Positions 1-64,000 of a stretch of DNA of 64,000 nucleotides are shown piece after piece. A program made the position numbers and the translations under genes. How positions within the stretch are numbered: the first letter of the stretch is position 1; the number at the start of each line of letters is the position of its first letter. Origin of the DNA: Bdellovibrionales bacterium (lineage in GTDB: Bacteria; Bdellovibrionota; Bdellovibrionia; Bdellovibrionales; UBA1609); NCBI GenBank assembly GCA_027317865.1, contig DAHVQG010000001.1:32001-96000 (forward strand), read 5' to 3'. The notes under the pieces are model-generated. The model worked only from the letters and a program-made list of their open reading frames with translations, did not search any database and was not told the DNA's origin.

Positions 1-246
1 GAAAGCCCGCACGGCATCACGTGGTGGCGGCATTTTCAAGTTTTGATTAAAAATCCGTTTGTGCTTGATCCGAGCTATTACTATCAGGAACTCAATCTTT
101 ATTATAATGCTGATAGAAATTTAGAAGTGATTGCGATTCGCAATAAGAGCGACCGACCGTTTGCAAAATGGCGGGAGCAGTACATGTATATTCCAAAGGC
201 ATTGGTCGTGCCGCAAAATTGGGATTTGCTTCACGGTCGCGGGTGA
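1..246 (+). CDS. hypothetical protein, C-terminal fragment (runs off window start)
   Basis: Frame of ORF 43..246 is open back to base 1 (ESPHGITWWRHFQV...); ends convergently next to trmFO; no recognisable motif. Confidence 0.5.
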   Translation, partial: ESPHGITWWRHFQVLIKNPFVLDPSYYYQELNLYYNADRNLEVIAIRNKSDRPFAKWREQYMYIPKALVVPQNWDLLHGRG

Positions 247-248
247 AT

Positions 249-1610
249 TTAGCAACTTAAATGATTCATCCACTCTGTGAGTGCCGACTTCGCGCGGCCG
301 AGTTGCAACTCGCGCTTTTGTTCACGCTCTGCTTGCGTGCGCACGGTCAAACCTTCAATTAACGGAAATAAACCAAAGTTTATATTGGTGGGCTGAAACT
401 CGTCTTTAGGTTCGGTAATGGCGTTGAGAAGCGCGCCAATTGCTGATTCGCGCGGAGGTCGGGAAATTTCTCTGCCGCTGAGCTGATCGTGTAAAAATCT
501 CGCCACAAGAAGCCCGATGCAGGTCGAATCGAAATAACCTTCAACGCCGGTAATTTGACCGGCAAAATAAAGCCACGGGTCGTGCGGGCTTGAAAGAAAT
601 GGCGTAAGCTTTCGCGGGGAATGGAGGTAAAGATTGCGGTGAATGCTCCCCAGCTTTAAAAATTCGGCCCTTTCAAGACCGGGAATCATGCGAAATACTC
701 GCGTTTGTTCGCCGTAAGCCATTTTCGTTTGAAATCCGACCATATTGTATGAGGTCGCCTCGCGATTTTCTTGCCTGAGTTGTACTACTGCAAACGGCTT
801 TTTACCGGTCTCGGGGTGGCGAATACCATTGGGCGACATGGGGCCGAATTTGGGAGTAAGGGGCCCGCGTTCAACCATGGCTTCGATCGGCATGCAACCT
901 TCAAAATAAGGAATTTTTTCGAAATCCTTTGGCTCAACTTTGCGAGCCGCCGCAATTGCGTCGATAAACGTGAAATATTGCGCTTTATCAAGAGGACAAT
1001 TGATGTAGTCTTGTGTGCCGCGGTCAAACCGATCGGCCTTGAACGCCACAGTCATGTCGATGGTGTCAGCGTCAATGACCGGAGCGATGGCATCAAAAAA
1101 ATAAAGAAAATCAGTTTTGTCTTCGGTAGACGCTAAGTGCTCGCGAATGCTTAGGGCTAGTGATTCGTGGGTTAACGGACCCGTTGCAATGACCGCTGGC
1201 CGCGGAATTTCATCAAGCGAAGAAACAAGACGTCGCTCCACGCGGATGTGCGGGTGACCTGAAATGGCACGAGAAACGGCTGTCGAAAAAAGTTCGCGAT
1301 CCACCCCCAATGCCATTCCAGCCGGCACGCTCGATTCCTTTGCCGCTCGTAAGATAAGAGAGCCTAACTTATCGGCTTCCCACTTCAGTTGCCCGGGCGC
1401 CGAGTAATCGGTTTGCGATCCGAGCGAATTCGAACACACAAGTTCAGCCAAGCGATCGGTTTTGTGGGCTGGGGTGGTCAGCGCTCCGGTGCTCTCGCCA
1501 CTTGGAGTGCCGCGCATTTCAATTAATATGACGTCATGACCGCGCTCGGCCAACTGCCATGCGCATTCGCTCCCGGCAAGTCCGCCGCCAACAACATAAA
1601 TGGGTTTCAA
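249..1610 (-). CDS. trmFO: FAD/folate-dependent tRNA (uracil-54) methyltransferase TrmFO (Gid)
   Basis: GGGLAGSECAWQLA FAD motif, ELVCSNSLGS, LYFFDAIAP, YFEGCMPIE, VVQLRQEN, FAGQITGVEGY. Confidence 0.96.
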   Translation of the reverse strand: MKPIYVVGGGLAGSECAWQLAERGHDVILIEMRGTPSGESTGALTTPAHKTDRLAELVCSNSLGSQTDYSAPGQLKWEADKLGSLILRAAKESSVPAGMALGVDRELFSTAVSRAISGHPHIRVERRLVSSLDEIPRPAVIATGPLTHESLALSIREHLASTEDKTDFLYFFDAIAPVIDADTIDMTVAFKADRFDRGTQDYINCPLDKAQYFTFIDAIAAARKVEPKDFEKIPYFEGCMPIEAMVERGPLTPKFGPMSPNGIRHPETGKKPFAVVQLRQENREATSYNMVGFQTKMAYGEQTRVFRMIPGLERAEFLKLGSIHRNLYLHSPRKLTPFLSSPHDPWLYFAGQITGVEGYFDSTCIGLLVARFLHDQLSGREISRPPRESAIGALLNAITEPKDEFQPTNINFGLFPLIEGLTVRTQAEREQKRELQLGRAKSALTEWMNHLSC

Positions 1611-1748
1611 GCGTTTGCTCCTCTATTCGATTTGCCGTCCGTAAGTCCAGATCGATCGCACACGGCACCCAAAATTTCGGTTCCGCGAATTGAATAACAA
1701 AAACATCTAACCTTTCGCAAGAAAACTCTATCTAATAGCACAAGAGGT

Positions 1749-2555
1749 ATGGAATTTTCTGTTTATGACCCATTTCTCGATCCGGTTATTGTCATCTCCG
1801 CAGAGGGGGCGATTCAGTACGTGAACCCTGCGGGCCGGCGTTGGCTGATGGCGGAGGCAAACCCGACAGCCGGCGATCCACTCGACAAGTTCGTTTTTTT
1901 TAGCGAAACGACCATGTTTAGCGACGCGGCGGCCTTGCAACCATGGCAGATGACCCGTCCTGAAAAAGGCCATTTTCGTTTTTCATCCAATAACTACGAC
2001 GGTAATGCCATGGTTTGCATTCAAAAGATTCCGTATGCCGACGATTTTGTTTACGCGATCATCGTGCGGGACTTGGCGTTTGCTTCAACAATAGACCCCA
2101 CCGATTTGGGCGCGGATAACGCTGATATTATGGAACAAACGGCAAACAGCCCGATGTCCATTGCGAACGATACGGCTTATATCAATCAATCCAAATTATT
2201 TGATGAAGTGTCGTTAACAAAATCGATCCCCAAAGATTTGGCGGCGCGGTTTGAAACGAAGGTAAATATTTTTGTTGTTGAACTTCGACTCGCCTTGCTC
2301 GGCCTCACGAGTGTATTATCTGAGCACTGGGTTGACGCCGAGGTCAAAGCCGATAATTTGGCTACGGGTCTTCTTTGCAACCTTGAAATTCAGGCCACTG
2401 ACGATCTCAAGGCCATCACCACGAGCAGCAAAATCGTAGATATTAAAAAGACCGAAAACGAAACACTTCGAATCCGTTTCAAATTTGAAAATTTAAGCCT
2501 TCTTACCAAGCGTGCCATTGACAATTTTTTGCAAAAGCACGCAACAACGTTTTAA
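1749..2555 (+). CDS. PAS-domain protein with degenerate C-terminal PilZ-like domain
   Basis: N-terminal DPVIVISAEGAIQYVNPAG is PAS-like; C-terminus ...IRFKFENLSLLTKRAIDNFL resembles PilZ end; GAGG RBS. Confidence 0.55.
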   Translation: MEFSVYDPFLDPVIVISAEGAIQYVNPAGRRWLMAEANPTAGDPLDKFVFFSETTMFSDAAALQPWQMTRPEKGHFRFSSNNYDGNAMVCIQKIPYADDFVYAIIVRDLAFASTIDPTDLGADNADIMEQTANSPMSIANDTAYINQSKLFDEVSLTKSIPKDLAARFETKVNIFVVELRLALLGLTSVLSEHWVDAEVKADNLATGLLCNLEIQATDDLKAITTSSKIVDIKKTENETLRIRFKFENLSLLTKRAIDNFLQKHATTF

Positions 2556-2596
2556 ACGATGTCCTTTTTCTTCGGCTAATGCTAACGTACCGTTTC

Positions 2597-3025
2597 ATGG
2601 GGGAGAATCATAAAATTCGCCGCGAGCGTAAAAACGAACCGCAACATTCATCCGACGTGTTGTTTAGTTTACTTAAGAAGGCAAACACTCCGTTGGGCGA
2701 GCAGTTCATTCGTTGGCGTCTTTGGAACCAATGGCAAGAAGTCGTCGGGGCTGAAATTGCCGCCCATACCAGACCTGTGCAGTTTATTCGCGGGCAACTT
2801 TATGTTTGGGTTAAATCGGCGGCGCGCATGCAAGATTTGACGTTTTTAGCAAAACCGATAATTGAGAAAATCAATCAATTTGCCGGCAAAAAATGGGTAA
2901 AATCAATTCGTTTTACCCTCGACCGCAAGTCGGTGCCGTCACCTGAAGAAAGCGAAGAGCGCTTATTGAAATTCCTTTCCAAGACAACTCCCAATGAAGA
3001 TTCGGACCCGTCACGCGGCCGGTAG
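2597..3025 (+). CDS. DUF721/DciA family protein (helicase-loader-like)
   Basis: WQEVVGAEIAAHTRPVQF..GQLYVWVKSAARMQDL..IIEKIN is the typical DUF721 pattern; start 2597 (or 2579). Confidence 0.75.
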   Translation: MGENHKIRRERKNEPQHSSDVLFSLLKKANTPLGEQFIRWRLWNQWQEVVGAEIAAHTRPVQFIRGQLYVWVKSAARMQDLTFLAKPIIEKINQFAGKKWVKSIRFTLDRKSVPSPEESEERLLKFLSKTTPNEDSDPSRGR

Positions 3026-3800
3026 CGCCTGAAAGACCGATCACCTGACCGCGATTGACTTGCTCGCCGACCGTCACTTTGAATTTAGATAGATGCATAT
3101 ATTCGCTATAAATTCCACCGCCATGATCAACAATAACAATGTTACCCGTGATCGGGTTGTCGCCGATATACATGACTTTACCGCTGGCGGCGACGTGAAC
3201 CGGTGTGCGCATCGGCGCGCGCAGATCGATTCCGGTATGGTAGTACGGTTTGGCGTGAGGAGGTGTGCGCGGTGAAGCGAATCTTGAAGTTACGTACATA
3301 TAGTGAAGCGGCGGGTGCCAACATTGGTGAAAATTAAACTTGCCGTTAACCGGGCTGGTGAGTCTTCTTAGCATCGCAAAGACTTCGCCGACTTGAGTTT
3401 GGCTGAAATTTTTGAGTCGATCCCATACGGCCGCAGGCAGTCGCAGCTTGATGGCTCGAGTTAAATTTATCAGAGAAACCTTAATCACTTTTTGAAAAAA
3501 TATTTCGCGTGGATAAGTAAAAAGGCCGCCGGGGGAATATTTCAATCTGCCGATAACCGTAACGGTCGGGAACGCGCCGATCCCGAGAAACGCCGTTCTG
3601 TCATTAAGCCACGAGGCGCGACGATTTGAAACCGAAAGAAACTGCCCGGCCGACTTCGCGCTTGGCCAAGTTACTTTTAAAAAATCGCCGGGTATAACTT
3701 CTGACGGTAGCTTCACAGGTGTCGCGACAAATAGATCGGCGCAAATTTGCGAAGAGGGCATCAAAACAGCAATAACGGCCACCACTACGGCGGCAATCAA
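2913..3800 (-). CDS. M23 (LytM) family metallopeptidase-like protein, exported
   Basis: HTGID (HxxxD), GNIVIVDHGGG.YSEYMHLS, GATGRVTGPNLHWE; hydrophobic N-terminus; TTG start overlaps mlaD stop. Confidence 0.85.
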   Translation of the reverse strand: MIAAVVVAVIAVLMPSSQICADLFVATPVKLPSEVIPGDFLKVTWPSAKSAGQFLSVSNRRASWLNDRTAFLGIGAFPTVTVIGRLKYSPGGLFTYPREIFFQKVIKVSLINLTRAIKLRLPAAVWDRLKNFSQTQVGEVFAMLRRLTSPVNGKFNFHQCWHPPLHYMYVTSRFASPRTPPHAKPYYHTGIDLRAPMRTPVHVAASGKVMYIGDNPITGNIVIVDHGGGIYSEYMHLSKFKVTVGEQVNRGQVIGLSGATGRVTGPNLHWELSWKGISISALRFLQVTAPTCGRG

Positions 3801-4594
3801 TGTTGGTTTTCTTCGTTTTGTCTGATTGCTGCGCGCAAGAGCGGTTTTAAAAATCGATTGCGTGGTTCATCTCCCAGTAAACTTAAAATTCGATCGTTAA
3901 TTGTCGGGTCATTTATCAGACGGCCAAGAGTTCCGTTACCGTCGTCGATCTTCTTTAAAATATTATTTAAGTGATAAAGAGACTCGCGAATATCAGGATC
4001 ATCGGCGACCTTCGAAATGTTGGCACTTGCAGTTGAAAGGTTGGAGCTTGCTTTAGAAATATGAGACACCATTGATGAAAGCCTATTGTCGGAATTGAGC
4101 GAACTCAACAACTGATTGAGTTCATGCACCGTTTCGAAAATTTTTGAAAAGTTCGGGCCCTTTCCGCTGGTCAACATGTCGAGAAAGTCACTTTCATTTA
4201 CAGATGGGATGACAGCGTCAGATGCGAGAACCGGGTCTGTGGTGGCCCCCGGCTTGATGTAAACATATTTGTCACCCAGTGCACCTTGCGTGCGAATCGA
4301 AGCCATCGACGAACTTGTAAGGTGGCGCGCCACCCGACTTAAAATTTCGACTGTTACATCCATCTTGAGATTTTTACTCAAGCGGATTTTTTTGACATTA
4401 CCGACGTTCATCCCTGAAACAGAAACAACGCTGCCAGGGGCCAGCCCTTCGGTTGACTGAAAGTAAATGTGAAACGTCGTATACGAGTGAAAGAAATCCT
4501 CGTTACCGCCGAATAAAATAATTGAGATAAGAAGTAGCGCAATGCCGATGACTGTAAATGCGCCAACTTTTATTTTTGACACCGGTTCAGTCAC
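3797..4594 (-). CDS. mlaD: MCE/MlaD family substrate-binding protein
   Basis: N-terminal TM (KVGAF), GLAPGSVVSVSGMNVGNV, IRTQGALGDKYVYIKPG, helical tail GTLGRLIND. Confidence 0.88.
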   Translation of the reverse strand: MTEPVSKIKVGAFTVIGIALLLISIILFGGNEDFFHSYTTFHIYFQSTEGLAPGSVVSVSGMNVGNVKKIRLSKNLKMDVTVEILSRVARHLTSSSMASIRTQGALGDKYVYIKPGATTDPVLASDAVIPSVNESDFLDMLTSGKGPNFSKIFETVHELNQLLSSLNSDNRLSSMVSHISKASSNLSTASANISKVADDPDIRESLYHLNNILKKIDDGNGTLGRLINDPTINDRILSLLGDEPRNRFLKPLLRAAIRQNEENQH

Positions 4595-5333
4595 TTTGCC
4601 CCCTGATAAATAATTGCAAGATTTGAACGGGATCTTGTTTGAGGTCCGAAACCATCCCCAAGTTTTCTACACTGCCATTTTCGAGAAATGCCAAACGGTC
4701 GCAGACTCGTAGTGCCGTGTCCATGTCGTGCGTCACCAAAATGGATGTCACACCCGTTCCTTTCAGTTGAACAATAAGATTTTGAATCTTTACAGTATTG
4801 GCTGGATCAAGCCCCGCAGTCGGTTCGTCGTATAATATAATATCCGGTTTTAAAATAATGGCCCGTGCTAAACCGACGCGCTTTTGCATGCCGCCTGAAA
4901 GTTCGGCTGGCAGCATATTTTCTGTCCCGTGCATATTAAACATTTGAAGCGTTGATAGAACTTGTTCGCGGATTTCGTGTTCTTTGAGCTTCGTGTGTTC
5001 GCGTAGCGGATAGGCGATGTTGTCAAAAATAGTCATGGAATCAAACAATGCGCCGTTTTGAAATACATAGGCGACGCGCTTTCGGATATCGACAAGTTTG
5101 GCTTCGTCGAGATTGGTCACATCAATGCCTTCGATCTGAATTTGACCGTTGTCGGGGCGCTCAAGGCCGATCATGCTTCGCAAGATAACGCTTTTGCCCG
5201 CACCCGAACCGCCCAATAAGCCGAGGCACTCGCCTTGCTTCACCGTAAAATTGACATCGCGATGCACGACTTTGTTGCCAAACGATTTTTTAAAATGCGA
5301 AACCTCAATTATCTCCATGTTTGAATTACCCAA
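4587..5333 (-). CDS. mlaF: MlaF-type ABC transporter ATPase
   Basis: Walker A GGSGAGKS, FQNGALFDSM, LSGGMQKRVGLARA, YDEPTAGLDP, VTHD. Confidence 0.9.
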   Translation of the reverse strand: MGNSNMEIIEVSHFKKSFGNKVVHRDVNFTVKQGECLGLLGGSGAGKSVILRSMIGLERPDNGQIQIEGIDVTNLDEAKLVDIRKRVAYVFQNGALFDSMTIFDNIAYPLREHTKLKEHEIREQVLSTLQMFNMHGTENMLPAELSGGMQKRVGLARAIILKPDIILYDEPTAGLDPANTVKIQNLIVQLKGTGVTSILVTHDMDTALRVCDRLAFLENGSVENLGMVSDLKQDPVQILQLFIRGQSD

Positions 5334-6088
5334 AATACTTTAGTTAAGAAATAATCGCCGACAAGAATCAGAATCGAGGATGTCACCACCGCCCGTGTCG
5401 TGGCGAGTCCAACCGCGCGTGTGCCGCGTTCGACATTGAGACCGTAATAGCAGGCCGGGATCGCAACAAAAAGCGCAAAGAAAAATGTTTTTAAAAAACC
5501 TGAAAGGTAATCCGTCAGTGTGACCGTCGATAAAACTTTTTGCCAATAAAAGCTGCCGGCTAGATGGAGGTCGAAAGTGCCGACGACAAGTCCGCCGAAA
5601 ATGCCGATCGCGTTTGCAAATACGCAAAGTAACGGCAAGCAGATCAGGCAGGCCAACACGCGAGGGATTACAATTTTTTTAATCGGCGATGTTCCAAGTG
5701 CGCGCATGGCATCGACCTGTTGCGTGACGACCATCGAAGCAATTTCAGAGGTCATCCCCGCGCCGACCCGGGCTGCAAACATCAGACTTGCGAAAATAGG
5801 CCCGAGTTCGCGAATGATTGAAAGTGATACGAGTTTTGGAATGTAAAGATTGGCGCCGAATTTTTGTAAACCAATACCAAATTGCAACGCCATGACCATC
5901 CCCACACTCATGGCGACGATTAGAATCAAAGGCAAAGATTTCGCGCCGACGTTTTCAATTTGAACGGCGAGAAGGTCAAAATACAAAGGCTTGCGAAACA
6001 GCTCCTTGAGCATTTGACCGACAAGAAGCGCGTTGCCTCCGACAAAATCGAAAAATTTTTCGGTTCGGGCTTGAAGGTTAGTGGTCAT
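5309..6088 (-). CDS. mlaE: MlaE-type ABC transporter permease
   Basis: IIRELGP, ARVGAGMTSEIASMVVTQQVDAMRALG, VGLATTRAVV. Confidence 0.92.
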   Translation of the reverse strand: MTTNLQARTEKFFDFVGGNALLVGQMLKELFRKPLYFDLLAVQIENVGAKSLPLILIVAMSVGMVMALQFGIGLQKFGANLYIPKLVSLSIIRELGPIFASLMFAARVGAGMTSEIASMVVTQQVDAMRALGTSPIKKIVIPRVLACLICLPLLCVFANAIGIFGGLVVGTFDLHLAGSFYWQKVLSTVTLTDYLSGFLKTFFFALFVAIPACYYGLNVERGTRAVGLATTRAVVTSSILILVGDYFLTKVFWVIQTWR

Positions 6089-6597
6089 GGCACGCGAAAC
6101 CCTTTTACAAATCGTTCAAAGTCGAGTTGGTTTGCTCCAAAAGCTTTAGTCACGCCGGCGTAAGTGAGGATGTATGTGCAATCGTGTTTCTTAAAAATAA
6201 CAAGTTCAAATTCGGTTTTTACGCCTTCTACCGTGCCGTCGATAATGGAGTGAATGGCCGCCACACCATTGTAGGTGATCGGGTCGACCTCGATTGGTTG
6301 TGCATCAGATATTTCGTCAATCACTCCTTCTTGAATTTGTTCAAGTGTCGCGTCGGGTGTGTCATGGCATTCGCTCAAGACAGAAATGGAGTTGCCGTTC
6401 TTTTTTTCCTGCCAAGAATAATCCAGATCAGGCGATTGCGTCTTTTCAAATGTTGATGGCGGCGGTGTAAATTTCATATCCTTACTTCTTTGAGGTTTCG
6501 GAATTTTTAAACGAATCGAAACGCAGGCCGTAAATGTACACGCGGTCATAGCGACAATGCTGAGAGCCAAGGCTCTTATCCAAATCGATGTTTTCAT
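6085..6597 (-). CDS. putative lipoprotein (possibly PsbP/DcrB-like fold), first gene of the mla operon
   Basis: Signal peptide with lipobox-like MTAC/FTAC; ATGA overlap with mlaE; C-terminal YILTYAG...FERFVKGFR pattern. Confidence 0.6.
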   Translation of the reverse strand: MKTSIWIRALALSIVAMTACTFTACVSIRLKIPKPQRSKDMKFTPPPSTFEKTQSPDLDYSWQEKKNGNSISVLSECHDTPDATLEQIQEGVIDEISDAQPIEVDPITYNGVAAIHSIIDGTVEGVKTEFELVIFKKHDCTYILTYAGVTKAFGANQLDFERFVKGFRVP

Positions 6598-6876
6598 GGT
6601 TGTTTAAACCTTTTGCGTTTCTCTAATTTGTATCGGAATGAATCACCCTGGGCATGAGGATTGCCAAAGGGCGCAACGTACGACTCTAGCCCGCATAAAG
6701 GCGTGCTCGTCTGCTGTCCAGTCACCAGTTTGGCGGTCACCCGACAAGTTGGTGGCACAGAATATCATGATCAAGAGACGGTCAGGCTCGACTTAAAGCA
6801 AGAATTCCGTCACTAGCCGCCCTTGCAAGTGTTTTTTTTGGCGCTCTCAAGACGAACGTCCCCGAAGAAAACCGCG

Positions 6877-6893
6877 TTGGCACCAATTGTGCT
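6877..6893 (+). promoter_or_regulatory. sigma54 (-24/-12) promoter of the TPR-activator-flgB operon
   Basis: TTGGCACCAATTGTGCT: GG-N10-GC spacing directly before the operon. Confidence 0.7.
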
Positions 6894-6907
6894 TATTTAT
6901 TAAAATT

Positions 6908-9763
6908 GTGAAAGTCGCAAACATCGACGCAAAACAATTGCGATCATTTAAAGGCGTTCGCGGGCTCACCCTTGCTGCAACTGCATGGGTCTTGCTGACC
7001 CTTGGTCCAGCCCGGGCGCTTGCGCAAATTATTTCGGGCCACATTTCAACAATTGGCAACACCGTACATCTCGAATTTCACGGCCGGCAAGAGTGGATCT
7101 ACAACTCGCCAAAACGCCACGGTAACGTTGTGACGGTAACTTTGCCGGCATTCAGCAAGGCAACTGTTGCGCAGCTTGATTCTTGGCATAGCCAGCTTGT
7201 CCCCAAAATATCGGTAAATACAAATGGTCCTGACGGCAAATACGTTATTTCATTTTATGTTTCGAAACCGAATGTTGAGGTTTTTGATTATTTAACAGAC
7301 GACCCATCTTCTTTGATATTTGACTTCTTTAAAACCACTCCAAAGAAAAAAGTTGTGTCGTCGAGCTTACATTCGAGGGCGCGCTTTAAAGGCAAGCGGC
7401 TGGCTCGATGGCGTGGCAAGCACAGAATCAACCGGGCCCCGGCAAGCACGGAATTTATTCACGTAAATCCGTATTTAAAAATACCCAACAGACAAGTGTT
7501 TGTTGCCGGGGGTGGTTCTGAAAATCAAGCGGCCGCAGCGGCGGCGAATATCCGTTTTGAGCAAGGTGCGTTCGACGGCGCCGATCCGAAATACAATCGA
7601 TTTCGAATCAAAAATTACCAAATTAAGCAAAATTCAATCATCGCGGCAAAACAAAATATATATATACACTTCCCGATGCTAGCCCTTCGGTTGAATCGAT
7701 TCAACGAACTCATGAAGACTCCGCCGATATACGAGATAAAGCCCGACGACAATCTCAGCATCGCAGAGCAAAATAAGGACGCGAGATTTTTATTGTTTTT
7801 ATTTAAAGAAAAGCATTGGGGAGCGTTTTTTAAGACATACGCGTACTTTGAGAAAAAATATCCCAATTCCAAATACGATCAAATCGTAAAGAACATGGCC
7901 GCCGAAGCGGATGTCCGCCTCTATCAAAGTAGCGGCAACCCCGTTTACCGGCGCGCGTTTCAGTCGCTTTATACTTATCTAGTCGCCAAGTATCCCAAAT
8001 CCGTCCTGGCGCAACGTAATTTATTGCTTTTGGCCTATTCCCATTTGGATGAAAACGACGCCATAGGAGCATTGCGGCTTTTGATGCTTGAGCAAAAAAA
8101 ATATCCCAACTCCCGCGAATCCGACTATGTGAAAATGGGAATTGCCGAGTGCGACTTGCTAATGGCAGAGCCTAAAAAGGCGCTGGCCATGTATAACGAG
8201 GTCGTCAATCATCCCAAAATAAAAACGTCAGCGGTGCAAGCGCTATATCGAATTGGCGATGTCTATTTTCACGAGAGACAGTATGCAAAAGCAATACTGG
8301 CCTATAAAAAAGCGCAAAAAATGTACCCCGCATTCAATATTGTTTATCCGAATGCTCAATATAATGAAAGCGAAGCGGAATTTTGGCTGCATCACTATAA
8401 GAGAAGTTTAAACGGGTTCATTACTTTTATCCGGATTTATCCCAATCAAGCTTATGGCGGTTATGCGCTCACGCGAATCGGCGAGCTTCTAGAAATTTTA
8501 GGTGCAAGCAAAAAGCGGGTAACCGGCGCTTATCTCGAAGCTTATTTTCGATATCCAAACTGCCCGGGCAGTGAAGTGGCGCGAGTGCGAATGCTAAGCG
8601 AAGACCTTAAAAATATGGCACCTCGTGAGCGCAAGTTGGCCTTTAAAGAAATTCGCGAAATTGCAAAAAGATCGAAGCTGCCACATATAGAAGAGTTTCG
8701 AGCCTTGGTTGAAGCGGCCGGCTTAACAAGCGCGGGTCTCTATCGCAATTCTCTTCATCTGCTTCTTAATTATTATCAATCTCATCCCGACACGGCTCGT
8801 TTAAATGTTTTTCGGGGCCGCATATTGCGCGACATTTCTGATGTACTCCAGCAAGACATCCAGCAGCACAAATTTATGAATGCGCTTAAGTTTTACGGTA
8901 AATACGCAGGCACTTGGCTAAAACACAGCGGGCGCATCGACACGGCGTTTTTTCAAGCTGAGGCATTTGAGCAAGCCGGGGTGCCCGCTGAGGCCGAACT
9001 TAAATATAAACAAATATTAGCTAAACGCCTCGCTCTTGTGGGGACTAAAGAAGAAAAAGAACGCGAAGTGTACGAACACTTGCCAAGTGTTGCAGAAATC
9101 GATCTTCGGCTTGCCGCCGTAACGGCAGATCAACGCCATTATCATCAAGCGATTCATTATTTAAAGCAAATTCATTCGCGACTTTCCCCCGCCGAAGAAA
9201 TCGAGCGGGTGCAAATCGGCGCTACAGTAGCCGAGAAAACCGGCGACACAAAAGAAGCGATTGAAAATTTAGAAAAATTAGAAAGCGTTTATGCCAACGA
9301 CAAAAATCAGTCTCGCCGTATGGTCGGGCCGAGTTTGCAACTGGCGCGCCTTTACATAGAAGAAAGAAATTTTGCCGGAGCCGACGCGAGTCTAAAGCGT
9401 ATCGAAGCGTTGAGAACTGCGGATAGAAAAGCCGTTACCAATGACGAATGGGCGCAAGATCTTACTTTGCGCGGGAATTTGCTGCTCGCGGAGGGCCGAA
9501 AACTCGGCGCCGTTGAGGCCTATCAGAAGCTTCTTGCGCGATACGGTTCGTCGCGTCCGTTGGCATCGATCCGGTATAAAGCGGGAAGAATTTTATACGA
9601 AGAAGGCGATCTTCAAGGCGCAAAAAAAATGTGGACAGGTTTTAAAGGTGAAACCGGAGGGTTTTATAAACGGTTAGCTGAAGAAAAAATTCAAGAAGCA
9701 AAATGGAACAATAAATATGGCAGATATATCGACAGTATTCCAAATACGGAGGCGGTAAAGTGA
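6908..9763 (+). CDS. large exported tetratricopeptide-repeat protein
   Basis: Signal-like segment ending ALA-Q, many TPR-like repeats ([20 protein letters not shown]). Start uncertain: the ORF-track start 6887 lies inside the sigma54 motif, so GTG 6908 or later. Confidence 0.75.
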
Positions 9764-9776
9764 GAGGGCTTTTAAA

Positions 9777-10766
9777 ATGAGTTCCAAGATCATTCGCACG
9801 TCCGACCCCCAAATGAAGCGCATTCTCGAAATTGCAGAGAATGTAGCGCCGAGCCGTGCCAGTGTTCTTATTCAAGGCGAAAGCGGAACCGGAAAAGAAC
9901 TCTTGGCGCGTTACATTCACACAAAAAGTAACCGGGCATCAAAACCGTTTACCGCCGTAAACTGCGCCGCTTTACCCGAAGGTCTTCTTGAGAGTGAATT
10001 GTTCGGTTATGAAAAGGGCGCCTTCACCGGTGCTGAACAAAGAAAAGTCGGCAAGCTTGAGATCGCGCACCAGGGCACATTTTTACTCGATGAAATTTCG
10101 GAGTTGCCGTTACCGTTACAGTCGAAAATGTTGCGATTTCTGCAAGAGGGCGAAATTGAACGGGTCGGCGGTTTAAAACCAATACCGGTCGATATCCGAA
10201 TTATTGCGGCTTCGAACAAAAACTTGCAGGAGCTTGTTCGCGCGCAAAAATTTCGCGAGGACTTATACTACCGGCTTAATGTCATCCCGGTTGAAATCCC
10301 ACCTCTTCGGCACCGGCCACTCGATCTTGATCTACTGAGCGAATTTTTTGTCGAAATGTCGTGCTCCGCGAATGGGCTTGCGGCAAAAAAGCTGGACCAA
10401 GAGGCGCGAAAGAAAATTCACCAATGGAGATGGCCGGGGAATGTTCGTGAACTTCAAAATGTCATCGAACGCAGCGTACTGTTAACTCCAAGTGACACCA
10501 TTTTCGCCGACGACGTAAAGATCGAAGGCTTTATACAGTCACAAAAAAACCTGACCCTTCACCCGGGTATGACAGTTGAAGAGGCGGAGCGGCTGTTGAT
10601 TCTCAAAACGCTTGAGTACACGGCCCAAAATCGAACCCATGCCGCGCAAATGCTTGGCATCAGTATTCGAACTCTGCGCAATAAAATTAACGAATACAAA
10701 ATGGATTTGAATGACGGGCTCGCGGCCGAATTAGTGAACGATTCAACGCAGGGGGGGGCTTTATGA
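9777..10766 (+). CDS. sigma54-dependent enhancer-binding protein (AAA+ and Fis HTH, no receiver domain), probable flagellar regulator
   Basis: [61 protein letters not shown] overlap with flgB. Confidence 0.9.
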
Positions 10767-11185
10767 GTTATGGTATGTTTGGCAAGACCACCTACGCCCT
10801 CGGAGCTGCGATCAACTTTCGGCAACTTCAGCAAGACGTGATCTCGGCCAATATCGCGAATGCCGAAACACCGGGCTATAAAGAAAAAAAGGTGGACTTT
10901 GAAGGGGCGCTCCGGCGCGCGGTTGATATCGACGGGCTTTACCGTATGTCGACAGATAATCCCGACCAATATCCTGTTGGCGGCGGCGGACTACAAAATG
11001 TTCGTGCCGACGTTTACGACGATCCGGACGTAACAGTTTCAAATGACGGCAATACGGTCGATCTTGAAAAGCAAATGTCAAAGCTTTCTGAAAACACCAT
11101 TTTATATAAAGCGGCAGTTGAACTCATCAATAAAAAACTAGCGACTCTTGCCTACGCGGTTACTGAAGGGGGAGGTAGCAAATAA
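10763..11185 (+). CDS. flgB: flagellar basal-body rod protein FlgB
   Basis: [25 protein letters not shown]. Confidence 0.95.
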
Positions 11186-11622
11186 TGAATTTCGCAACAG
11201 GACTAAATATATCGAGTAGCGGACTCACCGCCGAGCGAATGCGGATGAACGCGATTGCTTCGAATATTGCCAATATCAACACGACGGTGACTCCACAGGG
11301 AGGGCCGTACCGGCGTAAAGAAGTTGTGTTTGAGGCGATGCCGCAGACAAAAAACTTCGGTGAGATTCTGACGAGTAACTCCGCGCAGTCACTTGATCGC
11401 GTGCAAGTCACGCGTGTTATCAATGACCCAAGTGCCCCGATTATGAAATACGAACCGGACAACCCGAACGCCAACGCGCAAGGATATGTGGCATATCCAA
11501 ACATTAATTTGATGGAAGAGATGACCGACATGATTCAGGCCTCAAGATCGTATCAGGCTAACGTGTCGGCGATGCAAGCAACGAAGTCGATGGCCATGAC
11601 GGCCCTCGAGATTGGGAGATAA
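11185..11622 (+). CDS. flgC: flagellar basal-body rod protein FlgC
   Basis: SGLTAERMRMNAIASNIANINTT, GGPYRRK, GYVAYPNIN, ASRSYQAN. Confidence 0.96.
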   Translation: MNFATGLNISSSGLTAERMRMNAIASNIANINTTVTPQGGPYRRKEVVFEAMPQTKNFGEILTSNSAQSLDRVQVTRVINDPSAPIMKYEPDNPNANAQGYVAYPNINLMEEMTDMIQASRSYQANVSAMQATKSMAMTALEIGR

Positions 11623-11624
11623 CC

Positions 11625-11960
11625 ATGGACGGTTTAACAGTTTCAAACCTTAGAACGATTCTTAAAACCGGCGAAACAACGAGCCAAATTCGCAATGACA
11701 AGATCAATGCTGAAGCAGTTGGTAATCTGAACGAATACGTGAAGAGCTTTTCACAAACACTCAAAGACGCCGTTAACAACGTCAATGATTTGCAAGTTAA
11801 ATCGAACGTTGCGATGGAGAAGCTCGCGACGGGACAAACTAAGAATATTTCTGAAGTGATGATTGCATCAGAAAAGGCGAGTATCGCGTTCAAACTTTTA
11901 ATGCAGGTAAGAAATAAAGTCATCGCGGCCTATCAAGACGTGATGAGAATGCAAGTTTAA
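11625..11960 (+). CDS. fliE: flagellar hook-basal body protein FliE
   Basis: EVMIASEKASIAFKLLMQVRNKVIAAYQDVMRMQV. Confidence 0.95.
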   Translation: MDGLTVSNLRTILKTGETTSQIRNDKINAEAVGNLNEYVKSFSQTLKDAVNNVNDLQVKSNVAMEKLATGQTKNISEVMIASEKASIAFKLLMQVRNKVIAAYQDVMRMQV

Positions 11961-11981
11961 GATTTTTTTGGGGGGTGAGGC

Positions 11982-13637
11982 TTGCCTAAAGTAATTTCGA
12001 CATTGGCGGCGCAGTTTAAGTCGTTCTTTAACTCGTTACCGCCGGTCAAACGCAACGTGATGATTGTCTCGTTACTCATCACATTGGCGGGTATATTAAT
12101 AGTGGCGTCAATGGCATCAAAGACAAGCTATTCGCCGCTATTTACAAATATTTCTCCGAATCAAATGCCTTCGATCCTTGAGCGTCTGCGAAAGAAAAAT
12201 ATACCTTTTAAAGTCGGAGACGGCGGGCGCGAGGTACTTGTTCCGGGTGATCTTTTGCCAGCAACACAAATGGCCATTATGTCGGAGATGGGCAATAGCA
12301 GCGTGGGGACGCTCGGGCTTGGATTATTCGACAAAGAAGGTTTTGGAGTTAGTTCGTATGTCCAGCGAATCAATTATCAGCGCGCGCTCCAGGGGGAACT
12401 TATTCGCGCCATCGATTCGCTTTCGGCTGTCAGACAGTCAAAAGTTCTTCTTACGCTCCCAAAGCATCATACATTTTTAGATGAAGATAATACGCAACCG
12501 ACGGCTTCGGTTGTTGTACAACTTTATCCGGGTAAATATCTGACCCCACCTGAGGTCAACGGCATCACTCATCTTGTCGCGAGCGCCGTTCAAGGTCTCG
12601 ATCCTTCAAAAGTCACCGTTGTTGACGATCACGGGAGAATATTGTCGAAAAATTACAGTGGTGAAGCTGGCGTCACCTCTGAAGTCATGGACATCGAACA
12701 ACAAGATGAACAACGGTTAGAGGACAAAATTGAGTCCATGTTGACGCCTGTAGTGGGGCAAGGAAAGGTCGTCGCCCAGGTCAACGTCACGCTTGATCCG
12801 CAATCGATGAGTTCTGTTTCGGATATGGTTAATCCTGATCAAACAGCTGTCCGTTCTGAAGTCGACCAATCACAAACGCTAGCGGGGCAGAGATTGAATC
12901 CGACAGGGGTGCCAGGTGCGCAGTCGAACTTGCCTGGGGCACAACCTGCGCCGACTACCGGATTTCAGCAAAACGTTAAGAAAGAACTTAAAACAATAAA
13001 TTACGATGTGCCGCACACAGTGACGAAAGTTAATCAGTCGGCCGGTAGTACAATTAAGCGAATTTCGGTTGCCGTACTTGTCGACGGTACAACCGTTGCG
13101 CAAACTGGAAAAAACGGCGCCGTTGTCGAAAAGTGGGTTCCGCGTACACCACAAGAGTTGTCGCAGTACCAGGCTATCGTAGAAAATGCGATCGGCTACA
13201 GCGCAAAACGAGGCGACTCGGTTACAATTCAAAATATTCAATTTACAAAAGAAGACTTTACGCAGTCGCAAGAACTGCTCACGTCGCTCGACCGGCAAAA
13301 AATTCTGCGGGCATTATTTAAATGGTCCATTCTTGGTTCATCCTTTCTTCTCTTCTTCTTCGTTATCGTAAAACCGTTCATGCGCTGGATTACCGACTCG
13401 TTCCAAGACACGGTTGAAGATATGTTGCCCCGAACAATAGAAGAACTCGAGGAGTTGCAAACCGCCGACAACACCTTGCCGGGCATGTCCGGAGCGTTGC
13501 CGGTGCTTGAAGAATCAATCGATCCCAATAAGGCCGAAAGCGAACTGTTAAAAGAACGAATCATGGGGATTATGGAGAATGACATAGAAAAATCAGCGGC
13601 CGCATTTAATTTGTGGGTTTCAAAACGGGAGAGCTAA
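11982..13637 (+). CDS. fliF: flagellar MS-ring protein FliF
   Basis: Two TMs, INYQRALQGELIRAI, PTASVV, LVASAVQGL, GVPGAQSNLP. Confidence 0.95.
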   Translation: MPKVISTLAAQFKSFFNSLPPVKRNVMIVSLLITLAGILIVASMASKTSYSPLFTNISPNQMPSILERLRKKNIPFKVGDGGREVLVPGDLLPATQMAIMSEMGNSSVGTLGLGLFDKEGFGVSSYVQRINYQRALQGELIRAIDSLSAVRQSKVLLTLPKHHTFLDEDNTQPTASVVVQLYPGKYLTPPEVNGITHLVASAVQGLDPSKVTVVDDHGRILSKNYSGEAGVTSEVMDIEQQDEQRLEDKIESMLTPVVGQGKVVAQVNVTLDPQSMSSVSDMVNPDQTAVRSEVDQSQTLAGQRLNPTGVPGAQSNLPGAQPAPTTGFQQNVKKELKTINYDVPHTVTKVNQSAGSTIKRISVAVLVDGTTVAQTGKNGAVVEKWVPRTPQELSQYQAIVENAIGYSAKRGDSVTIQNIQFTKEDFTQSQELLTSLDRQKILRALFKWSILGSSFLLFFFVIVKPFMRWITDSFQDTVEDMLPRTIEELEELQTADNTLPGMSGALPVLEESIDPNKAESELLKERIMGIMENDIEKSAAAFNLWVSKRES

Positions 13638-14675
13638 ATGCCACTAGTAAGAAAAGCTGAAAATGTAACGTGGGATAAATTGCGCGGGTTTGAAAAAGCC
13701 GCCATCTTGTTAAATTATCTCGGTCCCGGCGCAGCCAAGCTTCTTTTTAAACACGTCGACGACGGCGATATTCGAAAATTGCTGGGAACGATGCAAAAGT
13801 TTCGAATTGTACCCGTTGAAATCACTAAAAAGGTTCTCGAAGAATATTATGAGATGATCAGCGAATCGCAAGATTACATATTTTCTGAAAAACCTTTGCA
13901 GAAAGATACGGTTATCGATGCGGTCGGCGAAGAACGCGCGCGCGGTATTCTCGGTCACATGAATTCAAGCGGCCCCGTGCAGCGCACGCTCGAAAGCCTT
14001 GAAATCGTCGATTCGAAATCGCTGTCGAATTTTCTGATCAATGAACATCCGCAAACCATTGCGGTGATTTTGGCCCATCTTGAACCCGAGAAAAAAGGCG
14101 AAGTTTTGAAGCGGCTCCCCGAGACACTTCAAGCCGAAGTTGTTTTGCGGCTATCAAATCTGGACCATGTCGCACCCGAACTCATTGCCGAAGTGGACCG
14201 GGTTTTGAAAAACGAACTGGCGGCGTTGGGCACGGTTGAACAAGCCTCGCTTGGCGGTGTTCAGCCGGTGGCCGAAATGCTCAACGTGATGGATAAAAAC
14301 ACTGAAACTTCGATTATGTCGCGAATTGAAGAAAAAGACCCGATACTCGCCGAAGAGATTCGAAAACTGATGTTCGTATTTGAGGATATTGTTAAAATTG
14401 ACGATCGCGGCATTCAAACTCTGCTTAAAGAAATTCCGAATGATAAATTGCTTCTCGCGCTTAAAACGGCGCCGGCTGAAATTAAAGAAAAAATATTTAA
14501 AAATATCTCGCAACGCGCGGCAAATTTGTTAAAAGACGATCTTTCGAACATGGGGCCGGCTCGGCTTTCTGACGTCGAAGCGGCGCAAGTTGAAATTGTC
14601 AACGTCGCGCGACGGTTAGAAGGCGAAGGTAAGATTTTGATCGCGCGTGGCAGCAGCGAAGATTCGCTCGTGTAA
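13638..14675 (+). CDS. fliG: flagellar motor switch protein FliG
   Basis: KAAILL, EHPQTIAVILAHL, MFVFEDI, LALK, NISQRAA, DVEAAQ. Confidence 0.97.
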   Translation: MPLVRKAENVTWDKLRGFEKAAILLNYLGPGAAKLLFKHVDDGDIRKLLGTMQKFRIVPVEITKKVLEEYYEMISESQDYIFSEKPLQKDTVIDAVGEERARGILGHMNSSGPVQRTLESLEIVDSKSLSNFLINEHPQTIAVILAHLEPEKKGEVLKRLPETLQAEVVLRLSNLDHVAPELIAEVDRVLKNELAALGTVEQASLGGVQPVAEMLNVMDKNTETSIMSRIEEKDPILAEEIRKLMFVFEDIVKIDDRGIQTLLKEIPNDKLLLALKTAPAEIKEKIFKNISQRAANLLKDDLSNMGPARLSDVEAAQVEIVNVARRLEGEGKILIARGSSEDSLV

Positions 14676-14703
14676 TGAAAAAGACATTTAGGAGTTACGT
14701 GAC

Positions 14704-15480
14704 ATGAGTGTCGTGCTCAAAAAAGACGAAGCGGAACGGGTTGCTTTTAACTACAAACCAAAAGCATTGAAGTTCGAAGCCGGCGAGATAGTAAAAGATT
14801 TCGTGAATATTTCTGTCGGTAGCGATTCGGAATTTGTCATTGCCGACTTGGTAGCGAAGCAATCCGGCGTTTCGGCTTTGCGCAAGCAACAATTGGATGC
14901 GCAGGTCGAAGAAACGGTTCTGGCCCGGCTAAAAGATATCGAGGAGTCGGCGTATAAACAGGCTCACGACCTAGGGCTGATCGAAGGAGCTGAGCGTGCG
15001 TACAAAGAGCAAAGTGAGTCGTTAAAGGCGAGCCAAGAAAAATTAGATGAAGCGGGTCGAAATCTCGATTCGCTCATCGCGAATTTGTGCAAGCAGTATG
15101 AAGCGGAGATCATGCAAATGATTTTTCGAGTGGCCGAGCGAATCGCAATGCATGAAATTACGATGAACAAAGAAGTTGTTCTCGATGTTCTCCATAAGAT
15201 TGTGGATGAGCTGCAAGCAGCTCAGCATATTAAAGTACTTATGAACGCAGAAGATTTGAAATTTGTCGAAGAGCTGCGGGCTAAAGGGTCAAAAGAGGCT
15301 GAAAAGCTGGCGCGCGTAAAAATCGAATCGGGTGAAAATATAAAACGTGGCGGATGCCTTGTCGAAACCGAATTCGGCAGTGTGGAAGCCACTGTAGAAC
15401 AACGAGTGGAGAAGGCGTGGAAGGCAATTGAGTCGAAACTTCCGGTTGTGCAATCGTCGCCATCCAGCGGGTCGGATTAA
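14704..15480 (+). CDS. fliH: flagellar assembly protein FliH
   Basis: AYKQAHDLGLIEG, GGCLVETEFGSVEATVE; position between fliG and fliI. Confidence 0.88.
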   Translation: MSVVLKKDEAERVAFNYKPKALKFEAGEIVKDFVNISVGSDSEFVIADLVAKQSGVSALRKQQLDAQVEETVLARLKDIEESAYKQAHDLGLIEGAERAYKEQSESLKASQEKLDEAGRNLDSLIANLCKQYEAEIMQMIFRVAERIAMHEITMNKEVVLDVLHKIVDELQAAQHIKVLMNAEDLKFVEELRAKGSKEAEKLARVKIESGENIKRGGCLVETEFGSVEATVEQRVEKAWKAIESKLPVVQSSPSSGSD

Positions 15481-16802
15481 TGTACAATTTTAATTTCGAA
15501 AAGTATGAAAACGCTCTGGACGAAGCGATCTTAACCAAAGACATCGGAAAGGTGATGGAGGTTAAAGGTCTTCTCATTAAGGCTTATGTACCGGCTTGCA
15601 GTCTTGGCAGCGTTTGCGAAATTCACGCGCTTAATAGCCAACATCGTTTCTTAGCCGAGGTTGTCGGTTTTGAAGGTCAGAAAGTTTTGATGATGGCGCT
15701 TGGAGACAAGCAGGGTGTAGGGCTTGGCTCTAAAGTTGTACTGCAAAAGTCCCGAGCGACGGCGTTGGCTGGTGAATCGCTACTTGGGCGTGTGCTCAAC
15801 GGGCTTGGCGAGCCGATTGACGGCGGGCCCACAATCCTTTTGGTGGATGAAGTGCCTCTTTACTCTGATGCCGAAACGCCTATGAAGCGCGAATTGATTC
15901 GCCATCCTTTAAGTGTCGGTATTCGCGCAATTGACGGTCTTATTACGATCGGCCAAGGGCAAAGGATGGCCTTCATGGCCGGTTCGGGCGTTGGCAAATC
16001 GGTTTTACTCGGTCAAATGGCTAAATTCACAAACGCCGACATCAACGTCATCGCGCTCATTGGCGAGCGCGGTCGTGAAGTGAAAGAGTTTATAGAAGGC
16101 AGTCTTGGGGAAGAAGGGCTTAAACGTTCTATTGTTGTAGCGGTAACGTCCGATCAAAGTCCGCTTATTCGAACACGCGGCGCATATCTTGCGACCGCAT
16201 TCGCCGAATATTTTGCTCATCGAGGTAAACATGTTCTTTTGATGATGGATTCGATTACGCGGTTTGCGATGGCGCAAAGAGAAATTGGCCTGAGCAGCGG
16301 TGAACCTCCGGCATCGAAAGGATATACGCCAAGTGTATTTTCAGCACTCCCAAAGCTTCTTGAGCGCGCCGGCAATTTCACAAACGGCGGAAGTATTACG
16401 GGTCTTTATTCTGTTCTCGTCGAAGGTGATGACATGGATGAGCCTATCGCGGACGCCGTTCGTTCCATTGTCGACGGGCACGTTGTGTTGGATCGGCGAA
16501 TTGCCCAGCGCGCACACTTCCCGGCAATTGATGTGTTACAAAGCACTAGCCGGGTTATGCGAAGCGTGGTCAGTGACGACCACACCCATCTAGGTCAAAT
16601 TATGCGCGAAAACATGGCGGTTTATCGCGAAGCCGAAGATTTGATCAACATCGGGGCATACAAGCCCGGTGCCAATCCTAAAATTGATCGCGCCATTCAA
16701 CTCATTGACGGGATCAATCAATTTTTGCGCCAGGGCATAGACGAACCTTCAACGTTTCAAGAAACCGAGCAACGAATGCTTGAAATCGCGGGAGAGGCAT
16801 AA
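15480..16802 (+). CDS. fliI: flagellar export ATPase FliI
   Basis: AGSGVGKS, ALIGERGREV, MDSITRFAMAQREIGL, GYTPSVF, DGHVVL. Confidence 0.97.
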   Translation: MYNFNFEKYENALDEAILTKDIGKVMEVKGLLIKAYVPACSLGSVCEIHALNSQHRFLAEVVGFEGQKVLMMALGDKQGVGLGSKVVLQKSRATALAGESLLGRVLNGLGEPIDGGPTILLVDEVPLYSDAETPMKRELIRHPLSVGIRAIDGLITIGQGQRMAFMAGSGVGKSVLLGQMAKFTNADINVIALIGERGREVKEFIEGSLGEEGLKRSIVVAVTSDQSPLIRTRGAYLATAFAEYFAHRGKHVLLMMDSITRFAMAQREIGLSSGEPPASKGYTPSVFSALPKLLERAGNFTNGGSITGLYSVLVEGDDMDEPIADAVRSIVDGHVVLDRRIAQRAHFPAIDVLQSTSRVMRSVVSDDHTHLGQIMRENMAVYREAEDLINIGAYKPGANPKIDRAIQLIDGINQFLRQGIDEPSTFQETEQRMLEIAGEA

Positions 16803-16804
16803 TT

Positions 16805-17272
16805 ATGCGTTTTCGGTTTCGCCTCGAGACAGTCATGCGGCAACGGCGGGTCGAGAAAGACATCGCTCAGCGCGAATTCAGCGAAGCTCAAGATCATGTT
16901 CAAAAGCAACTGCAGAAAATAAAAAAAATGTACAAACAAATCGATGATGCAAGAGTGACGGCACAATTACTTGAAAAAAAAGGCGGACGCCATGCGAGTC
17001 AGCTTGTGCAAACTGAGGAATTTATTGTCGGGCAAAATATACTCATCCAAAAGGAGCGCGAAAGGGCCCGCGAGCTCATGGCTATTGCCGATGAAAAGCT
17101 TGAAATACTAACCGAAAAATTACGAGCATTTAAAATTCTTGAAAAACTCAAAGAGAAAAAACGCGAAGAGTTTCGCAAAGAGCACAATCGTCGCATTGAT
17201 AAACAACTTGATGATCTCATGGTCATGCGGGCATCAATAAACCAGTCTTCTGACAAGACGGGGAGCGCGTAA
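16805..17272 (+). CDS. fliJ: flagellar export chaperone FliJ
   Basis: FRFRLETVM N-terminus, coiled coil, LEKLKEK...KQLDDL; follows fliI. Confidence 0.88.
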   Translation: MRFRFRLETVMRQRRVEKDIAQREFSEAQDHVQKQLQKIKKMYKQIDDARVTAQLLEKKGGRHASQLVQTEEFIVGQNILIQKERERARELMAIADEKLEILTEKLRAFKILEKLKEKKREEFRKEHNRRIDKQLDDLMVMRASINQSSDKTGSA

Positions 17273-17273
17273 G

Positions 17274-18170
17274 ATGGCAACTAACTATGATCAGCACTTT
17301 AAAAAAGTAAAGCAGGCTAAAAAGGCCAAACAAACTATTGGCGAAGGGCGCAACACAAAAGCCGAAGCAAGCTCAGATCAATTGCGCCGTCTACTGAATG
17401 TCAAAACGGTCTCGCGATCGACCAATGGATGGTCCTTTATTATAATCGGTTTAGCCGCCATCGGGTTGGGCGTTGGCTGCGTCGGATACGTCTACCCATC
17501 AGCTGTTGAACAATTTTTGTCACGTATTCAAATAGGTGTTTTTTCAAGCGCATCCGCTGCGCCGGCAAATCCTACATCATCATCGGGGAACACCTCAGCT
17601 GCCACGGGTACTGGCACTTCGTCAACTTCAGTAAATTCGGGCCCGCCCGTTACAAACGCAAGCGCTTCGACGTCGGCAAATTCTACCGGGGGCGGGCAAG
17701 GCCCATCAGCAAATTCTGCCGCGTCTGGCGTTTCGACGAGTGATTCGGCGTGCCCGACTTCTTCAGGGTACACCGAAGAAGAACTCAATGGTTTCAGCAA
17801 ATTAAATCAACGCGAGCATCAACTGGACCTGCGCGCGGCTGAACTCGACGCACTGGAAAAGGAATTGCATAAGCAACAAGTAGAAATAGAAGGGCGCATT
17901 GCGAAGTTACAAAAAATTCGGCAAGACATCGCAAGCGCTTTGAAAGGTCGAGTGCAGGCGGAGCAAAAACGGGTGGATACTTTGGTGAATGTTTATTCAA
18001 ATATGAGTCCTCACAAAGCGGCCGCCATACTGGCTGGCCTGAAGCCTCAGCTTGCTATTGAGATTCTAGCAAAGATGAAAAAGAAAAATGCGGCAGCTAT
18101 TATGAATCGGCTCCCAGCGAGTACAGCGCAAAACCTATCTGAACGATTTACGGGATATACGAGTAATTAA
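17274..18170 (+). CDS. MotE/FlbB-like flagellar protein (TM, Ser/Thr linker, coiled coil, MgtE_N-like domain)
   Basis: LVNVYSNMSPHKAAAIL..LAIEILAKMKKKNAAAIMNRL; position between fliJ and fliK. Confidence 0.75.
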   Translation: MATNYDQHFKKVKQAKKAKQTIGEGRNTKAEASSDQLRRLLNVKTVSRSTNGWSFIIIGLAAIGLGVGCVGYVYPSAVEQFLSRIQIGVFSSASAAPANPTSSSGNTSAATGTGTSSTSVNSGPPVTNASASTSANSTGGGQGPSANSAASGVSTSDSACPTSSGYTEEELNGFSKLNQREHQLDLRAAELDALEKELHKQQVEIEGRIAKLQKIRQDIASALKGRVQAEQKRVDTLVNVYSNMSPHKAAAILAGLKPQLAIEILAKMKKKNAAAIMNRLPASTAQNLSERFTGYTSN

Positions 18171-19871
18171 ATGATGACGAGCGTGGCGACAAATACAAAT
18201 CTTCTATCACTTGGCAAAATGCCCATCTCGGGCAAGCAGTCGCCAGGTTCGCTTTTGTCACAACTAGCTGGCAAAAATGTATTTTCGTTTAATAAGCAGC
18301 TGGACGCATTTAACAAAGAATTCGATGCCACAGCTAAGAATTTTGATATTGCGCCAAAAAAGCTTTTCACTTCAATTCTGACCGGGGTCGATAAAAATCT
18401 CGACCAAAGTCGCCAAATGGCGATGGCCATTTTTTTGAAAAAAATGAAATCTGAGTTCGGTATAAAGCCGGATCAGATTTTAAAGGCATTTTCTAAACTT
18501 TCGCTTCACGATTTATCGCGTCCGCCTAAAGAGACGGAAGATCAATTCATCTCGCAGTTCAAACTCAGCCACAAAGATGCTCTTAAAGCTCGTACTCTCT
18601 ACTGCAAGTTACTCGGCATTCTCTCGACGGTCGATGTTATGCAAACCCGGGTGACGGATATGGATCGCAAGTTGGCGAATCCAGCTTCTCGCACGCCCGC
18701 TGAAATTTTGGCTGCTCCGGCAATGACGGCGGCTTCATTAGCTCCGACGTCAATTGCGTCGACGACTGCAGCAAAAACTGCATTGATCGCAAAATCGGCA
18801 GCCGTGCCGTTACATGCTTTATCGACGCCGTTATTAAAACCAAATTCGGCCGCTACACCGACCGAGGCGGATAGCCAAAAAACGCAGGCGTCACAGGTTC
18901 AGGTCGCGCAACAGCCCATCGCACAAAAATCGGCCACGGCAGCATCAGTTACTCAAATGCCAGCTGCACCCCAAGCGGCAGTGGTACCTGCCGCCTATTC
19001 AAATGCTAAATCTTTTGAACCAGAGTCAAAAATCGCGAGTGAGCCAAAGGTGGAATCAGCGGTAACGCAACCAGAAGTTAGTACCAACGCGGCAACTGTA
19101 ACACCGGTAGCGGTGACACCGTCAGCCGCGACTGCGGCGGGGGCGGCCACAACAGTAGCTGGAACAACAGCGGCGGCAGCGACGGCGGCAAAAATCGCAA
19201 AATTTACTCCTTTTGATCGAAGCAGCACCAAAGGTGATCATACCGGCCATTCGGACGTCGATGGCAATTCACAAAACCAATCTCACTTAGCGGCAGCGAC
19301 GGGCATTCAATCGGCGCCACCTGTAAGCGTTTCAAACACAAAAGCAAGTTCTGCGCCAATCGCTTCACCAACCGATATAAAAAATAATGTACAGGAACTG
19401 GCTCTGGGTGCGCAGTTTCTTGCCCATAAGGGCGGCGGCGAGATGAATGTTAAGCTGTCCCCCGAAGGTCTTGGGAGCGTACATGTTAAAGTAAACATGA
19501 ATAATGGGCGGCTTAGCGTTGAAATGCTTGCGGCCAATGACGGCGCCAAGCAGGTGATTGAAAAAGGACTTAACGATCTTAAAGTCGCGTTAGCAACACA
19601 TCGTCTCCGCGTCGATACAATTCGCGTCGATACGCTTAAAGATATGGCTCAACAGTTTCTCAATCAGCATCAACATGAAATGGAACGTGGCTTTCAACAA
19701 CAATTTTTAAATAACTTTACGGAACAGAATGGCTCTGATCGACAATCAATGTTCGATTTTACTGAACCGTCGATTCCGACAAGTCAAACTCAGGGTCGTG
19801 CATCGAATTCGCGGTATTCGGTGGCGAGTACGGGAATAAAATCAAACCGCAGATTGGACTTGGTGGCATAA
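18171..19871 (+). CDS. fliK: flagellar hook-length control protein FliK
   Basis: Ala/Thr/Pro-rich middle, C-terminal KLSPEGLGSVHVKV T3S4 domain, ends LDLVA. Confidence 0.88.
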   Translation: MMTSVATNTNLLSLGKMPISGKQSPGSLLSQLAGKNVFSFNKQLDAFNKEFDATAKNFDIAPKKLFTSILTGVDKNLDQSRQMAMAIFLKKMKSEFGIKPDQILKAFSKLSLHDLSRPPKETEDQFISQFKLSHKDALKARTLYCKLLGILSTVDVMQTRVTDMDRKLANPASRTPAEILAAPAMTAASLAPTSIASTTAAKTALIAKSAAVPLHALSTPLLKPNSAATPTEADSQKTQASQVQVAQQPIAQKSATAASVTQMPAAPQAAVVPAAYSNAKSFEPESKIASEPKVESAVTQPEVSTNAATVTPVAVTPSAATAAGAATTVAGTTAAAATAAKIAKFTPFDRSSTKGDHTGHSDVDGNSQNQSHLAAATGIQSAPPVSVSNTKASSAPIASPTDIKNNVQELALGAQFLAHKGGGEMNVKLSPEGLGSVHVKVNMNNGRLSVEMLAANDGAKQVIEKGLNDLKVALATHRLRVDTIRVDTLKDMAQQFLNQHQHEMERGFQQQFLNNFTEQNGSDRQSMFDFTEPSIPTSQTQGRASNSRYSVASTGIKSNRRLDLVA

Positions 19872-20828
19872 ATGATTAATACCACACTGACCACAAGAGC
19901 ATGGGCGCCTGATAAACAAGAAAGTTCCCTAAAACAAAGCGATACGCAAACTATGACGCCGCAAGAAGAAAAAAAGCTTCTGGGTGGCGAAAGCTTCGGC
20001 ACCTACCTGAATAAAATTGCAAACCCACACTGGAAGAGCCCGTCGAAAATTCAAAGTTACGGCGACAATAAACTCGATAAAAATGCGTTTATGAAATTGT
20101 TTTTAGCCCAGCTTAAAAACCAAGATCCCACGAACCCGATGAAAAGCCATCAACTTGCAGCGGAATTGGCACAATTTACGTCACTCGAAAAATTAACGAA
20201 CATCAATACGGCAATCGATTCGATGTCGAAGAAAAACGACGAAAACTCCCGGTTCGACGCCTTGGCTTTGATCGGCAAAGGTATATCGGGTGACTCTTCG
20301 AATATCGACCGAATGAGCATGACGGGTAAAAATGAAATTCAATTTCAATTATTAGCGCCCGCAACTCACGTTGTTTTTTCGATTCAAAACTCAAGCGGCC
20401 AAGAAGTTAAAAAACTGGTCGCCAAAAACTTGAAGTCCGGGCCAAATAAAATTCTATGGAACGGTCTTCTTGACAGCGGCGTACCCGCTCCAGAGGGTCA
20501 ATACCACGTTGTCATTACCGCAGAAAACGGGGCGGGGCAAAAAGTTGGCGTTCAAACTTCGTTCCGTGGAGTCGTCAGCGGCGTCAATTTTACTCCGAAC
20601 GGGCCGATTTTGATGATGGGTAATCAAGCGGTGAAACTCAAAAACGTGCAGCAAATTTTCGATCTCAATCCGGCGCATGACAATATCCCGCTTGCCAAAA
20701 CAAAATCACTAAAGGCAAAAAGCGACGGTAAGCCGATCGCAACCGCACCCAAAATGAGCGGTGACTTGCAGCATGTGGGGATGAGCCAGGGTTTGATAAA
20801 TAAAATTGGCAAAGAAGAAGCGGACTAA
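19872..20828 (+). CDS. flgD: flagellar hook capping protein FlgD
   Basis: FMKLFLAQLKNQDPTNPM, LAQFTSLE, WNG...G...PEGQY. Confidence 0.93.
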   Translation: MINTTLTTRAWAPDKQESSLKQSDTQTMTPQEEKKLLGGESFGTYLNKIANPHWKSPSKIQSYGDNKLDKNAFMKLFLAQLKNQDPTNPMKSHQLAAELAQFTSLEKLTNINTAIDSMSKKNDENSRFDALALIGKGISGDSSNIDRMSMTGKNEIQFQLLAPATHVVFSIQNSSGQEVKKLVAKNLKSGPNKILWNGLLDSGVPAPEGQYHVVITAENGAGQKVGVQTSFRGVVSGVNFTPNGPILMMGNQAVKLKNVQQIFDLNPAHDNIPLAKTKSLKAKSDGKPIATAPKMSGDLQHVGMSQGLINKIGKEEAD

Positions 20829-20882
20829 ACAAGGATAACGGGCGTGTTTAAATAACACGCGCTAGAGGAGGTGAGACAATAA

Positions 20883-21338
20883 ATGAATATTGAATTTTGG
20901 CGGCACGAATCGCCACACGTCGGCACCAATACGAACGTGAAAGGGATTTCAAGCGCCGAGAACATTGCGAGCGGCAAATCTAAAGATGCGGTCAAAGGTG
21001 AAAACTTTGAAGCGATGATCAGTAAATTAGATAAAGCCGATAATGCATTGGCGGCAAAAGAAGCCAAGGTTGAACCGGGTGCGCCAGTACTGAAATTTTC
21101 AAATCATGCAGTCGAGAGAATGAGCGCGCGGGGAATTCATTTCACTCCTCATGAAATTACAGAAATGGAATTCGCGGCAAAAAAGGCGGCGGCAAAGGGC
21201 AGTAAAGATGCTCTGATGATTACAAAAAACAGTGCGGCGATCGTAAGTTTAAAAAACAATACGGTAGTGACCGTGGTGGACCGAAACGCGCTAAAGAATA
21301 ACGTGTTTACAAATATTGATGCGACGATTTTTATTTAA
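20883..21338 (+). CDS. flagellar operon protein (TIGR02530-like)
   Basis: LKFSNHAVERMSARGI..KAAAKGSKDALM..IVSLKNNTVVTVVD..NVFTNIDA; between flgD and flgE. Confidence 0.85.
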   Translation: MNIEFWRHESPHVGTNTNVKGISSAENIASGKSKDAVKGENFEAMISKLDKADNALAAKEAKVEPGAPVLKFSNHAVERMSARGIHFTPHEITEMEFAAKKAAAKGSKDALMITKNSAAIVSLKNNTVVTVVDRNALKNNVFTNIDATIFI

Positions 21339-21349
21339 ACAAAAGGGCT

Positions 21350-21368
21350 GGTCCTCTTTGAGGGGGCC
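21350..21368 (+). other. GC-rich hairpin between the flagellar operon protein gene and flgE
   Basis: GGTCCTCT-TTG-AGGGGGCC stem-loop with a weak U-tract; possible partial terminator or processing/stabilising site. Confidence 0.35.
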
Positions 21369-21445
21369 CTTCATCACGCTGATGGTCTTCAAGCCGACCG
21401 ATTGACGCTTGAAAGATGTTCGGCGAAAAAACATGGAGGTTTTTT

Positions 21446-22738
21446 ATGGGAGTCTTATCCGCTCTATATACCGGTGTATCCGGTCTCGAGGCACAGGGGC
21501 AAGCCCTCGGGGTCATTGGCGACAACATCGCAAATGCCGACACGACAGGATTCAAAGCATCGCGGGCCGAATTTGATTCAATGATCGCCAAAAGCCTAAA
21601 AGGTATCTTGGGTGGTAACCAAATCGGGCGAGGTGTTAAGATTGGGGCTGTTGATCCGATATTGGTTCAAGGTAATACTGTTTCAACGGACAGCGCAACC
21701 GATCTGGCGATTTCTGGCGACGGCTATTTTTGCTTACACGGATCGGGTGGTGATTCGTTTACACGCGACGGGGCGTTTCACTTTGATCGCAACGGGTATC
21801 TTGTAACCGACGACGATCAACGCGTGCAAGGGTTTCAAACGGATTCGCGCGGCGCTATAGTCAATAAGCTTGGGGATATTAAATTCCCGCATGCGTTAGT
21901 TCCGGCCAAGGCGACGGCGAAAATTAAATTGAGTTTAAACCTCGATTCGCGAATCGGTGTCGGGCATAAACTTAAAGTATTTAATGTAAAACATCCTTAT
22001 GAAAGTTCTGATTTTGCGACAGGTGTTGAGATGTACGACTCGCAAGGTAACCGCCACTTGGTGACGTTGTTCTTTAACAAAATTGGCAATCGCACGTGGG
22101 AGTATCGCGGTATGTGCGACGGCAAAGAAGTCACGGGCGGCGTGCCAGGTAAAATGAAACAAGTTGTCGGTGGAACTCTCACGTTTACCGTTGACGGCAA
22201 ACTTCAGAGCGATAAAGAGACAATGTCGGCGTTTAATTTCAAAGGCGGCGCGCTTCAAAATCAAAAGGTGCAGCTGTATTTTGGCGACGCCATCGATAAG
22301 GGCGGCACAGGTCTAAAAGGGACAAAACAGTACGGTCGAGAAAGTGATCTGCTCAGTTGGTCGCAAAACGGCTCTTCAGCCGGTACGATTGTTAACTTGT
22401 CGTTCAACGACCAGGGTATTCTTACAGCCCTGTATTCGAACGGAACTACGCAAAACTTGGCACAAGTTGCCCTGGCGAAGTTTGAAGATCCTGAGGCGCT
22501 TTTCAAGGTGGGTGATAACCGGTTAAAAGAAGCCCGCGATTCCGGACCAGCTTCGATCGGTAAACCGAATCACGCTGGCCGCGGCAAAGTGTACGCAAAG
22601 TCGCTCGAACGATCGACAGTGGATTTGGCCAATCAGTTTGTAAAACTCATAGAAAATGAACGCGGGTTTCAAGCTAACGCCAAAGTAATTACGACCACAG
22701 ACCAACTTCTCAGCGACGTGATTAACCTCAAGCGGTAA
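21446..22738 (+). CDS. flgE: flagellar hook protein FlgE
   Basis: LYTGVSGL..VIGDNIANADTTGFK, TDLAISGDGYF, FTRDGAF, LERSTVDLA, RGFQANAKVITT; GGAGG RBS before ATG 21446. Confidence 0.96.
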   Translation: MGVLSALYTGVSGLEAQGQALGVIGDNIANADTTGFKASRAEFDSMIAKSLKGILGGNQIGRGVKIGAVDPILVQGNTVSTDSATDLAISGDGYFCLHGSGGDSFTRDGAFHFDRNGYLVTDDDQRVQGFQTDSRGAIVNKLGDIKFPHALVPAKATAKIKLSLNLDSRIGVGHKLKVFNVKHPYESSDFATGVEMYDSQGNRHLVTLFFNKIGNRTWEYRGMCDGKEVTGGVPGKMKQVVGGTLTFTVDGKLQSDKETMSAFNFKGGALQNQKVQLYFGDAIDKGGTGLKGTKQYGRESDLLSWSQNGSSAGTIVNLSFNDQGILTALYSNGTTQNLAQVALAKFEDPEALFKVGDNRLKEARDSGPASIGKPNHAGRGKVYAKSLERSTVDLANQFVKLIENERGFQANAKVITTTDQLLSDVINLKR

Positions 22739-22768
22739 TCTGAAACATTAAACAGTAAATTAAGCACA

Positions 22769-22790
22769 AGGGGCTCGGGAACGGGCCCCT
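22769..22790. terminator. hairpin between convergent flgE and hypothetical gene
   Basis: AGGGGCTCG-GGAA-CGGGCCCCT stem-loop. Confidence 0.55.
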
Positions 22791-23769
22791 AGTCGTATTC
22801 GCTGAGTTGATTTTTCAAATTTTCAATTTCCGATTGATTGGGATTCGACTTTTTCTCTTCGGCGGCAATCTTTGCTTTTAATTCGCGCGCTTGCGCAAGA
22901 TCGAATGCTAAGCGGCGCGCATAATCTTTTTTAAAAGCGGTCTCTTCTTCGCGAGGTTGAAACACTCGCGAAAGATTTGAAACAGTGTTGTGAAAATTGG
23001 AACACGCAGCCGGCAACTTCGGCACGGCCATTGCAAAGTAGCACATTGAATAGGCGGTCAACGCCGAAAAGACAAGCCGCTTGGTCTTTTCTAAATAATA
23101 TTTTGCAACTACCGCCGATTGATAACGCCGCCCAATAATATTTGATAGGGTTTGCGCTCCTTGATTTTGCCAGACTTGATAATCCCGAAGATTGGGTTGC
23201 AAACTTCGCGGTGAACGCCATAATTTTTCGGCAACTCTTTTTGGCAGCAACTTTTGGGCGGTAAGTAACGGAAGGTGATCGAGGAGCATGTACATTTGCT
23301 CGTTTAGTTGCTGAATCTGTAGCAGCCCGGAAGTTGGCATTGGGGTCTCGCGTTTTGGTAAGCTCCAAAACCAAGTTTGCATTTGAAGTGTGTAGAGCGC
23401 GCCGGCGGTTTGCCAAACCGCAAGTTGTCGATCGTATTCGCTCATTTGCGGTCGGGTTCGCTCGACGAGTATTTTTTCTTTTCTAAACCGCGAAATGAAA
23501 CTCTGTGCAAATAACTGCCAAGGTTTTCGCCGCCGCTGTTTTATGACGTGAATTTGGCCCGAATCGAGTTCATCGGTGATTCGAAAGAGCCCGAGGTGAT
23601 GTATAAATTCGATCGGCCGAAAACGTTGTTCAGTCCAAGTGACTGGTGCCGCTGAAATAATGTCGTAACAACTTTCAATCTTCGGCGCGGGAGAGCCGTC
23701 GGCGTTTGCCGCACCGAAGATAGCGATTACGATCGCGATTAAAAAAGCAAATGCGCCATACCGATTCAT
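22789..23769 (-). CDS. hypothetical secreted/membrane protein
   Basis: 326-aa ORF with signal peptide (ANA-D) and C-terminal coiled coil; no family recognised. Confidence 0.65.
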   Translation of the reverse strand: MNRYGAFAFLIAIVIAIFGAANADGSPAPKIESCYDIISAAPVTWTEQRFRPIEFIHHLGLFRITDELDSGQIHVIKQRRRKPWQLFAQSFISRFRKEKILVERTRPQMSEYDRQLAVWQTAGALYTLQMQTWFWSLPKRETPMPTSGLLQIQQLNEQMYMLLDHLPLLTAQKLLPKRVAEKLWRSPRSLQPNLRDYQVWQNQGAQTLSNIIGRRYQSAVVAKYYLEKTKRLVFSALTAYSMCYFAMAVPKLPAACSNFHNTVSNLSRVFQPREEETAFKKDYARRLAFDLAQARELKAKIAAEEKKSNPNQSEIENLKNQLSEYD

Positions 23770-23778
23770 TTGGGGGGC

Positions 23779-24747
23779 TTAGCGGCTTGGCGTTGGAGTG
23801 CTTTCGTAACATACGGAATCACTCCGAACGTCAGTAATATATAATTTGTTTTTAATCGCATCCCAGGTTCGATCAAAAGCGCATTTAATGCCATGCCCAG
23901 CGACTTGCATCCCGCTCTTTGTGTCGCCGACAGCCTGATTTGTGGCCGTTGCCGTATTACTTTTAACCAAATCGACAAGAGAGTGCCAGGTTAATCCTTC
24001 GCCGGTGTTCGTGATGTTGTCGATGGCCATAAATGGAACTTGAACTTCAGCAACCGGCTCGCTGTTATTGTAGTCAAGCATGGCGATGACGGCGCGGCTC
24101 CCGTGAAAATTGGTCAACCAAGATCCACCGATTGACCCTTTGCTTGTTCGAAGGGCCGTGCGAAACGGGTAATCCCACTCGCCGCTAATTCCTGTGTAAA
24201 AGCCGTTCAACGAATTGATGTCTTTTACGGCATTGGGAGTCGTCGTATAGAAAACGATCAGACCTAGCTGGACATCCGCAGGAGGTGAGCGTTTGCCAAA
24301 AGCATAAGTCGGTGCGATTGGAACTAAATTGAAAAACGGCGTTAGGCCAGGGCCGGTTTGACTAAATGAAAAAAAGCTAGCTCCGAAGCCCATGCGAAAG
24401 GCCGTAGACATATTTTTTACCGGAAGTGGAATGTTGAAATCGGGCGCGACAAACAAACCAAGCCCCCATACGACATAATTCGGACCGAGCGCGTGTATAC
24501 CGGAATAAATCTGCGGAACGATTTCTCGGCAAATATGTGCTTCTTTTTCAAGCGCCAGAACGTTAATGGGCTGCTTCAATGTCGCCGCTTTTCTGTTAAT
24601 TAAATCGGTAAGAGCCTGGCAGGCTGCCAACGATTCAACTTTTACGACTGGGTGTAACGACTGTTTTGTAACGGTAGCGGCTTTGGCGAAAGCACTCAGT
24701 GAAAGGGCCGCTAAAAATGCCGCAATAGTATCCGCGTACGGGCGCAT
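23779..24747 (-). CDS. hypothetical secreted protein
   Basis: GGAGG RBS before ATG 24747; signal peptide (AKA-A); beta-rich core; paired Cys. Confidence 0.7.
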   Translation of the reverse strand: MRPYADTIAAFLAALSLSAFAKAATVTKQSLHPVVKVESLAACQALTDLINRKAATLKQPINVLALEKEAHICREIVPQIYSGIHALGPNYVVWGLGLFVAPDFNIPLPVKNMSTAFRMGFGASFFSFSQTGPGLTPFFNLVPIAPTYAFGKRSPPADVQLGLIVFYTTTPNAVKDINSLNGFYTGISGEWDYPFRTALRTSKGSIGGSWLTNFHGSRAVIAMLDYNNSEPVAEVQVPFMAIDNITNTGEGLTWHSLVDLVKSNTATATNQAVGDTKSGMQVAGHGIKCAFDRTWDAIKNKLYITDVRSDSVCYESTPTPSR

Positions 24748-24791
24748 GACGTCCTCCAATAATTAAGGTGCATAAGCGTTTTTGTGAACAC

Positions 24792-24807
24792 TGCAATCTA
24801 TTGGCCA
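24792..24807 (-). promoter_or_regulatory. sigma54 promoter of the two-gene secreted-protein unit
   Basis: Minus strand TGGCCAATAGATTGCA, GG-N10-GC, about 45 nt upstream of ATG. Confidence 0.65.
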
Positions 24808-24914
24808 TACGTCAGAACGAACTCAGTCGATGAAGAAGTATCGGTTTTGCCGAAGTCCGTCACTTGATTTGAATTTGCTACAGACTTCGCCGTGAGAAGG
24901 GTTTGAACGAAAAA

Positions 24915-25907
24915 TTAATTCGACAGGATTTTAGCCAGTTCAATTAAACTATGATCGACATGTTTCTTCTTATGAAGGCAGTCTGAAAGTTCACAGGTGA
25001 CCATTTCCTGACCACGCACGCCAATCATGATATCGCACTGTCCGTGCAATATTTCATCCACGGACTTTGCGCCCATCCGACTTGCGAGAAGACGATCCAT
25101 AGCAGTGGGGGCGCCGCCGCGTTGAATGTGACCGAGAACGCAAACTTTTGATTCGAGTCCGGAGCTCTTTCGAATTTCATCAGCGAGATCGTACGCGCGA
25201 CCGGGCTTTGGCCCTTCGGCAGCGACTAAGATAGATGACATTTTACCGCGTGCAATCCCTCGCTTGATGAGTTCAATTGTATGTTTAAGTTCAAACGGAT
25301 GTTCAGGTATAAAAATATCTTCAGCACCGCCCGCTAAACCCGCCGCGACGGCGATAAACCCGGATTCGCGGCCCATAACCTCAATTATAAATAAACGATC
25401 ATGGCTTGCTGCCGTGTCGCGAATCCGGTCGATCGCATCGAGCGCCGTGTTGACTGCGGTGTCAAATCCGATGGTGTATTCTGTGCCGTAAATATCATTG
25501 TCTATAGTTCCGGGTATACCAACCACCGGAATTTGCTGCTCTTGCCACAATAAATTCGCTCCCGTAAATGAGCCATCGCCACCTATGCAGATAAGTCCGT
25601 CGATGCCAAAAGAGCGTAAATTTTCAGCGGCTATTTTTCGATACTTGGCTTCGCGAAATTCCGGGCAACGCCCAGCTTTCAAAATGCTGCCGCCGCGTTG
25701 GATGATATTGGCGACAGAACGTAGCTCCATTTCGTTAAATTCTTTTTTGAGAAAGCCCGTATATCCTTGAACAATCCCGACGACGCGAAGGTTTCGCAAA
25801 ATCGCGGTACGCACAACAGCGCGAATAGCCGCGTTCATGCCGGGGGCGTCGCCACCGCTTGCATAAACGCCGATCGACTTTAAATTTTTAGAATCAAAAT
25901 GCGCCAT
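24915..25907 (-). CDS. pfkA: ATP-dependent 6-phosphofructokinase
   Basis: SGGDAPGMNAAIRAVVR, GGDGS, PGTIDND, IEVMGR, LGHIQRGG. Confidence 0.97.
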   Translation of the reverse strand: MAHFDSKNLKSIGVYASGGDAPGMNAAIRAVVRTAILRNLRVVGIVQGYTGFLKKEFNEMELRSVANIIQRGGSILKAGRCPEFREAKYRKIAAENLRSFGIDGLICIGGDGSFTGANLLWQEQQIPVVGIPGTIDNDIYGTEYTIGFDTAVNTALDAIDRIRDTAASHDRLFIIEVMGRESGFIAVAAGLAGGAEDIFIPEHPFELKHTIELIKRGIARGKMSSILVAAEGPKPGRAYDLADEIRKSSGLESKVCVLGHIQRGGAPTAMDRLLASRMGAKSVDEILHGQCDIMIGVRGQEMVTCELSDCLHKKKHVDHSLIELAKILSN

Positions 25908-25961
25908 GACAGGAGTTCATCGTCGCTGCATGACGAAATTGAGTCAAGCGAGTTCGATGGA

Positions 25962-26594
25962 CTACTGAATTCTGACAGCTGTGCCGGAACCTATAACACC
26001 GTTATCGTAAATGAGCTGCACGCTCGCCGTGCTATTGACTCCCGCAGTTGGTGAACCGTTGACTTGAATTTGCAGTAATCCTCCAGCCGAGTTTACACCA
26101 CCGTACCAACTATACGTGGGCCCGACTGAAATATTGGCTTCAAATCCAGAGTTACTGTTGATCGGATAAAAATTTGCCGAGGCGCTTGGCGCAGCGACAC
26201 CCGCGCCCATGAAGCTCGCGGTAAGAAATTGAATTTGACCCGGCGAAGTACCAGTTGGCGGCGTACTAAAAGTGTCGTCTTCAAGAGTCAGTCGTAAAGT
26301 TGGCTGACCAATCCCAGAGCAGCTGTAACTGCTGCAAACGCCGGCCGCGCTCATAACTTGATCCCAGGCGGCACCATTCGTGACATTAAGTGAAGTCGTT
26401 TGATAAACAGCGGTGTTGGGATTCGCATATGGGGTGCCGTAGCCATAGCCATAAGGGCTATATGGTCCTGCGGTACATCCGGTCGGGCCGCAGTTAGGGT
26501 TGTACGGAGCGTTGCTGTTACTTCCCGTTGAACCGCATCCCATAAGCGAAAACAAAATGGTAAAAGCGGTGAGTGTCAATACAATGGCTTTCAT
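25962..26594 (-). CDS. hypothetical lipoprotein, Gly/Ser/Thr/Tyr-rich
   Basis: Lipobox LMGC, GAGGAG RBS, low-complexity PYSPYGYGYG segment, two Cys pairs. Confidence 0.7.
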   Translation of the reverse strand: MKAIVLTLTAFTILFSLMGCGSTGSNSNAPYNPNCGPTGCTAGPYSPYGYGYGTPYANPNTAVYQTTSLNVTNGAAWDQVMSAAGVCSSYSCSGIGQPTLRLTLEDDTFSTPPTGTSPGQIQFLTASFMGAGVAAPSASANFYPINSNSGFEANISVGPTYSWYGGVNSAGGLLQIQVNGSPTAGVNSTASVQLIYDNGVIGSGTAVRIQ

Positions 26595-26623
26595 AGAAAA
26601 GCTCCTCTTCTCAATGAAATCTA

Positions 26624-26640
26624 TTCATAATTTATGCCAA
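26624..26640 (-). promoter_or_regulatory. possible sigma54 promoter (GA variant at -12)
   Basis: Minus strand TTGGCATAAATTATGAA, GG-N10-GA, upstream of the lipoprotein gene. Confidence 0.4.
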
Positions 26641-26697
26641 TTTTCGCAGCCACTATACGAGGTTGAAAGTGCTTTTAGATGACAAATTAAGGCTTCA

Positions 26698-28407
26698 ATG
26701 CCAATTTTTGTCTCTATGAAACAATTTAAATTATTTTGTGTAGTAGCCGGATTCGCCTTCACTTCGGTTTTTTCGACCCGCGCAGTAGCGCTGCCATTTG
26801 AGGGTCATCGCATCGTTATGAGCGTTGCCAACCGCTACGCCGCGCTTGCTGGCCAAGATATAGCTGAGCACGGCGGCAACGTTGTCGACTGCGCAATAGC
26901 CATGGTTCTCGTTATGGCCGTGACCAATCCCACTTTTGGAGCGTTGGGTGGCGGAGGATTTGCGCTTGTGAAAATGAACGGCCCCGTTCGCGCGCTCGAT
27001 TTTCGTGAAACAGCAACGGCTGCAATGACGCCGACATATTATTTAAAAAAAGCTCGCAACGCCTCTATCACCGGGGGGGCGTCTGTTGGAGTGCCGGGGA
27101 TTGTGGCCGGTCTTTGGGAGCTTCACAAACGTTATGGCCACCTGCCGTGGAAGATGCTTTTTACCCGCGCGCTTTTTCTTGCCCGCCACGGCTTTCGGCT
27201 CAGCGGTAAGGTTTACGACGCGCTTTTATCAAATAAAAAAAGATTTAATTTAAAAGCGCGCGAACTCTTTTTAAAAGACGGCAAGCCTTATTTGCCAGGA
27301 TCAATCATTGTACAAAAGGGGCTTTGGCAAGCTTTGCGCATGATTCGTGATCGTGGCGCAAATGCGTTTTATTCTGGGCCCATTGCTCGTGATATTGTCA
27401 AAGCCGTGCGTGCCACGGGCGGCGATATGGTGATGAATGATTTAAACAAATATCACGTTGTTTGGCGCAAGCCACTTGTTACTCAATATCACGGTTATGA
27501 CGTTTACTTGATGCCGCCACCGAGTAGCGGCGGTATTATCACGATTCGCGCGCTTCGCCTGCTTGATTTATCCGGAATCGACAAGACTCCGTTACTTAGT
27601 GCCAATGAATTTAGTTTAATGGGTCAAGTTTTGGAGCGCGCCTTTATGGATCGCAGTGACATGGGCGACCCGGCGTTTGTTAATATGAAATTGTCGACCT
27701 ATATAAACCCCGTGCGCTTGCGAAAACTGGCTGGCTCCATTCGAATGAACCACGTAATGTCAGCCAAAGAATTGGCCGCTTACATGGGGGTGCCATTTCA
27801 TCCTGCTAAAATGCCGGGCGAACCCGAAGCGCGTGAGACAACGCATTTGTCGGTTCTTGATAGCAAAGGTCACGCCGTTTCAATGACCTATACTCTCAAC
27901 GGAAATTTCGGCTCGGGCGTAGCCACTTCAAAATACGGTATTATGCTTAACGATGAAATGGATGATTTTACAACTCATCCTGGCAAGCCCAATATGTTTG
28001 GCCTTATTCAAGGCAAAAGCAACGATGTGCAAGCCGGCAAGCGGCCATTGAGTTCAATGAGTCCAACAATGGTGGCGAAAAACGGTAAAATTATAATGGC
28101 GCTCGGGGCTCCCGGTGGGCCGCGTATTATCTCAAGCATAATTCAAGTACTTTATCGCGTGCTGGCGCGCCACGAAGCTCTTGAGCCGGCAATCGAAGCA
28201 CCGCGCGTTCATCATCAATTTTTGCCGGATATTTTGTACTACGATGATGATGGCCGCATGCCATATGATGCGATCAAAATTCTTAAAACACGCTGGCCGC
28301 ACGTAAAGGCCGGTTGGCAAGCGCACGTCTTCGCGGTCATGAACGTAAACGGTATTCTTCAGGGAGTGGTCGACACTCGCGACGAAGGTCTTGCCGCTGG
28401 GTTTTGA
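26698..28407 (+). CDS. ggt: gamma-glutamyltransferase
   Basis: GGNVVD, GGGGF, DFRETA, VGVPG, PPPSSGG, ETTHLSVLD (catalytic Thr), NDEMDDF, KRPLSSMSPT, GAPGG. Confidence 0.95.
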   Translation: MPIFVSMKQFKLFCVVAGFAFTSVFSTRAVALPFEGHRIVMSVANRYAALAGQDIAEHGGNVVDCAIAMVLVMAVTNPTFGALGGGGFALVKMNGPVRALDFRETATAAMTPTYYLKKARNASITGGASVGVPGIVAGLWELHKRYGHLPWKMLFTRALFLARHGFRLSGKVYDALLSNKKRFNLKARELFLKDGKPYLPGSIIVQKGLWQALRMIRDRGANAFYSGPIARDIVKAVRATGGDMVMNDLNKYHVVWRKPLVTQYHGYDVYLMPPPSSGGIITIRALRLLDLSGIDKTPLLSANEFSLMGQVLERAFMDRSDMGDPAFVNMKLSTYINPVRLRKLAGSIRMNHVMSAKELAAYMGVPFHPAKMPGEPEARETTHLSVLDSKGHAVSMTYTLNGNFGSGVATSKYGIMLNDEMDDFTTHPGKPNMFGLIQGKSNDVQAGKRPLSSMSPTMVAKNGKIIMALGAPGGPRIISSIIQVLYRVLARHEALEPAIEAPRVHHQFLPDILYYDDDGRMPYDAIKILKTRWPHVKAGWQAHVFAVMNVNGILQGVVDTRDEGLAAGF

Positions 28408-28425
28408 TTCGTTATCTAAATATCC

Positions 28426-29247
28426 TCATGTAATTTTTTGCGAACGGCGCTCTAGCCTTATGAGGTTTGTGACTGCAAATATGATTGCAAATATGCTGAT
28501 CACGGTTGAAATGCTGAGCCCCATTATGTCGGGGCCGCGCCAATCGGCCCTGTAGTGTTCCATTATAATTCGGCCGATGGCGTGCAATACGAGCCAAACT
28601 GAAAACAAATAGCCGCTACTCTTGAGCGCATCGAAGCTTGCGGTGCCATCAGGCATCGTCGTCGGTCGATCAGCGCGCGCACGAATTTCCTTTTCGAACC
28701 GAGTCAGAATAATAAACACAATAAAACCTGAAATGCTCGCATAGATTTCGGTCGGCTGCCGTGGGCCCTTCGGCAGCCACGGGTAATGAAATGTGATCGC
28801 CCACGGCAAATGGCATGGTTTACCGTAACAACAACCGGCAAGAAGACAGCCAATGCGCCCGACGCCGTAACCAAGCGCCAAAATGGGGGCAAAGAAATCG
28901 GCCCACGGCCAAAATTTTTCACGCCTAATTCTGAGCGCGATGGCGCCGGCGAGAAGTGCCCCCAAAAGACCGCCGTAAAAAACAAAACCGCCGTGCCAAA
29001 ATTCAAAGATCATAAGCGGATGCTTGCGGTAAAAAGGCCACTCTTCGTAAAAAACGGAAAAAAGCCGTGCGCCTATAAACCCGCCGATCATAACGATAAA
29101 TGCGAGATCAAGCGCAAGCTTGCGGGGCATTTCAAGTCTTTCGGCTCTGTGCGCGAGATAGATCAAACAGAGGCTATAGGTGACGCTCGCCCAAACGAAA
29201 TAAGTTGGAATATAAAGGTTAGGACCCAGATGAAGAAGCGGGAGCAT
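28426..29247 (-). CDS. lgt: prolipoprotein diacylglyceryl transferase
   Basis: GARL, WHGGFVFYGG, GRIGCLLAGCCYG, PTEIY, RIIMEHYR. Confidence 0.92.
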   Translation of the reverse strand: MLPLLHLGPNLYIPTYFVWASVTYSLCLIYLAHRAERLEMPRKLALDLAFIVMIGGFIGARLFSVFYEEWPFYRKHPLMIFEFWHGGFVFYGGLLGALLAGAIALRIRREKFWPWADFFAPILALGYGVGRIGCLLAGCCYGKPCHLPWAITFHYPWLPKGPRQPTEIYASISGFIVFIILTRFEKEIRARADRPTTMPDGTASFDALKSSGYLFSVWLVLHAIGRIIMEHYRADWRGPDIMGLSISTVISIFAIIFAVTNLIRLERRSQKIT

Positions 29248-29776
29248 CTTTCTTCTTTTTTGTAAGCATGAGAATCGTCAAAATGCCAACGCCAATTACG
29301 ATCGAAGAGTCGGCAAGATTAAAAACGGGGTAGTGATAAACATTGCGATAATGAAAATCTAGAAAATCAATTACGTACCCAAACCGCAACCGGTCGATGT
29401 AATTGCCGATGGCCCCTCCACTGATAAGAGAGAGCGCGTAAATTTCAAGACGCTCCGTCTCGGGCAATCCGTAAAGAAACAATACAATAATGAAAACGGC
29501 GATAGGCGGAATCGACAAGAAAAAGATTTCGCGAAAGGTGTAATGGGCGCGGCTCAGAATCCCCCAAGCGGCTCCGGTGTTGCGCACGTAAGTAAGACTA
29601 AAAAAACCGTGAATGATTCTGACGGATTGATCGAGATTAAATGTCGAATGCACGAGCATTTTTGTAAACTGATCGAGCGCGACGACCGCCAGAGAAACCG
29701 CGATAAGAACCATGTATTTCGATCCGGCAAAACGTCTGGGGGCGCCTGGTTTGCGAGTGACGGTGTCATTAGCCAT
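29219..29776 (-). CDS. lspA: signal peptidase II
   Basis: DQFTK, RNTGAAWG, GAIGNYIDR, VIDF, FNLAD. Confidence 0.96.
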   Translation of the reverse strand: MANDTVTRKPGAPRRFAGSKYMVLIAVSLAVVALDQFTKMLVHSTFNLDQSVRIIHGFFSLTYVRNTGAAWGILSRAHYTFREIFFLSIPPIAVFIIVLFLYGLPETERLEIYALSLISGGAIGNYIDRLRFGYVIDFLDFHYRNVYHYPVFNLADSSIVIGVGILTILMLTKKKKDAPASSSGS

Positions 29777-29849
29777 GCTGCTAGTTTAAACGCAGCCGCA
29801 TAAATTGCAAGTGCCCTGAGTGTTGTATCTATGCTTCGCGCCTGTTCGA

Positions 29850-32651
29850 CTAGTCGGATAGCGCCGCAACACATTTTGGACAAACGCCGGGGTAGCGCGA
29901 ATCGGCTCCGATTTCGGTACTGTAATTCCAGCAGCGTTCACACTTTTCACCTGGTGCGTGGCGCGCTTCAACAGAGAACGTTTGTTTGTCGTCGCGAATA
30001 AGTTGAACTGATGAGACGATCAAATATTCGCGTAGCCACGACTCACATTTTTTAAGTTCATCGAAGGTTCTGCCGCCTGCGCGCAAAATAACTTCAGCGT
30101 CGAGGTTTGAACCGATGACTTTATCTTGACGTAATGTCTCAAGCTTCTTTGATACGACTGCACGAATTTCGTCAAGCCGGGCGAAAAGCTCGAGAACTTC
30201 GCGATCATTCCATTCTGGTTTCGGAGTCGGAAAATCTGTCAAAAATATGCTTTCGCTTTTATTATCACCCGGCAAGAATGAATAAACTTCTTCGGTTAAA
30301 AACGATAAAATGGGGGCGAGAAGCCGCGACAAGACGCTAACCATTTCAACAAAAACAGTTTGTGAAGACCGGCGCGGGATGCCCGTCGGCTTACCCGTAT
30401 ATAGGCGATCTTTTAAAATGTCGAGATAAGTGGCGCTGAGGTCCGTCGTAAAAAATTGGTTGAGTGCATGGTAGACTTTGAAAAAATCATAGCTTTCGTA
30501 TGCGGCCGTCGCCGACGAGATGACTTGATTGAGCCGCGCCAAAGCCCATTGATCAATCGGTGGCATGTCTTTGAACGCAACGCGATCTTTTTTAGGATCA
30601 AAATCGCTCAGGTTGCCCAGCAAAAAACGCATGGTATTTCGAATTCGCCGGTATGTTTCGCTGACCCGCTTGCACATTTCGTCGGAGATCGTGACGTCTT
30701 CCCCGTAATCTTCATGGGCCACCCAAAGTCGTAAAATTTCAGCGCCGTATTTTTTAATCACTTCGGCCGGATCAACTACGTTGCCTTTGCTTTTGCTCAT
30801 TTTGTGGCCTTGCGCATCGTTGACAAATCCGTGCGTGATGAGCGCGCGAAACGGAGGATGTTCGTAAGCGGCCATTGACGAAATAAGACTCGTTTGAAAC
30901 CATCCACGATGTTGATCAGAACCTTCGAGATAAATGTCAGCAATTTCGTTATGCATGCGGGCGCGTTGAACACTGGTATGGCAACATCCCGAATCGAACC
31001 AGACATCAAGAATGTCGTCGCTTCGTTTAAACTTTGATTTTCCGCAGTTTTCGCATTTGTGACCGGCGGTGAAGGTTTCAACCGGACTATCAAAATAAGC
31101 TTCAATACCGGGCGCGGCTCCGTCTTTGCCGGGTGCTTCCATTGAGTCGGCAATTTTCTCCATAATTTCAGGTTTCATGAGCGGCGTTTCACAAGATTCA
31201 CAATAAAAAACCGGAATCGGTACACCCCAAGTGCGTTGCCTGCTTAAGCACCAATCAGGAGTATTTGCAACCATGGCTGTGAGGCGCGCTTGACCCCAAG
31301 CCGGAAAGTATTTGAGCTCATTTTCAACAACCGCGAGCGTTTTTTTGCGTAAACCAAAATTGTCATCCATTCGAATGAACCATTGGGGAGTGGCACGAAA
31401 AATCAGCGGCGTTTTCGTGCGCGGATTGTGCGGGTACGAGTGCACGATTTCTTTTTGCGCTAGGAGATGACCTGATTTTTTTAAATCTTCAACAATTTGC
31501 GCGTTGGCCGGCCAAATGCTTTGACCGGCGTATTTTGGCACGTCAGATGTAAATTTGCCGGCTGGGTCGACGGGTGAATAGACGGGTAAGTTATATTTGA
31601 GTCCCACGTGATAGTCTTCAAGACCATGGCCTGGGGCGGTGTGAACGGCTCCAGTGCCGGCATCAAGACTCACGTGATCACCCAAAATAATTAGTGAATC
31701 GCGATCAAGAAACGGATGTCGCGCATTTAAGTTCTCAAGTTCGGCGCCCTTCCAAATTGCAAGTGGTTCGCCAAGATTGAGGGCACATTCTTTAGCGATA
31801 CTATCCTTGAGTTCTGTTGCAAAAATTAGAATTTCAGAACCGGCATCGTACGCGCCGTATTCAAAATCCGCATTGAGGGCGACAGCAAAATTCGCAGGGA
31901 GGGTCCACGGGGTCGTCGTCCAGATCACGATTGACACGGGTTTTTTTGCGTTGAGCTTTCTAAGCGCCCCTTCAAGTTTAATGAAATTAAATTTCACATA
32001 AATAGAAAGACTTTTATGATCGTGATATTCCACTTCAGCTGCCGCCAAAGCGGTTTGCAAAGCCGGGCACCAATAAACCGGTTTGTTACCGCGAAAAACG
32101 ACGCCATTTTTGTAAATACGCGCGAGCACACGAATTTCATTTGCTTCGTAGGAGGGTGACATCGTGAGATAAGGATTATCCCACTTTGCAAGTACGCCGA
32201 GACGGACGAACTGTTCGCGCTGTTTATTGATCCACTTAGTTGCTTCTTCGCGGCACAAATCGCGGATTTGTTTTTTGGTTAAAGAGTTTTTTTTCTCACC
32301 CAGTTGAGATGTGACTTTGAGCTCGATCGGTAGACCGTGGCAATCCCATCCCGGAATAAATTCGGCTTTGTACCCCTGCATGTTGCGAAATTTGATGACG
32401 ATATCTTTGAGGACCTTATTCAGTGCCGTGCCGACGTGAACGTTACCATTGGCATAAGGAGGGCCATCCGGCATGACGAACGCGCGGCCGTTGGAATTCT
32501 TAGACATGATTTTTTCGTACAGCTTTGACGATCGCCATTTTTCAATAGCAATAGGCTCGGTTTGCGGCAAATTTGCCTTCATCGGAAAGGCCGTTTTCGG
32601 CAATATCACAGTATGTTTATAGCCTTCGCTTTTCTGCTCGCCCGAATTCAT
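29850..32651 (-). CDS. ileS: isoleucyl-tRNA synthetase (type 1)
   Basis: DGPPYANG, PGWDCHGLPIE, WTTTPWTLP, GTGAVHTAPGHG, EGSDQHRGWF, KMSKS, C-terminal CERC..CPKC zinc finger. Confidence 0.98.
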   Translation of the reverse strand: MNSGEQKSEGYKHTVILPKTAFPMKANLPQTEPIAIEKWRSSKLYEKIMSKNSNGRAFVMPDGPPYANGNVHVGTALNKVLKDIVIKFRNMQGYKAEFIPGWDCHGLPIELKVTSQLGEKKNSLTKKQIRDLCREEATKWINKQREQFVRLGVLAKWDNPYLTMSPSYEANEIRVLARIYKNGVVFRGNKPVYWCPALQTALAAAEVEYHDHKSLSIYVKFNFIKLEGALRKLNAKKPVSIVIWTTTPWTLPANFAVALNADFEYGAYDAGSEILIFATELKDSIAKECALNLGEPLAIWKGAELENLNARHPFLDRDSLIILGDHVSLDAGTGAVHTAPGHGLEDYHVGLKYNLPVYSPVDPAGKFTSDVPKYAGQSIWPANAQIVEDLKKSGHLLAQKEIVHSYPHNPRTKTPLIFRATPQWFIRMDDNFGLRKKTLAVVENELKYFPAWGQARLTAMVANTPDWCLSRQRTWGVPIPVFYCESCETPLMKPEIMEKIADSMEAPGKDGAAPGIEAYFDSPVETFTAGHKCENCGKSKFKRSDDILDVWFDSGCCHTSVQRARMHNEIADIYLEGSDQHRGWFQTSLISSMAAYEHPPFRALITHGFVNDAQGHKMSKSKGNVVDPAEVIKKYGAEILRLWVAHEDYGEDVTISDEMCKRVSETYRRIRNTMRFLLGNLSDFDPKKDRVAFKDMPPIDQWALARLNQVISSATAAYESYDFFKVYHALNQFFTTDLSATYLDILKDRLYTGKPTGIPRRSSQTVFVEMVSVLSRLLAPILSFLTEEVYSFLPGDNKSESIFLTDFPTPKPEWNDREVLELFARLDEIRAVVSKKLETLRQDKVIGSNLDAEVILRAGGRTFDELKKCESWLREYLIVSSVQLIRDDKQTFSVEARHAPGEKCERCWNYSTEIGADSRYPGVCPKCVAALSD

Positions 32652-33172
32652 TTTAACCTCTCGCCCATTTTTTCAATAAATTGCTGTCGCGAGTTTGTCT
32701 GCGGGAACATTTCACACACCCGTTCATAGCCGACAGCCACAAGTAAGCGCAGGGCTTCGCGTTCTGAACCTAAATTACATAGCGCTTGAACTTTGCGCAG
32801 AACCTCAATTGTACGTATGTCCAACGAATTAAAATTTTCTTGCGCGCTGCTTGGTACAAGCGGTTGTTGCAACGGCGGCGCGATGGGCATTGGTGCACGG
32901 GCCATCGGAGCTGGCGCGGTGGGGCTTTCAAATTGCTTCATCCCTTCAGCTAAGGCGCGCAGGTCTTGTTTGAATGCTTCGGAACTTGTCTCGGTCATAG
33001 TTGGCATCGTGCCACCGTTACGGCGCCTTGCTTGCAAATAGAGGGCGACAAGGCTATCTGAATTCGTCGCTAATTCGCGCACGGATTGCGGTTGCGACCG
33101 CATCCACTCGTAGGCTGCGGCGAGCATGTCGCGAGTGTATGCTTGCGGAGGGGGTAGCGGTACTGTTGCCAT
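32648..33172 (-). CDS. hypothetical protein
   Basis: 174-aa ORF, ATGA overlap with ileS, own sigma70-like promoter. Confidence 0.7.
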   Translation of the reverse strand: MATVPLPPPQAYTRDMLAAAYEWMRSQPQSVRELATNSDSLVALYLQARRRNGGTMPTMTETSSEAFKQDLRALAEGMKQFESPTAPAPMARAPMPIAPPLQQPLVPSSAQENFNSLDIRTIEVLRKVQALCNLGSEREALRLLVAVGYERVCEMFPQTNSRQQFIEKMGERLK

Positions 33173-33181
33173 TGGCGAACT

Positions 33182-33210
33182 AAGCTAGGCTCTGTACAGT
33201 AAATAGGCAA
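33182..33210 (-). promoter_or_regulatory. sigma70-like promoter for hypothetical-ileS
   Basis: Minus strand TTGCCT-N17-TAGCTT, 9 nt before ATG 33172. Confidence 0.5.
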
Positions 33211-33232
33211 GATTTTAATCGGCGCAAATAAA

Positions 33233-34720
33233 TTATTCGGCCGTTTCCGCGTAATCCTTCGCTACAATTCCATATTTTTCAATTTTTCTAAGCAGCGTTT
33301 TTTTCGGGATATTTGCGTGAAGCGCTGTCTGGTTGATGCGCCCCTTGAACATTTTCAAGGCTTTGATAATGAACTCGCGCTCAAACGCCTCCTTATGCTT
33401 GTTAAAATCTAAACTTTCACCTGAAATCGTCACAATTTCATCGCTGCGATTTTCGTTTGTTTCGTTTTCTTGCAGATCGTCCGCGTCTGGTTCGCCGGGT
33501 TCGTCAAAATTGTTGACATTCAGATTTGGCGCATTCAGCTCGACACCTGTTGCAAGCAAAAATGATTCCGGTAGCGATTGAACGGTCAAATGCGTGCCTT
33601 CTTCGAGAATAAATGCGTGTTCAATCACGTTTTCTAGCTCCCGAATGTTGCCCGGCCAGTCGTATTTTTTAAGTAGCGCCAGCGCTTCGGGGGTCGGCCC
33701 GATAATTTTTTTGCCCTGTTTTCTATTGAACTTTTGGATGAAATTTTTAACAAGCTGTTCGATGTCATCGCGCCGCTCAGAGAGTGAGGGTAAAAATATC
33801 GGCATGACATTGAGACGGTAATACAAATCTTCGCGAAACTTACCGTCTTTGTTCATCTGTTCGAGAGGCCGGTTGGTGGCGGCAATGATACGTACATTGG
33901 CTTCAATTTCGCGGTTTGACCCGACCGGGGTAAACACTTTTTCTTGAAGAACGCGCAAAAGTTTAACTTGCATCATAAGCGGCAAGTCACCAACTTCGTC
34001 TAAGAACAAAGTACCGCCTTCGGCATATTGAAATTTTCCGATTTTACGCTGATCAGCTCCCGTGAACGCGCCTTTTTCGTGGCCGAAAAGTTCTGATTCA
34101 AAAAGATTTTCTGGTATCGCCGAGCAGTTCAGTGCCACAAAGGGGCCCTCTTTCTGCGCGGAATTGACGTGAATGGCGCGGGCGACGAGTTCTTTACCGG
34201 TACCCGAAGCGCCTCGAATAAGAACGGGTGTGTCCACTTTCGAAAGCCGATGGATGACGTTAAACACTTTGCGCATTTGTGTATTGGAGCCGATGATTTT
34301 TCGGCCTTGTTCAGCCGAAAGTTGCGGCGCCGAGGCGACAACTTCTGAAACTAAATTGTACGCGGCAAGTGACTTGTTCACGAGATCGACGAGCTCTTCG
34401 CTTTTCACCGGCTTTGAAATGTAATTGTAGGCTCCTTCTTTGACTGCGCAAACCGCATCATTGATATTTGCGTACGCGGTCATGATGAGCACGATCATGG
34501 AGGGGTCAATTTCTTTAATTGCGCTAAGGGTTTTGAGGCCGTTGAGCCGCGGCATATCGACGTCTAAAATCACAAGATTATATGAGCCGGCTTTAATTTT
34601 ATCGAGAGCGTTAATGCCGTCAAACGCCTCGTCGGCGAGAAATTTACCGGTCGACTCCAACGTGTTTTTCACCGAGAGTCTTAAGCCTTGGTCGTCGTCG
34701 CAAACAAGAACTTTGATCAT
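33233..34720 (-). CDS. NtrC-family sigma54-dependent response regulator
   Basis: REC (VLVCDDD, LDVDMP, KP), [31 protein letters not shown]-terminal HTH. Confidence 0.95.
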
Positions 34721-34738
34721 GTTTCAGCTCCTTTAAAT

Positions 34739-36583
34739 TTACAAATCCATCGGGAGTTCGACGGTAAACGTCGAACCCTTCGTCGGTTCACTTTCAACCG
34801 AAATTTGACCGTGATGCAGCTGCACGAAGTAGCGCGCAAGATAAAGGCCGAGACCGTTACCTTTAATCGCGCCGTCGCGAACCGAGCGGCTGCGGTAAAA
34901 TTTCGTAAATAAATTTTCGAGTTCATCGTTGGGAATACCCATCCCCTGATCCGCCACTTGTACCATGAGACGCCCTTCGGTTTCTTCGGTTGTCACAAGT
35001 ACCGAGCTGCCTTCCGGACTGTATTTCACAGCGTTTTCAATAAGATTTGAAAACACTTGGCGCATCAAATCTTCGTCGATTTTAACGCTAAATAACGGTT
35101 CAAATTCGGTGACGATACGAATGCTTTTCTGTTTAGCGTAGTAATCCAGTTTTTGGATGGTTTCGGTGAGCAGCGCGTTTACGTCGCGGGACTTGAGCTG
35201 CAATTTAATATCCTTACTTTCGATACGGCCAAGATTGAGGATCGAGCCGACAAATTGGGTGAGCTCTTGCGACGATTCGCTAATCGTTTTTATGGCGTCT
35301 TGCTGTTGTGCGGTTAGGTGTGATGAATCGCGAAGTGCGATTTCGGTCATGCCTTGAATCCTCGCTAGAGGAGTTTTCAGGTCATGAGACATCAGTCGTA
35401 AAAAATTAGATTTGAGTTCCTCAACTTGTACAAGAAGGTTGTTGCGCTGAAAATATTCCCACGAACGGCGATTTTCGACAATCAACCGGTAAGGGATAAA
35501 AAAGTAATAACAAATAAAAACTGTAAGAAGCGGGTGTGAAACATCGATCCAAATGCCGGCGGCGGCGAACAATAACCAAGCGACAAAGAGAAACCCCGTC
35601 AAAGTAAGAACTAAAATATAAAGTCCGCGCACCGGTCGCAACGCAAGAACGATAAACACGGTGATAATGGCGATGAGGCACGTGATCATGAGATTAAGCC
35701 ATTTCGGAACTTGCACAGGAGCGTCGTTTAAAATTAGCGTATCAATCATGTTGGCTTGCAGTTCAGCTGTCGACATGGCCAGCTGATCGCGCGAATATGG
35801 GGTCATCGCGTAATCGTTTTCATTGGCCTTGTTGTCGATGCCGACGATGACAATTTTACCGCGAAATTTTTTAGGTGAAATATAACCTTGTTCGACGTCA
35901 ACAAAACTGTAATTCGGGTAGGTGCCGGTCGGTCGAAAGTTAATGTATGCTTGCTGAGTTCGTTTAAACGTGAAAACTCCACGATAATCTTTGACGCTCT
36001 TTTTGCCATTGATTTCGTCGGCAAGTTGCATCTGCGCAAGCGGCTTACCTTCGAAAGTTAAAATTACCCGCCGAGAAACGCCGTCTCGGGCAAAATTATA
36101 AACGTCAGCAGTTGTGGGGCCCGATTTGACGTCGAGATCTTGCAGCGGCGGGAGCAAACGAAATTCATCTTCGACGCCTTTGTCGGGGAGCGCGTTAGTT
36201 TTAAGAATGAGCAGATTGGCCCGTTTGGCCGCGCTCGCGAGCCTTTGAAGTTGCCCGTAAGATCCCATGATGTTGTTGAAATTATTCGTGTATAGAACGC
36301 GACGGGGCTTCGTTTGCGCAAGCCAGTTAAACAGTTTAACAAAATCATTCGCGTCGGGGAGCCGTTGCAACTCCTCTTGAGTTTTTTGATCGACGGTAAC
36401 CAACACGATGTTACCGGATGTGGCCGGGGCCGGCCGCGTTCTCACGCGCATGTCGTAAAAGAAACCTTCGAAATAGCTCAATCGAAACTGAAAAATAAGT
36501 ACGGCAAGGGCAATCGCCAGCCCGACTCTCAGGGCGGCAAATAGCCAACGCCGTTTTGATTTTTTATTTTTCTCAGTTTTCAT
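34739..36583 (-). CDS. CHASE2-domain sensor histidine kinase
   Basis: N-terminal TM, CHASE2 motifs (IVLVTVD, FRGKIVIVG, TPY, ELQANMIDTL), three TMs, H-box SHDLKTPL, NLIENAVKY, DQGMGI, GNGLGL. Confidence 0.92.
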   Translation of the reverse strand: MKTEKNKKSKRRWLFAALRVGLAIALAVLIFQFRLSYFEGFFYDMRVRTRPAPATSGNIVLVTVDQKTQEELQRLPDANDFVKLFNWLAQTKPRRVLYTNNFNNIMGSYGQLQRLASAAKRANLLILKTNALPDKGVEDEFRLLPPLQDLDVKSGPTTADVYNFARDGVSRRVILTFEGKPLAQMQLADEINGKKSVKDYRGVFTFKRTQQAYINFRPTGTYPNYSFVDVEQGYISPKKFRGKIVIVGIDNKANENDYAMTPYSRDQLAMSTAELQANMIDTLILNDAPVQVPKWLNLMITCLIAIITVFIVLALRPVRGLYILVLTLTGFLFVAWLLFAAAGIWIDVSHPLLTVFICYYFFIPYRLIVENRRSWEYFQRNNLLVQVEELKSNFLRLMSHDLKTPLARIQGMTEIALRDSSHLTAQQQDAIKTISESSQELTQFVGSILNLGRIESKDIKLQLKSRDVNALLTETIQKLDYYAKQKSIRIVTEFEPLFSVKIDEDLMRQVFSNLIENAVKYSPEGSSVLVTTEETEGRLMVQVADQGMGIPNDELENLFTKFYRSRSVRDGAIKGNGLGLYLARYFVQLHHGQISVESEPTKGSTFTVELPMDL

Positions 36584-36616
36584 GAGTCGAAATCTTTCGC
36601 GTTATTTGCAGTCGTA

Positions 36617-36736
36617 TTAAACCCAACTGCGTTCGGGGCAACCATTGGCGGCGCTTTTGCCTTCACGGGCAAGAGTCTCGCGTGTTTTATTGCCCGAAAC
36701 ATTCTTTGGTTTGCGGACTTTTTTAATGTGTTTCAT
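36617..36736 (-). CDS. 39-aa putative RiPP precursor peptide (SCIFF/CteA-like N-terminus, single Cys)
   Basis: AAGGAG RBS 6 nt before ATG 36736; overlaps the radical SAM stop; MKHIKKVRKPKNVSGNKTRETLAREGKSAANGCPERSWV. Confidence 0.75.
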   Translation of the reverse strand: MKHIKKVRKPKNVSGNKTRETLAREGKSAANGCPERSWV

Positions 36737-38057
36737 GTAAACTCCTTTTGTAGTACCAAATCGCGAGCGCCGCGATCTGGCGGGTTCGATGACAAAAATT
36801 TGGATCTTTTTCGTGACGGTTACCTGAAAATGATTTGTGTACAGCCATGCAACCCCCGCCGCATAAATGGCGTGCCCAGCAAGTTTGGCAGTGATTGAGT
36901 TCGATGAGCGTTGAGCCATAATGTTCAAGGTGCGGTTTTGACAAATCGGTGAGATGGCCGATTTTTTCGGTTTCGTCGTTCATAAACCAATTGCAAACAT
37001 AAAGGTCAGCGCGAGTATCGGATTGAATAAGCGATTTGCCCGCTCCGCAGTAATTATGCTGGCGCGTTTGACTCTCCAATCTCGTCAGCGGCCGTCTAAA
37101 CTGTTTGATTTTTACAAGCCCTGATAGCCCGTCGCGCGCGTAGAGCTTCGCGGCCGTTTTTTTCAATTCTTCAAGATAGCGGTTCGAAATTTCAAAGGCT
37201 GTTTCGGAGCGGTCGTTGTTTGAAAAGTTAAAATTATAGCGGTCAAAATCAAGATGAAGCGATTCGAGATAATCAAACGCCCGCTCGACTCGCGTATTGT
37301 GGGCGCCAAAAACGCAATTGACCGCGAGCGTACCAAGTTGATTCCGTACGGCACGTAGTTGTTCGAGTCCGCGAACGGTGAGCTCAGTTGAGCCATAACC
37401 GTTTTTTGCCTTTACCGGGCGGGTGAAGTCGTTTACTTCAGGTTCACCGTCAATGCTAACTGTGACGTGAAATCGATACCGCGCTAACATCTCCGCCGAT
37501 TCGCGTGTAATGAGGGTCCCATTGGTATTAATGGCAAAATGCAAATCAATGTCTCTTCCGCTTACCATCAATTGAGCGTAGCGGCACAGCGACTCAATGA
37601 CGTGCGGATAGAGCAGAGGTTCGCCTCCACAAAACTCAATTTCAAACGATTTGCTATCTTTGAGATTGGACAAAAAATACGAGATTTGTTGTTCGGCCTT
37701 ATGCGTGTCGATCTTTGTGATTTTAGAACCGTAAGTTCCGGCAGTTTCGTTCTTGCCATCAAAGTCGACGGCTGCGCAATAGGTACATTTTAAATTGCAT
37801 ATTTGCGCCACGTTAAGAAGCAGCGTACTTATTTCTCGCGACGAAGCGATGTCGGTTGTATCCGGAGAATTTTCTTTGTGCCACACCTCGAGTTCAGCCC
37901 TGATTTCGCTGTCTTTTTGAAGCGTGATTTCGTTTTCAAGCGCCTGCCAAACTTTTTCACTCAGTTCGGCAACTTCTAAGTTGCGCGCATGAAAACCCAA
38001 TACTTCGCCGTTTTCAGCGCGTGTTGCGAGAATGTCTTTGTAGCGGCGAAATTGCAT
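36723..38057 (-). CDS. radical SAM/SPASM peptide maturase (CteB/ranthipeptide-like)
   Basis: LNVAQICNLKCTYC (CxxxCxxC), FCGGEPLL, TNGTL, SIDG, SPASM CGAG..LYVC..CQTCWARHLCGGGC..C; GAGGG RBS before ATG 38057. Confidence 0.92.
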   Translation of the reverse strand: MQFRRYKDILATRAENGEVLGFHARNLEVAELSEKVWQALENEITLQKDSEIRAELEVWHKENSPDTTDIASSREISTLLLNVAQICNLKCTYCAAVDFDGKNETAGTYGSKITKIDTHKAEQQISYFLSNLKDSKSFEIEFCGGEPLLYPHVIESLCRYAQLMVSGRDIDLHFAINTNGTLITRESAEMLARYRFHVTVSIDGEPEVNDFTRPVKAKNGYGSTELTVRGLEQLRAVRNQLGTLAVNCVFGAHNTRVERAFDYLESLHLDFDRYNFNFSNNDRSETAFEISNRYLEELKKTAAKLYARDGLSGLVKIKQFRRPLTRLESQTRQHNYCGAGKSLIQSDTRADLYVCNWFMNDETEKIGHLTDLSKPHLEHYGSTLIELNHCQTCWARHLCGGGCMAVHKSFSGNRHEKDPNFCHRTRQIAALAIWYYKRSLHETH

Positions 38058-38125
38058 TTTCTTACCCTCTACGTGCAAAAAACAGCGTTGAAAATTCAAG
38101 GTGGTGTCAAACCCGTGTATCTAAG

Positions 38126-38141
38126 AGCAAATCACTTGCCA
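38126..38141 (-). promoter_or_regulatory. sigma54 promoter of the radical SAM-peptide-kinase-regulator unit
   Basis: Minus strand TGGCAAGTGATTTGCT vs consensus TGGCACG-N4-TTGCW (one mismatch). Confidence 0.75.
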
Positions 38142-38170
38142 GGCTTAAACCCGCAAAATAAGGGGCTTAG

Positions 38171-38205
38171 GCGACAATAAGTGTCACTTTGACACCAGAT
38201 TGTCA
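38171..38205. promoter_or_regulatory. cluster of TGTCA/TGACA inverted half-sites, candidate activator-binding site
   Basis: GCGACA-N5-TGTCA, GTGTCA-CTT-TGACAC, TGACA-N6-TGTCA overlapping, 30-65 nt upstream of the sigma54 motif. Confidence 0.45.
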
Positions 38206-38236
38206 ATCCACAGGAGTAACTGCAGAGCACAGGCCT

Positions 38237-39130
38237 TTAAAGTTTTTGATAAATGAGTACGAATTCAGATGTCGTGGTAGGAGCGTCAACCGGCACTGTT
38301 TTGATGTCAAAGGTCAACGTGTCGTTGTTGGGTTGCCGCGCAGTTAGCGTTGTATTTTCAAGTGTTGTACCGTTTAGCCAAACGAAATGGAGGTGACTGT
38401 TTTGGTTGGCCGGAGGTTTCGCAACAGGCGCAGTGGTTTGCGGCATTGGCCCCACAAAATCGGCGCTGGCGGCTGAAATTTGAGGCTGTGGTTTTTGAGC
38501 TTTCGGTTTCGACATGAGCCACGCGAGTGGGTTAAATGCCGTTGGCGTTACCGTTGAAAGATCGTACTCACCCTCAGGAGTTCGAAAATCAGACATGGGT
38601 ATAAGACGGTCGGGTTTGAGATAAAAGTTATAAACGACTTGTGCATCGGGTATGGCGGCGTTTTTAATAAATCCTTTGTTACCTTCAAACAGTCGCGGAA
38701 TAACAAGGCTTGAAGTCATGTTTTCTTCGGCAATATTGATGGGACTCGTATACTCAGTCACGACACTTTCGGGTTCACTGATTTCGGGGAGTGTATCTGT
38801 AAAGAGCACCTCAACGCTGTCGGTAATGTCTGTGACATGAGTCAAAATTTTAGTGAGCGCATATTTGCCGCTACCAAATGTTTTTTTAAAATTGAGATTT
38901 TTCCAAGCAAGCGCCGGCGAGTTGCCCGCCGCTTTTTTAATTTCGCGCTGAATGTCTTTGTGGCTCGCAAAACCACTGTTATCTACATTGCCGATGAGAG
39001 AGAGATCTTCAACATTGATATCGTCGGCTTTAGCCTTGGCGGTCAATAAAATGTTGGTTGCGCCAATAATGGCCAGCGCTGTAATAGCCGTGGCAATCAG
39101 ATTCGAATTTCGTTGTGTAAATCGCTTCAT
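38237..39130 (-). CDS. hypothetical secreted protein
   Basis: 297 aa, signal peptide ending AKA-D, Pro/Thr-rich C-terminal linker; no family recognised. Confidence 0.7.
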   Translation of the reverse strand: MKRFTQRNSNLIATAITALAIIGATNILLTAKAKADDINVEDLSLIGNVDNSGFASHKDIQREIKKAAGNSPALAWKNLNFKKTFGSGKYALTKILTHVTDITDSVEVLFTDTLPEISEPESVVTEYTSPINIAEENMTSSLVIPRLFEGNKGFIKNAAIPDAQVVYNFYLKPDRLIPMSDFRTPEGEYDLSTVTPTAFNPLAWLMSKPKAQKPQPQISAASADFVGPMPQTTAPVAKPPANQNSHLHFVWLNGTTLENTTLTARQPNNDTLTFDIKTVPVDAPTTTSEFVLIYQKL

Positions 39131-39144
39131 AACCTTTTGAAATG

Positions 39145-39162
39145 TATCAAGAGCCGTGCCAA
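39145..39162 (-). promoter_or_regulatory. probable sigma54 promoter (GA variant at -12)
   Basis: Minus strand TTGGCACGGCTCTTGATA: perfect -24 element TGGCACG, then N4-TTGA. Confidence 0.55.
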
Positions 39163-39309
39163 CTCTTGCCGCACAAGTTTTTGAAAATCCAACAAGGTTC
39201 GAATAGTTAGAACAGTGTCGCGGGCTAAAATGATGAAAGTTGAACAGGGTTTTGAAATCACTTCAGAGCCAAAAAACGACGCCGTTGCGCCGCATTTCAG
39301 CGCTATTGG

Positions 39310-41667
39310 CTACTTTATCCGAATAAGTGTTGTGTTTTGGGCGGTTTCAAACGGGTAAGCGGTCGGAACTTGTTTTCTAAGTTGCGCAGCCGTGTAAGTG
39401 AACTTTTCGACTCCTTTGGGCCACGCAAAATCGTCTTTCGGAAAGCGCTTGCAGTAGTCGCGCATGAAACTGAGCCACAATGGCAAGGCTCCGCTTGCTC
39501 CGGTAAGCATTGAAGGAGTGTTATCGTCGTAGCCTGTCCACGTAACAGTGAGCACGTGTGGAGTAAACCCAACGAACCACGCGTCGCGCGTGTCGCTTGT
39601 TGTTCCGGTTTTACCGGCCGCTGGCCAATCGAAACCTTCGAGGGTCGCGCGCCTGGCCGTTCCGGTCAACAAAGTTTGTTTCATCATGCCGATTAAAACA
39701 GCCACTGTTTGCGGCGAAAACGCACGCACGTCTTTGGGGTGAGCCACATAAATTTCTTGCCCGTCCGGGTCCGTCACGCGCAGGACATACTGCAGCGGCC
39801 GCATGAGTCCGAAGCGGGCAACGGTAAGCGCGCCAGTTGCGACTTCCCACGGGTAAAGCTCAAATGCTCCAAGAGTGAGAGACGGTAGGGGTTCTATATT
39901 TGACTGCGTAATGCCGGCGCGACGGGCGACGTCGACAATGTTGGTTAACCCAACCTGTATGCCCATCCTTGCCGTTGCATCGTTGAGGGAATCTTTGAGC
40001 GCATAAAAAAGCGGCACCTCGCCATGATAAGTTCGCGTATAGTCGCGTGGCGACCACTCTTGACCTTGATAATGGTAAACAAACGGTTCGTCTTTTATAA
40101 GTGAAGTTGCTGTATAAGGTTTGCCGTTGGGTTGATTGCCTTCGAGCGCGGCTAAATAGTCAAATATCTTCATGACGGAGCCGACTTGCCTATGGGCATC
40201 GAGCACGCGGTTATATTGCGTATTTTCAAAATGGCGGCCACCGACCAGCGCTAAAACATCGCCGGTGTCGACATCGACTGAAATTAACGAAGCTTCTAAT
40301 TTTTCGCCTTTGGCCTTGAGTTTTGTAATGTACGGGTCATCCTGCTCAAGTTTGCGCACGTGCTCGAGCACCTTTTTTTCGGCGCTTTCTTGGGCGCCCA
40401 CGTCGAGTGAAGTGTAAACGTTAAGTCCGTTTTCAGTGCTGATATTCAGTCGTTTTAGCTCGCGAAAAATCGCCTGCGTATAGTAGGGTGCCGGGTCATG
40501 AAGCGATTCTTCGGACTGCGTTGGGAGCGGGGTCGAGTTCGCCCAATCCGCATCTTGCTGCGAAATCATTTTGTCAGATACCATAGCCTTGAGAACAAGC
40601 GACCGCCGCTCGCGCGCATGATTAGGGTGCGTGAACGGATCAAAGTAACCTGGGTTATTAATGATTGCCGCAAGCAGGGCACATTTTGGCAAATCGATCG
40701 AGTTCAATTTTTCGTTGAAATAGTGGCGGCTGGCCGCGCCGAATCCGATCACTTGAAACGGTCCGCTTTGGCCCATGTAAATGACGTTGAGATAATTTTC
40801 GAGGATTTGATCTTTGCGTAAACTCGCGTCGAGTAGCATCGCCATAACGACTTCAGTGATTTTACGGCGCAGGGTTTTTTGCGGAGTTAAAAAATAATTT
40901 TTCACAAGTTGTTGGGTAATGGTGCTGCCGCCTTCCGCATAGCGACCTTTTAAAACGTCGTTTACCAATGCACGAAGAATGCCCTTAAAGCTGATCCCCG
41001 GGTTTTCAAGAAAAGTACGGTCTTCTATCGCTGTGACGGCCTCCGAGCAATCGAGCGGGACATCGCCCATATCTATGATTTGCCGCAAAATAGGTTTGCC
41101 GTTGTAGAACTGCGCAAAAAGTTCCGGTTCCAGTTGAACCGATTTGACTTCCGTAAATGGTTCACCGCCGAAAATGTGTGAGATTGTCCAACTCCCGTCG
41201 CCTTGCTGGCCCTGAATCGGCGCAGACGGCGCTTCTCCGTGAGAAAACGCAATCAAAACGGGCGTGCCGGCTTCTGACGGTTTAATTGTGTCGTCGCCTT
41301 CGCGAAATTCCACGCATGCATCCAGACCGCTCATAAAATCGTCGTTTAAAATTTTGGCGCATTGATCGTGGTTGAGCATGATGAAATCTTTCGGGTAAAG
41401 CGACTCCGAACCAAACCGTTCACGGTAGTGCCGTTGCAGAAGGGATTTTCGAACCGTGCTTGCTGAAATGATTTCGTGAGTAAATAAAACTTCGCCGCGC
41501 GCGTAGAGGTTGACCGGCGGGCGAAACCAACCGTGGGCGATTCGTTTTTTCATTTCGATGTCGAGGCGCCACGCCCAAATCGCGACGGCAACAGCGCCAA
41601 GAAAAGTAAAAACAAATATTCGGCCGAGCCACTTTCGCCATTTATGCGACTTCATCTTGCTTGACAT
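39310..41667 (-). CDS. mrcB: bifunctional class A penicillin-binding protein (PBP1B-like)
   Basis: TM anchor, UB2H-like region, AIEDRTF, GGSTITQQLVKN, RKITE, YLNVIYMG; SVMK (SxxK), SLN, KTGT. Confidence 0.88.
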   Translation of the reverse strand: MSSKMKSHKWRKWLGRIFVFTFLGAVAVAIWAWRLDIEMKKRIAHGWFRPPVNLYARGEVLFTHEIISASTVRKSLLQRHYRERFGSESLYPKDFIMLNHDQCAKILNDDFMSGLDACVEFREGDDTIKPSEAGTPVLIAFSHGEAPSAPIQGQQGDGSWTISHIFGGEPFTEVKSVQLEPELFAQFYNGKPILRQIIDMGDVPLDCSEAVTAIEDRTFLENPGISFKGILRALVNDVLKGRYAEGGSTITQQLVKNYFLTPQKTLRRKITEVVMAMLLDASLRKDQILENYLNVIYMGQSGPFQVIGFGAASRHYFNEKLNSIDLPKCALLAAIINNPGYFDPFTHPNHARERRSLVLKAMVSDKMISQQDADWANSTPLPTQSEESLHDPAPYYTQAIFRELKRLNISTENGLNVYTSLDVGAQESAEKKVLEHVRKLEQDDPYITKLKAKGEKLEASLISVDVDTGDVLALVGGRHFENTQYNRVLDAHRQVGSVMKIFDYLAALEGNQPNGKPYTATSLIKDEPFVYHYQGQEWSPRDYTRTYHGEVPLFYALKDSLNDATARMGIQVGLTNIVDVARRAGITQSNIEPLPSLTLGAFELYPWEVATGALTVARFGLMRPLQYVLRVTDPDGQEIYVAHPKDVRAFSPQTVAVLIGMMKQTLLTGTARRATLEGFDWPAAGKTGTTSDTRDAWFVGFTPHVLTVTWTGYDDNTPSMLTGASGALPLWLSFMRDYCKRFPKDDFAWPKGVEKFTYTAAQLRKQVPTAYPFETAQNTTLIRIK

Positions 41668-41695
41668 TATGGGGCATCGGGAATTTAGTCAAAGA

Positions 41696-41974
41696 ATGAA
41701 GGTCAGCGAAAAATTCATCGAGCGCCTCGTACATCAAGTGTTTAAAGACCTTAAAGCGCAGGACATTATTACGTTTAAAGATAAGGAAGACCGCGTGTTT
41801 CGTCGCGCGTGCGACATTCTTGTTCAAGAGTATCAACGCGAATCCGATCTTGACCATGAGGTCAACCGCATGATGGATGATCTCGAACGTCAAAACCCGG
41901 GCCAATTTCAACGCTACAAAATGTTCCCGCTCCTGAAGAAAAAGTTAGCTAAAGAAAAGGGAATTGTTCTGTGA
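41696..41974 (+). CDS. DUF507-like small protein
   Basis: MKVSEKFIERLVHQVFKDL..ESDLDHEV..MFPLLKKKLAKEKGIVL; ATG 41696 avoids overlap with mrcB. Confidence 0.75.
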   Translation: MKVSEKFIERLVHQVFKDLKAQDIITFKDKEDRVFRRACDILVQEYQRESDLDHEVNRMMDDLERQNPGQFQRYKMFPLLKKKLAKEKGIVL

Positions 41975-42243
41975 CTTTGTCCGAAGAACGGCAAACTCAT
42001 TTTGCACACCTCATCATCGACGGCATCTGGAATGACGATTTAGTTGATTACAGCGATGATGATGTGGCAATTAAAGTGGCCAAGCGCGCGATCGCAAAAT
42101 TTGTCGCTGAAATGGAAGAAATTGACAAAAAAGCGAAAGCCATGGTGGCCTCACTTAAGCGTGGAGTTCCCGAGGGTTCACCGGAATGGGACGTTCTCTA
42201 CGCAAAATATTTAGAGGAAGAACTTCGCCGTCGCGGCAACTAA
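41971..42243 (+). CDS. DUF507-like small protein (second copy)
   Basis: LSEERQTHFAHLI..IDKKAK..SLKRGVPEGSPEWDVLYAKYLEEELRRRG; GTGA overlap. Confidence 0.8.
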   Translation: MTLSEERQTHFAHLIIDGIWNDDLVDYSDDDVAIKVAKRAIAKFVAEMEEIDKKAKAMVASLKRGVPEGSPEWDVLYAKYLEEELRRRGN

Positions 42244-42255
42244 TTGAGGATTGTT

Positions 42256-43764
42256 ATGAGTGTGAAACTGAAATCTTTGGTGCGGTTTTTTGCGGTAGTT
42301 TTCGTAATCGTCGGCGCGAGCGCAATTTCCAAGGCCGCGTACGCGGGTATTGAATGGCACGGACTTTATCGCGTTGAAGGGTACGCCATCAACGACCCGG
42401 AACTCGATACCTCGGTAGCAAGGGGTAAAGATTACGGCGTGCAAACGCTTATTTTGCGGCCCGAGTTTGTCGCAGCTGACGGGGTCTATATTTTTTCGCA
42501 GTTTAACGTGATGAACAGCAATGCGGGCGGTAACAATTTGGGCGCTGTTTTTGGCGACGGAGTAGGGGCCAACGGTAGTCAGCCGGGTACAGGTACTTCA
42601 AATAGTTCCGCAATATCAACCTATGAAAAATCAGAAGATTTTGTTGTAACCGAATTTTATTTGGAATTGAAGCAGGAGTTCGGCGAACTGTTTGCCGGCC
42701 GCATGCCGATTAATTTCGGTCTTGGCATGAGTTACAGCGATGGGGACGGATTATTCGATCACTATGTTGATACCCGAGACATGGTGGCGTATAAAATTCA
42801 CATCGGCAATTTTTATGTCATGCCGATGTTTGGCAAAGTGGCTGACACCGATTTCTCCGGCGCCGACGGCGTCAATGAATGGGACTTAGAGGCGCAGTAC
42901 AACAACCCGGATTCGAATTCGCAAATCGGCATTTTTTATCAAAACCGCATGGCTTCGCCAGCGGGCAATGATACCCCACAGTACGCCGTGAGTACGACGG
43001 CTCAACCCAACACCGTGCAAGCTGACCGGTTGGATATTAAGAACATCAGCGTATTTTTTAAGAAGACTGAAAAAAACTACAACGTCGGATTTGAAGCCTG
43101 CCAGCAAAGTGGAAATTTCGGCGTTGACAACTCCGCCGGTGCAAATGTGAAACTTGGCGGATTCGGCGCGGTTTTACAATACAACTATGCGCCGACGACA
43201 AGTCTGTGGGGTTTTGGTTTAAAATCGGGTTATGCGACCGGTAACGATCCTAAAACCGACAATGAATATGACGGCTTTTTCTTCAACCGCAATTATCACG
43301 TCGCGATGTTACTGTTTAGTCAACCGCTGGGCCGGGCAGACCTATTGCACACGGCTTTGTACGGCCGCCAAGATGCTTTGGGTAACCAAGGTAGTGGGCC
43401 CTCCAACACACCGTCGACTGAAGATTCGGCTGATACCGAAGCCCTTTCGAACGCCTATTTTGTTTCTCCAAGTGTTTCAAGAAAATTTGGCGAACGGTGG
43501 AAGGGCATCGCGACTCTTACGGGCGCATGGCTGAACAATACAACCGTGGTTGACGGGACCCCCGGGACGAGTTTGAATTATTATACAGTGAATAGTGATT
43601 TAGGCTACGAAGTTGACCTAACAGCAGATTATCAAATTAGTAAAAATATCATGTGGCAGAATGAAGTGGGGGTCATGTTACCGGGCAAAGCCTGGACCGT
43701 GGATGGACAGTTTAAAAACAGTATGACTTATGGTTTGTTATCGAGAGCAGCCGTCAGCTTCTAA
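42256..43764 (+). CDS. outer-membrane beta-barrel protein
   Basis: Signal peptide AYA-G, amphipathic strands, GRMPINFGLG, C-terminal Phe (AAVSF). Confidence 0.7.
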   Translation: MSVKLKSLVRFFAVVFVIVGASAISKAAYAGIEWHGLYRVEGYAINDPELDTSVARGKDYGVQTLILRPEFVAADGVYIFSQFNVMNSNAGGNNLGAVFGDGVGANGSQPGTGTSNSSAISTYEKSEDFVVTEFYLELKQEFGELFAGRMPINFGLGMSYSDGDGLFDHYVDTRDMVAYKIHIGNFYVMPMFGKVADTDFSGADGVNEWDLEAQYNNPDSNSQIGIFYQNRMASPAGNDTPQYAVSTTAQPNTVQADRLDIKNISVFFKKTEKNYNVGFEACQQSGNFGVDNSAGANVKLGGFGAVLQYNYAPTTSLWGFGLKSGYATGNDPKTDNEYDGFFFNRNYHVAMLLFSQPLGRADLLHTALYGRQDALGNQGSGPSNTPSTEDSADTEALSNAYFVSPSVSRKFGERWKGIATLTGAWLNNTTVVDGTPGTSLNYYTVNSDLGYEVDLTADYQISKNIMWQNEVGVMLPGKAWTVDGQFKNSMTYGLLSRAAVSF

Positions 43765-43883
43765 GTATCAACTTATGCGCGCAACATTGTTTTTACATCT
43801 GAGCAGTGGCGACTAAAGACTGACAACTGGCAATGGCGGCTGCGAGCCCGAGGACGCTCCCGAACAGGGAAGTCGTGAGGGCA

Positions 43884-43915
43884 CCCAGGGGGGATTTTTC
43901 TCCCCTGGGCTTTTT
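43884..43915 (+). terminator. intrinsic terminator
   Basis: CCCAGGGGGG-ATTTTT-CTCCCCTGGG followed by CTTTTT. Confidence 0.75.
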
Positions 43916-43947
43916 AAAAATAAAACATCAACATGCGGAGGATTTCA

Positions 43948-44427
43948 ATGCGTAAGATTGTGACATTTATGGTTTGCACGTTAGCGTTAACCTTTTCTAG
44001 CTTGGCATGGGCAAGGCTTCTTCATCCTTTGGGAGTTGGGGTCGTCATCGGTACAACTACAGGGTTCACTGCCAAATACATTCAAGATCGCAAGATCGCC
44101 TATGACGGCACTCTCGGTTGGGGTGACGGCGATAATTTTCGCCTAAGCGGCGATATGCTTTGGCAAAAGCCGCGACTCTTTGTTGCGAATGAGCAGCCGT
44201 TTGACGGTTACTTAGGGGTTGGAGCCCGACTTCGTGATCGCGGGCAAAATAGCAGCAACAGTAACAACAACGGTGCGGAATTTGGCCCGGAAGGCATCGG
44301 CGGAATTAGCTATATGTTTCACAAACCGCGGGTCGAAGTATTTGGTCAACTCGGGCTCGTGATGGATATTATTCCCTCCACAGACGCGGATGTCGAAGTT
44401 GGCATTGGCGGCCGTTATTACTTCTAG
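43948..44427 (+). CDS. small outer-membrane beta-barrel protein
   Basis: GGAGG RBS, signal peptide AWA-R, GVGVVIG..TGFTAK, C-terminal GIGGRYYF. Confidence 0.75.
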   Translation: MRKIVTFMVCTLALTFSSLAWARLLHPLGVGVVIGTTTGFTAKYIQDRKIAYDGTLGWGDGDNFRLSGDMLWQKPRLFVANEQPFDGYLGVGARLRDRGQNSSNSNNNGAEFGPEGIGGISYMFHKPRVEVFGQLGLVMDIIPSTDADVEVGIGGRYYF

Positions 44428-44457
44428 CCACTCGACATCTTCATTGTAACGGCAGCG

Positions 44458-44496
44458 AAAATAAAAAACCGTGGCTGCATTTTAATACAGCCACGG
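44458..44496 (-). terminator. intrinsic terminator of the 601-aa gene
   Basis: CCGTGGCTG-N10-CAGCCACGG with an A-run on the + strand (U-tract on minus). Confidence 0.75.
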
Positions 44497-44569
44497 CCGA
44501 AGGAGGGGGTTCAGCCGACCCTACTACCGCAAGGTCGCCTGTTTGTTGTTGGGTAAGTATCAAATTAAA

Positions 44570-46375
44570 TTAGCTGCCAATTCCACTGCGGCAATAACCT
44601 GGGCCTATACCGTGCGTGCACTGCCATGGATCATTCACTGCAAATGGTGTTGGTATTTCGGGGTTCGCAAATTGCGGACGAAATTGTGCTCGAATCGAAT
44701 TCGGCGCGCTGTTAAACGTTGACGATGGAGCAAATGTTGATCCTCCAAAGGTGGTGTTCATAGGCCCAGCGAAATTATTCGGCACAAATGGCCGGTTAAT
44801 TTGCGCGAACTGATTAACTGGTGGCGCGAACTGATTCGGCATCATTGGCGCGTTCGGCATCACCGGACGATTTGCTGCGAACTGGTTCGGAGCGAATTGA
44901 TTGGGCGCAAACTGGCCGTTGAACGGCATGCGGCCGTTCATATTCATGTTCATATTGTTCATGTTGTTGTAACCACCGTTAAATTGCGACAAAAGAGCGC
45001 GAGCGCTGGTTCGACCGCTGGCGCCACGATTCATGCTGATTCCATTCATGTTATTGACGCCAGGTATGCCTTGGTTTGCTGGCGCCGGGTTTTGACTGGT
45101 TTGTTCTTCTTCTTGCGCAAGTTTTAAAATTACTGGCGAAAGGCGATTGTATTCGTTGGCCACCGACGATGAGCAGGCGAAATCCGTGTTCGCTAAGTTT
45201 GCACAAGTGCGGCTACCGCCGTTTTTCCATTTTTCCACGATTGCAATGATGGGATCGTGAAAATTCGCTTGGATTCTATTAAATGCCGCTTGAGCTTGAT
45301 ATTGACCCATTGGCCCCATCGCCATGTAGTTCGGCAAATTCGCTTGGTATTGTTTGAGGTTTGCGACGTATTGTGGGCCAAGCGTTTTTATTTTATTCGC
45401 GTCGCGAGCAAAATCTTTGAGAACACTAAGATAATTTTCAAGTTGACTGCCATTAACGGCATCAGCCAACGCATTTAGGCTGTGTCGAGCCTTGCTGCGT
45501 GTACTCGAATCGTTACTAATGAGGTCCCGGCCGATATATTGTTTAAGGACTTTTTGGAGGGCCGTCAGCCGCTCTTTTCGAGGTAATGCTGAAATTCTTC
45601 GGCCAAAGCACGCCATGCGATCGGACCCATGTAACTTGTTACCGTACGCATCGACTTGGCATGAGACGCGTTCTTTCACTGCTGTTCTGATATCTGCACT
45701 TTCGTTTTTGAGAGATTTAAGTTCGATTGCGAGGGATTGAGTGCTGTCGCATCCAAAATCACTGCATCCTGAGTAGGTCACATTAACCTTATAATCTGTT
45801 TTCGCTAATGTCATTGGCGTACAGTTTGTGCCGTTGCTATCGCACTCTTCGCCAGCTTCGGTTCTTGTTACAGCTTGCGGTTTACCCCACTTATAGTAGG
45901 TGCTTGAAATGCCATTGCTATATACGTGTGGTTTGCGTTCACCGCTGTTAAATGGAATAAAAATTTTGCCGGCATTTTTGCTGCTTGCGGCTTGGTTCGC
46001 AGCATTACCGTTACTACTGCCCGGTGCTCTAATGTGCGGGGCAGTCCTTGAATTTTTATTCGTGGTTTTTGCCATTTTTTTCTTGTGCGGTGGAACTTGT
46101 TTGCCGGGGCACAGACCATGGCACATGTGTTGAGTATTTTTGACTGCACCTATCATATGGGTGATCTGTTGGGGCGACGGTGAACAAGTCAGGTATGCAT
46201 TCACACGTTGTGCACCCCGTTTACCGGCTGGCCTCATTTTCATGAGATGTATTGCGTGCGCGACCTGAACATTGGTACACGGATTAAGTGCCCACGCCGC
46301 TTGGCCCACAATCATGAGGGCAACGATCAAAATTCCATAAATTATGGAGTGATCGTTTAAGTTAAACTTTTTCAT
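44570..46375 (-). CDS. hypothetical secreted protein with Cys pairs and Asn/Pro/Met/Phe-rich repetitive C-terminus
   Basis: AAGGAGG RBS, signal peptide AWA-L, NQFAP repeats, own terminator. Confidence 0.8.
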   Translation of the reverse strand: MKKFNLNDHSIIYGILIVALMIVGQAAWALNPCTNVQVAHAIHLMKMRPAGKRGAQRVNAYLTCSPSPQQITHMIGAVKNTQHMCHGLCPGKQVPPHKKKMAKTTNKNSRTAPHIRAPGSSNGNAANQAASSKNAGKIFIPFNSGERKPHVYSNGISSTYYKWGKPQAVTRTEAGEECDSNGTNCTPMTLAKTDYKVNVTYSGCSDFGCDSTQSLAIELKSLKNESADIRTAVKERVSCQVDAYGNKLHGSDRMACFGRRISALPRKERLTALQKVLKQYIGRDLISNDSSTRSKARHSLNALADAVNGSQLENYLSVLKDFARDANKIKTLGPQYVANLKQYQANLPNYMAMGPMGQYQAQAAFNRIQANFHDPIIAIVEKWKNGGSRTCANLANTDFACSSSVANEYNRLSPVILKLAQEEEQTSQNPAPANQGIPGVNNMNGISMNRGASGRTSARALLSQFNGGYNNMNNMNMNMNGRMPFNGQFAPNQFAPNQFAANRPVMPNAPMMPNQFAPPVNQFAQINRPFVPNNFAGPMNTTFGGSTFAPSSTFNSAPNSIRAQFRPQFANPEIPTPFAVNDPWQCTHGIGPGYCRSGIGS

Positions 46376-46713
46376 CTTGTCCTCCTTCTGGACATGCTTC
46401 CCTAACCTTCAATAAAACAAAAATCGCTCCGAAATCGGCATGTCGATGCCAGGCAGATAACTGATCGAATTTACTGCGAGAAATTAAATGCTGTAGCATT
46501 GTCAAAAAGATGAACACGTGCCGAACTTTTAAGTGCCGGGGCGTTTTTGAAAGTCGGCTTTCAAGGAATTCAAATAGTTACACGCTGTCGTCATGTGAGA
46601 TCAGAAAGTGCCGAAACATGGCGCCGCAACTAGTCTGGTTGCCGAAAATTGACACTGATTTTTGTAAATGAGACATCTAAAGCCGCAAAATGCGATTACG
46701 TGACTCCTCAATT

Positions 46714-46729
46714 CGGCATCCGAATTGCT
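46714..46729 (+). promoter_or_regulatory. sigma54 promoter of the 501-aa lipoprotein gene
   Basis: CGGCATCCGAATTGCT, GG-N10-GC, about 50 nt upstream of ATG. Confidence 0.6.
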
Positions 46730-46780
46730 GTTTTTTGACCCGTAGCTTAGTGCCATAGCTTTATTTAAAGGAGCCGATCC

Positions 46781-48286
46781 ATGTTTTTACGCAAAAACCA
46801 TTCGTCAACTGTGTTGTCTAATCTGACTTTTTTTGGGGCTGCCCTAATGGCTCTTGCGGTGTTACCTGGCTGCGGTGGTGGTCATTCTGCGAACGAAGTA
46901 CAGCTTTGGAAGACCCGTTTGCAAAAAGTTTGTTCATCGACAAATGCGCTCAATATAAATAAGGACATGCAAGATACTCTTCAAAAGCTGAGTAATATTG
47001 GGCCCTCCTGGGTTGTGCGCACGGTTTTGGTATCGGATAGCGCCGAAAGTCTCACCGCTAAAAATTTAACACCGCCCGATATCACGATTTACAGCCAACT
47101 CCCGGTACAAAATACGGCCACGCAGTTGAATCAAGCAAATGCAATGCAAGTCAATTCTCCCGACCTTATGCACGTCACGTTGAACTGCAACACGCTTATG
47201 GCGACTTATTTTGGCCCTGGCGTGAATTCGCAAAGCGGAGTGACCGGTTTAATTAAAGAACCAACTAATAAGTGGACCGACAACGTTGGGGACCTCACCA
47301 AAACCGACCTCTATATCAGTGATGCAACGGATGAAATCGTCAATCCAACTACAAATAAGCCAACGCCGGTTAAAGTTGATATCCACATTCAAAAAGTTGT
47401 TCCCGATTATACTGACCCGACACAGGGCGAGCGTCAATGGGCCGAAGAAAAACAAAACGCCAACACTTACGGAATTCGCACTTATACAATTACAATCACA
47501 CAAAAACTCCCGTGGACTCAACCGCGCAAGCTTGTCATTATGCAAACGGTAGAACCGAATCCGAACGCCACAGTGAAAGTTTCTGCTGATGTTTTGGCAA
47601 TGTATCTCGGTACTCTTCCGCCGACTTATGTCGCTCAAATGCTTAAGTCGACCAATCGCGAAATACGTAGACTCGGTAAGGCGGCAAGTGGTGGTGAAAA
47701 AGGACTCATCGCTTTTGTCCGCTCGGCGGGGAATAAGAAATTGTCGGTCGACATTAATATTTTAGAAGAAGCGCGAGCTGCGTTTGCGGCAGCGCATGCC
47801 TCCTTGCAAAAACAAAGAAGTACAAGCCGTGGCGCCAAAGCAAAACATCAGCCGCCCGCGACGTTGCAACCGGTTACAGTTGTGGCTCCGAATCAATCCG
47901 TTCTAAACAAGATCAAGTCTCAATCACAGGCGTTTATTCAATCGCTCAAACCGAAAACACTTAGTGCAAATGTGCAGATGATATCTGTGAAGAAGTTTTC
48001 GCCGAAAGAGCTTTTGCAGATTGATCATAGCGTTCTGACTGCAAATCTCAGCAGCCCGGCTAATGAGCAAGCTAAAGCTCCGGCGGCCGCAAAGGCGATT
48101 TCAACTGCAAACAATGCAATTTTGACTCAATCGCTTGCTGACGTGGCAAAAAAAGCGCAAACGCGCGAATCGAAGTTCGCGTCTAAAATTGCTAAGCAAC
48201 TCAGCTCGCAAATTCAATCGGCGAATTCGGCACAACCGGTAACTGTTTTGAATAAAGTAGTGATTACCGGAAACGAAGCTTATTAA
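46781..48286 (+). CDS. hypothetical lipoprotein
   Basis: AAGGAG RBS, lipobox LPGC, Gln/Ala/Lys-rich C-terminal third. Confidence 0.75.
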   Translation: MFLRKNHSSTVLSNLTFFGAALMALAVLPGCGGGHSANEVQLWKTRLQKVCSSTNALNINKDMQDTLQKLSNIGPSWVVRTVLVSDSAESLTAKNLTPPDITIYSQLPVQNTATQLNQANAMQVNSPDLMHVTLNCNTLMATYFGPGVNSQSGVTGLIKEPTNKWTDNVGDLTKTDLYISDATDEIVNPTTNKPTPVKVDIHIQKVVPDYTDPTQGERQWAEEKQNANTYGIRTYTITITQKLPWTQPRKLVIMQTVEPNPNATVKVSADVLAMYLGTLPPTYVAQMLKSTNREIRRLGKAASGGEKGLIAFVRSAGNKKLSVDINILEEARAAFAAAHASLQKQRSTSRGAKAKHQPPATLQPVTVVAPNQSVLNKIKSQSQAFIQSLKPKTLSANVQMISVKKFSPKELLQIDHSVLTANLSSPANEQAKAPAAAKAISTANNAILTQSLADVAKKAQTRESKFASKIAKQLSSQIQSANSAQPVTVLNKVVITGNEAY

Positions 48287-48300
48287 TCGACCACGCCAAG

Positions 48301-50586
48301 TTAAACAATTTCAAGGCGCGCGTGTTTAGCCATAAATTTCTTTAGCGATTTATCGGCAAACAGTACTGACACTTTGGTCTGATCGCCACTGCCTTCTACT
48401 TGAAAAATTGAACCTACGCCAAAAACGGGGTGGCGTACGCGCTGTCCGCGTTTGAATGTCCCGCGCGCCGGCGACAACTCTTCAAAACTATCGTTGGTAA
48501 ACTCGTCGCGGGTGAATTCGTCGGCCTGCCAATGTGACGGCTCGGCAAGGGTCGTTTGCGCGGTACTGCCGTTACCGAATTTATCGATAAATCGCTTTAA
48601 AAACGCCGGCTGTTTCAATTTTGCGTTTGTCGTTAGATACTCGTCAGGGATTTCGCTTAAAAAACGGCTGTGCGGGCGTATTTCTTCTTCACCCCAGACG
48701 CGGCGTGAACGCGCATAACTCAAAAATAGGTTTTCGCGCGCACGAGTCATCCCGACGTAACAAAGCCGCCGTTCTTCTTCGAGGCGATCCGGTTCAGATT
48801 CATTAAGACTTTGCTCTGACGGGAAGAGCCCCTCCTCAAGGCCTACAATAAAAACATTTTTGAACTCGAGACCTTTTGATAAATGTAGCGTCATGAGCGT
48901 CACGGCATCTTGTTCGGGGTTGTCGCGATCCGCGTCTGAAACTAGCGCCATTTCTTCGAGAAATGCCGCAAGCGTTGCTTCGCTTTCGTCGCGTTCATTC
49001 TCAAATTGCAAAAGCGCATTTTGAAATTCTTCAAGGTTTTCAAGCCGTGCTTGCGCTTCGGGAGTGTTCTCTTCTTTAAGTTTCATTGCGTACTGGGTTT
49101 CGTCCAATATGCGCAGGTAAACTTCAGAAGGCGTGAGATTCGTCAGTTCAGCGCGCAGTTTATCCGTCATATGTCTGAAGTTTTGCAATTTATTGCAGGC
49201 GCCGGAGTGAACTAAGCGTTTGACGGCGACCTCTTGAGCTGCGTCGTAAGCAGAGATTTTATTTTGCGTGGCGAATTTCAAAACTTCATCAAGAGTCGTG
49301 CGGCCTATCCCGCGCGCGGGCGTGTTCACAATTCGAAAAAATGCGACATCGTCGGTCGGGTTGAGCAAGAGCCGCATGTAACAAATGACGTCTTTGATTT
49401 CTTTGCGCTCATAAAATTTGACCGTGCCAATCACGCGATAGGGGAGTGACTCGCTCCGCAACTGCTCTTCAAGCACGCGCGACTGAGCATTGGTGCGATA
49501 AAACACGGCTATGTCGTTGAGCTGATATTGGCGTGCCAAAATAAAATCACGAATTTTGCGCACGACAAATCGCGCTTCGTCGTATTCGTTATTTTCAGCT
49601 TGCACGGCGATTTTTGATCCGTGCGTATTTCGAGTGAAAAGAGTTTTGCTTTTGCGTTGCGTGTTTTTTGCGATCACATGCGATGCTGCTTCAACAATAT
49701 TTTTCGTTGAGCGGTAATTCTCTTCGAGTTTGACGATCTTCGTTTCAGGAAAATCTTTTTCAAAATCGAGAATGTTGCGGATATCCGCGCCGCGCCAGCT
49801 GTATATTGACTGATCTTCATCGCCAACCACACAAATGTTGCGATGTTTTTGGGCGAGCAATTTCACAATTAAATACTGTATGTGATTCGTGTCCTGATAT
49901 TCGTCGACGAGCACGTAATGAAATTGATTTTGGTAGGATTCGAGCACTTCTGGATACTTTTGTAAAATGGCGTGTGTTTTCAAAAGTAAATCGTCAAAAT
50001 CTACGGCATTGGCTCGCTTCATTTCGTCTTCGTAGATGCGATAGATTTCAAGAGTTGTTTCATCTAGCCGGAAGAAAGCGCTTGCCGACACTTTTTCGGG
50101 GGTAAGACCCAGCATTTTTGCCTGGCCGATCGAGTGGCGGATGGATTTTGGCACATAAACTTTGTCGTTTAGATTTAAATCTTCGCAAATACGTTTGATG
50201 AGGCTCAGTTGGTCGCTGTCATCATATATGACAAAAAAGGGTTGGTACCCCAGTCGGTGAATCTCTTCACGCAAAAAGCGGGCACAAAAGGAGTGAAAAG
50301 TCGATATCCACATCTCTTCGTGGATGGGTACGCCAGCTTGATGTAAAAGAGACTCTATGCGGGAACCCATTTCGCGCGCGGCTTTGTTGGTGAACGTAAC
50401 AGCCAAAACTTGCCCGGGAGTGGCTTCGCCTTGCAAAATTAGGTTTGCTACACGGTAAGTTAGAACCCGGGTCTTACCCGACCCAGCTCCCGCCAATATC
50501 AATAACGGGCCAGAAAGTGTCTGAACCGCCTCTAACTGTGCTGGATTGAGGTCATTTTGTAGTTGCTCTTGTTTCATTTGGCCCAT
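48301..50586 (-). CDS. uvrD: UvrD/PcrA superfamily 1 DNA helicase
   Basis: AGAGSGKTRVL, TFTNKAA, DEYQDTN, VGDEDQSIYSWRGA, NYRST, TLH.SKGLEF, EERRLCYVGMTRA, C-terminal Tudor-like RVRHPVFGVG. Confidence 0.95.
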   Translation of the reverse strand: MGQMKQEQLQNDLNPAQLEAVQTLSGPLLILAGAGSGKTRVLTYRVANLILQGEATPGQVLAVTFTNKAAREMGSRIESLLHQAGVPIHEEMWISTFHSFCARFLREEIHRLGYQPFFVIYDDSDQLSLIKRICEDLNLNDKVYVPKSIRHSIGQAKMLGLTPEKVSASAFFRLDETTLEIYRIYEDEMKRANAVDFDDLLLKTHAILQKYPEVLESYQNQFHYVLVDEYQDTNHIQYLIVKLLAQKHRNICVVGDEDQSIYSWRGADIRNILDFEKDFPETKIVKLEENYRSTKNIVEAASHVIAKNTQRKSKTLFTRNTHGSKIAVQAENNEYDEARFVVRKIRDFILARQYQLNDIAVFYRTNAQSRVLEEQLRSESLPYRVIGTVKFYERKEIKDVICYMRLLLNPTDDVAFFRIVNTPARGIGRTTLDEVLKFATQNKISAYDAAQEVAVKRLVHSGACNKLQNFRHMTDKLRAELTNLTPSEVYLRILDETQYAMKLKEENTPEAQARLENLEEFQNALLQFENERDESEATLAAFLEEMALVSDADRDNPEQDAVTLMTLHLSKGLEFKNVFIVGLEEGLFPSEQSLNESEPDRLEEERRLCYVGMTRARENLFLSYARSRRVWGEEEIRPHSRFLSEIPDEYLTTNAKLKQPAFLKRFIDKFGNGSTAQTTLAEPSHWQADEFTRDEFTNDSFEELSPARGTFKRGQRVRHPVFGVGSIFQVEGSGDQTKVSVLFADKSLKKFMAKHARLEIV

Positions 50587-50676
50587 GTTTTAGCATGCGG
50601 ACCCGCCCAAGCCCAGTTTCGACTTGATTTTTAGTGCGATTTCTAAGACAACCAAAGGCTCTATTAGGAGTTATGG

Positions 50677-50982
50677 ATGGCAAAACTCAGTTCGATTAAT
50701 AAAAACAACCGTCGACGTGAAAAGGCAACGAAGCACTGGAAGGCCCGCCGCGAATTGCGCGCGAAATCACTCGATTTGAAGCTTTCGGATGTAGAACGCG
50801 AGGCCGCGTTTTTAAAATTACAGAAAATGCCAAGAAATGGTTCGCCAATTCGCGTTGTTAACCGTTGTGCCATCACCGGCCGTCCGCGCGGCAATCTGAC
50901 CAAATTTGGCCTTTCACGGATTAAATTTCGCGAGTTGGCATTGCGTGGAAAGATCCCCGGCGTTACCAAGGCATCTTGGTAA
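50677..50982 (+). CDS. rpsN: 30S ribosomal protein S14 (101-aa, non-zinc-ribbon type)
   Basis: [54 protein letters not shown]. Confidence 0.96.
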
Positions 50983-50983
50983 C

Positions 50984-51769
50984 TTACCTTACAATTTTTT
51001 GAACGATTGCAGCGCTTACCGCTTTTGTGGCTAGAAGTTCGGTGCGGTAATCCATCGCGCCTTTTTGGCTCGCGAATAAACCTATGCTCACGCGAAACCA
51101 TTTTCTACCGCGTACCACGGCCGGTACATAAAATGCACTATACCCTTGTTTTTTAAGCTTTGCCGCTCGCGCGCGTGCCTGCCGTTGGTTGGCGTACGAG
51201 GCAATTTGCACGGTGTACTTACCAATCGCGGTTGTCGCAACGGGAGGCAATTGCATCGAAACATGGCGTTTCAGAAGTTTGCGAGCTTTTGCGGGGCTTA
51301 AATTATTTGCCACGCGATCGGCGGCATTGGCTTCAGAATTCGGACTTATTGAAGCAATGTTGCGGCTGTTTTGTAAGTTACTTTCGCTCGAGTTGAAATG
51401 CGTACGTTTTGTGTAGCCACTCAAGTGATTTGTAGAACCGTTCTGTGCAGTTGTTTGGTCTGCAGTCTGACTTGAAGCTTGAGCGTTTGCGCTCGCCGGC
51501 TCGCGTGCCGCATTGATAAATTCTTGAGCAAGACTCTTAGTTTGTTGATCGTTAATCGGCTTCGTTGCCGGATTGCTTGCTGTATTGTTCGCGTCGGCGA
51601 CCTGCGAATTACCATTAAACTGTAATTCGAGAGCCGCCTGGCGGTAGTTGCTGTCGCTTACTTGCTTACCGACATACGTTCCAACAGAAAAAGAAAGAAG
51701 AGAAATGAAGAATATGAGCACCAATTTAAATACGGTGTCGGCTTTCGAACCGCCGCCAGGATTAGACAT
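50984..51769 (-). CDS. SPOR-domain cell-division protein (FtsN/DedD-like)
   Basis: N-terminal TM, disordered linker, YTVQIASY..A..LKKQGY..WFRVSIGLF SPOR domain. Confidence 0.85.
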   Translation of the reverse strand: MSNPGGGSKADTVFKLVLIFFISLLSFSVGTYVGKQVSDSNYRQAALELQFNGNSQVADANNTASNPATKPINDQQTKSLAQEFINAAREPASANAQASSQTADQTTAQNGSTNHLSGYTKRTHFNSSESNLQNSRNIASISPNSEANAADRVANNLSPAKARKLLKRHVSMQLPPVATTAIGKYTVQIASYANQRQARARAAKLKKQGYSAFYVPAVVRGRKWFRVSIGLFASQKGAMDYRTELLATKAVSAAIVQKIVR

Positions 51770-51892
51770 AAAGACCCCCCAAACAATATAAAAGCTTTTT
51801 TACTCTCTATATTATATCGTACCGTTGCTAGGCAAGTTGGGTCAAATCTTTGCACACTTGACAAAAGACCTTCAACCATCAACCCTGCCGTC

Positions 51893-52705
51893 ATGATTGA
51901 GATCGATAAAGCCCTACAATCCGCTAAAGAAGCTGCAAAAATTGGCCGCCAAGTGATTATGTCTTACTATGGTCGAATACGCCATGTTGAAGAAAAAAAT
52001 CAGGCAGGTCTTGTTTCTGAAGCCGATCGCGAAAGCGAACTTGCCATCACTCAATTTTTAAGACGTGCTCATCCCGAATATTGGGTACTCGGTGAAGAGG
52101 AGAGTTTTGCAAAACAGGGCTTTGGCCCAGTCGAAATTTTACGTCAGTCGGGTGTCTGGCTTGTGGACCCGCTCGACGGCACGACAAACTACGTTCATCG
52201 TTTGCCTTTTTTTTGTGTCAGCATCGGCCTTGTATTTCAAAACGAATTGCAGGTGGGTGTCGTTGACGTGCCGATTTTAGAGAAAGTTTATTGGGCGGCG
52301 AAAGGGCGCGGTGCTTTCGTGAACGACGTGCCGCTAAAAGTAAGTGAACGTGATCGAGTACAAGACGCGCTTCTTGCCACTGGATTTTCTATGTACGACA
52401 AAACAGTATTGAAAAAGCAATTGGGAATTTTTGGCGATTTAGTGAGCCAGGCGCGCGGAGTTCGCCGAGCTGGCTCGGCGGCGATGGATCTTTGCTGGGT
52501 TGCTGAAGGCGTATTCGACGGCTATTGGGAGAGTAATTTAAAACCGTGGGATACGGCGGCTGGAGCGTTGCTTGTGAAAGAGGCCGGCGGAGTTGTCACA
52601 ACATACGACGGAAAACCGTACGATCCGTTTGACGCGACCATCGTGTCGGGCAACCCGCAACTTCAGCCGGTATTGAGAAATCGAATTTATGAATACTGGC
52701 GCTAA
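51893..52705 (+). CDS. suhB: inositol monophosphatase family protein SuhB
   Basis: LVSEAD, GEEE, WLVDPLDGTTNY, RRAGSAAMDL, WDTAAG; ATG 51893 chosen because the upstream extension overlaps the SPOR gene. Confidence 0.9.
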   Translation: MIEIDKALQSAKEAAKIGRQVIMSYYGRIRHVEEKNQAGLVSEADRESELAITQFLRRAHPEYWVLGEEESFAKQGFGPVEILRQSGVWLVDPLDGTTNYVHRLPFFCVSIGLVFQNELQVGVVDVPILEKVYWAAKGRGAFVNDVPLKVSERDRVQDALLATGFSMYDKTVLKKQLGIFGDLVSQARGVRRAGSAAMDLCWVAEGVFDGYWESNLKPWDTAAGALLVKEAGGVVTTYDGKPYDPFDATIVSGNPQLQPVLRNRIYEYWR

Positions 52706-52840
52706 TTATTAGAACTAGCCGGCAGTCCTGTCAAAAATCAGCGACATTAAGCTCGCGCAACGACAAATTTCTTTTAGGCAATAATTGCCTATTTTCAAAA
52801 AACCGTAATGGTTTTGCGCTCGACCTCAAACAAAGTCCTG

Positions 52841-52857
52841 TTGGCATTTGAGTTGCT
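52841..52857 (+). promoter_or_regulatory. sigma54 promoter of the fliL operon; candidate upstream site TGTC-N10-GACA at 52729-52746
   Basis: TTGGCATTTGAGTTGCT, GG-N10-GC. Confidence 0.75.
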
Positions 52858-52926
52858 CCTGAAATGGTCAGGGGAGTGTGTGAGTTGTTTAACCGACTCC
52901 ACGGCTACTCAAAAAGGGGGCGAATC

Positions 52927-53457
52927 GTGGCAGAACAAAAAGCACCGGAACCGGCACCAGCGGCGGCACCAGCACCATCCGGTGGAAAGCCAACCTTATT
53001 TATCATTTTGGCCGTTGTGAACATGTTAGTTGTGGCCGCCGTCGGAGCAATGATTTTTCTCAACCGAAAACGGCAAGCCTCGCAAACTACAATTCAGCAG
53101 GTAATAAACGCTGAAGCCACGCAAGAAAAGAAAGAACAAGAAAATCCCGAATTCATCGGTAAACTTGTTCCCCTTGATACATTCCTCGTTAATCTCGCCG
53201 GTAGTCGAGGACAAAAGCTTGTAAAAGTTGATATGGAGCTTGAAGTCAGCAATACCGCCGTTGAAAAAGAAATCAACACGATCATGCCGAAAATTCGCGA
53301 CATTATAATCATAATTCTGTCTTCTAAAACGTATGCGCAAATTGCCACAGCTCAAGGCAAAGACGAACTGCGCAACGAAATTCGCGATAAAGTGAATTTG
53401 TTTTTAACAAAGGGCCGAATCAAACGCGTATATTTTACGGAATTTATTTATAACTAA
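52927..53457 (+). CDS. fliL: flagellar basal body-associated protein FliL
   Basis: TM, FLVNLA, PKIRDIII, GKDELRNEI, VYFTEFI; GTG 52927 after AAGGGGG. Confidence 0.92.
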   Translation: MAEQKAPEPAPAAAPAPSGGKPTLFIILAVVNMLVVAAVGAMIFLNRKRQASQTTIQQVINAEATQEKKEQENPEFIGKLVPLDTFLVNLAGSRGQKLVKVDMELEVSNTAVEKEINTIMPKIRDIIIIILSSKTYAQIATAQGKDELRNEIRDKVNLFLTKGRIKRVYFTEFIYN

Positions 53458-53477
53458 AAGAAGGGTTAAGAGACGGT

Positions 53478-54488
53478 ATGAGCCAAGTTCTGTCACAAAG
53501 TGAAGTCGACGCGCTCCTCGCCGCAGTATCAGAGGGTGAAATCGCCGGGCAAGACGCAAACGGTGACGCCGGTGGAGCAGGCGCGGTTGAAAAAAAAGAC
53601 GATCGCATCGTCGTTTCGTATGATTTAACGAGCCAAGATCGGATTATTCGCGGTCGGTTGCCGCAACTTGAAGTTATATACGAAAAGTTTATGCGGTCGT
53701 TCCGCGTCTCGCTCTCGTCAGCTTTAAGAAAAATTGCGACGCTCAACCACGCGAGCACCGATTTTTTGAAATTCGGCGAGTTCATCAACACTCAACCGAT
53801 GCCGACCTGCATGAGCGTGTTGCGTTTCAATGCCCTACGCGGTTCGGTTTTGTTCGTTGTTGAATCAAAACTTGCGTACGCTCTTGTTGACAATTTTTTC
53901 GGCGGTGCCGACCGACCTTACACAAAAACTGAAGGCAAAGACTTTACTGCCATCGAGCTACAAATTATTCGAAAAGTCGTGGATTTGGCTATTGGCGATC
54001 TCGAAGAAGCATGGGCATCAGTCGAAAAAATCGATTGCTCGTTTTTGCGTACCGAAATTAACCCGCAGTTTGTCGGGATTGTTCCCCCGACAGATATAGT
54101 TATCGCTTCGACTTTCGACGTCGAACTTGAAAACGCGAACGGGATTATCACGCTCGTCATCCCCTATTCGACTATTGAGCCGATCAAACAGAAATTGCAG
54201 TCGGGATTTCAAGTTGAATCTGATCAAACAGATAAAAAACTTTGGTCATCCACCTTTATCGAGCAACTTTTAGGAACTGAAGTCGAGGTAAAAGTCGATC
54301 TCGGCGAGACCGAAGTGTCACTCGGGGATCTTTTGGAACTTAAAGCAGGCGATGTGGTTTCGCTCAATCAAGACGCCACGGGCGAGTTCGATGTACAAAT
54401 TGAAGGAGTTCGAAAGTTTAAATCATACTATGGCATTCATCACGGTTCGGTCGCGGTTCAAATCACGCGGCCGGTTGAAAAGGGATGA
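53478..54488 (+). CDS. fliM: flagellar motor switch protein FliM
   Basis: VLSQSEVDALL, FFGG, FTAIE, EINPQF, C-terminal SpoA domain. Confidence 0.96.
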   Translation: MSQVLSQSEVDALLAAVSEGEIAGQDANGDAGGAGAVEKKDDRIVVSYDLTSQDRIIRGRLPQLEVIYEKFMRSFRVSLSSALRKIATLNHASTDFLKFGEFINTQPMPTCMSVLRFNALRGSVLFVVESKLAYALVDNFFGGADRPYTKTEGKDFTAIELQIIRKVVDLAIGDLEEAWASVEKIDCSFLRTEINPQFVGIVPPTDIVIASTFDVELENANGIITLVIPYSTIEPIKQKLQSGFQVESDQTDKKLWSSTFIEQLLGTEVEVKVDLGETEVSLGDLLELKAGDVVSLNQDATGEFDVQIEGVRKFKSYYGIHHGSVAVQITRPVEKG

Positions 54489-54514
54489 ATTCACGGGAGT
54501 GAAGGGGAAAAATT

Positions 54515-54883
54515 ATGGCAGATGATCAAACCGCAAAAAAACTGGAAGAACCCGCTGAGACGGAAGCGGGGCCTGAAAGCCAACCGATCGAACAGGCGGT
54601 ATCAAACGGCGAGGCAAAGCCCGAGCGAAATCTCGATCTCATTCTTGATATTCCGCTTAAGGTGACGGTCGAGCTCGGGCGAACCAAAATGGTTGTGAAT
54701 GAACTTCTCAATCTCGGGCAAGGCAGCGTCATTGAATTGCAAAAGCTCGCCGGTGAGCCGCTTGAAGTTTTAGTCAACAACAAACTGGTCGCCCGGGGCG
54801 AAGCCGTCGTTGTAAACGAAAAATTCGGCGTTCGATTGACCGACATCATCTCGCAAACAGAGCGAGTGGAGCAATTGGGATGA
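54515..54883 (+). CDS. fliN: flagellar motor switch protein FliN
   Basis: LDIPLKVTVELGRT, GSVIEL, ARGEAVVVNEKFGVRLTDI. Confidence 0.96.
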   Translation: MADDQTAKKLEEPAETEAGPESQPIEQAVSNGEAKPERNLDLILDIPLKVTVELGRTKMVVNELLNLGQGSVIELQKLAGEPLEVLVNNKLVARGEAVVVNEKFGVRLTDIISQTERVEQLG

Positions 54884-55509
54884 AATTTCGATGGGGTTTT
54901 GTCGTTTGCGCAATTGTGTTGGGGGTGATTTTAACATTCGCCTTTTCGCCGATTTCGTTGGCCGATACTTCGACAGTTAAATCGACGCCGTTGACAGCAA
55001 CCCCCGTAAAAGTGAAAAAAAATTTACCCGAATCGCAAATTCCAGTTTTCTTATCTAAATCGAATCCGCTGCAAACATCGATTAATCCGTGGGGGCGGTT
55101 ACTTCTTAGTTTTTTGATCATCGGCATTGTCGGCGGTGGAATGATGTTTTTTGCTCGATGGTATTCGGGCAAACACCGTAAAAACGGCGACCCGAATAAA
55201 ATCAGGGTCCTCACGCAACATCATTTGGGCCCCAAAAAAACTTTGGCGATTGTGCGCGTGGCCGGAGAATCCATTTTGATCGGTATAACCGACCACAATA
55301 TATCAATGTTAAAATCGCTGTCGCTTCTTGACGACGAAATACCTAATAATGAAGCGGCAAATAATTTTCAACAGACGCTTGATCACGCGGATGAAAGGCA
55401 AACAGCGGCGACTTTCGACACCCTAAAGGCGCCTGTCGACGATGAACTTCAGCTTTCGCGAATCAAAGATCGTATTTCGACAAAACTTAAAAACTTGAGG
55501 CCGCTGTGA
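54880..55509 (+). CDS. fliO: flagellar biogenesis protein FliO/FliZ
   Basis: TM then [37 protein letters not shown]. Confidence 0.85.
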
Positions 55510-56252
55510 AGCGAATCGGTGCGTACTTTATTTTTATTTTCGTGCTCACCTGGTCGCATCATGCCTTTGCTCAATTAACGCTGCCGACTTTCAGTTTAGG
55601 GTACAAAAGCATCCACCAGCCGCAAGATTTTGTGAACAGTATTAAAATTTTATTGGGCCTCACTGTTCTCGCATTGGCGCCGGCCATTCTGATCATGATG
55701 ACGGCATTCACACGTGTCGTCATTGTACTTTCGTTTGTACGGCAGGCGCTCGGTACACAAAATATGCCGCCGAATCAAGTCATTGTGGGGCTTGCGCTTT
55801 TCATCACCTTTTTCATCATGTCGCCCTTCTTACAAAATATAAATACAAGCGCCGTGCAACCCTATTTGAACAAACAGATTACTCAAGAGGTCGCACTTGA
55901 TCGCGCTTTAGTTCCGATTAGACGATTTATGTTTAATGAGACGCGCGATTCCGATCTGGCGCTGTTCGTGCATTTATCCAAAATGCCTCAGCCCAAAACA
56001 AGGGCGGACGTGCCGACGACGGTACTTATACCCGCTTTTATTACCTCCGAACTGAAGACGGCGTTTGAAATCGGATTCATTATTTACCTGCCGTTTCTCA
56101 TTATCGACATGATTGTGGCGAGTGTTCTCATGGCTATGGGGATGATGATGTTGCCGCCGGTGATTATTTCGCTTCCGTTTAAAATCATGCTTTTTGTTTT
56201 GGTTAATGGTTGGGCGTTGATTATCGGTTCTCTGGTGAAAAGTTTTGGATAA
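55506..56252 (+). CDS. fliP: flagellar export gate protein FliP
   Basis: [51 protein letters not shown]. Confidence 0.97.
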
Positions 56253-56278
56253 TGGACGTTTGAAAGGAGCTTTTCAGC

Positions 56279-56551
56279 GTGACTCAAGAACTTGTTTTAA
56301 ACCTTGGGCAAGATGCGATTCGGACAACGGCGTTGATTTCGGCTCCCATGCTGATTGCCTCGCTGGTTATCGGCTTGATCATCAGCGTTTTACAAGCGGT
56401 TACGCAAATTAACGAATCGACGCTGACGTTTGTACCAAAAATGGTTGTGATTTTTTTAGTTCTTGTAGTGGCCGGTCCCTGGATGTTGGCTGTGATGTCG
56501 CACTACACGACCGTGCTTTATCACAACATTGCATTTTTCGTGAGGGGTTAA
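56279..56551 (+). CDS. fliQ: flagellar export gate protein FliQ
   Basis: QAVTQINESTLTFVPK, GPWM. Confidence 0.96.
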   Translation: MTQELVLNLGQDAIRTTALISAPMLIASLVIGLIISVLQAVTQINESTLTFVPKMVVIFLVLVVAGPWMLAVMSHYTTVLYHNIAFFVRG

Positions 56552-57331
56552 GTGCCGAACATATATACGTTTAGTATGACTGAAATTTTAGCTTTTGCGC
56601 TTGTTCTTTTGCGCATGGCGGGTTTTGTTTTCGCGATGCCGATTTTTGGCAGCAACATGGTCCCAGCCCCGGTGAAGATTTTGTTCGCTTTGGCATTAAC
56701 GTTTGTGCTGTTTCCACAAATCGGATGGAGAAAACTCAGTTTTGATGTCGATTCAGTTATGATTATTACGCTTGCGGTAAAAGAGCTTTTTGTAGGGCTT
56801 GTCCTCGGGTTTTTGGCACGTATCTTTTTCTTTGCCGTCTCCATGGCGGGTGAAATTATGAGCGTGTCGCTTGGGTTGTCAGAAGCTCAATTGTTTGACA
56901 CAACAATGGGCGGAAGCATGAGTTCTTTTGATCAGTTTTTCGTGATTCTTGCGTCGATTTTTTTCTTGGCGATTAACGGACATGAGCTTTTGATTGCCGG
57001 AATATTTCAATCGTATTCAATTGTGCCGTTAAGCAAAGTCGGCCTCGCACTGACGCCGTTTGGCAGTTTTGGCATCATTATCGAAACCGTGATGTTAATC
57101 GCGGTCAAAATGAGTGCGCCGATTTTGGTGTCGATTTTGTTTTTAAATCTCGCCGTTGCCGTTGTGGGCCGTGCGGTTCCCCAAATCAATATTCTAATTA
57201 CAAGCTTACCGTTGAACATTTTGGCTGGGTTTATTGTTTTGTTTGTGACATTGCCGTTACTTTTGTGGGAGATGCACGGACTTTCGAACCTAACGGCAAT
57301 TGAACTTATTCGCTTTGTGAAGGCGCTTTAA
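56552..57331 (+). CDS. fliR: flagellar export gate protein FliR
   Basis: LRMAGFVFAMPIFG, KELFVG, AGEIM, RAVPQINI. Confidence 0.94.
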   Translation: MPNIYTFSMTEILAFALVLLRMAGFVFAMPIFGSNMVPAPVKILFALALTFVLFPQIGWRKLSFDVDSVMIITLAVKELFVGLVLGFLARIFFFAVSMAGEIMSVSLGLSEAQLFDTTMGGSMSSFDQFFVILASIFFLAINGHELLIAGIFQSYSIVPLSKVGLALTPFGSFGIIIETVMLIAVKMSAPILVSILFLNLAVAVVGRAVPQINILITSLPLNILAGFIVLFVTLPLLLWEMHGLSNLTAIELIRFVKAL

Positions 57332-58398
57332 TGGCTGATTCAGACGATTCTGAAAAGACAGAAGAACCTACGCCGCAGCGGCGCGAAGATTTTAGAAATC
57401 GCGGCCAAGTTGCGCAAACACGCGAACTGGGTTCCGTTTTCGTGCTTTTGTTTTCAACGATCGCATTCTGGCTTCTTGGACGCTATTTTTTGCTGCAAAT
57501 GTATGAAATATACAGACATTCATTTACAGACTTTCTTGTTCAAACCAGCCGTACCGGCGATTGGTACATGGCCGTGCGCTTTGCGGCGATTCACGCCGCG
57601 CTTATAGTAGCGCCACTCACGGGTCTTCTTTGGATCATCAACATCATGGCTTCGGTTATTCAAGTGGGTTTAATCAATAGCGAAGAGGCAATGAAATTTG
57701 ATTTGAACCGGATCGACCCCGTGCAGGGGTTCAAGCGCATTTTCACATTGCGATCACTCGTCGAGGGCGGCAAAGCGATCATTAAAGTTACACTGGTAAG
57801 CGGCATTGTTTACATAATTTTAAAAAACGAGATTAAAACCCTCCCGCGGCTGTCGCTTTTCGGCACATCGCAGTTGCTTGTTTATTGCGGCGAACTGACG
57901 CTGAAACTTTGCGGATGGGTCGGAGTTTTAATGGCGGTACTTGCCGGCCTTGATTACCTATTTCAGCGCTGGGAATTAGAACGTGAAATGCGCATGACCA
58001 AGCAAGAGGTCAAAGAAGAACTCAAATCCCGTGAAGGAGACCCGCTGGTACGCGCACGTGTTCGCAAGCTTCAACGTGAGATCGCTAACCGCCGGATGAT
58101 GGACGCAGTTAAAAAAGCTGATGTCGTTATCACAAACCCGACGCACTTGGCGTGCGCACTTCAGTATTCGAAAGAAATGATCGCGCCCAGGTTAGTTGCT
58201 AAAGGTGCCGATTTTATGGCGGAAAAAATCAAGGCCATTGCAAAAGAAAACAACGTTCCTATTGTAGAAAACAAGCCGCTTGCGCGAACGATCTTTAAAA
58301 CTTTGAAAATCGGTCAGGTTATACCACGGGAGCTTTACGCGGCCGTCGCTGAAGTCCTGTCGTATATTTACCGGCTTAAACGGCAGAGGTTTAGCTAA
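57331..58398 (+). CDS. flhB: flagellar export protein FlhB
   Basis: EKTEEPT, MTKQEVKEELKSREGDP, autocleavage NPTH. Confidence 0.97.
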   Translation: MADSDDSEKTEEPTPQRREDFRNRGQVAQTRELGSVFVLLFSTIAFWLLGRYFLLQMYEIYRHSFTDFLVQTSRTGDWYMAVRFAAIHAALIVAPLTGLLWIINIMASVIQVGLINSEEAMKFDLNRIDPVQGFKRIFTLRSLVEGGKAIIKVTLVSGIVYIILKNEIKTLPRLSLFGTSQLLVYCGELTLKLCGWVGVLMAVLAGLDYLFQRWELEREMRMTKQEVKEELKSREGDPLVRARVRKLQREIANRRMMDAVKKADVVITNPTHLACALQYSKEMIAPRLVAKGADFMAEKIKAIAKENNVPIVENKPLARTIFKTLKIGQVIPRELYAAVAEVLSYIYRLKRQRFS

Positions 58399-60512
58399 TG
58401 TCTGATGCCCTCTATCTGTTTTTGCGAAAATTCGAACGGATAACCAAAAATACCGATCTGTTCATGGCCGTCGGTCTTGTCGCCATTATGGGCGTCATGC
58501 TAATCCCGATACCGCCGTTTGTGCTCGACATTCTTTTGACAATGTCAATAACCCTTTCAATGCTTATTTTGCTCGTCGCCCTGTATACGCAAAAACCATT
58601 GGATTTTAGCGTGTTCCCGAGTTTACTTTTGGTTGCCACCCTTTTTCGTTTATCATTGAATATCGCTTCGACACGTCTGATTTTGACCGTGGGCAATAAC
58701 GGCCCGCAGGCTGTTGGGCGAGTGATTTCGTCGTTTGGCCAGTTTGTCGTCGGGGATAACTATGTAATCGGATTTGTCGTATTTATAATTCTTGTTGTAA
58801 TTAACTTTGTCGTCATCACCAAAGGTTCGGGACGCGTTGCCGAGGTTGCGGCGCGGTTTACGTTAGATGCCATGCCCGGCAAACAAATGTCGATTGACGC
58901 CGACTTAAACGCGGGCCTCATCAATGAAAAAGAAGCGCGCGCCAGACGCCGCGAAATTGAAATGGAAGCCGACTTTTACGGCTCCATGGATGGTGCCAGC
59001 AAATTTGTTCGTGGCGACGCCATCGCCGGTATTATCATCACTATAATTAATATCATCGGCGGCTTGTGCATCGGCATGTTTCAAAAAGATTTGTCACTGT
59101 CGACGGCTGCCCATTATTACACCACCATGACGATCGGGGATGGTCTTGTGTCGCAGATTCCGGCGCTGATTGTTTCAACGGCTGCCGGTATAGTCGTCAC
59201 GCGAAATTCCAGCGAAAACGACATGAGCCAGGATCTCGCCCGTCAATTGTTTACTCGTTGGAAGGCCGTCGCCATCGCCGCAGGCGTACTTGTCGTTTTG
59301 GGTCTTGTACCGGGTCTACCGACGTTGCCGTTTTTCTTTATAGCGGCGGTTCTTGGAGTGGTGGCATGGGTGGTTCACCGTTATGAGCAAGATGAAGAAG
59401 CAAACAAGAAAAAGGCCGCTGATGCCGAATCGGCCAAGCCGAAAAAAGAAAACATCGAAAGTCTTTTGCCTCTTGATTTGATTGAGCTTGAAGTGGGTTA
59501 CGCTTTGATCAACGTTGTGGAATCTAACCAATCCGGCGATCTTCTCGAGCGGATTGTGAGTATACGAAAACAATTTGCACTTGAGTTCGGAATCGTTGTG
59601 CCGAGCATTCATATACGCGACAATTTGCAGCTCAATCCGGGCGAATATCGCCTACTAATTAAAGGCAATAAAGTCGCGGGCGGCATGCTTCGCGCCGATT
59701 GTCTTCTGGCCATGGACCCTGGCAGTGTGACGTCACATATCGACGGCATTCCAACCAAAGAACCGGCGTTTGGTCTCGACGCCATTTGGATTGGTAAAGC
59801 GATGAAAGAAGAAGCGGAACTTGCCGGTTACACCGTGGTTGACTTGCCGACGGTGATGGCGACGCACATTACAGAAGTTATTCGGACCCACGCCGCTGAG
59901 TTGTTCGGCCGTCAAGAGGCTGATGCTTTAGTTGAAAATTTGAAAAAGCAATATCCGAAAATTGTTGAAGATCTCATCCCCAATATTTTGCCTTTGGGGA
60001 CGGTCGTGCGTGTGCTGCAAAGTTTGCTTCGTGAGCAAGTTTCGATACGCGATTTACGAACCATATTTGAAACTCTGTCGGATGAAGGAGCAAAATCGAA
60101 AGACCCCGAAATTTTGACCGAGCAAGTACGTAGGTCATTGGCGCGGGCGATTACTAGAAAGTACATTTCAGATGACGGCCAAATTCAGGTGATCACCTTG
60201 GGTCGGCATCTTGAAGAGCTGGTTGCCAATTCGCTTTTGCAAACGGAACAGGGTGTGCAGCTTGTTATGGATCCCCATAGTGCGCAGGAAATGATTGAGC
60301 GTATTGCGCAAACAATCGAGTCACATCCTGAAATTGCCGGTCAACCGATCTTACTTACGAGCCCGACGGCGAGACGGCATATTTACAAGCTGACGTCCCG
60401 ATTTATACCCCAGTTGATTGTGCTTGCGCATACGGAATTGACACCCGACGTACACATATCTTCGGTCGGTCAAGTGGATTTGCGGCAAGGTCAAGCTGAG
60501 GTGAGCGCTTAA
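58398..60512 (+). CDS. flhA: flagellar export protein FlhA
   Basis: FHIPEP motif RVAEVAARFTLDAMPGKQMSIDADL, FYGSMDGASKFVRGDA, GDGLVSQIPAL. Confidence 0.98.
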   Translation: MSDALYLFLRKFERITKNTDLFMAVGLVAIMGVMLIPIPPFVLDILLTMSITLSMLILLVALYTQKPLDFSVFPSLLLVATLFRLSLNIASTRLILTVGNNGPQAVGRVISSFGQFVVGDNYVIGFVVFIILVVINFVVITKGSGRVAEVAARFTLDAMPGKQMSIDADLNAGLINEKEARARRREIEMEADFYGSMDGASKFVRGDAIAGIIITIINIIGGLCIGMFQKDLSLSTAAHYYTTMTIGDGLVSQIPALIVSTAAGIVVTRNSSENDMSQDLARQLFTRWKAVAIAAGVLVVLGLVPGLPTLPFFFIAAVLGVVAWVVHRYEQDEEANKKKAADAESAKPKKENIESLLPLDLIELEVGYALINVVESNQSGDLLERIVSIRKQFALEFGIVVPSIHIRDNLQLNPGEYRLLIKGNKVAGGMLRADCLLAMDPGSVTSHIDGIPTKEPAFGLDAIWIGKAMKEEAELAGYTVVDLPTVMATHITEVIRTHAAELFGRQEADALVENLKKQYPKIVEDLIPNILPLGTVVRVLQSLLREQVSIRDLRTIFETLSDEGAKSKDPEILTEQVRRSLARAITRKYISDDGQIQVITLGRHLEELVANSLLQTEQGVQLVMDPHSAQEMIERIAQTIESHPEIAGQPILLTSPTARRHIYKLTSRFIPQLIVLAHTELTPDVHISSVGQVDLRQGQAEVSA

Positions 60513-60530
60513 AAGTGCGAGGTAAAGACG

Positions 60531-62006
60531 ATGGTAGTTAAAAAATTTGAAGCGAAGTCAATCAAAGAGGCGATTCATCTTGTGAAGTTTCACATGGGGC
60601 CCGAGGCAATAATTTTATCGGCAAAAGAAAATGTAAAACGGTTCGGTCTTATGGGCGAAACAAGCGTTGAGGTGACCGCGGCTGTTTCAGAAAATAAATT
60701 GCAAAGCAAAAAGCAAGCCGAGCGAAAACTCGGAGCCCGTGATCGTGAGCGATTTAACAAAGCAAGCGCTCACAAGCAGCGGGAGTTTATCAAAAAATCA
60801 ACCGAAGCTATGATCGACGAGGTGTTCAGCCGCAATTCTGAAAGCGAATCGGAGTGGGTGGACGAAAACGCTGTTGACGATGAAATCAAAGCTCAGTCCG
60901 AGCCGGAACCGGAAGTCATTCGGCAACCGCAAATACCACGCCAAAATGGAATTACGTCTGTTCGTTATGCCGATATCGATACTCCGGCCGGTGCCGTCTT
61001 AGCGCCAACAATTTCTGCTGCGCAACCCCCCGTTGTCGCGCCGTCGACTGTCATAGCGGCGCCATCGACTCTGCCAGATGCCAAAGCGCTATCGCTTCAA
61101 CAAGAGGTTCAATATTTGCGCGGTCTAGTGTCCAATTTTCAAAAAATGCCTGCAGGTTTTGTTTCGCTTCATCCAGGCGCTGACGAGGGGTTGCCCTACG
61201 AACTCAGTTTTGCATTTAAACGCCTGGCCGACGCCGGCATCGCGCACGACAATATTGTTAAGATACTCAAAGTTGCCAACGAAAAACTCCCAAAGGAGCA
61301 AAAGCAGAAAAAAGCTTTCGTAGACGGGTGGGTCATTCGCTATTTACTTGATGAACTGCAAATTGCCGACAAACCCATGCGCGCTAAATTTCACGCATTT
61401 TTGGGCCCGACTGGTCAGGGTAAAACTTCAACTGTAATAAAGCTCGCGTGTCACTTGATTATGAATGAAAAGAAACGAGTCGCGCTTGTCACCGGCGACG
61501 TCGTGAAAGTGGGCGCAACCGATCAATTTAAAATTTACGCGCAAATTCTCAATGCTCCTTATGCGGTGGTGACTAAAACTAGTGATTGGAACACGCTCGC
61601 TCCACAATTGGCCGCAATTGATTATGTATTGTTTGATACGCCCGGGCTCAACTTAAAAGCGGGTAACGATCTCGAAGTGTTGAGGCAGATTTTACCGCCT
61701 GGACTTACGAAAAATCCTGAGGATTTTCAAACTCATTTTGTTCAATCGATCATGGCGCGTGACACGGATGCATTCGAGATCGCCGAACGATTTAAGTTTG
61801 TCGGATTTCAAGATGTAATTTTCACGCGTCTTGATGAGGCCGTGCAGTTCGGTCTGATCTACAATTTTCAAAAGAAATTCGGATCACCGCTTCATTCATT
61901 TGGTATCGGCAACAATGTACCCGAAGATTTTGAATTCGCATCGAAAGAACGGGTTATCGATTTGTTATTTAAATTAAGTCAATTTGCAGAGAGGGGTCAG
62001 TCATGA
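60531..62006 (+). CDS. flhF: flagellar biosynthesis GTPase FlhF
   Basis: N-terminal KKFEAKSIKEA..GPEAIILS..VEVTAA, GPTGQGKT, DTPG, TRLDE, GNNVPED. Confidence 0.9.
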   Translation: MVVKKFEAKSIKEAIHLVKFHMGPEAIILSAKENVKRFGLMGETSVEVTAAVSENKLQSKKQAERKLGARDRERFNKASAHKQREFIKKSTEAMIDEVFSRNSESESEWVDENAVDDEIKAQSEPEPEVIRQPQIPRQNGITSVRYADIDTPAGAVLAPTISAAQPPVVAPSTVIAAPSTLPDAKALSLQQEVQYLRGLVSNFQKMPAGFVSLHPGADEGLPYELSFAFKRLADAGIAHDNIVKILKVANEKLPKEQKQKKAFVDGWVIRYLLDELQIADKPMRAKFHAFLGPTGQGKTSTVIKLACHLIMNEKKRVALVTGDVVKVGATDQFKIYAQILNAPYAVVTKTSDWNTLAPQLAAIDYVLFDTPGLNLKAGNDLEVLRQILPPGLTKNPEDFQTHFVQSIMARDTDAFEIAERFKFVGFQDVIFTRLDEAVQFGLIYNFQKKFGSPLHSFGIGNNVPEDFEFASKERVIDLLFKLSQFAERGQS

Positions 62007-62839
62007 GTGCAACGGCGGCAAACGAACCGGTCCGGACAAAAACAAAAACCATCAGCGTAACGTCCGGTAAAGGCGGCGTGGGTAAAACAACTTTAATTTC
62101 AAATTTGGCGCTGCTATTGGCAAGACAGGGCTACCGGGTGTTGGTTTTGGATGGCGATCTTGGGATGGCAAACGTCGACGTAATGTTCGGTATTCGCGTC
62201 ACTCGAACGCTCGAATCGGTTCTCAATGGTGAATGCCCTTTGCGCGACGTTATTGTCGAGGCGATTCCCAACGTTTCGCTCATCCCGGGCGGCAGTGGTG
62301 TTTACGGATTACAAAATTTGTCGGTGTTTCAGAAAAAATTGCTCCTCGATCAGGTGAATGAATTGAATGATCGATACGATTATATGTTGATCGATACGGC
62401 ACCAGGCATCGACGATAACGTTTTATATCTGAACTCGGCCGCGCAAGAGACGCTCGTTGTAGTGACCGGTGACCCGTCGAGTCTCACCGACGCTTACGCA
62501 CTGATCAAGGTGCTGAACAAAAGGCTGAACGAGCAAAAGTTTTCAATCGTTGCCAATATGGTGCAGGACGAAAGTGAAGCGCTCTCGATTTACCGACGAC
62601 TGAGCGATGTGGCCAATCGGTTTTTGTGTGTCAGTCTTGACTATAAGGGGTTTATACCAAGCGATGCGAATCTAAGAGTCGCGACAAAAACGCAACAGTT
62701 GGTGGTTCGGGCCGCGCCTCGCTCTCCGTCCAGTTACGCGATTCAAATGTTATGTGAAAACTTGAGTCATTCTAAAAGTCTATCGGCTGTTAAGGGTGGT
62801 ATGCAGTTTTTTTGGGAGCAGATCATTGGTGTAGCCTGA
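62003..62839 (+). CDS. flhG: MinD-like flagellar number regulator FlhG/FleN
   Basis: SGKGGVGKT, DGDLGMANVD, DTAPGI, SLTDAYALIK. Confidence 0.93.
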   Translation: MSATAANEPVRTKTKTISVTSGKGGVGKTTLISNLALLLARQGYRVLVLDGDLGMANVDVMFGIRVTRTLESVLNGECPLRDVIVEAIPNVSLIPGGSGVYGLQNLSVFQKKLLLDQVNELNDRYDYMLIDTAPGIDDNVLYLNSAAQETLVVVTGDPSSLTDAYALIKVLNKRLNEQKFSIVANMVQDESEALSIYRRLSDVANRFLCVSLDYKGFIPSDANLRVATKTQQLVVRAAPRSPSSYAIQMLCENLSHSKSLSAVKGGMQFFWEQIIGVA

Positions 62840-62904
62840 CAAGAATAGGACTTTTGGCGTCGACCACGGTTTGTTAGAATTTATCGTAAGGGGAAAAATC
62901 GGCA

Positions 62905-63705
62905 ATGGCCAAAAATGCATCTGCGAATGCCAGCGCGCTTTTACAAAAGTATAAAGAAAATCCGCAAAAGATTACGGCGAAGCAAAAAGATACGCTCATT
63001 ATGGAGTATGCGCCGCTCATCAAATTTATAGCACAAAAAATTGCCGTGCGTTTACCCGCCCACATTGAACTCGACGATCTTATTTCAAGTGGTGTAATCG
63101 GCCTCATGGACGCCATTGAAAAATACGATCCCAGACGGGACAATAAATTTAAAACGTATGCCGAATTTCGAATTCGAGGAGCGATACTTGACGAACTTCG
63201 TGCGCAAGACTGGGTCCCGCGATCGGTGCGCGATAAAGCCAAGATGCTCGATAAGGCAATTGTCGAGCTTGAATCACAACTCGGCCGTTCGGCTTCGGAC
63301 GACGAAGTCGCCGAGAAGCTCAACATCTCGATTGATGAATTTTATGATCTTGTGAATCAAGTACGTCCGGTAAGCGTTTTGTCGATCGACGAAGCCAATA
63401 CGTTTTCGAACGTCGATAAAATGTCGATTCTCAATTTGCTCGAAAGCTGTAAGTTGAACAATCCGCTCAATCAGCTCAAACTCAAATCGATTAAGCAAAT
63501 CGTGACGAAAGCCATTGAGGACTTACCCGAGCGGCAACGGCTAGTGTTGTCTCTGTATTATTATGAAGACATGAATCTCAAAGAAATCGGCAAGATTTTG
63601 CGAGTGACCGAAAGCCGCGTTTCACAGCTTCACGCGCAGGCCATCACCCGTCTACGCGCCAAACTCACTCAACATTTTCAAGATCAAGAATTAGAAGCGG
63701 TTTAG
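62905..63705 (+). CDS. fliA: RNA polymerase sigma28 factor FliA
   Basis: DDLISSGVIGL, FKTYAEFRIRGAILDELR..DWVPRS, LYYYEDMNLKEIG..VTESRVSQLH. Confidence 0.96.
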   Translation: MAKNASANASALLQKYKENPQKITAKQKDTLIMEYAPLIKFIAQKIAVRLPAHIELDDLISSGVIGLMDAIEKYDPRRDNKFKTYAEFRIRGAILDELRAQDWVPRSVRDKAKMLDKAIVELESQLGRSASDDEVAEKLNISIDEFYDLVNQVRPVSVLSIDEANTFSNVDKMSILNLLESCKLNNPLNQLKLKSIKQIVTKAIEDLPERQRLVLSLYYYEDMNLKEIGKILRVTESRVSQLHAQAITRLRAKLTQHFQDQELEAV

Positions 63706-64000
63706 CGGTCGTCTTGCCGCGCGCCCATTTCACCGCGAATTTTTTGAATCAGACGGGCTTCAAGTTGACGGGCCGCTTCGCGTGTGATGCCGTATTTGTC
63801 GCCGATTTGTTGAAGTGTAAGCGGCTCATCGGCGAGTAATCGATTCTCTAAAATAAATACTTCGCGGGCATTGAGTGTCGGGCGGATTTTTTCAATTTGC
63901 TCCTGAAGAAGTGAAAGCTGCTCTTGATGGCTAATGATTTCGTCTGCGGGGGCCGCACTTTCGCGCACTGTTAAATCTGCAACCGTCGTACGGCCGTCGT
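63702..64000 (-). CDS. sigma70-family factor, RpoH-like, C-terminal fragment (runs off window end)
   Basis: Region 4: LNAREVFILENRLLADEPLTLQQIGDKYGITREAARQLEARLIQKIR. Confidence 0.75.
   Translation of the reverse strand, partial: DGRTTVADLTVRESAAPADEIISHQEQLSLLQEQIEKIRPTLNAREVFILENRLLADEPLTLQQIGDKYGITREAARQLEARLIQKIRGEMGARQDDR

Follow-up and report, generated by a model that had tools for sequence, protein, structure and literature searches.

A radical-SAM/SPASM maturase, a 39-residue peptide, a CHASE2 histidine kinase and an NtrC-type activator are encoded together in Bdellovibrionales bacteria, and within this group of genes the peptide core varies in step with the maturase and with the kinase's sensor half, a pattern that the kinase core, the regulator and the neighboring genes do not share. 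The pattern is new; no paper describing the cassette was found in the literature searched. The explanation we favor, with confidence slightly above even, is that these genes may form a self-activating (autoinducing) peptide-signaling cassette in which the peptide is sensed by CHASE2.

Gene content and the precursor peptide

The stretch of DNA analyzed, 64,000 nucleotides from a Bdellovibrionales bacterium (the window), carries the four genes on its minus strand with a promoter and a palindrome ahead of them (Table 1). Coordinates of the open reading frames bear out the tight same-strand arrangement described in an earlier note made from the sequence alone: the maturase and peptide genes overlap by 14 nt (36723-36736), and gaps of 33 nt (36584-36616) and 18 nt (34721-34738) separate peptide from kinase and kinase from regulator. 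That note had also bounded the unit by a sigma70-like promoter belonging to the next gene, a promoter that was not found here: 0 of 11 promoter-like matches fall in 33173-33232. With neither a promoter-like match nor a terminator-like site found after the regulator, the 3' end of the unit may lie farther downstream. Its remark that the locus lacks a dedicated exporter or protease proved correct: no conserved one was found in the locus, and no C39-peptidase exporter was found in genome G000 (99% complete).

Table 1. Coordinates of the features of the operon within the window.
Feature	Position	Strand	Remarks
Maturase ORF, full open frame	36723-38099	minus	radical-SAM/SPASM
Maturase coding region from most likely start	36723-38057	minus	444 aa
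Precursor peptide gene	36617-36736	minus	39 aa; ATG within longer TTG ORF
CHASE2 histidine kinase gene	34739-36583	minus	Pfam CHASE2, HisKA and HATPase_c
Kinase sensor module, residues 1 to ~350	35534-36583	minus	TM1, periplasmic CHASE2, three further TM helices
Cytoplasmic kinase core, HisKA and HATPase_c	34739-35533	minus	conserved half of kinase gene
NtrC-type response regulator / sigma-54 enhancer-binding protein	33233-34720	minus	REC, AAA+ with GAFTGA, HTH_8
Candidate sigma-54 (-24/-12) promoter TGGCAAGTGATTTGCT	38126-38141	minus	GG-N10-GC spacing
Nested dyad upstream of promoter	38173-38205	minus	inner palindrome GTGTCA-N3-TGACAC at 38181-38195

The most likely start of the maturase is the ATG at 38057, behind AGAGGG, since the conserved N-terminus M-x-(L)-R-R-Y-K-D-I begins there; about 85 residues then precede the CX3CX2C motif. 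Membership in the radical SAM superfamily follows from Pfam model PF04055 (3.8e-14, 53.6 bits against a cutoff of 29.5), with Fer4_12 matching as well, and from C87, C91 and C94, which belong to a set of ten cysteines invariant across 15 orthologs. The other seven (C337, C355, C390, C393, C399, C403 and C422), including C390-x2-C393-x5-C399-x3-C403, place the enzyme among SPASM proteins, with predicted binding of auxiliary 4Fe-4S clusters, and the Pfam SPASM model is not among its matches at E up to 0.01. The closest solved structures are CteB, itself a SPASM enzyme (5wgg, E 2.8e-25), and anSME (4k36-39, ~5e-11). Scores fall below cutoff for PapB (NF047865, 176 bits vs. 340), the nif11-type family (TIGR04064, 170 vs. 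519), the QhpD type (TIGR03906, 144 vs. 453), the SCIFF maturase (TIGR03974, 129 vs. 425) and the anaerobic sulfatase maturase (TIGR03942, 98 vs. 349; the window's peptide core reads C-P-E). The maturase is related to curated ranthipeptide and thioether families and is a member of none.

The precursor, MKHIKKVRKPKNVSGNKTRETLAREGKSAANGCPERSWV, has an N-terminal HIKK leader box and, near its C-terminus, one Cys followed by Pro. The peptide is basic and hydrophilic and lacks any hydrophobic stretch resembling a signal peptide; AAGGAG stands 8 nt ahead of its ATG. All 16 relatives' loci have an equivalent reading frame, as do all 78 further Bdellovibrionales loci that extend 250 nt or more downstream (71 recognized by pattern, 7 by eye). 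Together with the leader box and the Cys-(x)-Pro core, these counts uphold the earlier reading of the small ORF as a genuine precursor gene. An alternative overlapping frame, 36580-36702, is not conserved in relatives. Alignment A3 of 59 peptides yields the consensus KHIKKVKP...G-x-x-C-x-P, in which I4, K5 and C33 are nearly invariant; substrate peptides in the family run from 30 to 45 residues. Many relatives' cores terminate in C-I/V-P-V/I-R, most cores do not end in R, and only some fit C-x-P-x-R. The peptide has only one Cys, and no acceptor residue keeps a fixed spacing across the family; in ranthipeptides, a thioether joins the Cys sulfur to a non-alpha carbon of another residue. The peptide matches no Pfam or NCBIfam model, and no curated family fits it.

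Of the two signaling proteins, the kinase matches CHASE2 (PF05226, 9.2e-28, 97.9 bits against a cutoff of 26.3) over residues 24-306, flanked on both sides by hydrophobic stretches as in CHASE2 sensor proteins, and its core matches HisKA (1.9e-15) and HATPase_c (1.7e-29). The regulator matches Sigma54_activat (PF00158, 1.7e-72, 243 bits), Response_reg (PF00072, 9.1e-26) and HTH_8 (PF02954, 3e-05), and GAFTGA can be read in its translation; it is an enhancer-binding protein of the NtrC type, encoded in the unit as previously proposed. It scores below every NCBIfam equivalog cutoff for a named regulator (NtrC, for example, 428 bits vs. 558.6).

Promoter, palindrome and occurrence among relatives

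A single match to TGGCAN6TTGC is weak evidence for a promoter, because two occur in the 64-kb window against 0.86 expected. Among relatives, 16 of 17 loci have a similar sigma-54-like element immediately ahead of the maturase, as do 30/30 loci of genus g59, and at 13/13 loci of genus g52, which lacks the maturase, one stands directly upstream of the kinase; rpoN is found in G000, interrupted by a contig end. From the element, its conservation and the presence of rpoN, we regard the near-consensus site ahead of the unit, as the earlier note did, as a candidate sigma-54-dependent promoter. The looser pattern TGGCN7TTGCW has five matches in the window against 1.68 expected, a count reached in 2 of 100 shuffles, and besides the operon's own only two stand ahead of a gene (24792-24807 and 52842-52857); the assertion of many other sigma54 promoters nearby was overstated. 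The suggestion that the circuit feeds them is likewise unsupported, the strict palindrome GTGTCA-N3-TGACAC standing at no other promoter in the 2.65-Mb genome, where its second and last copy lies between convergent ORFs. The palindrome motif is conserved as a sequence across families, recurring upstream of the promoter in relatives bearing the maturase, at 11 of the 13 loci of genus g52, and, in exact form, at 4 of 16 maturase-less loci, with about eight near-matches by eye. We infer that it may be the site (UAS) to which the sigma-54 activator encoded in the operon binds.

In an order-level sample of 251 genomes, the kinase was present in every one of the 131 that bear the maturase. The four-gene synteny, small ORF included, is conserved: the kinase comes after the maturase at 74/74 loci long enough to show it, and at 61 of the 63 loci offering 3500 nt or more, the regulator comes after the kinase. 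The cassette occurs in 99 of 102 sampled genomes of the Bdellovibrio family, cultured strains included. Maturase and peptide are missing from 54 of the 185 kinase-bearing genomes in the order; of the 82 genomes from the family to which the window belongs, 43 have the kinase and only 9 the maturase. At these maturase-less loci the sensors are intact open frames, preceded as elsewhere by the promoter and palindrome. The sensor can thus persist where this peptide is absent, and sensor halves there are 37-45% identical to that of the window, compared with 35-49% in maturase-bearing relatives at like distance. The earlier note had counted against its own reading any general lack of maturase and peptide beside kinase and regulator orthologs transcribed from a separate promoter; part of this is seen, in the numbers just given, but the promoter is the same one and not a separate one.

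Retention of the two-component pair with its promoter and palindrome in those 54 genomes fits the view that the peptide is an output, with CHASE2 sensing some other periplasmic cue and the activator turning on a radical-SAM-modified peptide that acts elsewhere, for example on prey or competitors, or as a small cofactor-like molecule. RiPP clusters often bring their own regulators, and maturase and peptide are the promoter-proximal genes here. We nevertheless think it unlikely that the peptide is simply an output, since no maturase occurs without the kinase among the genomes searched and the peptide gene has none for immunity, transport or tailoring beside it. It would also leave unexplained two features described below: the peptide core tracks the sensor half and not the kinase core or regulator, and the replaced block ends at the sensor/kinase junction.

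Co-variation and block exchange

Peptide core and CHASE2 show a partial correlation of 0.39-0.44 when regulator or PBP distance is controlled for, and of 0.31 when regulator and maturase are both controlled for; between peptide core and maturase it is 0.28-0.45. Control correlations with the peptide core are -0.02 to 0.08 for the kinase core, -0.08 for IleRS, 0.15 for PBP and 0.17 for a neighboring 174-aa gene, and the leader box correlates with CHASE2 at 0.13. Over 25 independent sister pairs, the peptide core has Spearman coefficients of 0.585 with the sensor and 0.728 with the maturase, and of -0.18 with the kinase core. Kinship inflates the Mantel-type p-values. Co-variation could also come about through physical linkage if selection acted on nothing but the sensor.

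The transmembrane region also co-varies with the peptide core (0.54-0.60 in sister pairs), and co-variation with the sensor module including that region is to be expected of any direct partner. The peptide might accordingly be a private modulator, never released, that tunes kinase or regulator from the cytoplasm or membrane as a feedback connector, much as the small protein MgrB acts on PhoQ; that no export signal, exporter or protease was found, and that the peptide gene lies within its own presumed target operon, suit this idea. The strongest co-variation, however, is with periplasmic CHASE2, the coefficient for the transmembrane region dropping to 0.04 once the maturase is conditioned on, and neither kinase core nor regulator co-varies with the peptide. 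A radical-SAM cross-link with a separable leader is, moreover, typical of released RiPPs, and we hold a private modulator to be quite improbable.

Pairs of loci whose sensor halves are only 20-58% identical can have kinase cores 90-100% identical. In the pairs L111/L115 and L096/L119, identity reaches 90-93% in the regulator and 91-92% in the kinase core but only 36-37% in the CHASE2 part and ~50% in the maturase, with a jump at about kinase residue 350. A DNA comparison of L111 with L115 aligns the flanks at 70-75% and 81.6%, whereas 5861-8522, from promoter to sensor, does not align; on its left side the replaced block extends past the promoter and does not stop inside the maturase. The block from promoter to sensor has been replaced whole between close Bdellovibrio lineages. 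Trees of sensor and maturase group by peptide core type and the tree of kinase core plus regulator does not; AU tests reject rival groupings with p of 0.001, 1e-5 and 1e-4 for groups that were defined with the FastTree trees already in view. Among the 30 genomes of genus g59, every one of which has the peptide, sensor distance at matched kinase-plus-regulator distances of 0.05-0.12 is 0.31 within a core class and 0.57 between classes. Clear exchanges are few, since in the g59 trees peptide class needs five changes on kinase plus regulator and four on sensor or maturase.

If the exposed sensor is under diversifying selection for an unrelated cause, recombination tracts that span it could bring the neighboring peptide and maturase genes with them. 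Such hitch-hiking draws on the contiguity of peptide, maturase and sensor, the small number of clear exchange events and the kinship shared by the tests, but we rate it as very improbable. It does not account for a left edge upstream of the promoter in L111/L115, nor for a correlation of peptide core with sensor that persists given the maturase (0.31). The sensor also diverges more slowly relative to kinase plus regulator in the peptide-less genus, 2.0-2.4 times in g52 and 3.0-5.4 times in g59, a comparison of one genus against one.

Co-variation and whole-block exchange are expected if the sensor recognizes the peptide. They favor the earlier proposal of a modified peptide as CHASE2 ligand in a positive loop; kinases without a peptide in 54 of 185 genomes, and a locus in which no exporter or protease was found, weigh against it. 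In the autoinducing cassette we favor, the phosphorylated regulator would bind the upstream palindrome and open the sigma-54 promoter, and a single transcript would carry all four genes, that of the regulator included. The maturase would recognize the HIKK leader and modify the C-terminal core on its one Cys or close to it, most likely by a single thioether of the ranthipeptide kind, with Cys oxidation as an alternative. The processed peptide would then reach the periplasm by a route encoded outside the locus, where its recognition by the CHASE2 sensor module would raise kinase activity and close a positive loop; the signal might be shared between cells (quorum sensing) or private.

Pheromone circuits that join a maturase and its modified peptide to a two-component receptor are well established in Gram-positive bacteria and almost unknown in Gram-negatives. 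We suggest tentatively, at somewhat less than even confidence, that Bdellovibrio-type predators use a radical-SAM-modified, one-cysteine ribosomal peptide as a cell-to-cell pheromone read by CHASE2, with strain pherotypes arising by joint divergence and occasional exchange of the maturase-peptide-sensor cassette. If so, peptide quorum sensing of the comQXPA/agr kind would exist in a Gram-negative lineage. A peptide ligand would give CHASE2, a widespread sensor domain for which hardly any ligands are known, its first ligand class, and would imply density- or kin-dependent regulation in predatory bacteria. The near-universal presence of the cassette in the Bdellovibrio family, cultured strains included, makes the proposal directly testable; differing core types in close strains predict groups showing cross-talk or interference, and the one-Cys core offers a simple substrate for the chemistry of this radical-SAM clade.

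Comparison with known systems

In nisin and subtilin systems, a two-component system (NisRK, SpaRK) senses a RiPP and activates the RiPP's own operon, the autoinduction layout proposed here. Those peptides are antibiotics, and their clusters carry transport, protease and immunity genes, which are not conserved at loci of the window type. The anSME enzymes are radical-SAM/SPASM relatives of the maturase, and the C-I/V-P-V/I-R ends of relatives' cores resemble the sulfatase motif C/S-x-P-x-R; the substrate here, however, is a short peptide and not a sulfatase.

Maturases of the SCIFF/CteB, PapB and QhpD types are the best NCBIfam matches, sharing the CX3CX2C motif, the seven-Cys region and a Cys-containing substrate, with CteB the nearest structure. 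A link between ranthipeptides and cell-density regulation has been reported for clostridia (Chen et al. 2020, as cited in PMC8102284). The window's maturase nevertheless scores far under the cutoffs of these families, its substrate has one Cys and not several, and the HIKK leader and Cys-x-Pro core match no curated precursor family. No fixed linkage of ranthipeptide maturase families to a CHASE2 kinase is described in the literature searched.

Staphylococcal agrBDCA encodes maturase, peptide, kinase and regulator in the order seen here, with autoinduction and with a hypervariable block made up of maturase, peptide and kinase sensor. The likeness is one of layout only: AgrB is a membrane protease, the signal a thiolactone and AgrA a LytTR protein, and Pfam finds no agr-type domains in the four proteins. 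Nor is the cassette a comQXPA system proper, with prenylated ComX and a LuxR-type ComA, given that the Pfam families differ, although comQXPA too, we take it from its four-gene description, has no dedicated exporter among its four genes. According to PMC4008528, comQXPA of Bacillus subtilis has the order maturase, small precursor, membrane kinase and response regulator, with overlapping maturase and peptide genes, and its maturase, peptide and N-terminal sensor are polymorphic while the cytoplasmic kinase part and regulator are conserved, giving rise to pherotypes. In gene order, strand, maturase/peptide overlap and pattern of polymorphism, the window's cassette is the same. It is built from non-homologous proteins: a radical-SAM/SPASM maturase in place of the isoprenyl transferase ComQ, a periplasmic CHASE2 sensor in place of the polytopic domain of 8-10 TM helices in ComP, and a sigma-54 AAA+ activator in place of a regulator with a LuxR-type HTH, in a Gram-negative predator whose proposed loop would include its own sigma-54 promoter.

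Genes of the cassette and the precursor peptide

We read the cassette, with odds tipping slightly in favour, as self-inducing: a peptide made by the radical-SAM/SPASM maturase would be recognised by the CHASE2 module of the kinase and would induce its own operon. The four same-strand genes described in the earlier note are borne out, all lying on the minus strand with families as assigned by Pfam, and the spacings given there (a 14-nt overlap between maturase and peptide, then gaps of 33 nt to the kinase and 18 nt to the regulator) are exact. The maturase most likely starts at the ATG at 38057, giving 444 aa, since AGAGGG precedes that codon and the conserved N-terminus of orthologues begins there.

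Features of the cassette and of other sites discussed, in window coordinates
Feature	Position	Strand	Basis or remark
Radical-SAM maturase ORF	36723-38099	-	Pfam
Peptide ORF, 39 aa	36617-36736	-	ORF reading
Histidine kinase, CHASE2/HisKA/HATPase_c	34739-36583	-	Pfam
Regulator, Response_reg/Sigma54_activat/HTH_8	33233-34720	-	Pfam
Sigma-54-like promoter TGGCAAGTGATTTGCT	38126-38141	-	GG-N10-GC spacing
Nested dyad, inner part GTGTCA-N3-TGACAC	38181-38195	-	about 40 nt further upstream of the sigma-54 element
174-aa gene	32648-33172	-	no Pfam or NCBIfam match
297-aa protein	38237-39130	-	no Pfam match
Sigma-54-like element TGGCATTTGAGTTGCT	52842-52857	+	directly before fliL
fliL	52864-53457		Pfam FliL, 5.4e-25
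fliM	53478-54488		Pfam FliM, 1.2e-57
Sigma-54-like element	24792-24807	-	33 nt upstream of the next two ORFs
Successive ORFs, both 326 aa	23779-24759, 22789-23769		no Pfam match

An Rfam search over 32000-39500 returned only two sub-threshold chance matches. The sigma70-like promoter claimed for the gene after the regulator did not appear in a consensus scan of the intergenic gap, nor did a scan find a terminator there; operon read-through into the 174-aa gene is therefore possible. That gene shares 4 nt with the start of ileS, and across the order most relatives' loci have it after the regulator. The 297-aa protein, encoded between the penicillin-binding protein gene and the operon, has a signal-like N-terminal hydrophobic stretch and is recognisable in close relatives only.

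Judged by comparison among relatives, the 39-aa ORF is a real peptide gene. A small same-strand ORF lies between maturase and kinase in all 16 relatives' loci, in every one of the 78 loci (71 by pattern, 7 by eye) that offered 250 nt or more beyond the maturase among 80 further loci taken, and in 30 of 30 genomes examined of genus g59. The family alignment shows an N-terminal Lys-rich box, (K/T)-H-I-K-K-(V/I)-K-P, absent from just one of the 78 further loci, then a spacer that varies, and at the C-terminus a core whose one Cys is followed by x-Pro; in close relatives of the window the Cys stands directly before Pro-Glu. Searches of Pfam and NCBIfam matched neither the window peptide nor those of six relatives, even at E-values up to 10. 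An alternative small ORF at 36580-36702, overlapping the kinase start by 4 nt, was rejected, its frame being conserved in 0 of 16 loci. Many relatives' precursors (e.g. those of loci L138, L115, L120 and L099) carry Gly-Gly one to four residues ahead of the Cys, reminiscent of double-glycine leader cleavage sites and absent from the window's peptide.

In the orthologue alignment the maturase shows CX3CX2C together with seven more invariant Cys, arranged as in SPASM enzymes. Among curated families its best relatives are peptide maturases that form thioethers, with every score far under its cut-off: PapB (176 bits, cut-off 340), nif11-type (170, 519), QhpD-type (144, 453), SCIFF maturase (129, 425) and anSME (98, 349). 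Among solved structures CteB (5wgg, E 2.8e-25) is closest and anSME comes next. Scores under all cut-offs, with CteB nearest, place the maturase in the thioether-maturase clade as a member of no described family. The cores of many relatives read C-I/V-P-V/I-R, resembling the sulfatase motif used by anSME; this likeness makes Cys oxidation a possible modification beside a possible thioether, although the window's own core reads C-P-E. Core types carried by strains include C-I-P-V-R, C-I-P-V-K and C-I-P-L-G-T.

Linkage, distribution and promoter

The earlier note had proposed a search for conserved four-gene synteny with a similar small ORF, and such synteny is found: besides the ORF, all 74 loci with enough room (at least 1500 nt) have the kinase after the maturase, and 61 of the 63 that extend for at least 3500 nt have the regulator after the kinase, the exceptions being L141 and L146. 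L146 is rearranged, with the regulator upstream on the other strand, and at G176:C32:30646-35574, in another genome, maturase and kinase sensor lie on opposite strands 2.5 kb apart. Those of the related loci that carry a label are almost all Bdellovibrionales, Bdellovibrio or Pseudobdellovibrionaceae, cultured Bdellovibrio strains among them. L141, labelled a Streptomyces griseus MAG, and L150, labelled Proteobacteria bacterium, show the Bdellovibrio-type maturase-peptide-kinase arrangement, L141 with the penicillin-binding-protein neighbour as well; these contigs are probably mis-binned or mislabelled.

Across an even choice of 251 genomes of the order (completeness at least 90%), the maturase occurs in 131 and the sensor in 185. 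All 131 fall within the 185, so that among the genomes searched the kinase always accompanies peptide and maturase, while kinase and regulator are often alone. By family, maturase and sensor were found in 99 and 102 of 102 genomes in f10, 20 and 20 of 20 in f12, 9 and 43 of 82 in the window's own family f1, 0 and 5 of 5 in f3, 0 and 3 of 3 in f5, and 0 and 4 of 5 in f9; genomes of the phylum outside the order gave a weaker match in 2 of 158. Sixteen maturase-less loci contained neither a maturase remnant nor a peptide ORF, and their upstream gene varies. Two cases come from the window's genus. At L049 (genome G002) the palindrome and a sigma-54-like element stand directly before a kinase gene that is intact; the 297-aa neighbour lies upstream, and maturase and peptide are both missing, which looks like a clean deletion of the two. 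At G001:C36:2597-3750 the kinase sensor matches in three separate open frames (residues 3-145, 147-246 and 259-381); no maturase was found in this genome, 93% complete, and its kinase may be decaying after loss of the peptide genes.

The near-consensus sigma-54 promoter of the earlier note is borne out as a sequence element, and a like one immediately precedes the maturase in 16 of 17 loci, as it does in 30 of 30 g59 loci. Of the 16 mixed loci that lack the maturase, 7 have such an element directly before the kinase, as do all 13 loci of the maturase-less genus g52. In 11 of the 13 g52 loci the palindrome GTGTCA-N3-TGACAC precedes the promoter by 43-45 nt; the mixed loci have it exactly in four, with near-matches by eye in about eight. 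It is kept as sequence, beyond the hairpin, across relatives with only 40-55% protein identity. On this pattern the promoter is attributed to the two-component pair, and the arrangement is most simply read as a sigma-54 operon under its own control, with maturase and peptide inserted between promoter and kinase. The palindrome is a candidate site, which we infer the regulator binds; rpoN is present in the window's own genome (G000), at a contig end. The earlier note would have counted it against its circuit if orthologues of kinase and regulator generally lacked maturase and peptide and had a separate promoter: the pair without the two genes is indeed frequent, but in the maturase-less loci just counted it is a like sigma-54 element that stands before the kinase.

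The strict palindrome has two copies in G000, the second between convergent ORFs, and looser forms gave 3 and 6 matches, none before a sigma-54-like site; no target for a wider regulon in that genome can be proposed from strict or looser matches. The "many" sigma-54 promoters reported nearby shrink to five sigma-54-like sites in the window against 1.68 expected, two of them, beyond the operon's own, well placed. The element before fliL-fliM probably acts as a flagellar sigma-54 promoter under another activator.

Against the reading that the sensor recognises the peptide, intact sensors persist without a peptide in many genomes. With a promoter assigned to the pair, the peptide could be a regulated output instead, a reading that we consider possible if rather doubtful, and that has to be set beside the co-variation of core and sensor. 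Peptide-less sensors may read something else; that they listen to other strains' peptides is only a thought.

Co-variation of the peptide core with the sensor and maturase

Pairwise divergence of the peptide core, taken as six residues on each side of the Cys, was compared with that of neighbouring proteins (n = 15 to 51 loci). Its partial correlation with the periplasmic CHASE2 part was 0.39-0.44 given the regulator or the penicillin-binding protein, and 0.31 given regulator and maturase together; with the maturase it was 0.28-0.45 given the regulator or the penicillin-binding protein. The kinase core gave -0.02 to 0.08 under those same two controls. Given the regulator, IleRS gave -0.08, and the equally fast-evolving penicillin-binding protein and 174-aa neighbour gave 0.15 and 0.17. 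No tracking of CHASE2 is seen for the leader box (0.13, and 0.07 after maturase). Permutation p-values overstate these relations because kin are not independent; over 25 non-overlapping sister pairs with regulator distance removed, the sensor gave a rank correlation of 0.585, the maturase 0.728 and the kinase core -0.18. Within g59 (435 pairs), at kinase-plus-regulator distances of 0.05-0.12, pairs that share a core class had a sensor distance of 0.31 (IQR 0.28-0.34; 76 pairs) and pairs of different classes one of 0.57 (IQR 0.55-0.60; 73 pairs). Sensor divergence relative to kinase plus regulator was 2.0-2.4 times in g52 (66 pairs) and 3.0-5.4 times in g59, a comparison of one genus with one.

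Two pairs of loci, L111/L115 and L096/L119, have mosaic kinase genes. Their regulators are 90-93% and their kinase cores 91-92% identical, their CHASE2 parts 36-37% and maturases about 50%, and their peptide cores differ; along the kinase, 20-58% identity gives way to 95-100% near residue 350, where the membrane region ends. DNA of L111 and L115 aligns upstream (70-75%) and from mid-kinase on (81.6%), with 5861-8522, from just before the promoter to the sensor end, unaligned except for one 223-nt piece. Sensor and maturase trees group by peptide core type, whereas the tree of kinase core and regulator does not; AU tests reject the rival groupings (p 0.001, 1e-5 and 1e-4), for groups picked after the first trees were seen. 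In g59, core class needs five changes on the kinase-plus-regulator tree and four on the sensor or maturase tree, so there are few clear exchanges, and concerted fast divergence makes up most of the signal. Hitch-hiking, in which linkage together with selection acting only on the sensor could imitate some of the co-variation, we regard as improbable.

Export and comparison with known systems

The earlier note's statement that the locus holds no dedicated exporter or protease is upheld in that none is conserved, the genes upstream of the maturase varying among relatives. A Peptidase_C39 exporter was not found in G000, and the window peptide is without a signal-like stretch. That the peptide is a private intracellular modulator is a reading to be placed beside these observations, and we think it unlikely. 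In the portions of the open literature searched, PMC13642348 among them, we found no description of the cassette; it may figure in supplementary BGC tables as a generic ranthipeptide cluster.

The self-inducing reading, with a sensor that would recognise the maturase-made peptide, is favoured because the pattern matches that of comQXPA, and agr shows the matching pattern too. The comQXPA system has four genes in the order of this cassette; its maturase and peptide genes overlap, and its sensor is variable at the N-terminus and joined to a cytoplasmic part that is conserved (PMC4008528). The layout would be functionally analogous to comQXPA and agr, but its parts are unrelated and its host is a Gram-negative predator.

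Follow-up and report, generated by a model that had tools for sequence, protein, structure and literature searches.

A conserved single-cysteine peptide paired with a radical SAM/SPASM maturase in Bdellovibrionales: a putative ranthipeptide-like family

The peptide gene and its neighbourhood

In the window (that is, the whole 64,000-nt stretch of Bdellovibrionales DNA analysed here), a small open reading frame (ORF) lies on the reverse strand between the genes of a radical SAM (rSAM)/SPASM peptide maturase and a CHASE2-domain sensor histidine kinase (Table 1). Read directly, its translation is MKHIKKVRKPKNVSGNKTRETLAREGKSAANGCPERSWV followed by a stop. The peptide consists of a leader (MKHIKKVRKP), a variable basic linker and a core (...NGCPERSWV); 11 of the 39 residues are Lys or Arg, and the sole Cys (Cys33) is positioned six residues before the C-terminal end. 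The ATG (36736-36734) precedes the rSAM stop codon (36725-36723) by 11 nt, and the two ORFs thus share a 14-nt overlap rather than an ATGA-type junction. A strong AAGGAG ribosome-binding site, a start overlapping the maturase stop and concealment of the peptide in the ORF track had all been proposed from the sequence alone; each was borne out, with the peptide found inside a 103-aa TTG ORF at 36617-36928. That same sequence-only reading called the peptide unannotated, which holds in so far as no name is attached to it, yet the exact 39-aa sequence is already on record as a called protein.

Table 1. Coordinates of the features at the locus, numbered within the window.
Feature	Position	Strand	Description
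Palindrome TGTCA-N3-TGACA	38182..38194	.	about 40 nt upstream of the -24 element; sole copy in the 64-kb window
Sigma-54-type -24/-12 element TGGCAA-N5-TTGCT	38126..38141	-	intergenic, upstream of the rSAM gene
Radical SAM/SPASM peptide maturase	36723..38057	-	444 aa from Met15; Pfam Radical_SAM, Fer4_12
Shine-Dalgarno AAGGAG	36742..36747	-	5 nt 5′ of the peptide ATG
Precursor peptide gene	36617..36736	-	39 aa; TAA stop at 36617-36619
CHASE2-domain sensor histidine kinase	34739..36583	-	614 aa; Pfam CHASE2, HisKA, HATPase_c
NtrC-type sigma-54-dependent response regulator	33233..34720	-	receiver, AAA+, HTH_8; Pfam and NCBIfam
Conserved 174-aa protein	32648..33172	-	no Pfam family; homologue in 13/13 wider contexts

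The kinase begins 33 nt past the peptide stop. It is encoded directly 3′ of the peptide in all 36 loci of relatives with a complete rSAM 3′ end and in each of 13 wider contexts, and the NtrC-type regulator follows the kinase in 13 of these 13. The 174-aa protein is part of the same gene string, as its stop overlaps the ileS start, and from this position it is a candidate member of the functional unit.

Across the window, 43 sigma-54-type matches were counted where 34.7 were expected, which is no excess over chance. Within 300 nt upstream of the rSAM gene, however, 76 of the 97 non-redundant loci have a sigma-54-like site (GG/GC kept, two mismatches at most), whereas the remainder of these loci yields 0.020 such sites per 300 nt; the genome also has an rpoN gene, which is partial as it lies at the end of a contig. 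The palindrome upstream of the -24 element is present in its strict form in 6 of the 97 rSAM loci and, in front of the kinase, at 4 of 17 rSAM-less loci, and in a relaxed form (TGTC-N5-GACA) in 13 of the 97 (background, 0.003 per 300 nt), mostly in near relatives of the window. On these counts a general role as activator site was rejected, and the palindrome is a candidate for activator binding only in the clade of the window.

A terminator and promoter scan of 32500-39400 returned counts not above those of shuffled sequence and is uninformative alone; it placed no terminator-like site between peptide and kinase. In 11 diverse contexts, the genes between PBP1b and rSAM differ and none recurs, so no protease or exporter is conserved upstream. 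The rSAM and peptide genes are probably the first two of a sigma-54-type operon that runs on into the kinase and the NtrC-type activator, a context that the sequence-only reading had missed.

Conservation of the peptide and its pairing with the maturase

To follow the peptide beyond the window, two sets of loci were used, which are relatives rather than independent samples and partly share genomes: all 36 loci of the first set (plus L047) have a small ORF of the same layout 3′ of the orthologous rSAM gene, as do 79 of the 79 assessable loci among 80 further Bdellovibrionales loci in the second (L154 ends too early to assess). In the second set, a profile of 29 non-redundant peptides was run against all 14,630 stop-to-stop segments. 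It returned 70 matches at E<1, every one of them on the rSAM strand directly behind the rSAM gene, and the best match off this position had an E of 2.3. Among the 75 located peptides, 12 are identical to training sequences of the profile, and 48 of the remaining 63 scored E<0.01. Divergent copies (L117, L138 and L150) and one cut by a contig end (L105) were recognized by eye. The sequence-only reading had made its case depend on a conserved ORF at homologous loci, and such an ORF is present at all of those that could be assessed.

The enzyme and the peptide are either both present or both absent. Among 41 relatives, 11 harbour the rSAM gene and 29 the kinase gene, with 18 carrying the kinase without rSAM and peptide. 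At 17 rSAM-less kinase loci no peptide-like ORF was found, the kinase being located directly after PBP1b or a 297-aa gene. On a quick kinase tree, from which the fragmented kinase of one genome (G001; L080 and L081) was left out, the presence of the pair needs at least five changes, two of them forced by supported branches, one being a same-genus sister pair. The peptide is encoded in the cultured and genetically tractable strains B. bacteriovorus HD100, 109J and Tiberius and P. exovorus JSS.

Could the small ORF be untranslated, with the stretch between rSAM and kinase conserved as an element of RNA or DNA? The case for translation rests on sequence features, the ORF is short and gene callers skip it in some genomes: 3 of 10 exact peptide sequences looked up are absent from the record as proteins. 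Against such an element, the DNA diverges to 64-85% identity, yet the HIKK leader, the Cys and the Pro are kept at the protein level; pN/pS is 0.15-0.65, below 1, in all eight evaluable peptide pairs (small counts); 28 of the 29 orthologous peptide ORFs have a Shine-Dalgarno-like motif ahead of their start; and across 111 distinct cores the length and the linker vary but the frame, the start and the single Cys are kept. An untranslated element is therefore highly improbable, and the small peptide gene is confirmed as real. In addition, RNA-library contigs of a cultured relative join the peptide ORF to the rSAM gene in four of four runs (from four studies), with DNA carry-over possible and transcript ends not readable from such contigs. 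Contig ends at about 2767-2812 of the reference locus (L032) were ruled out as transcript ends, as the sequenced strain diverges from L032 there.

The members of the family are 30-50 residues long and share one layout: a basic leader of the HIKK(V/I)KP type, one Cys and a Pro at +1 or +2. In the alignment of 29 peptides the Cys is the sole invariant column, and exactly one Cys is present in 29 of 29, two being seen only in L088 and P0060; the single-Cys core first noticed in the window is thus the rule of the family. All 111 distinct cores have a Pro at +1 or +2, a small residue is conserved at -1, and the tail beyond the Cys is 3-13 residues long. The clade of the window has the core C-P-E, a minority type (12 of 111 distinct cores), and many cores of the genus Bdellovibrio read C-I-P-V-R, C-L-P-I-R or C-V-P-V-R. 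The more specific proposals for the core did not survive this comparison. No aromatic residue is conserved in either the 29 aligned peptides or the 111 cores, and Trp is confined to the peptide of the window, which removes support from both the proposed GCxxxxW motif and a Trp38 linkage. As for the acceptors suggested for the Cys, Glu35 is conserved only within the C-P-E clade, and neither Asn31 nor Ser37 is conserved in the 111 cores.

The likeness of the HIKK(V/I)KP leader to that of SCIFF precursors, whose conserved N-terminus is of the MKHIK type, is a putative one. The model for SCIFF precursors (TIGR03973, six_Cys_in_45; cut-off 50 bits) had no match in the genome of the window at E≤10 and matched none of the 29 peptides at E≤1; where SCIFF peptides hold about six Cys in their C-terminal 45 residues, each of the 29 aligned members has one. 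The peptide matched no family in Pfam and NCBIfam, and two matches at E 0.017 and 0.073, each to one of the 29 members, were taken as chance. Among PDB chains neither the peptide nor its profile had a match at E≤10, and the ESM Atlas gave no usable match to the peptide.

The maturase and the putative cross-link

The mechanical ORF of the rSAM gene (458 aa) begins at TTG 38099. A start at Met15 is supported by a called form of 444 aa (P0068), by GAGGG before the ATG and by homologue alignments that begin there. In the 458-aa numbering, an invariant CX3CX2C motif is formed by C101, C105 and C108, and the SPASM region has exactly seven invariant Cys (C351, C369, C404, C407, C413, C417 and C436). 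These align one-to-one with the auxiliary-cluster ligands of the SCIFF thioether synthase CteB, of which three serve auxiliary cluster 1 (AC1) and four serve AC2 according to the excerpts of PMC10177961. By sequence, the enzyme would thus combine the CX3CX2C motif with a three-Cys AC1 that leaves a site open and a four-Cys AC2. CteB is also the best PDB match, both by sequence (E 7e-48) and by fold (TM 0.74/0.77 over 454 columns including the N-terminal domain). In the AF2 model (pLDDT 87), residues 13-75 form strands followed by three helices; Pfam detected no PqqD/RRE domain in the enzyme, and from the model the N-terminal domain is assigned, by type only, as a putative leader-binding RRE-type domain.

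Among NCBIfam models, the enzyme scored 176.3 bits with PapB (NF047865; cut-off 340), 170 with a nif11-type maturase (below its cut-off), 144 with QhpD (cut-off 453), 128.7 with the SCIFF maturase (TIGR03974; cut-off 425) and 98.1 with sulfatase_rSAM (TIGR03942; cut-off 349), and it reached no curated family cut-off. All 15 rSAM orthologues examined match TIGR03974 (best E 3e-42). The five top-ranking models describe maturases of Cys peptides or thioether-forming enzymes; those for cyclophane and ether formers rank below them.

The pairing of a conserved peptide of the precursor type with a maturase from the SCIFF/ranthipeptide neighbourhood is thus supported. We consider that the ORF is probably the precursor gene of an undescribed ribosomal peptide family of Bdellovibrionales, modified by the rSAM/SPASM enzyme encoded just upstream, and that the pair most likely represents a new single-Cys, ranthipeptide-like RiPP family with one thioether. 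The earlier suggestion, a minimal product with one crosslink that may form a new ranthipeptide subclass, is still the best reading, as the single Cys is the rule of the family and the enzyme falls into the SCIFF/ranthipeptide neighbourhood.

In the proposed course of events, transcription would start from the sigma-54-type promoter before rSAM and probably continue into the CHASE2 kinase and the NtrC-type activator, in which case the operon would likely be self-activating. Translation of the peptide would begin at a strong ribosome-binding site of its own and be coupled to the end of the rSAM gene. By homology with CteB, Tte1186 and PapB, the RRE-type N-terminal domain of the enzyme may hold the HIKK(V/I)KP leader, and the sole Cys may bind the free iron of AC1. 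The 5′-deoxyadenosyl radical would then take a hydrogen from a neighbouring residue, yielding one C-S (thioether) bond and, as product, a small C-terminal ring with a loss of 2 Da. Precedents for these steps are found in the consulted parts of two papers: the leader of CteA is held as a beta-strand by the RRE of CteB, and a single thioether is what SCIFF maturases introduce (PMC8326336), and in PapB and Tte1186 the substrate Cys or SeCys binds AC1 (PMC10177961).

The conserved neighbours of the Cys, near which the acceptor site would lie, are only the Pro at +1 or +2 and the small residue at -1, joined by C-P-E in the clade of the window. That no acceptor residue except Pro is conserved speaks against the thioether reading; we know of no thioether to Pro. 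With neither a protease nor an exporter conserved in the vicinity, there is no indication of a secreted natural product.

As the enzyme reaches no curated cut-off, a different chemistry is possible, and two were weighed against the thioether. In the manner of anSME, the single Cys might be oxidized to a C-alpha-formylglycine aldehyde within a C-x-P(-x-R) motif. The formylglycine signature of sulfatases is C-x-P-x-R, which the Bdellovibrio-genus cores equal, an observation that also counts against the thioether; moreover, anSME forms the second group of PDB matches, behind CteB, and the sulfatase_rSAM model does match the enzyme. That score, however, is far under the cut-off and below those of four thioether-type models, anSME aligns over about 390 columns and without the N-terminal domain, and the Arg at +4 is conserved in one genus only, the core of the window being C-P-E-R. 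The seven invariant SPASM Cys correspond to those of CteB with its open AC1 site, whereas in the alignment anSME has further Cys in the AC1 region, its clusters being fully ligated. The three PF00884 proteins of the genome resemble LtaS/YejM types and lack a convincing formylglycine signature (two have no motif match, and the third matches only as Ser-x-Ala-x-Arg). The sulfatase-maturase reading was rated low, and formylglycine formation on the peptide is improbable. Quite improbable, too, is another radical chemistry (epimerisation, a C-C or C-O cross-link, or modification of the Pro) for which the Cys would only provide an anchor to AC1. Here the Pro is as conserved as the Cys, models of SPASM maturases of several chemistries (DynA, YhhB, XyeB and DarW) also match the enzyme, and a non-substrate Cys of CteA sits on AC1 in the CteB crystal (excerpts of PMC8326336); on the other side stand the thioether or Cys-peptide character of the five best models and the lack of a conserved aromatic residue in the core.

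A further proposal extends, rather than excludes, the one-thioether family: the modified peptide would be exported and sensed by the CHASE2 kinase, which via the NtrC-type activator would act on the sigma-54 promoter in a self-amplifying, quorum-type circuit. The arrangement of the genes resembles peptide-pheromone operons, the rSAM-peptide-kinase-regulator order is kept as described above, a conserved sigma-54 element precedes an operon that itself encodes a sigma-54 activator, and no terminator-like site separates peptide and kinase. Nevertheless, 18 of the 41 relatives have a kinase orthologue without the pair, and 8 of the 17 rSAM-less loci keep a sigma-54-like site directly upstream of the kinase, from which it follows that the sensor circuit works without the peptide. 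Furthermore, the surroundings lack a conserved exporter or leader protease, the strongly basic peptide has no signal sequence, and co-transcription fits the peptide equally well as an output of the system. Such a loop is therefore unlikely, and it is doubtful that the one-ring, one-Cys peptide is a self-made exported signal of predatory Bdellovibrionales, sensed by CHASE2 and amplified via the activator and the sigma-54 promoter. If it were, a natural ligand would for the first time be at hand for a CHASE2 sensor domain, as would a peptide signal between cells of bacterial predators, and the relatives with only kinase and regulator would be listeners, or sensors of a different cue.

Relation to known systems

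Thioether peptides made by rSAM/SPASM enzymes are known, with SCIFF being the most widespread form, whose role is still unknown. A literature search, with supplements outside its reach, found no publication on the present rSAM-peptide system, and neither peptide nor enzyme has a curated family. With its substrate cut down to one Cys and a short tail, the pair offers a very simple system for the action of the enzyme and the carbon that it attacks, and it is accessible in the tractable strains named above. Its sigma-54/two-component operon provides a regulatory handle absent from SCIFF and is a candidate link to the predator life cycle.

Of the systems compared, anSME has the same SPASM fold, and most peptides of the present family have a Cys-x-Pro core similar to the sulfatase motif. 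The enzyme anSME differs in lacking the N-terminal leader-binding domain, in having eight cluster Cys against seven here and in its substrate, which here is a dedicated peptide of 30-50 aa in a genome with no evident formylglycine-type sulfatase. QhpD, the third-best NCBIfam model, makes the thioethers of the small subunit of quinohemoprotein amine dehydrogenase, a substrate that, unlike the present peptide, is an enzyme subunit with several Cys. Its Cys-Glu and Cys-Asp thioethers, as given in the excerpts of PMC8326336, are relevant to the C-P-E core of the window, but the score is below the cut-off, no qhp genes are found here and the Glu is kept in only the 12 C-P-E cores. The ranthipeptide system of freyrasin (PapA/PapB) supplies the top-scoring model and a Cys-dependent chemistry in which, by the consulted part of PMC10177961, the substrate Cys sits on AC1. 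The enzyme here nevertheless scores below the PapB cut-off; according to the same excerpts PapB needs C-x3-D motifs, six per peptide, and no acidic residue is conserved at +4 from the Cys in the Bdellovibrionales peptides.

The closest likeness is to SCIFF/thermocellin (CteA/CteB and Tte1186a/Tte1186). In both, a short precursor is encoded beside an rSAM/SPASM maturase and the cluster lacks a protease and an exporter, and the maturase here, with CteB as its best PDB match, shares the three-plus-four auxiliary-cluster Cys and a predicted N-terminal RRE-type domain. Both are near-universal within one lineage; here, 52 of the 53 genomes sampled from the Bdellovibrio family have the rSAM gene. The two part, however, in lineage (Clostridia for SCIFF, Bdellovibrionales here), in the number of Cys (six against one), and in the models, the precursor having no TIGR03973 match and the maturase reaching 129 bits against the cut-off of 425. 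The core here is C-x-P or C-P-E, in which the Thr acceptor of CteA is without counterpart, and in contrast to SCIFF the pair is set within a sigma-54 operon together with a CHASE2 kinase and an NtrC-type activator.

The peptide ORF and its conservation

The 39-residue peptide carries 11 Lys plus Arg residues and a single Cys, located six residues from its end, and its ATG, preceded at 5 nt by the ribosome-binding site AAGGAG, falls among the final codons of the radical SAM (rSAM) gene lying upstream, which gives the ORFs a 14-nt overlap. The sequence-only reading had described this ribosome-binding site, a start overlapping the maturase stop and only one cysteine, all of which were recovered on re-reading. 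It had also held that the peptide is concealed in a spurious 103-aa ORF, and the mechanical list indeed has just a 103-aa TTG ORF in this frame. Its term ‘unannotated’ is correct as to the name; however, the exact sequence exists in public records as a called, nameless protein.

Features of the locus in window numbering
Feature	Position	Strand	Remark
174-aa protein	32648-33172	-	between sigma-54 activator and ileS; stop overlaps ileS start
NtrC-type regulator	33233-34720	-	
CHASE2 histidine kinase	34739-36583	-	
Peptide ORF	36617-36736	-	39 residues, MKHIKKVRKPKNVSGNKTRETLAREGKSAANGCPERSWV, then TAA
rSAM gene, mechanical ORF	36723-38099	-	TTG start at 38099
Sigma-54-type element	38126-38141	-	TGGCAA-N5-TTGCT; ~70 nt before Met15 of rSAM
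Perfect palindrome	38182-38194		TGTCA-CTT-TGACA; ~40 nt upstream of sigma-54 -24 element; sole copy in window
297-aa protein	38237-39130	-	between PBP1b and rSAM
DUF507, first part	41510-41974	+	matches profile positions 1-93
DUF507, second part	41971-42243	+	matches profile positions 95-181; overlaps first part

The sequence-only reading had proposed to look for the peptide next to maturase homologues. In each of the 36 loci where the rSAM 3′ end is complete, a small same-strand ORF follows rSAM, starting between 25 nt upstream and 68 nt downstream of where the rSAM stop codon ends; every one has a HIKK-type leader and, close to its C-terminus, one Cys. Locus L047 holds a small peptide ORF after rSAM too. 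When 29 non-redundant peptides are aligned, the Cys forms the sole invariant column; conservation of I-K-K reaches at least 90%. All 14,630 stop-to-stop segments from another 80 loci were then screened with a profile built from the 29 sequences. Of these segments 70 matched at E<1, 60 of them at E<0.01, and every match lay immediately behind rSAM on its strand; the best match away from this position had E=2.3. Twelve of the 75 located peptides are identical to training sequences and match by construction, and 48 of the other 63 score E<0.01. Five of the 80 loci gave no profile match; L117, L138 and L150 hold divergent copies found by eye, the copy in L105 is truncated by the contig end, and L154 stops 49 nt past the rSAM gene. 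As the loci come from kin genomes and the two locus sets partly share genomes, these counts show conservation, not independent replication.

Among closer pairs, pN/pS was 0.15-0.65 in all eight evaluable comparisons (counts are small), and an SD-like motif precedes 28 of the 29 peptide ORFs. Searched with the profile, a set of 5.8 billion proteins yielded 61 peptides at E≤10, the named ones all being ‘hypothetical protein’ of Bdellovibrionales; the 22 that were read all belong to the same peptide family. The original observation is real and conserved, and the small ORF, as judged from these comparisons, is under selection and has its own ribosome-binding site.

Gene neighbourhood, distribution and promoter

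In all 36 loci the next gene after the peptide is the CHASE2 histidine kinase, followed in 13 of 13 wider contexts by the NtrC-type regulator and the 174-aa protein, which is without known family and, recurring thus across the order, may belong to the same operon. Upstream of rSAM the neighbours vary, with no recurring protease or exporter. The 297-aa protein located there has a hydrophobic segment at its N-terminus and matches no family in Pfam or NCBIfam, and its homologues were found in the same genus only (L002-L004, L050, L051, L057). Farther upstream, DUF507 is split over two genes; the same arrangement is seen in relatives, L043 and L048 among them, which makes a natural split more likely than a frameshift.

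Orthologues of rSAM (39-67% identity) are present in 10 of 40 other relatives, that is, in 11 of 41 genomes including the window's own, whereas the sensor half of the kinase has orthologues in 29 of 41. Across the phylum, 61 of 401 sampled genomes carry rSAM, all in the window's own order (Bdellovibrionales: Bdellovibrio, Bdellovibrionaceae, Pseudobdellovibrionaceae), including 52 of 53 in one family and 5 of 26 in the window's own family; none was found in the families searched outside the order. Of the kinase loci without rSAM, 17 were read: none shows a peptide-like ORF, and the gene immediately before the kinase is PBP1b or the 297-aa gene. A quick sensor-domain tree requires the pair to have changed between presence and absence at least five times; two changes are forced by well-supported branches, one of them being a same-genus sister pair. 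No rSAM was found in the same-genus genome G001 (93% complete), where the kinase was matched in three pieces at a locus with masked N runs (contig C36, L080/L081); the gene there may be broken or merely poorly assembled. From these distributions, rSAM and peptide form a unit that is lost together and to which the kinase is not bound.

Sigma-54-type matches are not above chance window-wide; at the position before rSAM, a site occurs in 76 of 97 non-redundant loci, compared with 0.020 per 300 nt in the remainder of those loci, and rpoN was found in the genome. Since a site also lies directly before the kinase in 8 of the 17 rSAM-less loci, the promoter would belong to the kinase-regulator operon, of which the pair, where present, would constitute the first two genes; the promoter appears to stay with the kinase where the pair is missing. 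The palindrome recurs mainly among near relatives of the window, lying before rSAM or, where rSAM is lacking, before the kinase; the NtrC-type activator may bind to it. RNA-library contigs from four studies, in a strain ~92% identical to L032, span the peptide ORF joined to rSAM, and one covers just these two genes; because contigs can neither rule out DNA nor reveal where transcripts end, the support they lend to transcription of the pair is weak.

Enzyme type, core motif and proposed modification

The rSAM protein has the Pfam domains Radical_SAM and Fer4_12. Its start is probably the ATG at 38057 (Met15), given the called 444-aa form on record, GAGGG before this ATG and the homologue alignments beginning there. 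The best NCBIfam models were PapB (176 bits), nif11-type peptide maturase (170), QhpD (144), SCIFF maturase (129) and CcpM (116), with rSAM far below the curated cut-off of each; 15 orthologues likewise reached none, and public names are generic. Among solved structures the nearest is that of the SCIFF maturase CteB, both by sequence (single protein, E 2.8e-25; profile, E 7e-48) and by fold (TM 0.74/0.77 over 454 columns; AlphaFold model, pLDDT 87); the anaerobic sulfatase-maturing enzyme anSME aligns over ~390 columns only. CX3CX2C and exactly seven further cysteines are invariant across the family, and in the alignment the seven fall on CteB ligands (as listed in an excerpt of PMC10177961), three of auxiliary cluster 1 and four of cluster 2. 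Model residues 13-75 form strands and then three helices, the layout expected of an RRE-type, leader-binding domain, for which Pfam made no call. The peptide is strictly paired with a CteB-like enzyme bearing predicted cluster-binding cysteines, at a locus with a conserved sigma-54-type element.

Among 111 distinct cores, C-x-P (89) prevails over C-P-E (12), C-P-P (9) and C-P-V (1); Gly (50) or Ala (19) often precedes the Cys, and 3 to 13 residues follow it. The window peptide falls in the C-P-E minority. Of the linkage partners suggested from its sequence, Trp38 is unique to this peptide and neither Ser37 nor Asn31 is conserved, while Glu35 is conserved in the C-P-E clade but only there. Two members have a second core Cys: L088 (about 3717-3851; …GCIGKNHCPEID) and the protein P0060 (…GCKPVNCIPSN). 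In both, the Cys-x-Pro unit looks naturally duplicated, and such members could reveal if the enzyme can act repeatedly.

By homology, the leader would be held by the N-terminal domain of the enzyme, the CteA leader being held as a beta-strand by the N-terminal RRE of CteB (excerpts of PMC8326336 and PMC8172795). The lone Cys may then bind auxiliary cluster 1, as the substrate Cys (as SeCys) is bound to an iron of this cluster in PapB and Tte1186 (PMC10177961, in excerpt), and one thioether would form (-2 Da). Formylglycine formation by rSAM on the peptide Cys is instead suggested by cores of the genus Bdellovibrio, which look like C-x-P-x-R, but the model scores, the seven-Cys pattern and the extra N-terminal domain of rSAM speak against it, as does the lack of an evident sulfatase substrate in the genome. 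As to the role of the product, a peptide-signal loop is attractive, yet it is weakened by the distribution of the kinase, which is independent of the pair.

No published account of the system was found in the literature covered, on Bdellovibrio, radical SAM/SPASM enzymes, RiPPs and CHASE2; supplements of RiPP surveys might list the cluster. Membership in SCIFF was rejected: the precursor model had no match at E≤10 in the window's genome, the SCIFF precursor has six Cys as opposed to one in this family, and the enzyme stays below the maturase cut-off. The likeness of the leader to the MKHIK start of SCIFF precursors, proposed in the sequence-only reading, is putative; neither the peptide nor its profile matched a PDB chain at E≤10, and the ESM Atlas gave no usable match. 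In its working, however, SCIFF/CteB is the system most like the pair, and SCIFF maturases are described, in the excerpted PMC8326336 and PMC8172795, as making a single thioether although their peptide has six Cys.
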